From assembly GCA_034679905.1 (NCBI GenBank), contig JAXDAH010000141.1, positions 1 through 41,079 of the forward strand: a stretch of DNA of 41,079 nt, read 5' to 3'. The notes under the pieces are model-generated. The model made no database searches, was not told the DNA's origin, and worked only from the letters and a program-made list of their open reading frames with translations. Origin of the DNA: Methanomicrobiales archaeon. GTDB lineage: Archaea > Halobacteriota > Methanomicrobia > Methanomicrobiales > JACTUA01. Position numbers and translations under genes: made by a program. The first letter of the stretch is position 1; every line of letters starts with the position of its first letter. Positions 1 through 41,079 of this stretch are shown here, one piece after another.

Positions 1-610
1 CACCCCCGCTAATGCGATACCCTGAGGGGAGGATCCGTGGCGGTGATTCCCCATTTGCTCCCACCCCAGCGGTACGATACCCCCAGGTTGGAAGCCCCAG
101 GCGCGGTCCGCTCATCCCGCGGCGATGCTGTCGGGCTCCTGCTTGGGGATAAGAAAGCCTGTTCGCCCATCTAGGAAAAAAGTCCGTGACCAGGACCAGA
201 TTTCAGATAGCGCCGATTCTCTCGCCCGGTACCGGAAATCATCGCACTTAGGGAGGAGGAGGCCGGATAACGGATCGGGTCCGCATATCCTTCTCCTCGA
301 CTGACTGTCGATCTAAACCTGCACCTCCATTTCCCACCCCCTGAATCCGATAGGGTCTCGTCCGAAATGCAGTCGAGATCGCCTCCGACCAATCCCTAGA
401 GGAGGCATCCGAAATCGAACGATTGGCCCTTCGTAATACGGCTTCAGTGCCCATTATCTCCGATATCACCCTGCAGATCCATATGGGGAGATCGAGGGGC
501 CGTTCCCTTCTCCCCGTATCGTGCTACGACAGGGCGGATGGACGGGGATACAAGCGGAAGGATGGAGTGCACATATCGTCTGCAGAAAGGGCCCAGGTCA
601 GGCAGGGCCG

Positions 611-823
611 TTACTTCTTCTCTTTCTCTTCCTCGACGATGTGCAGGATCTCGTCGACGACATCGATCATGAAGATCTCGTCGAGTTCCATCGTCTCGTC
701 GCCGAGCATGTCTATCAGAGCGTCGCTGGCCAGATCGAGGGCCTCGTTCTCGTCGTCGGCGTACACGAGGATGTCTGCGGTATAGCGGATGTGGAACTTC
801 TCCTTCTCTGTCAATCGGTTCAC
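611..823 (-). CDS. small acidic hypothetical protein (about 70 aa)
   Basis: Trimmed from ORF 611..928. A TATA-like CTTTATAC (minus strand, about 871-878) lies inside the long ORF. In-frame GTG at 823, or TTG at 814 preceded by GAGGTG. Strongly acidic product (DDENEALDLASD..., EEEKEKK tail). No family recognised. Confidence 0.4.
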   Translation of the reverse strand: MNRLTEKEKFHIRYTADILVYADDENEALDLASDALIDMLGDETMELDEIFMIDVVDEILHIVEEEKEKK

Positions 824-966
824 CTCAAGCGCCCTGCGGGCAGGGCCTGCATTGTGACTCCTGCGGCCGGGTATAAAGAGGTTATGGATTGCCCTCAAGA
901 GAGCGTTTGTGCCTGCAGGATGCGGCATCGGAATCCTTTATGGCCTGGATTCTCCAATGGATCAGC

Positions 967-2253
967 ATGAAGAAGCCGATCCTTCAGGTGGCTCTGGATC
1001 TCCTGGATCTGAAGCGGGCGGTGCAGATTGCGAGGGACGCCGTGGACGGCGGCGCCGACTGGATCGAGGCGGGTACCCCGCTGATCAAGAGCGAGGGGAT
1101 GAACGCGGTGCGGACGCTGCGGGCGGCGTTCCCCGACCACGTGATCGTGGCCGATATGAAGATCGCCGATACCGGTACGATCGAGGTGGAGATGGCAGCG
1201 AAAGCCGGTGCCGGCGTGGTCTGCGTCCTCGCCGATGCGGACGACGCGGTGATCGAGGAGTGCGTTCGCGCCGCCCGGCTCTACGGCGTCAAGGTGATGG
1301 CCGACCTGATGGCGGTGCAGGACCCTGTCCAGAGGGCAAAGGAGCTGGAAGCGCTCGGCGCGGACTACATCAACGCCCACGTGGGGATCGATCAGCAGAT
1401 GGTCGGGAAGAGCTCGGTGTCGCTGCTGCAGAGCCTGGTCGGCGAGGTGGGGATCCCGATCGCGGTGGCCGGAGGGCTGGAGCCTTCGACGGCGGCCCGG
1501 GTGGCGGAGCTGGGGGCCTCCATCGTCATCGTCGGCGGGTCCATCGTGCGCTCGGCGGACGTGCAGGGATCGACCGCAGCGGTGCGGCAGGCGATCGACC
1601 GCCGTGAGGGCAGAGAGGAGAGGAAGGAGAGCCGAGACGAGGCGATCCGCCGCATCCTCCTCGAGGTCTCGGCCCCGAACATCTCCGACGCTCTCCACCG
1701 TAAGGGAGCCATGGTGGGGGCGGTCTCCCTCTGCGGGAACGTGAAGATGGTCGGGCGGGCGGTTACCGTGCAGACCTTTGCCGGCGACTGGGCGAAGCCG
1801 GTGCAGGCGATCGACCTGGCAGAGCCCGGGGACGTGCTCGTCATCTATAACGACGGCGGAACCCACGTCGCCCCCTGGGGGGAGCTCGCCACGCTCTCCT
1901 GCATCGGCCGCGGTCTTGCCGGCGTGGTGATCGACGGGGCGGCTCGGGACGTGGACGATATCCGGCGGATCGGCTTTCCCACCTTCGCCCGGGCCGTCGC
2001 CCCGAACGCCGGGGAGCCGAAGGGGTTCGGGGAGATCAACACGGAGATCACCTGCTGCGGGCAGATCGTGCGGCCCGGGGACTGGATCGTCGGGGACGAG
2101 AGCGGTGTCGTCGTCGTGCCGCGGGAGCGGGCCTACGAGGTGGCGCGGAGGGCGCTCGAGGTGAAGAAGACCGAAGAGCGGATCCGCCAGGAGATCCGGG
2201 AGGGGTCCACGCTCTCCACGGTGATGGAGCTCTTGAAGTGGGAGAAGAGGTAG
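967..2253 (+). CDS. bifunctional 3-hexulose-6-phosphate synthase (OMPDC/HUMPS fold) fused to an RraA-like domain
   Basis: ATG at 967 (MKKPILQVALDLLDL...). N-terminal half has HPS motifs (LQVALD, IEAGTPLIK, ADMKIADTG). C-terminal half is RraA/DlpA-like (ISDALHRKG..., GELATLSCIGRGLAGVVIDGAARD). Confidence 0.9.
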   Translation: MKKPILQVALDLLDLKRAVQIARDAVDGGADWIEAGTPLIKSEGMNAVRTLRAAFPDHVIVADMKIADTGTIEVEMAAKAGAGVVCVLADADDAVIEECVRAARLYGVKVMADLMAVQDPVQRAKELEALGADYINAHVGIDQQMVGKSSVSLLQSLVGEVGIPIAVAGGLEPSTAARVAELGASIVIVGGSIVRSADVQGSTAAVRQAIDRREGREERKESRDEAIRRILLEVSAPNISDALHRKGAMVGAVSLCGNVKMVGRAVTVQTFAGDWAKPVQAIDLAEPGDVLVIYNDGGTHVAPWGELATLSCIGRGLAGVVIDGAARDVDDIRRIGFPTFARAVAPNAGEPKGFGEINTEITCCGQIVRPGDWIVGDESGVVVVPRERAYEVARRALEVKKTEERIRQEIREGSTLSTVMELLKWEKR

Positions 2254-2258
2254 GATCT

Positions 2259-2693
2259 CTACTGGAAGGTGCTGCGCTCCAGGAGCTGCCCCTCATGTGC
2301 CAGGAGCTCGCGGATCGCCATGCGGGGATCGTCCACGCGGAGGATCAGCACGGCGGCGTCCTTGCCGCTGTAGGCGTAGGAGTACTCGATGTTGACGTTT
2401 GCCTCCCCCAGGATGCGGGCGATCTCGTAGAGGCCCCCGGGCTCGTCCCGCATCTTCACCCCGATCACGTCGGTAAACGAGACAATGAACCCCATCTCGG
2501 TCAGTTTCTTGTGCGCACGGTCCGGATGATCCACGAGCGCGCGGACCACGCCGAAGCCGTCGGCCTCGGCAATGGAGAACGCGAAGATGTTGATCTTCTC
2601 CTCCTCGAGCGCACGGGCGACCGCCGCCAGCCGCCCGGGCTTGTTCTCTGAAAAGACAGAGATCTGCTGGATGATGTACTTCTCTTTCTCCAT
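2259..2693 (-). CDS. ACT domain-containing protein
   Basis: 144-aa ORF with two ACT-like repeats (ISVFSENKPGRLAAVARALEEEKINI...; VKMRDEPGGLYEIARILGEANVNI). Its start abuts the stop of the upstream PaaK gene (2693/2694). Confidence 0.85.
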   Translation of the reverse strand: MEKEKYIIQQISVFSENKPGRLAAVARALEEEKINIFAFSIAEADGFGVVRALVDHPDRAHKKLTEMGFIVSFTDVIGVKMRDEPGGLYEIARILGEANVNIEYSYAYSGKDAAVLILRVDDPRMAIRELLAHEGQLLERSTFQ

Positions 2694-3995
2694 CTAGAGC
2701 ACCCTCTTGTCGACAACCCTTTTCGCCTTCCCCTCGAAGCGGGGGAGGGAGCCGGGCGCCACCAGCTCCACGTCGGCGCTGACGTTCAGCGAGTTCTGGA
2801 GCTTGTGGGCCACTTTCTTCTTTAAGTTCATCAGGTCGGGAATCTTGTCGGAGAACGACTCCGGCGAGAGCTCTACCCGCACCAGCATCTCGTCGAGGGC
2901 CCCCGTGCGGTCGACCACGATCTGGAACTGCCGCCCGACCTCCGGGATCCCCATCAGCGCGTGCTCGATCTGGGAGGGGAAGACGTTGATCCCCCGGATG
3001 ATCAGCATGTCGTCCACCCGTCCCTGGATGCGGGTGATGCGGGGATGCGTCCGCCCGCAGGGGCAGGGATCGTCGTTCAAGGTGGTGATATCCCCGAGGC
3101 GGAAACGGATCATGGGCAGCGCCTCCTTCTGCAGGATGGTCATCACCAGCTCGCCGCGCTCGCCCGGGGCGCAGGGCTCTCCGCTGTTCGGGTCCAGGAC
3201 CTCCGTCAGTGCGAAGTCGCTCCAGATGTGCATCCCCTTCTGCTCGGTGCACTCGGTGAAGAGCGGCCCCGACAGTTCGCTCGTCCCGTAGATGTCGAAG
3301 GCCCGTATCCCCAGCCACTCCTGGATGCGGTTCCGCATCCGCTCCGACCAGGGCTCGGCGCCCAGGATGCCGGTCCGCAACCGGGTGTCCTTCGCGATGC
3401 GGACACCCATCTTCTCCGCCACCTCGCCGATGTGGATCAGGTAGGAGGGGGTGCAGGCGATCGCGGTCGCGCCCAGATCCTGCATCAGCTCGATCTGACG
3501 CTCGGTGTTCCCCACGCTCGTGGGGAGTACCGTCGCCCCGATCCGCTCCGCCCCGTAGTGGAGTCCGAGTCCGCCGGTGAAGAGGCCGTAGCCGTAGCTC
3601 ACCTGCATCACGTCCCCCCGCCCGAGCCCGCAGGAGGTGAGCGCCCGTGCGAGCGACGTGGCCCAGGCGTCCACGTCCCGCTGGGTGTAGCCGACCACGG
3701 TCGGTTTGCCCGTGGTGCCGCTCGAGACGTGGTAGCGCACGAGCTCCTCCTTCCCCGCCGTGAAGATCCGGTCGGGATAGTTGTCCCGCAGATCCCGTTT
3801 GTACATGAACGGGAGCTTCGTCACGTCGTCGAGCGTGTGGATATCGTCGGGATGGATCTGCGCCTCGCGCATCCTCTCGTGGTAGAAGGGGCTGAAGCTG
3901 TAGAGCCGGTAGACCAGGGTCTTCAGGAGCCGGAACTGGAGTCTTTGAAGCTCCTCTCTCGGCATCTCCTCGATCCGCGGATCCCAGTAGCTCAA
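2694..3995 (-). CDS. paaK: phenylacetate-CoA ligase family protein (PaaK / coenzyme F390 synthetase-like)
   Basis: Adenylate-forming motifs SSGTTGKPTVV, YGTSE, and a C-terminal RGINVFPSQIE. The long N-terminal extension of ORF 2694..4553 is an Arg/Gly-rich artefact. TTG at 3995 is preceded by GGAGGG and gives ...SYWDPRIEEM, aligning with the paralog N-terminus. Alternative ATG at 3965. Confidence 0.88.
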   Translation of the reverse strand: MSYWDPRIEEMPREELQRLQFRLLKTLVYRLYSFSPFYHERMREAQIHPDDIHTLDDVTKLPFMYKRDLRDNYPDRIFTAGKEELVRYHVSSGTTGKPTVVGYTQRDVDAWATSLARALTSCGLGRGDVMQVSYGYGLFTGGLGLHYGAERIGATVLPTSVGNTERQIELMQDLGATAIACTPSYLIHIGEVAEKMGVRIAKDTRLRTGILGAEPWSERMRNRIQEWLGIRAFDIYGTSELSGPLFTECTEQKGMHIWSDFALTEVLDPNSGEPCAPGERGELVMTILQKEALPMIRFRLGDITTLNDDPCPCGRTHPRITRIQGRVDDMLIIRGINVFPSQIEHALMGIPEVGRQFQIVVDRTGALDEMLVRVELSPESFSDKIPDLMNLKKKVAHKLQNSLNVSADVELVAPGSLPRFEGKAKRVVDKRVL

Positions 3996-5284
3996 TACAA
4001 TCCCTCCCGGTGATCGACGACCCGGCGCGCCTTCCCCTCGAATCGGGGCAGGGAGCCGGGCTCCACCAGCTTCACGGCGGTCCGCAGCCCGAGCGCGTCG
4101 TGCAGGGCCCGGGCCACCTGCTGCTGGATCCTGGCGAGATCCCGCAGCTCCCCGCTGAAGAGCGCCCGGTTGATCTCCACCTCGATCGTCATCTCGTCCA
4201 TGTGGTTGATACGGTCTATGTGCACCATGAAGTGATCTCCCACCTCGTCCAAAGCCAGCAGTACATGTTCTATCTGCGAGGGGAAGACGTTTATGCCCCG
4301 AATGACCAGCATGTCGTCGCTCCTCCCGGATAAGCGGGCGATCTTCTGCCCGCGACCGCAGGCGCAGCCATCCTCCATCAACATGGTGATGTCGCCTGTG
4401 CGGTAGCGGACGAGCGGCATCGCCTCTTTCACGAGCGGGGTGATCACCATCTCGCCGCGCTCTCCCGGGCCCAGCCGCTCCCCGCTCGCCGGATCGATGA
4501 TCTCCACCAGGTAGCAGTCGTGCCAGATGTGCAGCCCGTCCCGCTCCGGGCACTCGAAGGCGACGCCGGGCCCGAACATCTCGGAGAGCCCGTAAGAGTC
4601 GTACGCGGTCACCTGGAGCCGCTCCTCGAGTTCGCGGCGCATGTTGTCCGACCAGGGCTCGGCGCCGAAGATGCCCGTTGTGAGGGAGGGGAGCTCCGCC
4701 TCCATCGACTCGGCAACCTCGGCGAGGTGCATGGCATAGCTCGGGGTGCAGTGGATGGCGTTCACGCCGAAGTCCTGGATCATCTCGATCTGCCGTTTGG
4801 TGTTACCGGTCGCCGAGGGGACGACGGTGAGCCCGATCAGCTCGGCGCCGTAGTGGAAGCCGAGCCCGCCGGTGAAGAGGCCGTAGTTCACCGCATTCTG
4901 GAAGACATCCCCCTCCTTGAGACCGATCATGGTCAGGTTGCGGGCGATCAGCTCCGCCCAGCGCGCCAGATCCTGCCGCGTGTAGCCGACCACGGTAGGC
5001 TTTCCCGTGGTACCCGAGGTGGTGTGGATCCGCACCACCCGGTTCATCGGCACGGCGAGGAAGCCGAAGGGGTAGCCCTCGCGCAGCTCTTTCTTGCTGG
5101 TGAAGGGGAGCCTCTCCACGTCGTCGAGCGTGCGGATGCTCTCGGGGGCAACTCCCGCTTCTGCAAACTTTCTGCGGTAGAACTCCACGTTCTGCGCCTG
5201 GGATAGCGTCCACTGCAGGGCGCTGAGCTGGTGCTCCTCCAGGGCGCGACCCTGCAGGGTCTCCATTTTCTGATTCCAGAACAT
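3992..5284 (-). CDS. paaK: phenylacetate-CoA ligase family protein, second paralog
   Basis: 430 aa starting MFWNQKMETL. Motifs TSGTTGKPTVV, YGLSE, RGINVFPSQIE. Its stop TGA overlaps the TTG start of the downstream paralog (TTGA). Confidence 0.9.
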   Translation of the reverse strand: MFWNQKMETLQGRALEEHQLSALQWTLSQAQNVEFYRRKFAEAGVAPESIRTLDDVERLPFTSKKELREGYPFGFLAVPMNRVVRIHTTSGTTGKPTVVGYTRQDLARWAELIARNLTMIGLKEGDVFQNAVNYGLFTGGLGFHYGAELIGLTVVPSATGNTKRQIEMIQDFGVNAIHCTPSYAMHLAEVAESMEAELPSLTTGIFGAEPWSDNMRRELEERLQVTAYDSYGLSEMFGPGVAFECPERDGLHIWHDCYLVEIIDPASGERLGPGERGEMVITPLVKEAMPLVRYRTGDITMLMEDGCACGRGQKIARLSGRSDDMLVIRGINVFPSQIEHVLLALDEVGDHFMVHIDRINHMDEMTIEVEINRALFSGELRDLARIQQQVARALHDALGLRTAVKLVEPGSLPRFEGKARRVVDHREGLY

Positions 5285-5368
5285 AGGAAAGCTCTTGTTA
5301 TGCTATTGCGTGGCAGTCCTTATTACCTTACCCTTTTTGCGGATCGCCGCCCGCCGCTGCAGGCTCGT

Positions 5369-7456
5369 TCAGGTCGCGCCGCCCCGGGAAGGGCGCAGGT
5401 CAAAAAGACGGTAGGCGCCGGGAGGAACCTGGATCTCGAAGCGGGCGCCGGTGCCCGGCACTCCGTTCTCTCGGACGGTGATGCCGGTGATCCCCAGGAT
5501 CTCGCGGATCAGGAAGAGCCCATAGCCGGTGTTCCTGCCGTAGCCCTGCCGGAAGATGAGCTCCTTCTCCGCCGCCGCAACTCCGACACCGTCGTCCTCG
5601 CAGGTGAGGATGACCCGATCCCCGTCGCGGCGGCAGTGGATCCGGATCTCGGTGAGGCGCTCGCCCCCGTGGCGAAGGGCGTTCTCTATCAGGTTGTAGA
5701 AGACCTTCTCCAGCAGGGGATCCGCGTAGATCTCCAGACTGTCCAGATCCAGGTGCAGGTTTACCCGGTTCAGGGGCAGGGATGCCGCGGCGGACTGCAC
5801 GGTCTCCCCGACAGACTGCCAGACCGGCATGTGGACGCCCATGTTCTGGTAGTCGCGGCTGAAGCGGATCAGGCCCTCCATCTTCCGCGAGACCTCTGCT
5901 GCCGTGGACAGGTACTTTCGGATCTCCGGATCCGTGCCGAACTCCTCGGCGAGCCGGACGTAGCCCTGCACGGCGGTCAGCTGGTTGAGGAGGTCGTGGC
6001 GCGTGACGCTCCCGAGCAGGTTCATCTTCTCGTTCGCCAGTCGCAGCGCCTCCTCCATCCGTCTCCTGTCGGTGATGTCCCACCCGACGGACTGGTACTC
6101 CGCGATCCGCCCGTCGGCATCCAGGATCACGCGGTCGGTCCACTGCTGCCAGCGCACCTCGCCGCCGGGCATGACGATGCGGTGCTCGATGGTCGCCACC
6201 GGGTTCTCCCGCGAGAGGGAGGCGAAGTGGCGGCGCAGCGGCTCTCGATCCTCCGCGGGGATCGCAGGGCGGAAGACCTTCCCCAGGATCGCGGAGCGGT
6301 CCTTGCCGAAGTAGCGGCAGTAGGCCTCGTTCACGAAGATGTGGGTGCCGTCGGGGAGATAGCGGGAGATGAACTCGGTCTGGTCCTCGACCACCGCCCG
6401 ATAGCGCCTCTCGCCCTCCCGGTGAGCCTCCTGGGTCTGCTCGAGGGCCTCCAGCATCCGGTTGATCGTCCTCCCCAGGTGCGCCAGTTCGTCGTCTCCG
6501 TTCACGGACAGCCTCGCTTCGGGATCGGCCTCGGTTCCGATCCTCGCCACGGAGGCGTTCAGCGTGGCGAGGGGCAGCAGCGTCAGCTTCTCCAGCGCAA
6601 AGAGGGTGACCAGCCCGAAGACCAGGCAGACGGAGAGGATGATCAGCGTGTAGGAGAACGTGCTCGCCTCCCCCTGCAGGTAGATGTCCCGCGGCATCTC
6701 CGCCCGCAGCACCGCCACCGGTGCGCCGTGGATATCGGACAGCACCGAGTAGACCGCCGCCGTCTCGGAAGAGACGGGCTGGACGATGACGGCGGAGGGC
6801 GTGCTCTCCTGCAGGACTGCGGGCGGAACTGCCGGATCTCCGGGCGGCAGCACCGCCAGGGAGAGGGCGGTCACGTCGCCGATATGGGCGACCAGATCCG
6901 GGTCCAGGTGCCGCCCCATGACCAGCGATCCCCGGCTCGGGCCCCCGTCCTCGCTCGTCAGGATAGGGCGGGAGGCGACCAGCATCGGACCCTCGGGGAG
7001 CTGCAGGATGCCGGCACGGGGTTCGGGCGCGAGGAGCGGGGAACCCGGGCGGGCTTCTGCGAGCAGATCCGCAGCGATCGGCACCGTCCGCTGGTTCTCC
7101 AGGTCGTAGGCGTTCCCCCAGACCAGCGCACCGGAGGCGTTGTAGAAGAGCATGGCGTTGATGTCCAGCCCGTAGAAGGTCTTATCCATCAGGTTGGTAT
7201 CGATGAACTGCCGGTTGCCATCCTCGACGAACGCGTAGGTGTCGTCCCAGGAGGCCCAATCGTAGACGGTGCTGTCCAGGTGGGAGAGGGTCTCCTCGAT
7301 CGTGCTCTCGGCGCGGTGGAGATTGCGGACTGCGACCTGCTCCTCCAGGCGGGCGTAGTCCTGCAGGATGACAAACGACGAGACCAGGGTCAGCAGCGTC
7401 ATCATGGCGATGACGGTAAGCGAGATGATGATGAGCGTCTTCTTGCGAACTTCCAT
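5369..7456 (-). CDS. sensor histidine kinase (TM, CHASE4-like, HAMP-like, PAS, HisK/HATPase)
   Basis: ATG at 7456 (MEVRKKTLIIISLTVIAMM..., an N-terminal TM segment). Periplasmic-type segment with DWASWDDTYAFV (CHASE4-like) and a second TM. PAS region, H-box LLGSVTRHDLLNQL, and an ATPase region NLIENALRHG...DDGVGV...GYGLFL. Confidence 0.85.
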   Translation of the reverse strand: MEVRKKTLIIISLTVIAMMTLLTLVSSFVILQDYARLEEQVAVRNLHRAESTIEETLSHLDSTVYDWASWDDTYAFVEDGNRQFIDTNLMDKTFYGLDINAMLFYNASGALVWGNAYDLENQRTVPIAADLLAEARPGSPLLAPEPRAGILQLPEGPMLVASRPILTSEDGGPSRGSLVMGRHLDPDLVAHIGDVTALSLAVLPPGDPAVPPAVLQESTPSAVIVQPVSSETAAVYSVLSDIHGAPVAVLRAEMPRDIYLQGEASTFSYTLIILSVCLVFGLVTLFALEKLTLLPLATLNASVARIGTEADPEARLSVNGDDELAHLGRTINRMLEALEQTQEAHREGERRYRAVVEDQTEFISRYLPDGTHIFVNEAYCRYFGKDRSAILGKVFRPAIPAEDREPLRRHFASLSRENPVATIEHRIVMPGGEVRWQQWTDRVILDADGRIAEYQSVGWDITDRRRMEEALRLANEKMNLLGSVTRHDLLNQLTAVQGYVRLAEEFGTDPEIRKYLSTAAEVSRKMEGLIRFSRDYQNMGVHMPVWQSVGETVQSAAASLPLNRVNLHLDLDSLEIYADPLLEKVFYNLIENALRHGGERLTEIRIHCRRDGDRVILTCEDDGVGVAAAEKELIFRQGYGRNTGYGLFLIREILGITGITVRENGVPGTGARFEIQVPPGAYRLFDLRPSRGGAT

Positions 7457-7536
7457 GATCGTTCCCGCCGCACCGTCAGAGGGATCGAGGTGGCAGGAGG
7501 GGCGGCTTGCACCTGGCAAGAGCTGTATTTAATATA

Positions 7537-7617
7537 ATTTTTATTTAAATTTATCTACTTATTAAATATAACTATATTTGATTATATTTACAAATAAACA
7601 GCAAAAATTGTTATTGT
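7537..7617 (-). promoter_or_regulatory. extremely AT-rich island with multiple TATA-like boxes upstream of the histidine kinase gene
   Basis: About 80 nt of almost pure A/T (tatttaatataatttttatttaaattt...) in an otherwise GC-rich context. It lies 5' of the minus-strand gene starting at 7456 and 3' of the gene ending at 7675. Confidence 0.5.
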
Positions 7618-7674
7618 TTGGGGAAGATACGAGGGTGCGGAAGATCGGTTGGAACGGGAGGGCGAGGGCGGGTA

Positions 7675-8961
7675 TCAGCCGCGGCGGATCACGCAGGTCA
7701 TGCAGTGGGCACCCCCATAGCCGCCGGTGGCGTTCGTGAGCAGGAGGGGGGTCATGTCGAGGCCGTGCGCATAGATGTCTGCCTTGTGCGGGAAGAACTC
7801 TGCCTCGTGGCGGAGGCGGGCATAATCGCGCTCCGCCTGAGCGAGCAGCGGCCCGTACTTCTGCGGATCCAGGTCGGCCTTCTCCTGGAGCCGCTTCAGC
7901 ACCAGGGGTGCCAGCACCGCCGAGTCGGGGGAGACGCAGACCCCTTCCCGGATGCAGAGGAAGTTGGTGGCATAGCAGAGCTGCTCGAGCGTGGAGATCT
8001 CGATCAGCTCCATCTCCTTCGCGGCGACGTACTCCCTCAGGCTCCCGCCCGGCCCCTCGCGCACATACCCTTCGGAGCCCCTGCGATAGACGTCCACGCT
8101 CGCCCGCTCCAGGAGCACCGGGGAGCCTACGGCCAGGTGCGGGGCGGCAATGTTGAAGTAGGTGTCCAGATGCATCGCCACCATGGGGTCGAAGCCTCCG
8201 ATGAGCGGGTGACGGGGGGCATGCACGACGGCCACCTCCTCGAACGAGAGTCCGTGCGCCAGCAGATCTCGCACCCCCTCTTCACTGGTGCGGGGGCCGC
8301 AGCCCACCAGCGCGAACGTGCCGGCGGGGATGAAATCCCCGCCCTCCAGACTGCCGCGGGCGATCCTGTGAGCAACCGGCAGCTCCAGCGCCCGCAGGGC
8401 GAGCGAGGAGAGATCCACCTCCCCGCTCCGCTCCGGGGTCGCCATCCGCCCGAGCACCATCCCGCGGTCGGTCGCCACCTGCTGGTCCCGCATGAAGTAG
8501 AGGTTGTGGAGGGGGTTGTCCAGCTCCACCCGCACGCGATCGCGGCTAATGGTGAGCACCGGATCGAGCACGGCGATTCCGAAGAGGTGTTCGGAGTCCC
8601 GTTCCCCCAGGGGCAGGGGAGAGCAGAGCTCGGCGCGGAGCCTCGGCGGCAGCTCCCCCTCCGGTATGGCGCACCGCCTCTCCAGCCGCTGGCGGGCGAG
8701 CTCCAGGAGATCCTGGCGGATCGCCGGCACGTAGCCCGCCCCCTGCACCACCGCCTCCTCGAGCCGCTCCACCCGGACCTGGAAACTGTTCCGCAACACC
8801 TCGACCAGGCGGCTGTGCTCCCGCTCGGCCTCTCCGAGGTTGAAGAAGCGCTCGTACAGGTGAGAACCCGGCGCCAGGAGGGCAAAGAAGACCTCGATCC
8901 CCGGAGCATGCACCATCACGCGGCGCAACGGCTCCCACTCCGATCCAGCCCCGGCCTGCAT
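7675..8961 (-). CDS. arginine deiminase-family (guanidino-group modifying enzyme) protein
   Basis: 428 aa with an ATG start. C-terminal GGYGGAHCMTC, the catalytic-Cys motif typical of arginine deiminase/amidinotransferase-fold enzymes. Internal LYFMRDQ and MHLDT motifs. Confidence 0.8.
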   Translation of the reverse strand: MQAGAGSEWEPLRRVMVHAPGIEVFFALLAPGSHLYERFFNLGEAEREHSRLVEVLRNSFQVRVERLEEAVVQGAGYVPAIRQDLLELARQRLERRCAIPEGELPPRLRAELCSPLPLGERDSEHLFGIAVLDPVLTISRDRVRVELDNPLHNLYFMRDQQVATDRGMVLGRMATPERSGEVDLSSLALRALELPVAHRIARGSLEGGDFIPAGTFALVGCGPRTSEEGVRDLLAHGLSFEEVAVVHAPRHPLIGGFDPMVAMHLDTYFNIAAPHLAVGSPVLLERASVDVYRRGSEGYVREGPGGSLREYVAAKEMELIEISTLEQLCYATNFLCIREGVCVSPDSAVLAPLVLKRLQEKADLDPQKYGPLLAQAERDYARLRHEAEFFPHKADIYAHGLDMTPLLLTNATGGYGGAHCMTCVIRRG

Positions 8962-9080
8962 GCTCAGCAGTAATCTCTACCTCCATTTAACCCTGCCCAT
9001 CTCGGAAAAACGCGAAAAAACGATGGTTTAATGTGAACGCGGAGGCCACTACAGGTAAAGAGAAGTCGAGGTGTGCAGCG

Positions 9081-10010
9081 ATGGGTCATCCTACCTGGTT
9101 GGTCGTCCACGGCTACGGCGCCCACATCAAGGCCACGCAGTCGCAGCTGATCGTCCAGCGGGGCGGGGTGCTGGAGCGGCATCCCCTGGACACCGTGCAG
9201 CACCTGCTGGTGCTGGGCGGACACACCATCCATTCCGCCGCCGTCACGACACTCCTGAAGGGCGGAGCGTCCATCACCTTCTTCGATCCCGACGGCACCC
9301 CCCTCGGGATGCTCCACCGCTACGGGGACCGTCCGCAGGAGCGGATCCGCTCCGCCCAGCAGAGTTCTCCCGGATGGAAGTACGCGATCGCCATCGCGAC
9401 GACGGCGATCCGGATCCGCACCCTGCACGTGGAGCAGCTCGCCGAAGCCGCGGACGAGCCGCTCCTCTTCGAGGGCGAGTCCTTGCTGCTCCACCAGGCC
9501 CAGCAGGAGCTCGAGTACCTGGTGCGGATGGAGGAGGTGCGGCGGCTCTACAGGCTCACCACGGACATGTACTACGAGATCCTGGCGCGGACCCTCCCGC
9601 CGGAGCTCGGGTTCCGCCGGCGGACCGAGCGCCCGCATCGCGACCCGGTCAACGCCCTCCTCTCCCTGGGATACGCGGTCCTCTTCAGTGCCTGCAGCGT
9701 CGCGGTGCACGGGGCCTACATGGACCCGGACCTCGGGATGCTCCACGAGGGGGCGGCGGGGCTGATCCACGACATCACCGAGACACTGAAACCCCGCATG
9801 GTGGATGCGGTCGTCTTCGCGATGGCCCGAAACGGTATCGCTCCCGACGCCTACGAGTGCACGGAGAAGCGCTGCCACCTCTCGCCCGACCTCACGGAGG
9901 CGCTCATCGAAGCACTGCACGAGTCCGTCCGGCAGGAGGAGATCGACACCTACGTCAACAGTCTCCGCGAGTCCCTGCTCTACAACACACCGTTTCAGGT
10001 CTCGTCCTGA
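9081..10010 (+). CDS. cas1: CRISPR-associated endonuclease Cas1 homolog, stand-alone
   Basis: ATG at 9081 preceded by GAGGTG. N-terminal beta-domain pattern (LVVHGYGAHIKA..LIVQRGG..PLDTVQHLLVLGGHTIHSAAVTTLLKGGASITFFDPDGTPLG). C-terminal motifs RPHRDPVNALLSLGYAVL and GMLHEGAAGLIHDITETLKPRMVD (His plus acidic pair). Confidence 0.8.
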   Translation: MGHPTWLVVHGYGAHIKATQSQLIVQRGGVLERHPLDTVQHLLVLGGHTIHSAAVTTLLKGGASITFFDPDGTPLGMLHRYGDRPQERIRSAQQSSPGWKYAIAIATTAIRIRTLHVEQLAEAADEPLLFEGESLLLHQAQQELEYLVRMEEVRRLYRLTTDMYYEILARTLPPELGFRRRTERPHRDPVNALLSLGYAVLFSACSVAVHGAYMDPDLGMLHEGAAGLIHDITETLKPRMVDAVVFAMARNGIAPDAYECTEKRCHLSPDLTEALIEALHESVRQEEIDTYVNSLRESLLYNTPFQVSS

Positions 10011-10282
10011 TGCCTGCTCCGCTGCACGGAAAACTGCGAGAAATCGGTATCGGGGTGGGGCAGGATCTCCAGTTCGCGGACGACCGCCCGCGGGCAGCCG
10101 TATAGCATCGAGGTGAACTTCTCGAGAATCACCGGATCGGCGCTCGCCACGACCCGCACCCGGCCGTCGGGGAGGTTCTCCACCTCCCCCCCGATGCCCA
10201 GGTTGACCGCCATCTTGCGGATGCAGGAGCGGAAACCCACCTTCTGGACGCGGCCGGCGATCAGAATCTCAACCGTCTTCAC
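9995..10282 (-). CDS. acyP: acylphosphatase
   Basis: 95 aa. GRVQKVGFRSCIRKMAVNLGIGGEVENLPDGRV matches the acylphosphatase signature. GTG start overlaps the stop of the upstream 1194-aa gene (GTGA). The 3' end overlaps cas1 by 16 nt (convergent). Confidence 0.85.
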   Translation of the reverse strand: MKTVEILIAGRVQKVGFRSCIRKMAVNLGIGGEVENLPDGRVRVVASADPVILEKFTSMLYGCPRAVVRELEILPHPDTDFSQFSVQRSRHQDET

Positions 10283-13200
10283 ACAAGGCGCTCCACCATG
10301 ATCCGCAACGCCACATCCAGCTCATCGAAGACTGTATCGCGGAGGTTGTCCTCCCGCACGTTCATGGCCGCATTCACCGCCATACCCAGGATATCGCGGC
10401 TCCGCTCCACCTCGTCGCCGGCGTAGACCCGCAGCGCCATATCCCCGAGGACGTACGCCCGCCGCGAGAGGGGGCGGATGATGGAGGCCTCCTCGACGGC
10501 GTACTGCAGAAGCCGATCGGCCACTTTGTCCTGCCCCCCGTCCCGCGCGAGGAGAGAGAGCTCCACGGCGTACTGGGCCCGCTTCGCACGGTCCGGCAGG
10601 GAGCGGATGGCCCGATCGACGGACGCGGCTTCCTGGACCGTGAACCGCCCCTTGTCGATGCTGTCGTAAGCCTGGCGCAGGAGGCGGTAGGCGTTGGTGG
10701 CTGCCATATCCTCCCCGGCGGCGCCGAGCTGGGAGAGAAGCGTATCCCGAACCTGCTCGTCCGGGATGCCGCCCGCGACGCGAATCGCCCGCTTCCGCAG
10801 GGACTCGTCCCCCCGCTTGGCGTGCAGCATCAGCAGGAGCTGCACGATGCCCTTCTTCACCATAGAGGAGATGAAGGGGATCTGGATCGCTTCGACCGCC
10901 TTCTCCGCCTCCCCGAGCAGGCGGATGCTGTCGTCCTTCTCGCCGTAGGTCTCGGCGAGGGGGATCACGTCGAGCAGCATGGAGGCCCGATCGTAGGGCA
11001 GCGGGATGTCCAGGATCCCCTGGTAAATGGACGACAGGATGCCCTTCCCCTTGGCGCTCTGGATCACGATGGGGAAGATGGCAACGAGCGCGTTCACGTA
11101 TTCGATCGGATCCTGAATCTGCTTCACGAGATCCAGCGTCATGTCGATGTACTCGTCCCGCGGGTTCAGCGCCTGGATGCTCACGACGGAGAGGACGATC
11201 TGGCGGCGGAGCTGGGAACTCCGCTCCTCGTCCACCATCGGCAGGAGGTCGAGCGCCTCGTTCAGGGCCTGGCGGGCCTCCTCCTCGTCCACCTTCCCGA
11301 GAAGCCCGGAGAGGTCGGAGAGGATCAGCACCCGTTCGTAGATGTCCTTCACCTGACCCGCGGCGGTGTGCACCCGGTGCAGGATCTCCTGGGCACGCCG
11401 TGTCTTCTTGATCCGCAGGTAGGAGTCGGCCAGGTTGGCCATCCGCGAGAGCTTCAGGTAGGAGTCGCCCGTGAGGGAGAGGAAACGGTAGGTCAGGTCC
11501 AGGATCACCATCGAGGTCTTCGCGTGCTCCAGGCGCTGCAGCAGGTCGACCATCACCTCGTTCGGTCCGGGCGAGTCCATGTCCTCCACGAAGTCCTTGA
11601 AGTTGGAAGCGACCCGGTAGATCATCGCGTTCCGCTCGAGCGGACTCTCGATCTCCAGGATGAACAGCGCAAGCGGGATGATGTAGCTCGGGTTCTTCTG
11701 GTTCTGCTTGTACTCCAGGATGATGTCGATATAGCGGGCCAGTTTGAGCGCGATCTGGGGACGGTTCTTCTGCTCTTTCAAGAGCTGGACCGCCCGCTCG
11801 TAGGGCTCGAGCTGCCGGGCAAAGGCGAGCGGATCCTCGGGCTCCGGGTTCGCCTCGGCAAAGAGGAGGCAGCCGATCCGCACCAGCCCCTCCAGTATGT
11901 TCTCCCGCAGCTGCTGCCGCAGCGAGAGATCCGCGATCTGCTGGGTGAGAGCGTAGGCCTCGTTCAGGGCGTCGGGAGAGAGCTGGTGGATGCCGTAGCG
12001 GATCATGCCGTTGATCACGCTCTCGTAGGCGTAGAGCTCGAAGTCCTTGTCCAGCAGGTCGCTGCTCCAGACCCGCATGCGGTTCAAGAGATTCAGGTCG
12101 TTCTGCTCCACGGCGAGGAGGGAGGCCTCGTCGATGATCCGGCAGAGGGCCTCCGAGCGCGAGCGCTGCCCCTCGATCGCGCAGGTGAGCCCGACGGCCC
12201 GCTGGAGGAGGTCCCGGTTCCGGCGGGTGACGGCGATCTTGGCCATCTCAATCACGATGAAGGAGATCGCCTTCTCCCGCTCCGCCTGGTTGCTCATCTG
12301 GTCCGCCATGTTGATCAGGATGGAGGCGTCGTGGAACTGGACAAATCCTCGTTCGAGCAGGATGCGGATGCAGCTCATCAGGAGCTCGTCCTGATGGGTG
12401 TGCATGCGGATCAGGGACTCGATCGCGGTGATGTGGGAGACGATCAGGTCGAAGTCGTACTCCTTGCAGATCTCGGCTACGGCACGGGCGATGAGCGTGT
12501 CGCGGGTGTCGGCGTCGTAGAGGTCGATGATCTTTCGCTGCAGGAGTTCGATCTCGTACTTCAGCACGCCCTCCTTGATGAGCCGCACGCTGGTATCGAG
12601 GGCATGCTTGCCGGCCCGCTCGTGGGGGGATCCGATCCTTGAGAAGATATCGAGAGCGTTGTAGAACTCCCCGCCCCGCAGGAGGCTGTTGATGATCAGC
12701 AGGTACTGGGAAAGGTAGGACTCGGTCGACTCCCGGGCAGCCTCCTCCAGGATCGGGACGACGCCCAGGAGGATGGTGATGTCGCCGACATGCTCCACGA
12801 CCGCGGTGCTGGCGCTCACGATCTCCTTCACCGGGTGCCAGCCCGGGTCCTCCACGCGCTCGTTGAACTCCAGCGCCTTCTCCAGGTACCAGCGGTCGCC
12901 GCTCTTCTCCGCCTTCTCCAGCAGCTTGATGACGATGCACGTGGCCGACAGCGGGATATCCTTCTCCAGCTTGAGGAGCGTGCTGTAGATCTGCCGCTTC
13001 TCCCGCAGGCGGTCCAGCAGCTGCTCGATCAGCACCGCGATAATCTCCACCCGCCGGGGCTCCGGCACGTCCTCCATCTCGTCCAGGACGGACTTTATAT
13101 CCGAGACGTGTTTCCCGAGCACCGAGCGGGAGGTCTTCTCCGCGATGCTCGCGATGCAGTTTAAGCGGCGGATCTTCTGCTTGATCTCCGTGGCGCTGCG

Positions 13201-13863
13201 GAAGGCGTCCACCACGATGCCGAGATCCTGGCGGAGGATGCCGATCGTGGCGATCGCCTTCGCCAGTTCGCTGTGGAGGAGCGAGCGTTTCGAGATGTCC
13301 CCCATCAGCTCGGTCAGCTCGAGAGAGGTGTAGAGCAGCCGGGTCTCCTTGACGTTGATGCTCCAGACGATGATTAAGGGGATGATGTCGATGAGGATAT
13401 TGGATCGGTACTTCCGGAACCCGATGTGCTGGACGATATCCATGCCCTTCTCGATCAGGACTGCGTCCTTGCGGTTCACGCCGGCCTCGATAAGCTCCTT
13501 GCTGATGGTCGCGAGGACCTTGCTCTGGTAGCTCTTCCGCTTCAGCTTGTCGCAGAGCTCGAAGACCGCCTGGAGCCAGAGCTCGTCTTTGGTCTCCACG
13601 TACATCTGGGAGGCCCGGACGGCAACCTCGTCGATCTCGGCATCGGAGAGTTCGTCCAGGACCGACAGCATCTCGGGGGACCGCTCCTTGAAGATGGTGG
13701 TGACAATCGTCTTGTTGATGGAGTCCAGGATGAGCTTTCGCTCTTTGCGCCTCTGAATGGTGGAAACGTTCCGGATGAGGTGCCGCACCTCGTCCTGGTC
13801 CCGCCGGGAGAGCGCCAGGTTGATCTTCTGTTTGATATTGATATTACTCTCGTCTACAGCCAC
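10279..13863 (-). CDS. large (1194 aa) all-alpha helical-repeat protein of unknown function
   Basis: Single uninterrupted ORF whose amino-acid composition is coding-like (Leu/Ile/Glu/Lys/Arg/Ala-rich), unlike the Arg/Gly/Pro antisense artefacts. Repetitive helix-turn-helix-like periodicity with no catalytic motif recognised. GTG start at 13863, just downstream of a TTAAAATA box. Confidence 0.85.
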   Translation of the reverse strand: MAVDESNINIKQKINLALSRRDQDEVRHLIRNVSTIQRRKERKLILDSINKTIVTTIFKERSPEMLSVLDELSDAEIDEVAVRASQMYVETKDELWLQAVFELCDKLKRKSYQSKVLATISKELIEAGVNRKDAVLIEKGMDIVQHIGFRKYRSNILIDIIPLIIVWSINVKETRLLYTSLELTELMGDISKRSLLHSELAKAIATIGILRQDLGIVVDAFRSATEIKQKIRRLNCIASIAEKTSRSVLGKHVSDIKSVLDEMEDVPEPRRVEIIAVLIEQLLDRLREKRQIYSTLLKLEKDIPLSATCIVIKLLEKAEKSGDRWYLEKALEFNERVEDPGWHPVKEIVSASTAVVEHVGDITILLGVVPILEEAARESTESYLSQYLLIINSLLRGGEFYNALDIFSRIGSPHERAGKHALDTSVRLIKEGVLKYEIELLQRKIIDLYDADTRDTLIARAVAEICKEYDFDLIVSHITAIESLIRMHTHQDELLMSCIRILLERGFVQFHDASILINMADQMSNQAEREKAISFIVIEMAKIAVTRRNRDLLQRAVGLTCAIEGQRSRSEALCRIIDEASLLAVEQNDLNLLNRMRVWSSDLLDKDFELYAYESVINGMIRYGIHQLSPDALNEAYALTQQIADLSLRQQLRENILEGLVRIGCLLFAEANPEPEDPLAFARQLEPYERAVQLLKEQKNRPQIALKLARYIDIILEYKQNQKNPSYIIPLALFILEIESPLERNAMIYRVASNFKDFVEDMDSPGPNEVMVDLLQRLEHAKTSMVILDLTYRFLSLTGDSYLKLSRMANLADSYLRIKKTRRAQEILHRVHTAAGQVKDIYERVLILSDLSGLLGKVDEEEARQALNEALDLLPMVDEERSSQLRRQIVLSVVSIQALNPRDEYIDMTLDLVKQIQDPIEYVNALVAIFPIVIQSAKGKGILSSIYQGILDIPLPYDRASMLLDVIPLAETYGEKDDSIRLLGEAEKAVEAIQIPFISSMVKKGIVQLLLMLHAKRGDESLRKRAIRVAGGIPDEQVRDTLLSQLGAAGEDMAATNAYRLLRQAYDSIDKGRFTVQEAASVDRAIRSLPDRAKRAQYAVELSLLARDGGQDKVADRLLQYAVEEASIIRPLSRRAYVLGDMALRVYAGDEVERSRDILGMAVNAAMNVREDNLRDTVFDELDVALRIMVERLV

Positions 13864-14040
13864 AGTACATCCCGTATTTTAATGTATATACGACATAGGA
13901 TATAAGAATATTCCTATTAATTATTACTCCTTAAAATTTCGGAAATTTTTAATTACGAAAAATATGGGGGCACTTGAATATCTAGAGGGATACATGACCA
14001 ATCATATAAAAATGCCCGAATATCACAGAGAAAAGCATAA
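13864..14040 (-). promoter_or_regulatory. AT-rich promoter island upstream of the 1194-aa gene; also the 3' region of glmM with T-tracts
   Basis: A run of A/T-rich sequence with several TATA-like boxes (ttaaaata, taattaataat, aatttttaatta) between the two minus-strand genes. Confidence 0.5.
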
Positions 14041-14143
14041 ATTTCTGGAAATGCTCTCTCCGTTCATTAAAAGCGAGCTCTGCCCATTCGTTCCCGATGA
14101 ACCCGCACGAAATCACCAGAGCGGCGATAAGAAGGGCTGGTTC

Positions 14144-15517
14144 TTAGAATTGGCCGCTTTCTGCTTCGATGCAGCGGATCAGCTCTTCGTAGAAACGTTT
14201 TGCCCTCTCCCTGTCGCTGGACTCCACGATCACCCGCACCAGAGGCTCGGTGCCGGATGCCCGCACGAGCGCCCAGCTGTCGTCGCGGACGATCCGGATG
14301 CCGTCGGTGAAGTCCAGGGCATCGCCGGCGTAGGCCTTCTCGATCCGCCGCAGGATCTCCAGCGGCATGCGGGTGCGGATCTTCTGCTGGATCGTGTAAT
14401 GGGGCGGCAGTCGGGCGACCAGGGAGGAGAGGGGCTGCCCCTCCTGGGCGAGGAGGTGCACCATCATCGCTGCGGCCATCGCGCCATCGCGGCAGAACTG
14501 GAACGAGGGGAAGATCAGCCCGCCGTTGCCCTCGCCCCCGAAGACCACGGGTTCGCCGGCGGCGGCCAGCTCCCGCATTCTCCGCGCCACGTATACGCTC
14601 CCGACGGGGGTGTACTCGATCCGGCAGCCGCTCTGTGCGGCTACGTCCTCGATCACGCGGGAGCAGCTCACCGGCGCCACCACGACGCCCTTCTTTGCAC
14701 GGCAGACGAACTGTTCGATGAGGGCGAACTCGTCCACCTCGTCCACGAACCGTCCGGTCTCGTCCACGAAGACCGCCCGGTCGGCATCCCCGTCGTGCGC
14801 AACGCCAAATGCCGCCCCGCTGCCCCGAACCAGTTCGGACAGCCCGGCAAGACCCTCCACGGAGGGTTCGGGCATCCTTCCGGGAAAACGGCCGTCCATC
14901 TGGGCGTGGATGGTGAAGACTCGACAGTTCAGGGCGGTGAGGATCGCCGGCGTCGTATGGCAGGAGGGGCCGGAGCCGGGGTCCACCGCGACGGTCATGC
15001 CGGTGCCGATCGGCCCGCGGAACTGCTCCACGACGCCGCGAACGTAGCCCTGCACCAGATGGGGGGCGGAGGTCTCGCTCCCCACGCCGCTCCAGGGAGC
15101 CGCACGGAAGTCCCGGTTGAAGATCCGCTGTTCGAGGACCAGGAGTTTCTCGTCCCCCATCTCGGTCCCGTCCGCATCGATGACCTTGACGCCGTTGTAC
15201 TCCGGCGGATTGTGGGAGGCGGTGATCATCGCCCCGCCCCCGTAGCCCTGCTGCCGCATCAGGTACTGGAGGGCCGGCGTCGGGAGGATGCCGAGGTCGA
15301 CCACATCGCAGCCCGTGGCCATGACCCCCCCTTTGAGGGCGCTCGCGAGCGCCTCTCCCGATGTCCGCGTGTCCCGCCCGACGCCGATGATGCCGCTCGT
15401 CATGGAACCCAGCGCCGCGCCGATGTGGAGCGCCAGCTCCGGTGTCATCGCCTCCCCGACGATGCCCCGAACGCCGTTCGTGCCGAACAACCGCTTCTCA
15501 ACCTTCCGCACGCCCAC
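14144..15517 (-). CDS. glmM: phosphohexomutase family protein (archaeal phosphoglucosamine mutase / phosphomannomutase)
   Basis: LFGTNGVRG N-terminus, active-site TASHNPPEYNGVK, metal loop HDGDADR. Start is GTG at 15517 or 15511 (uncertain). Confidence 0.88.
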   Translation of the reverse strand: MGVRKVEKRLFGTNGVRGIVGEAMTPELALHIGAALGSMTSGIIGVGRDTRTSGEALASALKGGVMATGCDVVDLGILPTPALQYLMRQQGYGGGAMITASHNPPEYNGVKVIDADGTEMGDEKLLVLEQRIFNRDFRAAPWSGVGSETSAPHLVQGYVRGVVEQFRGPIGTGMTVAVDPGSGPSCHTTPAILTALNCRVFTIHAQMDGRFPGRMPEPSVEGLAGLSELVRGSGAAFGVAHDGDADRAVFVDETGRFVDEVDEFALIEQFVCRAKKGVVVAPVSCSRVIEDVAAQSGCRIEYTPVGSVYVARRMRELAAAGEPVVFGGEGNGGLIFPSFQFCRDGAMAAAMMVHLLAQEGQPLSSLVARLPPHYTIQQKIRTRMPLEILRRIEKAYAGDALDFTDGIRIVRDDSWALVRASGTEPLVRVIVESSDRERAKRFYEELIRCIEAESGQF

Positions 15518-15533
15518 GCACGCCCCCGCACTC

Positions 15534-16256
15534 CTATCCAGTATGGTGCAGCCTTCTCTTTATCTTTTCCAGGGACTCGCCCGCCGCTCGCAACGCTGCC
15601 GCCGAATCCTCCGCCAGAACCGCGATGCAGACGATGCCCGCGGGGCTGCGGTGCAGGCGCACGCCGACGATCCCCGCCATGCCCTCTGTCTCCCGGCGGA
15701 TCTCCTCGAGTGCGGCAGCGATTCCTGCAGGAGACGGTACCGTCTCCCCGCCGCTCGCGTCCTCCACCCGTCCCCGATACGTGACGACGGCCCCCCGGTC
15801 CGGACCGTGTTCCCGCTGCAGAGCGGCGACCAGCCCCGGCAGCGTGACGTAGTCCTGGAAGCGAGGGAGGGCTTCGACGACCTCCTCGACGGTGGGATTG
15901 CGGAGAACCGTGTTCTCCGCGACGAGATCCCCGATGACGATCTTGGGAAAGGCCCGGGCCTTGAACCCCTCGATGATAGCGTACTCGACGCCCGCATCCG
16001 CGAGCAGGAAGAGCACCGCATCCAGATCCGCGTCTGCCGCCACGAGGACGGCCTTCTCGGTATCGATGCCCACCGAGAGCGCCGCCCCCTCCGCACGGTA
16101 ACGGGTGGTGTCCTTCCCCGCCTCCAGGGCATAGCGGTGGTGGCCCAGGTGCTTCACCGCGGCCGTCTTCCCGAGCGGGGCGAGGCGGTGGATCAGGTCC
16201 GCGATGAAGGTGGTCTTTCCGGCGCCGGAGGTGCCCGCCACGTGGATGATCTGCAT
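15534..16256 (-). CDS. mobB: molybdopterin-guanine dinucleotide biosynthesis protein B (MobB) with an extra C-terminal domain
   Basis: N-terminal P-loop VAGTSGAGKTTFI followed by VKHLGHH, typical of MobB. C-terminal region of about 100 aa is unassigned. The ATG abuts the stop of the upstream gene (16256/16257). Confidence 0.75.
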   Translation of the reverse strand: MQIIHVAGTSGAGKTTFIADLIHRLAPLGKTAAVKHLGHHRYALEAGKDTTRYRAEGAALSVGIDTEKAVLVAADADLDAVLFLLADAGVEYAIIEGFKARAFPKIVIGDLVAENTVLRNPTVEEVVEALPRFQDYVTLPGLVAALQREHGPDRGAVVTYRGRVEDASGGETVPSPAGIAAALEEIRRETEGMAGIVGVRLHRSPAGIVCIAVLAEDSAAALRAAGESLEKIKRRLHHTG

Positions 16257-16778
16257 CTACGCGCCGCTCTCCCGTTCGGGCTGCTCCTTCCGCAGCCGTG
16301 CGGACGCCTCCGCCACCCTCCGCATGACCTCGGCGATCCGGTCTTCGATCTCGATCTCGCTGTCGATGTCGAGCGTGGTCCCCTCCACCTCCAGCAGGAA
16401 CCGCGCCACCTCACTCGCCTCGAAGAGCACGTCGTCCAGCTCGTCGGCGGTGAAGAATCCGCACATCGCACCGTAGAAGAAGGTGGCCCCGGCCTTCTTC
16501 ACCTTCCGCTTGAACGAGGACCTCGCCTGGTTCACGGCCTGCGGGGAGTAGGTGTCGACCATGAACGGGACGAGCTCCGGCAGGTGCTGGCCGATGTAGG
16601 TCATCTCCGCGCCGCTCGAGGTCTTGAAGTCCGCGCAGAGCCGCCCGATCGCCCACTCCCGCGCGGTGATGTAGGTATGCTTGCGGAGGAACTGGTTCAC
16701 TTTGAGGTAGGTCTCGCCATCCACCTTCTTGAACTTCTGGTACTTGTCGGGTTGCACCCGCTCGCCAGACTCTTCCAT
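16257..16778 (-). CDS. conserved-looking hypothetical protein (173 aa)
   Basis: ATG start, coding-like composition, directly abuts mobB (operon). Acidic C-terminal helix. No family named with confidence. Confidence 0.7.
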   Translation of the reverse strand: MEESGERVQPDKYQKFKKVDGETYLKVNQFLRKHTYITAREWAIGRLCADFKTSSGAEMTYIGQHLPELVPFMVDTYSPQAVNQARSSFKRKVKKAGATFFYGAMCGFFTADELDDVLFEASEVARFLLEVEGTTLDIDSEIEIEDRIAEVMRRVAEASARLRKEQPERESGA

Positions 16779-16986
16779 TCAGAGAACGGTTTGAGGGCTA
16801 TCGTATTCAAATCATTGGTTCGCGGTAGAACCCCCACCCGTTCCGCCCCTATACGGGGCTCGAGGATTCCCACTGGCGTCTGCAGCGGCAGACGGCGCCT
16901 CTCATCGAAGGATGCATCAGTCAGGATGGCAGGAAAAGGATTCGGGGTCAGGAGAACCCCCGTGGACCGGCGGGGGGAAGGGTTCT

Positions 16987-17388
16987 TCAGATGGCGGCGG
17001 GCTTCAGAGCCCAGGTCTTCTGCTCGTACTCGCGGGCCAGATCCTGTACCGGCGGGAGTTCCTGACCGTTGATACGGATGGGCTGATCGGGATCGTTGCC
17101 ATTCAGGTAATCGGTGAGCACCGCGTCGATGGCGGCGATATCGATCCAGTCCAGCTGGAGCCACTTGGACTTCATGCTCGAGAAGGACTCCTTCTTCACC
17201 TCTTTGAGAAGGCTGCTGAAGGCCTCCAGGGTCTTGAGCTTGATGGACTCCTTGTCCAGCTTGAACTGGGTGAGCTGGTACCAGGCGGGTCGCTTCATGC
17301 CGTCGTGCTGGATGATCAGCTTGTACCGGTCGAGGCGATTCTTGCAGAGAATGATATCGAATGTTTTGTGCGCAATGTCGATCTTCAT
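16987..17388 (-). CDS. hypothetical protein (133 aa)
   Basis: ATG preceded by a strong GGAAGGAGA RBS and an AT-rich promoter island. Lys/Leu/Asp-rich coding-like composition. Confidence 0.65.
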   Translation of the reverse strand: MKIDIAHKTFDIILCKNRLDRYKLIIQHDGMKRPAWYQLTQFKLDKESIKLKTLEAFSSLLKEVKKESFSSMKSKWLQLDWIDIAAIDAVLTDYLNGNDPDQPIRINGQELPPVQDLAREYEQKTWALKPAAI

Positions 17389-17560
17389 CGTATCTCCTTC
17401 CGGGGGGGTTCCTTTCGGGAATGTATTATATTTCGTTTAATATTAAAATACAATTCGGTCGAAAGGGATTTCCAAAATGCAGCAGTATTTTTGGTTTTTT
17501 TAGAATTTTTTTTCAATTTATACAGAACGGATAATATATAATGCTGAAATATAACAGTAA
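17389..17560 (-). promoter_or_regulatory. AT-rich promoter island
   Basis: About 170 nt of A/T-rich sequence with TATA-like boxes and T-runs, immediately 5' of the minus-strand gene 16987..17388. Confidence 0.45.
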
Positions 17561-17804
17561 CTTTTATATTACCAGTTCGCGCACCTGGCGTTTTCCTGCA
17601 CCTCCGCACCCGCGCCGACAGGCACCCGCTGACCAGCCGGCATCCGCTGCATAGGTGCGGACGGGATCGCCGGCCACGCTTCGGGAACTGCCCCGGCAGT
17701 GGCGGCGCGGAAGCGATCCGTGGCTGCCATTGTCAGCGCCGATCGGGCCTGTGCTGTCCCCCTGTGGATATCCTTCGCCCCGCCCGCTTCCGGCGAGGGC
17801 GATC

Positions 17805-18719
17805 TCAGTCGGGGAGGATACGCGCCAGGTCCTCCCTCTGCGCCACGTAGACCTCCACCATGTGGTGGGGATGGTAACGCAGCTTGGACTCCCGCAGCCC
17901 CGGCTCCCCGAGATCGGACTCGCGGTTGATGAACTGGAAGCGTTCTGCCAGTATCCGGGCAGTCGCGGCATTCATCGCCTTGTAAATCCCCTCGCAGTCA
18001 GGCAGACCCTTCTCGAAGTGAACGAGGGCGGTGGTCTCGTTCAGCGGCTCGTAAAGCGCCATCGATGTGACGTGGTCATCCACCCGGATCATCCGCCCGT
18101 CGATCCCGAGTTCCTGGAAGTGATCCAGCGTGTAGAGGATCGCCTCCTTCTCGTGGGCAAGGATGGGATTGGACTCGCAGTCCCGCCAGTCGCACCACGC
18201 CAGCAGGAACTCCCGCACGTCCTTGCGGTCTTCCGGGCCGATCGCCTCGACGGCGTAGTTGCACTGCTTCCGAAAGCGGTTCAGCTGGCGGCGGATGTTG
18301 AGGTACTTCCGCCCGCGGAGCTCCGCCAGGTCGGACGCCAGGTAGACGTACTCGAAGTAGTTTCGCCGCGGGTGGAGCGGCAGATCGGGATACGCCGCGG
18401 CGATCTGCTCCCGCGAGGCGGTGTCCAGGATGGCGAGAGGCGGCTCTCCTCCCTCGCGCAGGGCGAGCCGCATGGTATCCTCCAGCAGCTCCGCGTCCGT
18501 CGGACCGATGGGGACCCGGAACATGGTCCTGCCGTCGATGGTGCTCGAGAGGACGATGCTCTCCCGCACCTGCGCATAGCGGTAGTGCGCGTAGGCGTTC
18601 CAGGCCATCATGTTGGTGAACGTATTGTCGCTGTGCTCCTGGGGAAAGCGTGCGTAGTGCCGCAGGAAGAGCTCTCGATCCCCCAGGGTCACGGGCCGGA
18701 AATCCGAGCTGGAGAGCAC
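17805..18719 (-). CDS. DUF2156 domain protein (homolog of the MprF C-terminal aminoacyl-PG synthase domain)
   Basis: GTG at 18719 preceded by GGAGG, 2 nt after the GNAT stop. The N-terminal extension of ORF 17805..18932 overlaps the GNAT gene in another frame and is an artefact. The product (FRPVTLGDRELFLRHY...NMMAWN...LNIRRQLNRF...) matches the DUF2156 pattern. Confidence 0.78.
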   Translation of the reverse strand: MLSSSDFRPVTLGDRELFLRHYARFPQEHSDNTFTNMMAWNAYAHYRYAQVRESIVLSSTIDGRTMFRVPIGPTDAELLEDTMRLALREGGEPPLAILDTASREQIAAAYPDLPLHPRRNYFEYVYLASDLAELRGRKYLNIRRQLNRFRKQCNYAVEAIGPEDRKDVREFLLAWCDWRDCESNPILAHEKEAILYTLDHFQELGIDGRMIRVDDHVTSMALYEPLNETTALVHFEKGLPDCEGIYKAMNAATARILAERFQFINRESDLGEPGLRESKLRYHPHHMVEVYVAQREDLARILPD

Positions 18720-18720
18720 C

Positions 18721-19149
18721 TCATTCCTCCCCCCGGTAGAGCATGGGGACGTCGCCCTCGCATCGCATGAACCCGTTCGCGGTATAAAACCCCTCGGTGC
18801 CTCTCTCCGCGATGAGGCCGATCCAGTCGATCCCTCCCTGCCTGCAGGCATCCAGCAGGAGGGACAGGATCCCGGATCCGATTCCGAGTCGGCGGTACTC
18901 GGTGAGCAGGCAGAGGTCCTGGATGTAGGCATCCGAGACCCCGTCGGAGATCACCCGACCCATCCCGACGGCACGCCCGCTCGTCCGGTCGATCGCAACG
19001 ACAAACGCGTAACTGCCCTGGATGACCGGAAGGACGCCTGCCGGATCCCACTCCTCGCACCACCATCCCGCCGAGCGGTACAGGTTCACGATCTCCTCGC
19101 TGCTCCAGGTATTCACCAGCCGGAACTCGATATCCGGAGTCTCCTCCAT
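18721..19149 (-). CDS. GNAT family N-acetyltransferase
   Basis: 142 aa. Acetyl-CoA binding motif region QDLCLLTEYRRLGIGSGILSLLLD...GFYTANGF. A TATA box (TTTTTATAC, minus strand, about 19204-19213) lies upstream. Confidence 0.85.
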   Translation of the reverse strand: MEETPDIEFRLVNTWSSEEIVNLYRSAGWWCEEWDPAGVLPVIQGSYAFVVAIDRTSGRAVGMGRVISDGVSDAYIQDLCLLTEYRRLGIGSGILSLLLDACRQGGIDWIGLIAERGTEGFYTANGFMRCEGDVPMLYRGEE

Positions 19150-19585
19150 GCAACAACCTTCCCCTGCGGTGCCGGCCCGCCTGTCAGGACCGGTATGCCG
19201 TCACCGTATAAAAACGGTGTGAAAGACCCCACAGACCCGATTCGTGCTCACGCCCCGGCTATTAAGCATGGCGGAGAGAGGTCCCGATCCTGCCCGGCGG
19301 CCCGGCTGTCCGCACCTCTACCGGTCCAGCAGGAGAACCGCACCAGCACACCGCTGGAGACCCTGCAGCGGAGGGAACCGGGTCCGGGCTAGTACATTTC
19401 TGGTCATGGGAGAGCGATCCGTGTGCGATAGACTTCCTGAGCGATGAGGTGGCGACGAGATCGCGGTCCGGATGGAGACGCCAGGGCTTCACAGCCACGC
19501 TTGAGAGAAAAATCTTGGAGGACCACAGAGGGAGTGTCGATCCCCGCACCCATAACCGTGCCTGATACGACCCTGTGTAAGCCCT

Positions 19586-19631
19586 ATCGCACCAGAGGGG
19601 GGAAAGGGATTCGGGATTCGGAGGGGCGGGG
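19586..19631 (+). repeat. ATCGCACCA-led G-tract unit 1 (G-quadruplex-type motif)
   Basis: atcgcaccagaGGGGGGaaaGGGattcGGGattcggaGGGGcGGGG: at least four G3+ runs with short loops. Confidence 0.55.
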
Positions 19632-19751
19632 TTGCGCCTCCTACAGTGGCGAGGGTCTGAGTCTGAATGGGTCCCCATCTACCGCCAGGAGAGCAGGGAT
19701 GAGACGATGCATATCAAAAACGCTCCTATACCCCCTAACCGGGCAGGTCCA

Positions 19752-19796
19752 ATCGCACCAATGGGAAGAGGGGATTTTAAAGGGGGAGGAGGGGGG
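19752..19796 (+). repeat. ATCGCACCA-led G-tract unit 2 (G-quadruplex-type motif)
   Basis: atcgcaccaatGGGaagaGGGGattttaaaGGGGGaggaGGGGGG. Same 9-nt leader as unit 1, 166 nt downstream. Its 3' part can pair with the following C-tract (hairpin about 19781..19812). Confidence 0.55.
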
Positions 19797-20370
19797 CGCG
19801 TCCCCTTCCCCCTACTGCCCCCACCCCGCCGATATGATCGCCTCCGGGGGGAGGAAGATCGGGAGCGATACTTCACCATGCCCCCTGGAGTGCGATGCCC
19901 CTGTAGTTGCCGATCTCACCTCCGTCCAAGCCATCGGGCCAACCTGGGAGACGATCGTCCCCCATTCCAGGGTAATACGCTCCCAATATCCCCATCCTAC
20001 GCATCCCACCCAGTCGGGGGAAGAGAGCCCGGTCCACAGAGGATGCTTCGCCCTACTCACGCAACTGCAATACGAGAATGGCTACCGAATCCCTCACCAT
20101 CCCGGGCAAAAGGCAGTTCTTCCCGAATCGGGAGATTGTAGTCCTGATATATGCCGTATCTTGGTGATATAGGGGAGGGAGGTGCAATCGATCTCGTCCA
20201 TCCACCGCAACACCACCTATCGATCTCACGAAGATCCTCTGCGATGGGAAACCTCCACAGACTGCCACGGGCCCGGGGAGTCTGGCGGAGTGAGGCGTTG
20301 GTTCCCTTCTATGTACATCTCTAAAATGCTTGAAAAAAGCGTAGAACCGGGGCAGGAGAGGCGATCGCCG

Positions 20371-20937
20371 TCAGCTCGCCACGTCCGCCCCGTACTTCTC
20401 CTGCAGCATCTTCAGCAGCGCATCCGAGCGGCGGGATATCGCGACGATCCGCCTGACTGCCCGGTTCAGCTGTCCGTTCAGTTCGTCCACCTGTTTGCGG
20501 GTGACGTAGCCTCTCTGGCTTGCACTCTTGATGCGGTCCTCTGCGATCTGGCAGTTGTAGAAGAACCGGTCGATGATGCAGCTGGCCTCGTGGAGGTTGA
20601 ACCGGAACTGGTTGGTCCCCTCGCCCAGGATCTCGTTCAGCTCTTTGAGTTCCACGTCGATCTCGTTCAGGATGTCGATGATGGAGGCGAACGCCTGCTG
20701 CCGCTCCATCTCTTCCAGCTCCCGCGTGGCATCGACCGCTCCATCCAGTTTCTTCACGTAGAGCCCCAGGGCGTGAGCAATGTCCCGGAAGAGCTGCTTA
20801 TCCCTCCCCTCGAGAGTCTCTGCCCGCTCCTGAAGGCGTTCTACCTCCTTCTCCAGACGCATCCGAAATTCGTTCTCATCGTACTCCATACAATCGGCCC
20901 CCTCTTCCGATGAACTCGGGTCCATCTCCTCCCCCAT
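20371..20937 (-). CDS. hypothetical coiled-coil protein
   Basis: The ORF 20371..21006 starts at a TTG. The first ATG is at 20937 (MGEEMDPSSS...). Glu/Leu/Arg-rich heptad-like sequence. AT-rich island with TTTATTAA upstream. Exact start uncertain. Confidence 0.6.
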   Translation of the reverse strand: MGEEMDPSSSEEGADCMEYDENEFRMRLEKEVERLQERAETLEGRDKQLFRDIAHALGLYVKKLDGAVDATRELEEMERQQAFASIIDILNEIDVELKELNEILGEGTNQFRFNLHEASCIIDRFFYNCQIAEDRIKSASQRGYVTRKQVDELNGQLNRAVRRIVAISRRSDALLKMLQEKYGADVAS

Positions 20938-21006
20938 TCTCCGGCGGCAGAGATCGGCTTTACAGCCTACCCGGTACTCCGCCTGCCACAAGTTTACCAA
21001 TGCCAA

Positions 21007-21140
21007 ACATGTTAATAAATGTTTCCAAACGATCGTGCACTATAAAGGAGTAAATATTCAATTGTTGTGATAAATATAATCCCATCGCTCAGATTACGGA
21101 ATTTCGAGCCATTTCGAAGTTTACATCAGGTTTAGAGGTA
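21007..21140 (-). promoter_or_regulatory. AT-rich promoter island
   Basis: A/T-rich stretch with TATA-like boxes (ttaataaat, ctataaagg, aaatattc, gataaatataat), 5' of the minus-strand gene 20371..20937. Confidence 0.45.
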
Positions 21141-21427
21141 TTAATTCTGGTTATATCGTTGGTATGGAACAGAATCGTCCTTCACAGGCCGTATACGATC
21201 GGCATACCCGTTCGGGCGCAGTAGTACCACCCGCAGGAGCCGGCAGCGCCGCGGCAGTCTCTCCTCCGGGTGCTCCCCCCTGCTTCGCCGGCATGCGGCC
21301 TCCCCTTCGAGGGGAGGTCGCAGGAACTCCACCCGGGGCGGGGATGAGGTGCGCCATGCGCGAGGTAGGGGCAATCGCCACTGCGCGGGAGCGGCAGGCG
21401 TCTGCAAGCCCGTGAAGGCGGCCGCAT

Positions 21428-21736
21428 TCAGGCAGACACCCGAGCGGAGCTTCCAGGACTCTCCCGTGTCCTGCCGACATCCTCCCGTGCTTCCGCCCGG
21501 CCGGGATCGATCTCCAGCACCCGCTCGAATCTGCGCAGTGCCAGTTCCGGATGACCCATCTGCTGCAGCAGACGTCCTTTCTCCAGCCATGCATCCGCAC
21601 AGGAGGGATCGATGTCTATCGCCCGATCGTAGCACTGCAGGGCTTCACGACACCGCCCGTAACTGCGGAGCGTGTTTCCCCGGCTCACCCAGACAGCGGG
21701 TCCGTGCGTTGTACCGAACATCCGTAGAAGACCCAT
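21428..21736 (-). CDS. small TPR-repeat protein (possibly a truncated remnant)
   Basis: ATG preceded by GGAGG. Two to three TPR units (GNTLRSYGRCREALQCYDRAIDIDPSCADAWLEKGRLLQQMGHPELALRRFERVLEIDP). The last repeat runs into a non-TPR tail. Confidence 0.55.
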   Translation of the reverse strand: MGLLRMFGTTHGPAVWVSRGNTLRSYGRCREALQCYDRAIDIDPSCADAWLEKGRLLQQMGHPELALRRFERVLEIDPGRAEAREDVGRTRESPGSSARVSA

Positions 21737-21802
21737 AGAGCCTCCGCATTCTATAGAGCAGACTCAAATTGCCGGATATATCAATATTTCTTCCGTATTG
21801 CT

Positions 21803-21809
21803 AAAAAAA
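21803..21809 (-). terminator. oligo-T (T7) terminator tract after the 113-aa gene
   Basis: Minus strand reads TGA AATAC TTTTTTT directly after the stop at 21815. Archaeal termination typically uses such T-runs. Confidence 0.5.
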
Positions 21810-21814
21810 GTATT

Positions 21815-22156
21815 TCAGCGGGTGACAACGTAATCGGACTTGTAGCGCCGCTCCTGCTTCAGCGTGCCGTCCGGTTGCATGATCATGACCATCGTCTCTG
21901 CCAGCGGGACCTCCTCCTCCACTGCGTCCCGGCACTCCGCCGATTGCGCCCGTGGAGCGGCTTCCGGGTCCTCGACCAGCAGGCGGGGCGCCGGCTCGTT
22001 CTCCCGGGAGACGCAGCTCTTCACGAGGGTTTGAAGGTCTTCGATCTCGTCGGCGATGCCCTTCAGCACCGCCTCCATCTCTACCACCCGCAGTTCAAGG
22101 CTGCGGATCCGGTCGGGGTACCCGGTCTGGGTTCTTCCCTGTACGTTTGCTATCAT
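21815..22156 (-). CDS. hypothetical protein (113 aa), probably leaderless
   Basis: ATG at 22156 (MIANVQGR...). The longer ORF to 22462 is Pro/Arg-rich junk. A TATA box lies 25-33 nt upstream of the ATG. Confidence 0.6.
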   Translation of the reverse strand: MIANVQGRTQTGYPDRIRSLELRVVEMEAVLKGIADEIEDLQTLVKSCVSRENEPAPRLLVEDPEAAPRAQSAECRDAVEEEVPLAETMVMIMQPDGTLKQERRYKSDYVVTR

Positions 22157-22181
22157 AATTGAAGCTAGATTCGAAGTGCAG

Positions 22182-22189
22182 CTATAAAT
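22182..22189 (-). promoter_or_regulatory. TATA box (ATTTATAG on the minus strand) for the leaderless 113-aa gene
   Basis: GGAAAGATTTATAGC on the minus strand, with its proximal edge about 25 nt from the ATG at 22156. Confidence 0.5.
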
Positions 22190-22555
22190 CTTTCCTGCTT
22201 GTAGCAGCGTTGCACCCTGCGACCGGGCGAGCGGCGGTTGCAGGGAAGGCTGCAGCGGACCCTCTCGGGGATCGCCGCCCCCGCACACCGTCCGATCCTG
22301 TGCGGCCCTCTCCCCGGTGGCGGGAGGATCCGTCGAGGCCAGGGGATCGGCAGCGAGGTGTGCAGGAATGACATGGACGGCAGAGATCCACGACGGGGAT
22401 CTTGCGCCGGGTCGGCGGCTCCGATGCAGGAAGGGGCCGGGAGGCGAGAGGCGGCCCAGCACCGCGCCAGCAGGATCGCGTGCCCGGGACAGGTTGCGTC
22501 TCGGCCGGCTTCCAGCCGATTCGGCACTGCAGGGCAGGTAAACTGTTAATACGCA

Positions 22556-22969
22556 GTGCGTATATCCGTCAGCGTATCAGCGGGAGATGGTTCTACCGTG
22601 GTGACAGAAGGCGATACCCCGTATCGGGGGGACGCAGATGAGCCGGCAGCGCTCCTCAGGAGCGAGAGCATCTTCGGTGCCCGGGTCCGCAACCGGAACG
22701 GGGAGGACCTCGGGCACATCCGGGACATACTGGTGGACGTCGGGAGAGGGCGGGCGGCATTCGTCGTGCTCTCCTCCGGGGGGCTCCTGGGCGAGAAGTA
22801 CTTCGCCTTCCCCTGGAAGAACCTGACACGCCGCCCGGAGCGGGGTGAGTTCGTCCTGGATGTCGAGAGGGAGCAGCTGGAGAATACTGAAAGACTCCGG
22901 CCGGACGAATGGCCGGTACACGGCACCTGGGAACACACCCGGTCCCTGATGCCCTACCGGGAGGAATGA
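22556..22969 (+). CDS. PRC-barrel domain protein (paralog 1)
   Basis: Core ...GARVRNRNGEDLGHIRDILVDVGRGRAAFVVLSSGGLLGEKYFAFPWKNL...LDVEREQLEN, as in PRC-barrel proteins. GTG start at 22556. Alternative GTG at 22598 preceded by GGGAGATGG. Confidence 0.72.
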   Translation: MRISVSVSAGDGSTVVTEGDTPYRGDADEPAALLRSESIFGARVRNRNGEDLGHIRDILVDVGRGRAAFVVLSSGGLLGEKYFAFPWKNLTRRPERGEFVLDVEREQLENTERLRPDEWPVHGTWEHTRSLMPYREE

Positions 22970-23232
22970 ACAGAGACGGTGCGATGGGAATATGTCGGAA
23001 GGATGCTGTTCGTACGGTATCGTGCGGCTCTGGATCGAACGGAGCAGCGGGTGCCTCCTCGATCCCCGCTGTCCGTTCACCGTATCGGGTTCCACCTCTC
23101 CGGCCCACGGTCTCTGTTCTTGACTCGTGCCTGGAGGCGTACAGGCGCGGAGAAAAGCGGGCATCTTCCACGAATTGCCGGCGTGCAAGCAACATTTAAA
23201 TAATATCGTTTGCTATTTCCCGCCACTGCCCG

Positions 23233-23862
23233 ATGTCTGGTTGCGGCAGCGAGAGCGATACGGAGATGGTACACGTGGTGAACGCAGGAACTGAAACAGT
23301 TCCCGGAGCCCGAACCCGGGTGGTCGGAGAAGGACTGCGGCTGTTGTCCGCCAGAGACCTCATGGATGTCAGGGTGCGAAACCCGCAGGGCGAGGACCTC
23401 GGCGAGATCAAGAACCTGATGGTCGACCTCAACGCCGGTCGAATCGTCTACGCCGTGCTCGCCTTTGGCGGGGTGCTCGGAGCGGGCGAGAAGCTCTTCG
23501 CCATCCCCTGGGAGGCCTTCACCCAGAGAACCGAAGAGAGGACCTTCATCCTGAACGTGGACCGGGAGCAGCTGGAGAAGTCCCCCGGGTTCCGCGAGGA
23601 CGAGTGGCCCATGCACGGCGACTGGGAGCTCGTGCAGCCAGCCCCGTATGCGGCGGAGCGGGCTGCAGTCCCCGAGGAGAGGGTGGTGGAACGCAGGGAG
23701 ACACGGGAGATGCCCATGGGCGAATCCGTCGGGCTGTATACCCCCCGTCGAGACGTCGAATGTCCCACCTACGAGGCCGGCCGCAGGTCCCCGGAGTACG
23801 ATCGCGAATGGCTGGAGGGCATGTTCTCCTGGTTCGGCGTCCAGCCGTACTGGTGCGAGTAG
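23233..23862 (+). CDS. PRC-barrel domain protein (paralog 2) with a conserved C-terminal ...YDREWLEGMFSWFGVQPYWCE tail
   Basis: The ATG is about 27-39 nt downstream of the TATA box ATTTAAATAATAT (23194..23206). PRC core VRVRNPQGEDLGEIKNLMVDLNAGRIVYAVLAFGGVLGAGEKLFAIPWEAF. Confidence 0.8.
   Translation: MSGCGSESDTEMVHVVNAGTETVPGARTRVVGEGLRLLSARDLMDVRVRNPQGEDLGEIKNLMVDLNAGRIVYAVLAFGGVLGAGEKLFAIPWEAFTQRTEERTFILNVDREQLEKSPGFREDEWPMHGDWELVQPAPYAAERAAVPEERVVERRETREMPMGESVGLYTPRRDVECPTYEAGRRSPEYDREWLEGMFSWFGVQPYWCE
23374..23634 (+). repeat. paralogous 261-nt tract (copy A), high nucleotide identity to 24343..24603
   Basis: Collinear with no indels. Perfect blocks of 42, 39 and 53 nt are shared, including synonymous positions. 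Confidence 0.8.
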
Positions 23863-24273
23863 CGGATAACCGCTGCGGGGGCGCGCAAGCGTAACCGGGA
23901 TGCGAAGAGGGTCCGCGGCGCAACCGCGGGTGAACGCTCTCCAGCCTCCCACCAGGCTCTTTTCATCAGCCAGGGACGATAACCCAAAAACCCCCGCCTC
24001 CAGCAGGAATGGATGGGGAGCACTCCATGCTGAGAGCATCCGCTCCGGGAGTGTGCCTCGCGGAAGGCCACACTTTAGCGACTATCGATGCCTTCGAAAT
24101 AACCTCCGATCCATCGTCCAGGTAGATGCAGGCAAATTCACCCCGAATCCGATATCACGCGCATTCCGCACTTCCGTGCCGGAGAAACGTATAAATAGTC
24201 TCGCGCCTCTACAACCCGCCTTGCCTGGAGGAGTCGTATACGCCTCGGCACAGAGATTGGAGACGTGAGATAG

Positions 24274-24966
24274 ATGGAGGCCAGAACGAGGAGAATGGAA
24301 GGCATGAGGCTGCTGTCTGCGGATGACACCATGGACACCAAGGTGCGGAACCCGCAGGGCGAGGACCTCGGCGAGATCAAGAACCTGATGATCGACCTGA
24401 ACACGGGCAAGATCATCTACGCCGTGCTCTCCTTCGGGGGAATCCTGGGAGCGGGCGAGAAGCTCTTCGCCATCCCCTGGGAGGCCCTGACAGCCCAGCC
24501 GGAGCGGGAGGGGTTCGTCCTGAACATGGACAAGGAGCAGCTGGAGAACGCCCCCGGGTTCCGCGAGGACGAGTGGCCCATGCACGGCGACTGGGAGCTC
24601 GTGGAGCCGACCCGCACGGCGGCATACTATACGGCCGCACGCGAAGTCTACCCGGAGGAGAGAGCTGCCGTCACCGAAGAGCGGATCGAACCGCGCGCCG
24701 AGACCTGGGAGGAGCGGCAGGAGGCAGCGAAGAGACGGGATGAAGAGAGGTACCGGGGGATGAGCAAGGCGGAGATACGGTCCAAACAGGCCGCGGAAGT
24801 CCAGGCACTGCCGCATACCATGCGCCCGTCCACCGGTCGCGACATTCCCGGACGGGGACCGGCGTGCGCCGACTATGAACGGGCCAAGAAATCGCCGGAC
24901 TACGACCGCGAGTGGCTGGAGGGCATGTTCACCTGGTTCGGATCGCCGCCGTACTGGTGCGAGTAA
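24274..24966 (+). CDS. PRC-barrel domain protein (paralog 3) with a conserved C-terminal ...YDREWLEGMFTWFGSPPYWCE tail
   Basis: ATG preceded by TGGAGA. A TATA box GTATAAATAG (24189..24198) lies upstream. The PRC core is nearly identical to paralog 2. Confidence 0.8.
   Translation: MEARTRRMEGMRLLSADDTMDTKVRNPQGEDLGEIKNLMIDLNTGKIIYAVLSFGGILGAGEKLFAIPWEALTAQPEREGFVLNMDKEQLENAPGFREDEWPMHGDWELVEPTRTAAYYTAAREVYPEERAAVTEERIEPRAETWEERQEAAKRRDEERYRGMSKAEIRSKQAAEVQALPHTMRPSTGRDIPGRGPACADYERAKKSPDYDREWLEGMFTWFGSPPYWCE
24343..24603 (+). repeat. paralogous 261-nt tract (copy B)
   Basis: See copy A. The 3' terminal 75 nt of the two genes (23788..23862 and 24892..24966) are also closely similar. Confidence 0.8.
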
Positions 24967-24978
24967 GATCGCCCTTTC

Positions 24979-25009
24979 GGGGGTGGCGTACCCCCTGCGG
25001 ATCCTTTTT
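24979..25009 (+). terminator. hairpin plus T5 tract after PRC-barrel paralog 3
   Basis: GGGGGT-ggcgt-ACCCCC stem-loop (24979..24995) followed by TTTTT at 25005..25009, 13 nt after the TAA stop. Confidence 0.5.
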
Positions 25010-25010
25010 A

Positions 25011-25056
25011 GGATGCCTGATCCAACAGGACGGATTCTTCTCCTGTGCAGGCATCC
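25011..25056 (+). promoter_or_regulatory. extended stem-loop upstream of the RNase III-domain gene
   Basis: GGATGCCTG (25011..25019) pairs perfectly with CAGGCATCC (25048..25056). An inner stem pairs CAGGA (25026..25030) with TCCTG (25041..25045). Confidence 0.45.
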
Positions 25057-25144
25057 GCGGGGCACCAGGCGGACAGGGCATTCCGTGGTGCACGCGGTTC
25101 ATATAGTTGGGCGTCCAGATCAGCTGCTGCAGGGGGGTTGGTCC

Positions 25145-25627
25145 GTGGCAGAGAGCGAAAATCGGGAGAGAGAACTCGAACAGGAGCTCGGCTACTCTTT
25201 TACGGATCCTGCCCTGCTGCGGCGGGCGCTCACCCGGCTCGCCTACGCGAAGGAGCAGGGGCTGGACGCGGCGGACCACATGGACGCTCTCGCGACCCTG
25301 GGGGATGCGGTCTTCGAGCTGGCGACGATCGAGAGCCTCGTGCGGTCGGGCGAGACCGAGAAGGGCGCGATCACCAACCAGAAGGTGAACCGCGTCAATA
25401 TGGTGCAGCTCCGCAACCTTGCCGAGTCCCTCCGGATCGAGCGCTACGTCTACTGGGGCAGAGGGGAGGAGGCGCAGCACATCTGGACGTCGGGACGGGT
25501 GCTCGCCGAGTGCATCGAGGCGGTGGTCGGCGCCGTCTACCTGGACGGGGGCATGGCAGCGGCCCGGCAGGTGCTCCAGCACCTGCAGTTTCTCCGTCCC
25601 ATGATTAAGCCCTACTGCATGATGTAG
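25145..25627 (+). CDS. RNase III-domain-only protein (Mini-III-like)
   Basis: GTG at 25145 preceded by AGGGGGG. Signature MDALATLGDAVFEL (Mini-III-style ..LA.LGDAV.E) and ECIEAVVGAVYLDGG. No dsRBD. The upstream part of ORF 24875..25627 is out of context and was discarded. Confidence 0.7.
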   Translation: MAESENRERELEQELGYSFTDPALLRRALTRLAYAKEQGLDAADHMDALATLGDAVFELATIESLVRSGETEKGAITNQKVNRVNMVQLRNLAESLRIERYVYWGRGEEAQHIWTSGRVLAECIEAVVGAVYLDGGMAAARQVLQHLQFLRPMIKPYCMM

Positions 25628-26826
25628 TTCAGCAGGTCCAGATAATCCCCCAGCATGCGGGTGATCAGGAACTTCTCCCGCACCGCCTCTTTTCCTTTAG
25701 ATCCCATCTCGTTTGCCAGGGCGGGATCCTGCATCAGCTGGACGATGCGGTCGGCGAACGTGCGGGTGTCCGTCGGGTCTACCAGGAACCCGTTCTCGCC
25801 GTCCGTGATCTGCAGCGGGATTCCGCCCACGTTCGAGGCGACGACCGGACGGCCCTTCCAGAGCGCCTCGGTGACCGTGAGCCCGAACCCCTCTCGCAGG
25901 GACTTCTGGAGGATCACGTCCGAGACGCGCTGGAGGACGTTCACGAGCATGTTGTTCTCGCAGGTGATGAAGATGATGTCCCCCTCTCTGGCCAGGTTCC
26001 GCGCCTTCCGGGCGACGCTCTCGTAGATCTCGTAGCCCTCGGGATCGTCTGCCGCCATGCAGCCGCAGAGCACCAGCCGGCAGTCGATCTCCTTTCGCAC
26101 CTCCTCGAAGATGTCCAGCACGCCTAGAGGGTCCTTCCACTTGTCGAACCGCGAGATCTGGGTGAGGATCGGTTTGTCGGTGGGGATCCCGTAGCTCTCG
26201 ACGTGCTTCTGGATCGCCCCCCGGGGAATATCGCGGTTCTTCACTGTCAGAGGGTCGATCGCCGGGGTGACGATCCGCTGCTCCACCGGCAGATCCTCTT
26301 TCAAGTACTTCTCGTCGGAGACGACCATCAGGTCGTAGAGGAGGACGTAGCCCCGAAGGAACTTCCAGACCTCTTCGTTGGGGTGCGTGAGATCGATGTG
26401 ACACTGCCAGATCCAGGGCTGCGTGCGGCGGTGGTAGCGGATGAGGGGGAGGGGCTGCGGATCGTGGACGATGATCGCGTCGTGGTCGAGGTGGGCGTAA
26501 CTGGGGAAGTTCTCGTTGGTGGCGAGATAGAGCTGCCGCTCCGCCGCCGAGACGGTCACCGGCTCCCCCTGCAGACCGTTGTGGAACTTCTTGGTGACGG
26601 TGAAGAAGTTGGGGTTCCCGTGGAGCAGCCTCCACTCGGCATCGATCCCGATGTCGTTGATGAGCGGCATCAGCGACGATATGAGTTCGGCCACGCCGCC
26701 GCCCTGGTAGGTGGAGTTGATCATAGCGATATGGCTTCCGTAGAGCGTTCTCGCCTTGCGGTAGATGTCGGCGATCACCTTGTCCTTTACCACGCCATAG
26801 TAGTCCACCAGACTCGGTACGGCCAT
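25612..26826 (-). CDS. treT: trehalose glycosyltransferring synthase-like GT4 glycosyltransferase
   Basis: N-terminal INSTYQGGGVAELISSLMPLINDIGIDAEWRLLHGNPNFFTVTKKFHNGLQG is characteristic of TreT. C-terminal GT-B motif EGFGLTVTEALWKGRPVV. The 3' end overlaps the RNase III gene by 16 nt (convergent). Confidence 0.82.
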   Translation of the reverse strand: MAVPSLVDYYGVVKDKVIADIYRKARTLYGSHIAMINSTYQGGGVAELISSLMPLINDIGIDAEWRLLHGNPNFFTVTKKFHNGLQGEPVTVSAAERQLYLATNENFPSYAHLDHDAIIVHDPQPLPLIRYHRRTQPWIWQCHIDLTHPNEEVWKFLRGYVLLYDLMVVSDEKYLKEDLPVEQRIVTPAIDPLTVKNRDIPRGAIQKHVESYGIPTDKPILTQISRFDKWKDPLGVLDIFEEVRKEIDCRLVLCGCMAADDPEGYEIYESVARKARNLAREGDIIFITCENNMLVNVLQRVSDVILQKSLREGFGLTVTEALWKGRPVVASNVGGIPLQITDGENGFLVDPTDTRTFADRIVQLMQDPALANEMGSKGKEAVREKFLITRMLGDYLDLLNYIMQ

Positions 26827-26862
26827 CGGACTCTCTCCCCTGCAACATGAAGGAGAGCTACT

Positions 26863-29139
26863 TTAAGAAGATGTCGCCCCTTCCGCTACAGTGCCGACTC
26901 CTCTCCCCTTCGGGGTTTTGCGCCGGGGAGGACGGGATACTGCCGCGGAGATCGCGCCCTTGTCGGCACACGCCTTCAGCAGGGGGAGCACCTGCCGCTG
27001 CGTGCTGATGTTGAACCGCGCCTTTGAAGGCGCCTGCCCGACCTTGATCGAGTAGGCGTCGGAGGGCAGCACCTCGAAGAGGTCTTCGTCCGTGCGGTCG
27101 TCCCCGATCGCCAGGATGAAGTCCCAGGACTTCTGGTTGAGCCAGTGCGAGACCGCCCGCCCCTTGTTGACGACCGCGTTGCGGATCTCCAGCACCTTGT
27201 GCCCCTCGAGCACGGCGAGGTTCAGGTTGGATGTCAGGTGCAGCAGATCGTCCTTGAGCTCCATCGCCCGGATCGAGGCCAGTCCTGGTTCCGCCCTGCG
27301 GTAGTGCCAGACGAGGGAGTGCTCCTTCTCCTCCACGAAGGAACCGGGTGTTCTGTCCGCGTAGATCTGGAGGAGGGGCCGGATCTCCTGCTTCCATTCG
27401 CTGGAGATCTGTTCGGGCATCCACCACGCCGAGTTCACCTCCTTGATCCAGACACCGTGTTCGGAGACGATCCCGATGGGGAGCGTGCCGAACCAGCGGT
27501 CCATGGCCTTCCGGTCCCGCCCGGTGATGATCACCACCTCGTTGCGGGCATCCGCCGCCATCGCCTCCAGCTGCCGGAGGACGGCCTCGTCGGGAACCGC
27601 CTTCTGGGGGCGGGACGCGAACGGCACCAGCGTGCCGTCGTAATCGAGCAGGATGAGACGCTGTCTCGCGGCCTGGTAATCCGATAGGAGCAGTTCCTCT
27701 GTACTCGCTGTCAGAATCTCCTGGGATCGCTCCTGCTGGATTGACGTCACGGCGTTCAACTTCTGGATGAAGTCCTCCGCCCAGTAGCGCACATCGTAAC
27801 GCCGCAGCCGCTCCTGCATCACCCGGTTGCGCTCCACCTGCTCCTGCTCCGGCATGACGAGCGCCGTCTCCAGGGCCTCCACCATCGCTTCCCGATCGCT
27901 GGGATTCACGACGATCGCCTCGCCGAGCTCCTGCGCCGCCCCCGCCATCTCGGAGAGGATCAGCACCCCGTCGCCTGCCGTCCTGGTCGCGACGAACTCC
28001 TTGGCCATCAGGTTCATGCCGTCCCGCAGGGGAGTGAGCAGGGCGATGTCGGCGAGGTGGTAGTTGGCGATCAGGGTCCTGAAGGGGAGGTAGTTGTAGA
28101 TGTACTGGATCGGTACCCAGTCCAGTGTCCCGTACCGCCCGTTGATCCTCCCGACCAGCCCGTCGATCTGGTGCTTCAGCTGCTGGTAGTGCCAGATGGT
28201 CGCCCGCGAGGGCACCGCGACCAGGATCAGCGATACGCCGCCCCGGTACTCCGGATGCTTCTCCAGAAAGGCGTCGAAGGCCTCCAGGCGGTGGGCGATG
28301 CCCTTGGTGTAGTCCAGCCGATCGAACGAGAGGATGATCTTGCGCCTGCCGTACTTCTTCCGGGTCCGCCGGATCTCCGCCTGGACCTCCGCATCCTGGA
28401 CGGCATCGGCATACTTGCGGTAGTCGATGCCCATCGGGAACATGTCCACCCAGACCAGGCGGTTCCCCACGGTCAACTCCCCCAGCGCGTGCTCGTAGCC
28501 CAGGATCCGCCGCACGCTGGAGAGGAAGTGGCGCACGTAGTCATAGGTGTGAAATCCGATGAGATCGGCACCGAGGAGGCCCTCCAGGATCTCCTTTCTC
28601 CAGGGCAGCTGCCGGAAGATCTCGAAGGAGGGGAAGGGGATGTGGAGGAAGAACCCGATCCTGACGGACGGGAGCCTCTCCCGCAGCATCTGGGGGAGGA
28701 GCATCAGCTGGTAGTCGTGCACCCAGATGGTATCACCGGGCTCCGCCACCTCCGCCACGGCATCGCAGAACGCCTGGTTCACCCGCCGGTACACGTTCCA
28801 CTGCCGCGGGTCGTACTCCGCCAGGTGGGTGAAGTAGTGGAAGAGGGGCCAGACGGTGTTGTTGCAGAAGCCGCCGTAGTACTGCCGCACGTCGTACTCG
28901 GAGAGGAAGACGGGGTGGCACTTCTCGGCGGCAAGCGCCCAGCGGACTCGTTCCTTCTCGTCCGCATTGCTCCTGCGGATGGTCAAGCCCGGCCAGCCCA
29001 CCCAGATGCTGTCGTAGGACTTGTAGAAGGAGCCGACGCCCGTGGCGAGCCCCCCGGCGCTGGTCTGGATGCCGATATCGCCCTTCCTCTTCGTCACGCT
29101 CACGGGCAGCCTGTTGGATACGATTACGAGTTTCGTCAT
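26863..29139 (-). CDS. bifunctional trehalose-6-phosphate synthase / trehalose-6-phosphate phosphatase (OtsA-OtsB fusion)
   Basis: ATG at 29139 (MTKLVIVSNRLPVSV, the OtsA N-terminus). GT20 region through about residue 470, then a HAD phosphatase domain with LILLDYDGTLVPF. A TATA box about 50 nt upstream argues against the GTG at 29169. Confidence 0.9.
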   Translation of the reverse strand: MTKLVIVSNRLPVSVTKRKGDIGIQTSAGGLATGVGSFYKSYDSIWVGWPGLTIRRSNADEKERVRWALAAEKCHPVFLSEYDVRQYYGGFCNNTVWPLFHYFTHLAEYDPRQWNVYRRVNQAFCDAVAEVAEPGDTIWVHDYQLMLLPQMLRERLPSVRIGFFLHIPFPSFEIFRQLPWRKEILEGLLGADLIGFHTYDYVRHFLSSVRRILGYEHALGELTVGNRLVWVDMFPMGIDYRKYADAVQDAEVQAEIRRTRKKYGRRKIILSFDRLDYTKGIAHRLEAFDAFLEKHPEYRGGVSLILVAVPSRATIWHYQQLKHQIDGLVGRINGRYGTLDWVPIQYIYNYLPFRTLIANYHLADIALLTPLRDGMNLMAKEFVATRTAGDGVLILSEMAGAAQELGEAIVVNPSDREAMVEALETALVMPEQEQVERNRVMQERLRRYDVRYWAEDFIQKLNAVTSIQQERSQEILTASTEELLLSDYQAARQRLILLDYDGTLVPFASRPQKAVPDEAVLRQLEAMAADARNEVVIITGRDRKAMDRWFGTLPIGIVSEHGVWIKEVNSAWWMPEQISSEWKQEIRPLLQIYADRTPGSFVEEKEHSLVWHYRRAEPGLASIRAMELKDDLLHLTSNLNLAVLEGHKVLEIRNAVVNKGRAVSHWLNQKSWDFILAIGDDRTDEDLFEVLPSDAYSIKVGQAPSKARFNISTQRQVLPLLKACADKGAISAAVSRPPRRKTPKGRGVGTVAEGATSS

Positions 29140-29186
29140 GGTGTGAGTGATCCGGAGACCGGGTTCCACCCTTTACATCTCATCGA

Positions 29187-29200
29187 CAATTAATTTTACC
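29187..29200 (-). promoter_or_regulatory. TATA box region (GGTAAAATTAATTG on the minus strand) for the trehalose operon
   Basis: The only AT-rich element in the 29140..29327 spacer, at about -50 relative to the ATG at 29139. Confidence 0.45.
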
Positions 29201-29327
29201 ACTGCCGCGATTCGGAATCGCCCGGCGGGATCCGGGAAGATCCAGAAGAAGAGGTACTGCGCCGCCCCGGCAGCGAGGGCGGCGTCGATGGGAAGGGACG
29301 GCGAGCCCCGGCTCGATCCTGCCAGGA

Positions 29328-30014
29328 TCACCTGTTCTGGGAGGGTGCGGGGAGGAACGGGCGGAGCGATGCCGCCAGCTTGGCCAGATCCATCGACTGC
29401 AGCACGACCTTTCCCGGTCCCGTGAGGGTGGTGACAAAGAGCCCTTCGCCGCCGAACAGCACGGTGCGCACCCCGCCGGCAAGGGCGATCGAGTAGGTGA
29501 CCGAAGAGTCGAACCCGACCACCAGGCTGGTCTCCACCTTCACGGTCTCGCCGGGGGCCAGACCCATCTCCACGATATCTCCGCAGCAGTGCAGGAAGGC
29601 GCAGCCCTTCCCGCTCAGCCGCTGGAGGATGAACCCCTCGCCTCCGAAGAACCCGGCCCCCAGTTTCTTCGTGAACGCGATCTCCAGGTCCACCCCCTCC
29701 TCGGAGCAGAGGAAGGCATCCTTCTGGGCGACGAAGTCCGAGCCGTCCAGGCGGACGGGAAAGATCTTTCCGGGGATCGAGCCGGCAAACGAGACGAAAC
29801 CCGGCCCGCCTTCCGGGCGGAACCGGGTCAGGAAGAAGTTCTCCCCTACGACCATCCTCTTGAGCCCGCCCAGGATGCCGCCCTTCGCCTGGGTCTGCAT
29901 CTGCACGTTGCCGCTCATGTTCGCCATCGCACCGGCTTCGGCATAGATGCACTCGCCCTCGGCGAGGCGGATGGTGACCATCTGCAGGTTGTCGCCAACG
30001 ATCGTGTACTCCAT
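29328..30014 (-). CDS. TIGR00266/AIM24 (DUF124) family protein
   Basis: 228 aa. MEYTIVGDNLQMVTIRLAEGECIYAEAGAM...FGGEGFILQRLSG...LFGGEGLFVTTLTGPGKV matches the AIM24 family pattern. Confidence 0.82.
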   Translation of the reverse strand: MEYTIVGDNLQMVTIRLAEGECIYAEAGAMANMSGNVQMQTQAKGGILGGLKRMVVGENFFLTRFRPEGGPGFVSFAGSIPGKIFPVRLDGSDFVAQKDAFLCSEEGVDLEIAFTKKLGAGFFGGEGFILQRLSGKGCAFLHCCGDIVEMGLAPGETVKVETSLVVGFDSSVTYSIALAGGVRTVLFGGEGLFVTTLTGPGKVVLQSMDLAKLAASLRPFLPAPSQNR

Positions 30015-30077
30015 GGTCGGAGAGGTTGGAAGAGGGAGGGGATAACCTGTCCGATCCGGTCCCCTGCCCGGTTCCGC

Positions 30078-30770
30078 CTACTTCTCCACCACGTAGCGGA
30101 TGAGAAAACCGGGGCGTACTCCCAGGGCGTTGAGGAGGATGGCGAGCATGTAGATGGCTGTCAGCGTATACTTCCCCTTCTGCAGGTAGCGCCGCGGCGA
30201 GACGGAGATGTAGCGATCGAGCTGGATCAGCCGTCCCCTCCGCTTCGCCTTACGGCAGAGTTCAAAGTCCTCCATGAACGGCAGCGGATCGTAGCCCCCG
30301 AGAGAGAGGAAGGCGTCCTTCCGCATGAAGATCCCGAAGTCCCCGAAGTACATCGGCGTCAGCCGCGCGAGCCGGTTCCAGGCGGCGCTCTCCAGGCGGA
30401 GCAGGGGATCCCGGCTCCGGAAGGAGTGCCGGAACGCTCCACCGAGCGCGCCATCGGCCTCCAGGTTCGCCTGAATCCGCAGGAGGGCATCCGCCGGGAT
30501 GCGGCAGTCCACGTGCAGGAAGAGCAGGATATCGCCCTCCGCCTCCTGAACGCCGCGGTTCATCTGGACGGCCCGCCCCCGCTCCGAGACGATCACCTTC
30601 AGCGGACGGGGGAAGCTCTCGCGGCACCGCTCCACCTCTGTCATCGTGCGGTCCGAACTGCCGCCGTCCACCAGGATCAGCTCGAAGTCCCCGGCGAGGT
30701 TCCGGTGATGGGAGAGGAACGGCTCGATGCTCTCCTCCTCGTTCAGTACCGGGGTGACAATCGAGATCAT
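30078..30770 (-). CDS. family 2 glycosyltransferase, TIGR04283-like (rSAM-partnered type)
   Basis: ISIVTPVLNEE...ILVDGGSSDRT...RGRAVQMNRGV..GDILLFLHVDCRIP...GDFGIFMRKDAF..GGYDPLPFMEDFEL...SPRRY. Collinear with the TIGR04283 family pattern as I recall it. Confidence 0.82.
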   Translation of the reverse strand: MISIVTPVLNEEESIEPFLSHHRNLAGDFELILVDGGSSDRTMTEVERCRESFPRPLKVIVSERGRAVQMNRGVQEAEGDILLFLHVDCRIPADALLRIQANLEADGALGGAFRHSFRSRDPLLRLESAAWNRLARLTPMYFGDFGIFMRKDAFLSLGGYDPLPFMEDFELCRKAKRRGRLIQLDRYISVSPRRYLQKGKYTLTAIYMLAILLNALGVRPGFLIRYVVEK

Positions 30771-30937
30771 GGCGGTCCTTTTACACCACCTTCAGGGCGG
30801 GAATCTCTATTAAACCTCTCGGTTCGCGTGCAGGTGAGCGATGCGGCCTCCTGCCGGGGAGGAGGGATTCCGAAGGCTCGAACGGAGAGCGGCGAGCGCA
30901 AGTATCATCTGCATGCAGGTGCAGGGGACGGTGCGGC

Positions 30938-31999
30938 ATGGATGAACCGGATCCGACCCTGAGCCAGGGAGGGCTGCACCCCGACTTCCAGGAAGAGATG
31001 GCGTACTTCGATGCGAACAGGGTATACGCGCTGCAGATCGAGACCACGCTCGCCTGCCCGCAGGGGTGCCTCTACTGCTACGCATCCGCGAACAACGGCA
31101 CGGGACGCGAACTGCCCGCGGCGGCGATCTGCACCGTCCTGGAGGCGGCAGCCGGCATGGGGATCCGGGCGATCGACTGGCTGGGAGGCGATCCCCTGGT
31201 GCGGTCCGACTGGCACGGGCTGATGCAGCATGCCCGCAGCCTCGGCATGACGAACAACATCTGGTCCAGCGGACTGCCGTTTCTCGATGCCAGCGTGGCA
31301 GAGAGGGCAATCCGGGTCTCGGAAGGCGGATTCGTCTCCGTCCACCTCGACACCCTGGACGAGGCGATCTACCGTGTCCTGCACGCGGGCGATCCCCGGG
31401 AGAAGATCCGGGGCATACTCCGGGGGGTGGACAACCTCATCGCGCTCGGAAAATCCCCCGACCAGCTGATCAACTGCATCACGCTCACCCGCCCTCTCTC
31501 CGACGTGGAGAGGACCATCCGCTACTTTCGTGCGGAGAAGGAGATGCGGACCTGCATCACACCGCTCGTCCCGCTGGGAGGCGCCGCGGATCGCCCCGAG
31601 TGGCTGCCGGACATTCCCGCTATCCGCGACGCCTGCCGGGCGCGGGACCGGATCGACTACGCCGGCTCCTCCCTCTCCATGCACGCCATGGACGTGACCA
31701 AGTTCTACTGCGGAGGGATGGTCTGCATCACGGTGGACGGAGATGTCACCCCGTGCTCGCTGATCCGGAAGGGATGTGGCAATGTCCTCTCCGAGCGGCT
31801 GGACGCGATCGTCGAGGAGAACAGAGAGGATCTCCTGTTCATTCCCCTGCGATCGCCGCAGAACGGGGCGACTGCCTGCTCCCGTTGCAGCCACGGCGCC
31901 GTCTGCTGGGGGTGCCGGGCGGCGGCGTACTACCGGCATGGCAGTCTGCTGGCAGAGGACCCTCACTGCTGGATGCGCCTGGAGAGCGGGTATGGATGA
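30938..31999 (+). CDS. radical SAM protein with C-terminal SPASM domain
   Basis: CPQGCLYC (CxxxCxxC) near the N-terminus. C-terminal Cys cluster FYCGGMVCITVDGDVTPCS...CSRCSHGAVCWGCRA, typical of SPASM/twitch auxiliary clusters. Confidence 0.88.
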   Translation: MDEPDPTLSQGGLHPDFQEEMAYFDANRVYALQIETTLACPQGCLYCYASANNGTGRELPAAAICTVLEAAAGMGIRAIDWLGGDPLVRSDWHGLMQHARSLGMTNNIWSSGLPFLDASVAERAIRVSEGGFVSVHLDTLDEAIYRVLHAGDPREKIRGILRGVDNLIALGKSPDQLINCITLTRPLSDVERTIRYFRAEKEMRTCITPLVPLGGAADRPEWLPDIPAIRDACRARDRIDYAGSSLSMHAMDVTKFYCGGMVCITVDGDVTPCSLIRKGCGNVLSERLDAIVEENREDLLFIPLRSPQNGATACSRCSHGAVCWGCRAAAYYRHGSLLAEDPHCWMRLESGYG

Positions 32000-32829
32000 C
32001 TGGGCTCTCCAAGAGGGCGTGCTTCACGCTCGCCGACATCCGCGAGGCGTATTCTGGACCCTTCGGGGAGTTGTGGGAGATGCTGATGGGGGAGGAGATC
32101 CACGTCGGCGGGGAGCGGGAGACCGATATCCTCGCCGCCCGCACCGCGATTGCCCGTGACGAAACGGTGCTGGATATCTGCAGCGCCCTCGGGGGTCCGG
32201 CGCGCCGCCTGGTGCGGGAGCGGGGGTGCTGCGTGGTCGGCCTGGACGCCACCCCGAAGCTGGTGCGGGCGGCGGTACGGCGGAGCGATGCGATGCGCCG
32301 GGTCAGCTTCTGCCTGGGAGACGCGCTCGAGTTACCTTTCAGGACCGCGACCTTCGATGTCGTCTGGGGCCAGGATGCCTGGTGCCACGTGACCGATACG
32401 GAGCGGTTGATTAAAGAGGCGTTCCGCGTGCTTCGCCCGGGAGGGCGGATCGGTTTTTCGGACTGGATCGAGAACGGGACGATGGCGGATGCCGAGCGGA
32501 CCGTCCTCAACGCCTTCATGCGCTTTCCGTGCATGGAGACCATCTCCGGCTACGCCCGGCTGCTGGATGCGGCGGGATTCGTTCGGGTGGAGGCAGAGGA
32601 CCTGAGTGCGGAGTTCCTATCCCACTGCCGTCTCTACCTGGAGAAGCTCCGCTCGATCCTGCAGGAGCCGGTCTCCCGACGCTACGGTGCAGCGTTCTAC
32701 CGCCAGGCTTGCATGGGGCTGGAGGCATGGGTCCGTGCCGCCGGAGAGGGGAAGGTGGGACGGGGGCGGTGGGTGGCGGCGAAGCCCGGGGCCGCTCCCG
32801 CTGCCCGGATGAACCGTCGGGACCCGTGA
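31996..32829 (+). CDS. class I SAM-dependent methyltransferase
   Basis: The ATG overlaps the rSAM stop (ATGA). Motif I region VLDICSALGGPARRL, and post-I/II regions GLDATPKLV and FDVVWGQDAWCHV...LRPGGRIGFSDW. Confidence 0.85.
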   Translation: MTGLSKRACFTLADIREAYSGPFGELWEMLMGEEIHVGGERETDILAARTAIARDETVLDICSALGGPARRLVRERGCCVVGLDATPKLVRAAVRRSDAMRRVSFCLGDALELPFRTATFDVVWGQDAWCHVTDTERLIKEAFRVLRPGGRIGFSDWIENGTMADAERTVLNAFMRFPCMETISGYARLLDAAGFVRVEAEDLSAEFLSHCRLYLEKLRSILQEPVSRRYGAAFYRQACMGLEAWVRAAGEGKVGRGRWVAAKPGAAPAARMNRRDP

Positions 32830-32886
32830 GAGCGGCCCAAAGGTTATTCAGGTAAGAGTCCGATATCGTTCGACGGATTGCGTGCG

Positions 32887-33567
32887 ATGGATGCGATCGT
32901 CGTCATGGCCAAGGCCCCGCTACCGAACCGGGTGAAGACCCGGTTGATCCCCCCGCTGACGGGCGAGGAGGCGGCCCGGCTCTACCACGGTTTCCTGCTG
33001 GATAAACTGGACCAGGTGCTGCACGTCCGTCCGGCCCGCCACGTCATTGCCTACACCCCCGACGACGCGGAGCCCTTCTTCCGCGCTCTTGCAGGGAACC
33101 GCCACCGCCTGCTCCGCCAGGGGGGAGGGGACCTGGGAGAGCGGCTGTCCTCCGCTGCCGGGACCCTCTTCGCCGAAGGCTGCCGCCGGGTGCTGCTCCT
33201 GGATAGCGATACTCCGCACCTCCCGCCGGCGTACATCCAGAGCGGGCTCCGGGCCCTGGAGAGATCCGATGTCGTCATCGGCCCCTGCGACGACGGCGGC
33301 TACTACCTGATAGGCATGCGGCGGCACACATCCGATCTCTTCCGCGATATCCCCTGGAGCACGTCGGCGGTGACGGCACGGACGATCCAGAGAGCCGGCG
33401 AGCTGGGGCGGACGGTCGCCCTGCTGGATCGCTGGTTCGACGTGGATACGATCGCCGATCTCGTCCGCCTGAAGCGGGAACTGGAGTCGGACGGGAACTC
33501 CGGGCAGTTCTCCTGCGTCCACACCCGCACCGCTCTGCTCGGGCTGGATCTTCCCGCAACAGAGTGA
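32887..33567 (+). CDS. DUF2064 / TIGR04282-like (CofC-like, rSAM-partnered transferase 1) protein
   Basis: ATG at 32887 (MDAIVVMAKAPLPNRVKTRL, the canonical DUF2064 N-terminus). LLDSDTPHLP and GPCDDGGYYLIG motifs. The track start at 32878 is a TTG. Confidence 0.85.
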   Translation: MDAIVVMAKAPLPNRVKTRLIPPLTGEEAARLYHGFLLDKLDQVLHVRPARHVIAYTPDDAEPFFRALAGNRHRLLRQGGGDLGERLSSAAGTLFAEGCRRVLLLDSDTPHLPPAYIQSGLRALERSDVVIGPCDDGGYYLIGMRRHTSDLFRDIPWSTSAVTARTIQRAGELGRTVALLDRWFDVDTIADLVRLKRELESDGNSGQFSCVHTRTALLGLDLPATE

Positions 33568-33691
33568 AGGGCCCGATCGGGCCGGCACGCGGCGTGTGCG
33601 GGGAAACGGGGCACGGATCGAACCAAAGGCTAATATTCCAGGAGCATTCTATGGGATGCTGGACTGTACACGAGTACAGGAGTGCTGGAAT

Positions 33692-34036
33692 ATGGCAGAG
33701 TACGAGTTGAGAGACGATTCGAGCGTTGGGGCGTTGGTGCGGGCCCGGATCCGAAACTTCGAGAAGGAGCATCCCGATGGATCGGTGTACGTCGCCGACA
33801 ACCGCGGGATGTGGGATGTGCGGTTCACCTACGGGCGGGGCAGCAAGCAGCGGGGGACCGCGTATATCGGTGCCCCCGAGGCCGTCGGGCAGGCGACCCG
33901 CCTCCGCTGGCCTCCGGGGCAGCGGGCGGATATCGACAAGATCACCTTCGAGAATACGGCCGGTCTCGAGGGATTCATCCTGGCGGTACTGCGGTTCGAG
34001 AGCGGGGAGGAGAAGCCGAAGTCGACATCGATCTGA
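33692..34036 (+). CDS. hypothetical protein (114 aa)
   Basis: ATG at 33692 (MAEYELRDDSS...). Coding-like composition, no family recognised. The upstream part of ORF 33596..34036 was judged non-coding. Confidence 0.5.
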   Translation: MAEYELRDDSSVGALVRARIRNFEKEHPDGSVYVADNRGMWDVRFTYGRGSKQRGTAYIGAPEAVGQATRLRWPPGQRADIDKITFENTAGLEGFILAVLRFESGEEKPKSTSI

Positions 34037-34254
34037 TGCTTGAGATCGTTCTATCGCCTCCTCCGCTGTCCGGAAGGGCTCCTACAGGGATTCTGCCGCC
34101 CCGCTCGGCCTGAATCCCGCCAGGATGCCCTGCGGTGCTTCATCGATGGGATCCGGCCATTCGCATCTGCAGCGGAGCGCCGCCGTCCCATGCATGCCTG
34201 GATGCACGGAAGCGGGATCGGCACACGTTTTGTACAGCCGGAAAGTCCAGCCGC

Positions 34255-34458
34255 CTAAAAACCTCTCCACTTTCCCTGCGGGGGCCGGCCGCCGCCGCGG
34301 GAGGCCTGCCCGCCCATCCTCGCCACTCGCTCTCTCGTCTCTGCAGATGCCGCCTGCAAACCCCGCTGCCCGTGCGGAGCATTTCCTCCGGCCCGTGCAA
34401 CCCGCCGCCGGGTCTCGATATCCGCGGATGCCAGGCCTCGTTTGGATCGCGTTGTCAC
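34255..34458 (-). CDS. candidate small KGG-repeat (YciG/stress-induced acidophilic repeat-like) protein
   Basis: GTG at 34458 preceded by AGGAGGAGCGAC. The product has two units, RGLASADIETRRRVARAGG and RGLQAASAETRERVARMGG, resembling KGG repeats. It could extend to the GTG at 34611. GC-rich context makes a false positive possible. Confidence 0.35.
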   Translation of the reverse strand: MTTRSKRGLASADIETRRRVARAGGNAPHGQRGLQAASAETRERVARMGGQASRGGGRPPQGKWRGF

Positions 34459-34948
34459 GTCGCTCCTCCTGGGTGCTGCCAGCGTGCCGGGAGAAGGGCC
34501 CTGGTGCACACCCCCATATAGTTCCTGTTTCGATCGCGCCGCAGCCGGGAGCCGTGGCGGCGCAGAGTTCGTCTCCCCCGCAACAGGCGCCACGGCCCCT
34601 CTAATAGCCACCGGTCCGTGCTATATTCCCCCATCTCTCCCGATTGTCCTGCAGGGAACCCGGCAGTACCACCCCCGGGCGCTGCCGATTAACCATACTG
34701 GTATAAAGCGTTATCGGCCGTATTTCAGTAAACGAGACGAAAATTGCTCTTTCCACCAACCGACTCGTTCCAGACGCCCTATGCGGGATACAGGAGATGC
34801 GATCGGGAACTTCCGCTCTCGAGACGCTTCAACGAGCACCGATCGGCGAGAAGTGCTCTCCATCTCTCTCGAATTGAGGGGCCGATACCGGGACGGGATT
34901 CGCATCCAGGATCAAGGTATATGTGGGGCGGGCGACCACCTCTCCTGT

Positions 34949-35497
34949 ATGAACGTCGATGAAGCCCGGAGACTGCTCTTTCAGTACGTCCAGAAGGAGA
35001 GCCTGATCAAGCACTGCCTTGCCACCGCCGCGATCCTGCGGCGGGCAGGGGAGCACCTGGGTCAGGATGCGGAGCGGTGGGAGGTGATCGGGATCCTGCA
35101 CGACATCGACTACGAGGTGGTCGAGGGGGATATGCAGCGGCACGGCGCCGTGGGCTGCGAGATTCTGCGGGAGCACGGGGTGGATGCGGATATCGCGGAA
35201 GCGGTACGGCGTCACAACGACATGATCTACGGCAATTCCGATGCTCCGGTCGATATCGCGCTCCAGGCCGCCGACAATATATCCGGCCTGATCATCGCGG
35301 CAGCGATGGTGAAGGGTGGGGCGATCTCCGAGGTCAGGCCGGACACGGTTAAAAAGAAGATGAAGGAGAAGGCGTTTGCCGCCGGATGCCGCCGGGAGAA
35401 GGTGCGGGAGATCGAGCGGCTGATGGATCTCCCCACCTTCTATCGCCTGGCAGTCGAGGCGCTGCAGGGGATCCGGACGGATCTCGGGCTCCACTGA
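34949..35497 (+). CDS. HD domain-containing protein (HD-superfamily hydrolase, about 180 aa)
   Basis: The ATG at 34949 is about 25-30 nt downstream of AGGTATATG (probably leaderless). KHCLATAAILR...IGILHDIDYE...RHN motifs. The upstream 170 aa of ORF 34442..35497 is junk-like. Confidence 0.8.
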   Translation: MNVDEARRLLFQYVQKESLIKHCLATAAILRRAGEHLGQDAERWEVIGILHDIDYEVVEGDMQRHGAVGCEILREHGVDADIAEAVRRHNDMIYGNSDAPVDIALQAADNISGLIIAAAMVKGGAISEVRPDTVKKKMKEKAFAAGCRREKVREIERLMDLPTFYRLAVEALQGIRTDLGLH

Positions 35498-35751
35498 CAC
35501 GGCATGGCATCGAACTGCCTCGAGGGTGACGATCGGCGAAAAAGTCGTTCCCATCTGCTGGAAACCTTGCGGATGGGAGTCGACCGGGCTTCAGCCCGGT
35601 TGACTTCGCACGTGGAGGAGGGCACAATGGTCCTATTCGCTCCCTGCCATCTTCCTTCCCGCTATCGCAAGCGGGGGGGAACGCGCCCCCTCCTCTTCCA
35701 CTTCCCCGGTGTGCGATAGACCTACTGAACCGGAGAGGCCGGGACGGGTGA

Positions 35752-37653
35752 CTACGGGACTGGCTGCTGCTGGCTGATGCAGTGGAGGGTGCCGAGCCCG
35801 TGGACCATCGCCCGGCAGTCGATGCCCACCACCTTCCGGGTGGGGAAGACGCCCTGCAGGATCTCGAGCGCCCGGCGGTCGTTGCGGTGCCCGAAGGTCG
35901 GGACCAGCACGACGGCGTTGCCGATGTAGAAGTTGGCGTAGCTGGCGGGGAGCCGCTCCTCGTCGCCGACGCGGCCGGGCATGGGCAGGGGGACGACCGT
36001 GAACGGGTTCCCGTCCTGGTCCCGCGCCCGTTGCAGGATCGCATAGTTCTCCTCCAGGATCGCGTGGTTCGGGTCTCCCGCATCCACCTCCCGGGCGCAG
36101 ACGACGGTGTTCGGTCCGACGAACCGCGCGATGTCGTCGATGTGGCCGTCGGTATCGTCCCCGGCGATCCCCTCTCGGAGCCAGACGACGCGGGACGCTC
36201 CCAGGTACTCCTGGAGATACCCCTCGATCTCCCCGCGGGAGAGGCAGGGGTTGCGGTTTGGATTGAGGAGGCATTGTTCGGTGGTCAGGACGGCGCCCCG
36301 CCCGTTCACCTCGATGGACCCGCCCTCGAGCACGATCCCGGTCCGAAATGCCGGAAGCTGCAGCTCCCGGTTGATCTTGACGGGAACGTGCGTGTCCCGG
36401 ATCAGCTCGTCGTACTTCCCGCCCCAGGCGTTGAAGATCCAGTCGACCATCGCGAGACGGCCCGCCTCCCGGTTCACGACAAACGTGGGGCCGTAGTCCC
36501 GGAACCAGACGTCCGCATAGCTCAGGACGTGGAAGCGGATCCCCTCGAGCGGGACCCCCGCTCCGCCCAGCAGCTCCCGCACGCGCGCCTCCATGGCGGG
36601 GTCGCCGACGAGGAGCTCCACGCGCTCTCCCGTGCTGACGGCTTTTACAATATCCAGGTACGCCTGCTCGACCTCCGCGAGATCCGGGAACGTGGTGCTG
36701 TCGTGCGGCCAGGCGAGCCAGACGGCATCGTGCCGTTCCCACTCGGCGGGCATGAGGTAGCCCAATTTCCGGGGGGTTCTCTCACGGTCCCGCACGGGAA
36801 CCGTCCAGGACGAAACCAGCGGCAGGTAGGTTGCCGGGCAGCGGTTCTCCAGGAATCCCCAGCCTTCCCGCACCTGCCGGTTCATGCCGAGATCGAGATC
36901 GGCGATCAGGATCCCCTCCCCGGCACCGGCCCGTTCGAGCACCTTCCCGAACGCGTCGCAGAAGAACGAGCCCCCCCAGAAGAGGATCTCGCCCTCCCAC
37001 CCCACGCGGTTGACGGCGACGACGTGGATGCCGTTGACAATCGCATGCCCCCGCTGGACGGTCTCCCAGGCCTCGCGCCAGTCCCCCTCCGGGGGCTCCA
37101 GGCCCCGGATCCTGCCAATGGCGGTAGGGTAGAAGATGATATCCGCCCCCATCAGGGCGACCGCCCGGGCCGCCTCGGGGAACCACTGGTCGTAGCAGAT
37201 GAGCACGGCGAACCGCCCGAACTCCGTGCTGTAGACCTCGTAGCGCTCTCCCGCACGGAAGTAGCGCTTCTCGTAGAAGAGGGGGTCACACGGGACGTGC
37301 ACCTTGCGGTAGACGGGCAGGATGCACCCGTCGGTGTCGAGGACCGCGACCGCGTTGTAATACCCCTCCTCCGCACGCTCGTAGAGGGGCACGACGATCA
37401 CCGCGTGGTGCTCCCGTGCGAGGGCGGCGAACGCCTCCGTGGTCTCCCCGGGTATGGTCTCGGCATACCGGGCGGCATCCGCCGTTGCAGACTGGGGGAA
37501 GTAGGGGGTGCGGAAGAGCTCCTGGAGGCAGAGGATCTCGGCCCCCTGCTCCAGGGCGGACGCCGCATACCGCAGGGTCTTCTCCAGGTTCTCCTCGAGA
37601 TCCTCCGATACGGCCGTCTGGACGAGTCCGACTCGAACTGTGCGGGTATCCAT
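35752..37653 (-). CDS. fusion protein: N-carbamoylputrescine amidase (CN-hydrolase) plus agmatine deiminase
   Basis: N-terminal nitrilase-superfamily half (VRVGLVQT...LCLQELF...AVLICYDQWFPE, the E-K-C triad context). C-terminal half is the AguA type (MPAEWERHDAVWLAWPH...WFRDYGP...GGSIEVNG...DGHIDD...GTLHCISQQ). Start at ATG 37653. Alternatives at 37668 and 37692. Confidence 0.9.
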   Translation of the reverse strand: MDTRTVRVGLVQTAVSEDLEENLEKTLRYAASALEQGAEILCLQELFRTPYFPQSATADAARYAETIPGETTEAFAALAREHHAVIVVPLYERAEEGYYNAVAVLDTDGCILPVYRKVHVPCDPLFYEKRYFRAGERYEVYSTEFGRFAVLICYDQWFPEAARAVALMGADIIFYPTAIGRIRGLEPPEGDWREAWETVQRGHAIVNGIHVVAVNRVGWEGEILFWGGSFFCDAFGKVLERAGAGEGILIADLDLGMNRQVREGWGFLENRCPATYLPLVSSWTVPVRDRERTPRKLGYLMPAEWERHDAVWLAWPHDSTTFPDLAEVEQAYLDIVKAVSTGERVELLVGDPAMEARVRELLGGAGVPLEGIRFHVLSYADVWFRDYGPTFVVNREAGRLAMVDWIFNAWGGKYDELIRDTHVPVKINRELQLPAFRTGIVLEGGSIEVNGRGAVLTTEQCLLNPNRNPCLSRGEIEGYLQEYLGASRVVWLREGIAGDDTDGHIDDIARFVGPNTVVCAREVDAGDPNHAILEENYAILQRARDQDGNPFTVVPLPMPGRVGDEERLPASYANFYIGNAVVLVPTFGHRNDRRALEILQGVFPTRKVVGIDCRAMVHGLGTLHCISQQQPVP

Positions 37654-37717
37654 AGGGCTTCCATCCATGTATGTGCTGCTGCATCCGCCCATCGCGGTCC
37701 GGCAGACGCCGAACGCT

Positions 37718-38134
37718 TCAGGGCTTCTTCTCCAGAAACGCGTGCGCCTTCATCAGCACGTCCCGCGTGTTCTGGAAGGTGGCCTGGGCCAGGGCCTTGT
37801 CGTAGGGCAGCCACTTGTAGCCGATATGCTCGAAGGAGAGGACCACGTCCGCCTGGTCGGTCTCCATCAGGAAGTAGACCACCTCCTTGTACACGGTGCG
37901 CCCGCGGGCGCGGAAGAAGTAGTTGATCTCCTCGCGGAATCCGGGGATGAAGCGGGCATCCGTGATCGCCGTCTCCTCGCGGAGTTCGCGGACGGCGGCC
38001 TCCTCCCCGCTCTCGCCCCGCTTGGCGTGCCCTTTCACCAGGTCCCAGTGCCCGGCCTCGTACTGCAGCAGGAGGTACAGCCGGCCGTCGGGATTTCGCA
38101 CTACGACGGCACCGTAGGATCTCTCTCGGGGCAT
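37718..38134 (-). CDS. NUDIX hydrolase
   Basis: Nudix box GHAKRGESGEEAAVRELREETAI (GX5EX7REUXEEXGU), 138 aa. Confidence 0.9.
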   Translation of the reverse strand: MPRERSYGAVVVRNPDGRLYLLLQYEAGHWDLVKGHAKRGESGEEAAVRELREETAITDARFIPGFREEINYFFRARGRTVYKEVVYFLMETDQADVVLSFEHIGYKWLPYDKALAQATFQNTRDVLMKAHAFLEKKP

Positions 38135-38158
38135 GCAGGGTCGTCTCCAGGCCGGAAG

Positions 38159-38761
38159 TCAGGGCGATGGTCTCTCCAGCTCTCGCTGTACTATTCGGAA
38201 CTCTTCTTCAAGTTTTTTTCTATACGAGGGGTTATACAGCCCTGCCGCCGGGTGCAGGGCGGGTACGATCCGCAGGCGGTGACCGTTGAGATCCGCGGTG
38301 AAGACGCTGCCCGTCACGTCCGTGATGCGCTCGAACTCGAAGGGGATCCGGGCCAGGACGTAGCGGGCCGAGTGCCGCCCCAGCGTGACCAGGATCTCGG
38401 GGCGGACGAGATCGATCTGGCGGTCGAGGTACGGCGAGCAGATCTCGATCTCGCAAGCCAGCGGATCGCGGTTCCCCGGCGGGCGGTGCTTGACGACGTT
38501 GCCGATGAACACGTCCTCGCGGGCGAGCCCGATGCCCTGCAGGAGACTGTTGAGAACCGATCCCGCCCTCCCGACGAACGGGCGTCCGCTCGCGTCTTCC
38601 CGCTCTCCCGGCGCTTCCCCGACGAGCATCAGCCGGGCCTCGAGGCTGCCCTCCCCGGGGACCGCGTGGCGGGCCGTCTTCCAGAGCGGGCACTTGCGGC
38701 ACCCGCGGATCTCCCCGGCGAGGGCGGCCATCTGCTCCTCGCGGGACGGTATCGGCGGCAT
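38159..38761 (-). CDS. udg: uracil-DNA glycosylase, family 4
   Basis: ATG at 38761 (MPPIPSREEQ...). CRKCPL Fe-S Cys, GEAPGEREDASGRPFVGRAG and HPAAGLYNP motifs. The long upstream extension of ORF 38159..39646 overlaps gpmA out of frame and is an artefact. Confidence 0.9.
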   Translation of the reverse strand: MPPIPSREEQMAALAGEIRGCRKCPLWKTARHAVPGEGSLEARLMLVGEAPGEREDASGRPFVGRAGSVLNSLLQGIGLAREDVFIGNVVKHRPPGNRDPLACEIEICSPYLDRQIDLVRPEILVTLGRHSARYVLARIPFEFERITDVTGSVFTADLNGHRLRIVPALHPAAGLYNPSYRKKLEEEFRIVQRELERPSP

Positions 38762-38766
38762 CTCTC

Positions 38767-39528
38767 TCACCTGTATAAAGGATGGAGGTTTATACTCTTC
38801 TCTTCGGGTGCACCCGCAGCGCGGATCGCCGCCGCCTGCCCGTCCAGGATGCGGCGGCCGGCGACGGCGAGCGAGGGGCTCAGGGTGTAGACCAAGGGCA
38901 GGGCGGTCGGCAGGTCGATCTCTCCGATCGCGTCGGCCGGGATCCGCTCCAGGTAGAGGATCAGCGCCCGCAGACTGGTGCGGTGGGAGACCACGATCAC
39001 GTCCCTCCCGCTCCGCAGCGCGGGCGCGATCCCGTCGCGCCAGCAGGGCAGGAGGCGGTAGAGGGCGTCTTCGAGCGACTCCGCGGAGGGGATCAGGTCC
39101 CGCTCCAGGCGCGCGTACCGGGGATCGTGCAGCGGGTGGCGGGGATCGGTCCGCGGCAGCGGTGGGGGGCGGGCGTCGAACGCGTTCCGCCACCGCTCCA
39201 CCGCGCTCCTGCCGTACTCCCGGTTCAGCTCCTGCCGGGTCCGCCCTTCCAGCAGCCCATAGTGCCTCTCGTTCAGCCGCCAGGAGCAGCAGAGCGGCAG
39301 GTGCGGGCAGTCCAGGGCACCGATCACGGTAGAGAGGGTCCGCACCGCCCGCTTCAGCACCGAGGAAAATCCACGGTCCAGGGAGAGCCCGGCCTCCCGA
39401 ATGCGGAGGGCAGCTGTCTCTGCCTCCCGCACGCCGCGTGCGGAGAGATCGGGATCCGCCCACCCGCTCAGCCGCTCCTCCGCATTCCACTCGCTCTCCC
39501 CGTGGCGGAGCAGGATCAGGCGCACCAT
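38767..39528 (-). CDS. gpmA: 2,3-bisphosphoglycerate-dependent phosphoglycerate mutase-type histidine phosphatase
   Basis: ATG at 39528 preceded by GAGGAG. LLRHGESEWN catalytic motif, RLNERHYG, and VVSHRTSLRAL. 5 nt upstream of the udg start (operon). Confidence 0.82.
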   Translation of the reverse strand: MVRLILLRHGESEWNAEERLSGWADPDLSARGVREAETAALRIREAGLSLDRGFSSVLKRAVRTLSTVIGALDCPHLPLCCSWRLNERHYGLLEGRTRQELNREYGRSAVERWRNAFDARPPPLPRTDPRHPLHDPRYARLERDLIPSAESLEDALYRLLPCWRDGIAPALRSGRDVIVVSHRTSLRALILYLERIPADAIGEIDLPTALPLVYTLSPSLAVAGRRILDGQAAAIRAAGAPEEKSINLHPLYR

Positions 39529-39987
39529 ACATTCTCCTCGGGAGGATGGGAAAATAGCTATCGTCCTGAAGCGGTACCGCATTCGCATACCACCATCGGC
39601 GCAGCGGGATTGCAGAACCGCCCAGAACAGAACAACATCCGTGCACTCTCGGCTGCGGAAACGAATCGACCCGTCACACCTGCCCTATCGACGGGAGCGG
39701 CCGGGATCTGCAGCACGCTTCCCTTCTCCGCAGAATCCGCGTGCAGCGGTTGGCGGCTGGATCCTGCATGCAGGTGCAGCAGGGACCGGGAATCCCTCGA
39801 GGGGTCCGATACGAAAATACTGGACCGGGCGTCTGGATGCCCGCTATGCGGTAAGAGCTCGGGGACTGCCGTGCCGATACGGGGAGTATGCGGGCAGGCT
39901 CTCGATCACGCGGAGCAGCGGATCGCACTATCCCGCGACGAGAACGGTCACCGAGTCCTCCCCGTACGTAACCTCTCTTCACGGCGT

Positions 39988-40470
39988 TTATTCGCATCGT
40001 GACGACGATCCCCGATTCTGCGGGGCCTGCCAGACGGTATGGAACGCACCGTCGGCATCCGTTCTCCCTTCAACGGCCGAGGTATTCGTCGATGTGAAGG
40101 TGCCGGCTGCACACTCTATCCGCACGCTGGCGTTCTCGATGGGGGCATACCGCCCGTCGAAGGCCGTCACGCGGATATCGGCGGTCGCGTTTGGTTTCAC
40201 ACGCTCCGGCGTTGCCGCGGTTCGGAGGATGATCGGCCCGTAATGGGGCGGGGTCGTATTCTGCGGGATCGTGGGCGGAGGGGGTGCAGGGGTCGGGGCG
40301 GGCGTTGGACTGGGCTGTGATGTCGTCAGGACGGTGGGCATCGGGGTGATGTCCGGCTCCGCCCTGTCCGCCAGTATCACTGCGTCGTCCAGAATACGGT
40401 GACTCCCACGAGGATGCTGGCAACGATCCCCGCCATCCACTTCAAGACCTCGTGCGCCATGGAACTTCAT
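39988..40470 (-). CDS. hypothetical exported/anchored protein (Pro/Thr linker plus Ig-like beta domain); N-terminus probably frameshifted
   Basis: The ORF encodes ...TSQPSPTPAPTPAPPPPTIPQ... followed by a beta-rich domain (ADIRVTAFDGRYAPIENASVRIECAAG...GRTDADGAFHTVWQAP). A typical signal anchor MAHEVLKWMAGIVASILVGVTVFWTTQ is encoded in another frame (40460..40377). Confidence 0.5.
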   Translation of the reverse strand: MKFHGARGLEVDGGDRCQHPRGSHRILDDAVILADRAEPDITPMPTVLTTSQPSPTPAPTPAPPPPTIPQNTTPPHYGPIILRTAATPERVKPNATADIRVTAFDGRYAPIENASVRIECAAGTFTSTNTSAVEGRTDADGAFHTVWQAPQNRGSSSRCE

Positions 40471-40567
40471 TGTCAGAGAGGGCTGAATTCTATTTCGAGG
40501 TATAATTTCGTTGTTATCTCAACATCGGCAGGATTTCGGGCGAGAAGAGGCCCGGCGGCAGTGCTGC

Positions 40568-41079
40568 TCACTCTTTTGCGCCATACCGCCGCACGTGCTC
40601 TCGGGCCTTCCGGTATCTCCCGTCCCGATCCTCGCGGGCGTCGATCGACGTATCCGTCTGCCCGTCGACCCGCCGGTCTGCCCCGCCGGGGCAGACCGCG
40701 ATGCAGATGCCGCAGGGCGAGATACCCTTGCGGTTCAGCCCGGCGCTGCGGGCGGCGCAGGCCCGACTGTCCGTCCGGCTTGCCGGATAATCTCCGCCCT
40801 CCAGCGCATTCGCCGGGCAGAGCCGCACGCACTGCAGGCAGCGGGTGCAGAGGTCGCCCGGGAGGATCGGATCCGGCGGGATCTCCGCCGCGGTGAAGAC
40901 GGACCCGAAGCGGACCCTCGGGCCGTACTGCGGCGTGAGGAGGGTGTTGTTCACCCCGAACGTCCCCAGCCCCGCGAGGTAGGCGGCATGCCGCTGCGAG
41001 AAGACCGCGACCGGGTCTTTCAGGAGTGCCTCGATGCCCGCATACCCGTCCCGGGGAACGAAGACGGAGGGATGGCCCT
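40568..41079 (-). CDS. 4Fe-4S dicluster protein, epoxyqueuosine reductase (QueG)-like; partial, 5' end outside the window
   Basis: The frame stays open to the window edge (GHPSVFVPRDGYAG...SQRHAAYLAGLGTFGVNNTLLTPQYGPRVRFGSVF...). Two ferredoxin motifs, CTRCLQCVRLCP and CGICIAVCP. The M in track ORF 40568..40954 is an internal GTG. Confidence 0.72.
   Translation of the reverse strand, partial: GHPSVFVPRDGYAGIEALLKDPVAVFSQRHAAYLAGLGTFGVNNTLLTPQYGPRVRFGSVFTAAEIPPDPILPGDLCTRCLQCVRLCPANALEGGDYPASRTDSRACAARSAGLNRKGISPCGICIAVCPGGADRRVDGQTDTSIDAREDRDGRYRKAREHVRRYGAKE

Follow-up and report, generated by a model that had tools for sequence, protein, structure and literature searches.

The Cas1 fold is familiar in two roles, CRISPR spacer integrase and casposon transposase, and the canonical protein carries a catalytic tetrad of Glu, His, Asp, and Asp/Glu (E141, H208, D218, and D221 in E. 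coli). A stand-alone lineage, Cas1-solo group 1, was reportedly described by Makarova, Wolf, and Koonin in 2013. None of its members has the full tetrad, and the same holds for the protein analyzed here. According to Krupovic et al. 2014 (PMC4046053), whose group 1 alignment includes Methanoculleus bourgensis MS2, the group is restricted to Methanomicrobiales, unlinked to CRISPR arrays or cas genes, and without signs of horizontal transfer, and in each of these respects the present gene is alike. The casposases (Cas1-solo group 2) keep the four catalytic residues, have a PolB neighbor, belong to elements bounded by terminal inverted repeats (TIRs), and are patchily distributed (PMC4046053). 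Our literature search found no experimental study, biochemical or genetic, of any group 1 member, and the solo lineage goes unmentioned in the 2025 CRISPR classification paper.

The gene in question (9081..10010, + strand) lies in a 41,079-nt stretch of DNA from a Methanomicrobiales archaeon, hereafter the window. Stemming from an uncultured MAG lineage of the Methanomicrobiales, it is orthologous to the published Cas1-solo group 1 and was thus already known in kind: no difference in kind separates it from that group, to which the window contributes one further orthologue and no new kind of system. The novelty implied by the original prediction is thereby lost (PMC4046053), since the M. bourgensis MS2 protein is itself among the homologues (P0054; 52% identity, E 7e-98), although the mention of orphan Cas1-solo lineages lacking an assigned function was correct.

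What does the gene encode? Its 309-aa product is a genuine full-length Cas1 homologue, as PF01867, TIGR00287, an AF2 model, and Foldseek agree, bearing out the two-domain Cas1 pattern previously recognized from the sequence alone; the peptides RPHRDPVNALLSLGYAVL and GMLHEGAAGLIHDITETLKP, on which that recognition drew, were confirmed within the translation, and the ATG at 9081 matches the N-termini of 36 homologues. In the suggested HMM search, both Cas1 models scored above their cutoffs: PF01867 with 164.6 bits (E 3.6e-48, cutoff 22.3), residues 7–280 covering profile positions 1–282 of 283 and hence its full length, and TIGR00287 with 125.8 bits (cutoff 71.7), compared to 223–287 bits for the nearest canonical relatives. 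None of the subtype-specific Cas1 models reached its cutoff. The AF2 model (pLDDT 92.2, pTM 0.91) comprises an N-terminal beta domain (approximately residues 1–85) and a C-terminal helical domain (approximately residues 86–309), a fold confirmed by Foldseek, whose top 50 matches were all Cas1 or casposase, the top hits at TM 0.79–0.86. This two-domain architecture is common to CRISPR Cas1 proteins (A. fulgidus 4n06, Synechocystis 7cr6, and I-G/I-D/I-C-like; TM 0.79–0.86) and to casposases, which likewise represent an archaeal Cas1 fold outside CRISPR loci (M. mazei 6opm; TM 0.83–0.84). In sequence, similarity to the casposase (22.6 bits) is much weaker than to CRISPR Cas1 (63 bits).

The active site is where the protein departs from canonical Cas1. 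In place of the catalytic Glu (E141 in E. coli, within GxEG), the window protein has Tyr157 (codon 9549..9551, + strand), in a register that is gap-free against the A. fulgidus and Synechocystis Cas1s; the local motif reads R-L-Y-R (R-L-x-R) where canonical Cas1 has G-x-E-G. The four catalytic positions are therefore occupied by Tyr157-His222-Asp231-Glu234, which is not the tetrad. The catalytic His and the acidic pair had been described as apparently intact, and for His222, Asp231, and Glu234 this stands; the fourth catalytic residue, however, had been overlooked, and the loss of catalytic residues, named beforehand as the observation that would speak against the prediction, is what the alignment reveals at Tyr157. 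In addition, the catalytic loop/helix remnant His222...Asp231-x-x-Glu234 (9744..9782, + strand) bears a three-residue deletion between His and Asp, leaving a spacing of 9 residues as compared to 12 in 84/84 canonical Cas1s. The shortening noticed earlier is hence real, but amounts to three residues instead of one to two.

These departures extend to the whole family. In one and the same alignment, the EHD[ED] tetrad is present in 84/84 canonical Cas1s and in 0/75 species-level orthologues of the window protein. The column of position 157, which is Glu in all 84 canonical proteins, holds among the orthologues His (40), Ser (19), Phe (4), Asn (4), Asp (3), Tyr (2), Gln (2), and a single Glu. His222 is kept in 45 of the 75 (60%), unlike in CRISPR Cas1, while Asp231 is kept in 74 and Glu or Asp at position 234 in 68. 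With entropies at the 60th percentile, the sites of the Glu and the His (157 and 222) behave like average ones and are therefore unconstrained, so the catalytic center as a whole, its metal-binding Glu gone, cannot be called intact. Judging from these alignments, the canonical metal-dependent active site is lost in Cas1-solo group 1, and about 40% of species dispense with the catalytic His. The missing Glu speaks against spacer integrase activity, and alanine at the equivalent position abolishes the nuclease activity of E. coli Cas1 (as cited in PMC4046053). We infer that the window protein is catalytically inactive; residual or altered catalysis may nonetheless persist, because His222, Asp231, and Glu234 are retained, Asp231 family-wide.

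Outside the tetrad, conservation is pronounced. By site entropy, D231, K237, E133, E166, D188, and N191 are near-invariant or invariant, Lys237 (9789–9791, + strand) being kept in 71/75 orthologues. Altogether, 21 conserved positions are held in common with canonical Cas1, among them Q93, Y164, R181, P185, D188, N191, G197, Y198, D231, and D242, and 29 are conserved specifically in the Cas1-solo clade. The shared part includes the segment RRxxRPxxDPxNAxLSxGY, which, going by Cas1 structures in general, probably belongs to the C-terminal domain that binds DNA. The clade-specific part includes the signature D162-M-Y-Y-E166 (9564..9578, + strand; D162 in 72/75, E166 in 75/75). Canonical Cas1s do not conserve the D, M, and E of this signature; they share Y164, and at position 165 they mostly have Phe.

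Unlike CRISPR Cas1 genes, the window gene stands without a cas2 or an array. Neither CRISPR nor tandem arrays were detected in the 41-kb window (TRF, a repeat finder, and a k-mer spacing scan), and neither CRISPR-like arrays nor adjoining cas genes among 85 loci totaling 1.38 Mb. Scanning ~50 window ORFs with Pfam or PADLOC returned only housekeeping families and no Cas2, Cas4, PolB, or HNH; PADLOC matched Cas1 models alone, with 0/9 other scanned window ORFs being a defense gene. A tRNA scan and an Rfam search of the window gave no match. The TIR/TSD search that had been proposed yielded only chance-level inverted pairs of 70–87% complementarity, none of which brackets cas1-solo, and the base composition of the region is uniform with its surroundings. 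Within 41 kb, cas1 is thus accompanied by neither of the marks of a CRISPR adaptation module (cas2 and an array), nor does it show any of those of a casposon (an adjacent PolB, TIRs, and four catalytic residues). The gene is, as had been claimed, a stand-alone Cas1 outside any CRISPR-Cas context and without casposon signs; unlike casposases, it combines a fixed locus with a degenerate site.

The gene forms a monocistronic unit, with a divergent neighbor on one side and a convergent one on the other. Downstream lies acyP (9995..10282, − strand; a 95-aa acylphosphatase, PF00708, E 2.4e-15), whose 3′ end overlaps that of cas1 by 16 nt (9995..10010). This tail-to-tail arrangement recurs in 71/80 loci; of the 67 in which an overlap could be measured, 58 have one, with a mode of 17–19 nt. 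The overlap pointed out earlier is thus real and widely conserved, but because the genes are convergent it is no evidence of a functional link. At two other cas1/acyP junctions (loci L002 and L057), we observed spacerless head-to-tail tandem repeats of 50–52 nt in four copies. Beyond acyP, and following it in 55/80 loci, is a gene for a 1194-aa all-alpha solenoid protein (10279..13863, − strand), for which profile searches gave no family match and whose named homologues all stem from Methanomicrobiales; its AF2 model (66 helices, pLDDT 87.8) retrieved only generic TPR/HEAT scaffolds at TM 0.1–0.2 in Foldseek. On the other side, across a gap of 119 nt (8962..9080), is the divergent ADI-like gene (7675..8961, − strand; PF02274, E 1e-31), of a guanidino-modifying enzyme fold, scoring 55–62 bits and thus far below the arcA equivalog cutoffs of 414–489. 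Of the 80 loci, just 10 have it upstream of cas1-solo, as do the closest relatives (L081–L083), and it is a lineage-specific insertion outside the conserved unit; the part assigned to it in the original prediction falls away, whereas the other two neighbors do co-occur in the synteny comparison. The upstream neighbor otherwise changes with lineage, being mostly PaaK-like, or rpoA2-L30e-nusA (5), archaemetzincin (3), or glyoxalase (4), and a histidine kinase neighbor is limited to the closest relatives. Guilt by association was considered and set aside: the upstream neighbor varies, and the constant acyP and solenoid genes, on the opposite strand, are uninformative on function.

How widely is the gene distributed? 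The window protein shares 86% identity with that of GCA_030019205.1. Among the source names listed for the 277 homologues, all are methanogen-related (Methanomicrobiales or its genera, and one 'Methanobacteriota archaeon'). A gap in scores sets the clade apart as discrete: its full-length members reach 136 bits or more, and the next Cas1s no more than 87.5 bits. In a neighbor-joining tree restricted to the clade and its nearest 84 canonical Cas1s, the window protein falls within the Cas1-solo group 1 clade, which is monophyletic in 30/30 bootstraps and whose stem is the longest internal branch (0.63 versus a median of 0.05). The 80 species-level loci carry source names from Methanomicrobiales, its genera, or Methanobacteriota, with one exception: L054 is a contig of 2.6 kb from the bin of a bacterial MAG, yet it has the same flanking genes. 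Nine genera are named: Methanoculleus, Methanoregula, Methanolinea, Methanogenium, Methanosphaerula, Methanocalculus, Methanospirillum, Methanofollis, and Methanocorpusculum. Flanking genes are common to all 80 loci, and the gene-order backbone around cas1-solo is conserved across Methanomicrobiales. Between loci, the pairwise distances of cas1-solo are correlated with the distances of two neighbors, the flanking PGM-like gene and the 1194-aa gene (Pearson 0.94 each). The gene is vertically inherited, chromosomal, and order-wide, and the stable chromosomal domestication surmised from the single locus is borne out by gene order and by divergence that tracks flanking housekeeping genes. It is also maintained by purifying selection, with an intact ORF in 74/78 loci and a median dN/dS of 0.34, as compared to 0.10–0.27 for neighboring genes.

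Upstream of cas1-solo, we identified a conserved element, AAACGATGGTTTAAT (9018..9032, + strand), whose ACGATG core begins 61 nt before the ATG. Allowing up to 3 mismatches, the pattern AACGATGNNTTAAT occurs between −120 and −20 in 60/77 orthologous loci versus 43/1600 random 100-nt windows; the exact form is absent elsewhere in the window and in the 1.38 Mb of loci, and no inverted copy was found. A scan for bacterial-type promoters and terminators, with models unsuited to archaea, gave no match. The element AACGATGnnTTAAT is probably a gene-specific promoter or operator, and offers experimenters a concrete handle on cas1-solo.

Could the active site have been remodeled instead of lost? The protein would then be an active nuclease or integrase carrying out a site-specific DNA transaction for the host, with His157 (or another residue) replacing the Glu, or with the clade-invariant acidic residues E133, D162, or E166 completing a metal site. 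In line with such an enzyme, the window protein retains H222, D231, and E234, the orthologues largely keep D231 (74/75), an acidic residue at 234 (68/75), and K237 (71/75), a His is present at 157 and/or 222 in 63/75 of them, new invariant acidic residues have appeared, and the gene is under purifying selection. Yet 12/75 orthologues lack a His at both positions, which vary as average sites do (S, F, N, R, Y, and Q included), and D162 and E166, 5 and 9 residues farther along the helix of residue 157 (150–169 in the model), are predicted from helical periodicity not to face the side of that residue. Given also the effect of the alanine substitution in E. coli Cas1 (as cited in PMC4046053), we regard a remodeled enzyme as unlikely. 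Alternatively, the protein might serve as a non-catalytic accessory subunit of a canonical Cas1-Cas2 encoded elsewhere and modulate CRISPR adaptation. Such a role would be compatible with the general knowledge that solved Cas1-Cas2 complexes have one catalytic protomer per Cas1 dimer, and with best profile matches to CRISPR-type Cas1s instead of casposases (63 bits for A. fulgidus versus 22.6 for M. mazei); set against 85 loci (1.38 Mb) in which no array or cas gene adjoins cas1-solo, the fixed housekeeping locus, and a conserved promoter-like element of its own, it strikes us as quite improbable.

Two further readings fare worse. Krupovic et al. are credited with the view that the group is 'probably vestigial' (PMC9755687), now functionless and decaying after the loss of the CRISPR-Cas system or casposon it came from, and the unconserved catalytic residues (see also PMC4046053) as well as a dN/dS somewhat above that of neighboring genes would fit. 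However, a lineage under purifying selection is not vestigial: dN/dS is ~0.34, 29 clade-specific positions are conserved besides the 21 shared with canonical Cas1, and the gene co-diverges with flanking housekeeping genes. Full-length ORFs in 74/78 loci across an archaeal order, the confident AF2 model, and the conserved upstream element point the same way, so that decay is very improbable, the evidence of conservation having already gone most of the way toward refuting it. That the gene might belong to a casposon-like mobile element, or to a CRISPR-Cas locus continuing just outside the window, is scarcely credible: nothing besides the Cas1 homology itself suggests it, and PolB, HNH, Cas2, and Cas4 are absent from the 41 kb, as are TIRs and arrays, while the same housekeeping genes flank it throughout the order and the base composition is uniform.

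With identity, fold, catalytic-residue loss, selection, vertical inheritance, and conserved context all established, the probable explanation is that of a vertically inherited group 1 Cas1 exapted as a largely non-catalytic, DNA-binding host factor. A Cas1 homologue would have become fixed in the chromosome of the Methanomicrobiales ancestor and been inherited vertically since, keeping its fold complete while the metal-dependent active site degenerated. No longer a spacer integrase or transposase, the exapted protein, probably a dimer by analogy with other Cas1s, would bind DNA for a host function, be it housekeeping or stress-related. Counting against this explanation, the His found at position 157 in 53% of members is in principle metal-capable, the genomic context is uninformative, and dN/dS exceeds that of neighboring genes. 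More tentatively, and in our estimate doubtful, Cas1-solo might not be an inert relic: neofunctionalized across the order, it would be a host factor that has acquired a new activity and is controlled through AACGATGnnTTAAT, possibly by autoregulation. A candidate activity would be structure-specific DNA binding or processing via the clade-specific invariant residues (E133, R155, D162, E166, R170, R180, R264, and C265).

To the literature found on group 1, the present analysis adds the order-wide acyP overlap, the 1194-aa neighbor, the upstream element, a quantified loss of the catalytic His (40%), and evidence of purifying selection. An order-wide Cas1 lineage devoid of the catalytic Glu would show how an integrase fold comes to be recycled for a host function, a question posed in 2013–2014. 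If true, a neofunctionalized Cas1-solo would represent a third career of the Cas1 fold, serving neither immunity nor a transposon.

What is the stand-alone cas1 gene at 9081..10010 (+)? Its 309-aa product, whose translation includes both peptides quoted in the original prediction, matches the whole Pfam Cas_Cas1 profile (E 3.6e-48) and clears the cutoff of the generic NCBIfam Cas1 model, TIGR00287 (125.8 bits vs 71.7); none of the subtype-specific NCBIfam Cas1 models came near its own cutoff. The nearest PDB structures to its AlphaFold2 model (37 homologues; pLDDT 92.2, pTM 0.91) are all either Cas1 or the M. mazei casposase, at TM 0.79-0.86, and the segment RRxxRPxxDPxNAxLSxGY, common to canonical Cas1, is kept. 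Together, profile matches, model and structure comparison uphold the predicted two-domain Cas1 identity: the gene is real and correctly delimited, and its product has the complete Cas1 fold.

The catalytic centre, by contrast with the earlier reading, is not intact. Aligned with HMMER to the Cas1 proteins of A. fulgidus (4n06) and Synechocystis (7cr6), His222, Asp231 and Glu234 are indeed the canonical His, Asp and Asp/Glu, but the fourth catalytic residue of Cas1, the Glu of GxEG (E141 in E. coli; PMC4046053), aligns gap-free to Tyr157, within R-L-Y-R. The shortening between His and Asp had also been underestimated, at one to two residues. In a control alignment of the window protein, 12 representatives of its clade (Cas1-solo group 1) and 84 canonical Cas1s from an exhaustive representative search, all 84 of the latter show E-H-D-E/D and a His-Asp spacing of 12, against 9 in 10 of the 13 clade sequences (window protein counted), pointing to a 3-residue deletion. 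The full tetrad occurs in no clade member, whether among these 13 or among 75 full-length orthologues. In the orthologues, position 157 (E. coli E141) is H in 40, S in 19, F and N in 4 each, D in 3, Y and Q in 2 each and E in 1; position 222 (H208) is His in 45, position 231 (D218) Asp in 74 and position 234 (D221) E or D in 68. The metal-binding Glu is lost in essentially all members and the His in 40%, and site entropy at positions 157 and 222 is average (60th percentile). Where canonical Cas1 has G-x-E-G, the clade has R-L-x-R. Conserved in the clade and not in canonical Cas1 are 29 positions, including W6, H15, H48, D71, E133, R155, D162, M163, E166, R170, R180, R264 and C265; E133, E166, D188 and N191 are invariant in the clade, and D162, Y198, D231 and K237 nearly so.

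A 5.8-billion-protein database yielded 277 homologues; the 120 matches listed are 45-86% identical to the window protein, and every source name given among them is methanogen-related. When 1.84 billion representatives were searched, full-length relatives scored at least 136 bits and the next proteins, ordinary Cas1s, at most 87.5; on TIGR00287, the ten nearest of these reach 223-287 bits, versus 125.8 for the window protein. A neighbour-joining tree of the clade and its nearest 84 canonical Cas1s recovers the clade as monophyletic in 30/30 bootstraps, on the longest internal branch. The lineage is already known: Cas1-solo group 1 was described by Krupovic et al. 2014 as confined to Methanomicrobiales, with no trace of horizontal transfer and no member holding the full catalytic set (PMC4046053). 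Their supplementary alignment includes the M. bourgensis MS2 protein (PMC4046053), which is our homologue P0054 and shares 52% identity with the window protein, making the window gene an orthologue of the lineage described in 2013-2014. Our literature search found no experimental work on the group.

Scanning GTDB species representatives yielded 80 orthologous loci, the named genera being Methanoculleus, Methanoregula, Methanolinea, Methanogenium, Methanosphaerula, Methanocalculus, Methanospirillum, Methanofollis and Methanocorpusculum; one locus (L054) lies on a 2.6-kb contig binned to a bacterial MAG, yet has the same flanking genes as the others. The conserved backbone comprises two PaaK-like genes (leftward), cas1 (rightward) and acyP, a 1194-aa gene, PGM-like, MobB-like and DUF5806 genes (all leftward). 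In the window, the neighbours are as predicted, with an ADI/amidinotransferase-fold gene (7675..8961, -) 119 nt from cas1 and the acylphosphatase gene acyP (9995..10282, -) overlapping its 3' end by 16 nt. Their co-occurrence with cas1 differs: acyP is convergent and adjoining in 71/80 loci, followed by the 1194-aa gene in 55/80; the ADI-like gene accompanies cas1 in just 10/80. The 3' overlap recurs in 58/67 measurable loci (modal length 17-19 nt) and may do no more than keep the two genes together; a common function does not follow from it. At two loci, L002 (3247-3453) and L057 (1543-1757), a 50-52-nt unit repeated head to tail in ~4 copies lies exactly at this junction, and the usual overlap has been pushed apart there; lacking unique spacers, the repeats are not CRISPR-like. 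The 1194-aa protein (10279-13863, -) is modelled as an all-alpha solenoid of 66 helices (AF2 pLDDT 87.8); it matched no Pfam or NCBIfam family, its named homologues are all from Methanomicrobiales, and Foldseek returned only generic TPR/HEAT scaffolds (Ski3, IFT-A, Ctr9), with no specific structural relative.

Upstream, the usual divergent neighbour order-wide is the PaaK-like pair, in the window two tandem paralogous AMP-binding ligase genes with an ACT-domain gene (2259-5284, -) and about 71-85% nucleotide identity over repeat segments. Beyond the window, the histidine kinase is confined to the closest relatives, GCA_030019205.1 and GCA_030017635.1 (86% identity), which have the exact gene order of the window. 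Archaemetzincin is the upstream neighbour in 3 loci, and a glyoxalase takes this place in 4 loci from Methanospirillum. In 5 loci (L053, 5321-10969; L069, L073, L076, L078), which belong to Methanosphaerula, some Methanospirillum and two other MAGs, cas1-solo directly follows rpoA1-rpoA2-L30e-nusA in the same orientation, with ~50-100 nt separating it from nusA upstream; transcription of the RNA polymerase operon may therefore run on into it. Across lineages, no neighbour is constant apart from the convergent acyP and the 1194-aa gene.

Irrespective of the upstream gene, cas1 is accompanied by an element, AAACGATGnnTTAAT, strongly conserved 55-85 nt upstream. In the window it reads AAACGATGGTTTAAT (9018-9032), its ACGATG core starting 61 nt before the ATG. 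Between -120 and -20 from the cas1 start, the pattern AACGATGNNTTAAT occurs without mismatch in 30/77 loci and with ≤3 mismatches in 60/77, compared to 43/1600 random 100-nt windows, and no further exact copy exists in the window or in 1.38 Mb of loci. One locus (L029) has two tandem copies, and Methanoregula a second, AT-rich box, GGTAGTAATTAG, ~15 nt after the element. The element probably serves cas1 as a gene-specific promoter or operator.

The cas1-solo ORF is intact in 74/78 loci, with a median pairwise dN/dS of 0.34 (NG86; PaaK-like 0.14, PGM-like 0.22, AcyP 0.27, DUF5806 0.10): the gene is under purifying selection and not decaying. Between pairs of loci, its product has diverged in step with those of the flanking PGM-like and 1194-aa genes (Pearson 0.94 for either comparison of protein distances), as expected under vertical descent. 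Cas1-solo is thus inherited vertically at a housekeeping locus, in agreement with the stable chromosomal domestication originally proposed.

Across all 41 kb, Pfam and PADLOC scans of ~50 ORFs found no Cas2, Cas4, PolB or defence genes, only housekeeping families (PaaK-like ligases, a CHASE4-PAS histidine kinase, a phosphoglucomutase-like enzyme, trehalose synthesis genes, glycosyltransferases and an agmatine deiminase fusion, among others). Nor does the window contain a CRISPR-like array, a tRNA or an Rfam family, and inverted repeats do not exceed chance level, with none bracketing cas1; the predicted isolation from CRISPR and casposon genes holds. Elsewhere, three tandem paralogous PRC-barrel genes (22556-24966, +; direct repeat families D1, D3, D5, D7) precede an ORF with a Ribonuclease-III-like domain (24875-25627, +; PF14622, E 1.8e-21), and archaea seldom have proteins of the RNase III type. 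A single 646-aa ORF (35752-37692, -) joins carbon-nitrogen hydrolase and Porphyromonas-type agmatine/peptidyl-arginine deiminase domains, apparently combining two successive steps of the polyamine pathway in one polypeptide; with the ADI-like gene (7675-8961), it brings the guanidino-modifying enzymes of the window to two. Segments 19150-20400, 21000-21800 and 32000-32900 hold only ORFs without any Pfam family (e.g., 19444-20172, 20371-21006, 21141-21635, 31839-32543), and GC around 20-22 kb (0.58-0.59) is slightly below the window average.

What, then, might Cas1-solo do? A later paper credits Krupovic et al. with the opinion that these genes are "probably vestigial" (PMC9755687). The data contradict a vestigial relic, which we regard as very improbable, and equally contradict membership of a mobile element, to which we give still less credence. 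That the protein plays an accessory role beside a canonical Cas1-Cas2 encoded elsewhere in the genome seems doubtful. A less remote, though still unlikely, alternative is an active but remodelled catalytic site, with which the near-invariance of D231 (74/75 orthologues) and the persistence of H222 and E234 in the window protein are consistent. While the window alone renders the function of the lineage no more testable, the upstream element and the evidence for selection are modest exceptions. On balance, we lean towards Cas1-solo having given up integrating and cleaving DNA in the manner of Cas1; it would then serve its methanogen host as a DNA-binding factor, probably dimeric by analogy with other Cas1s.
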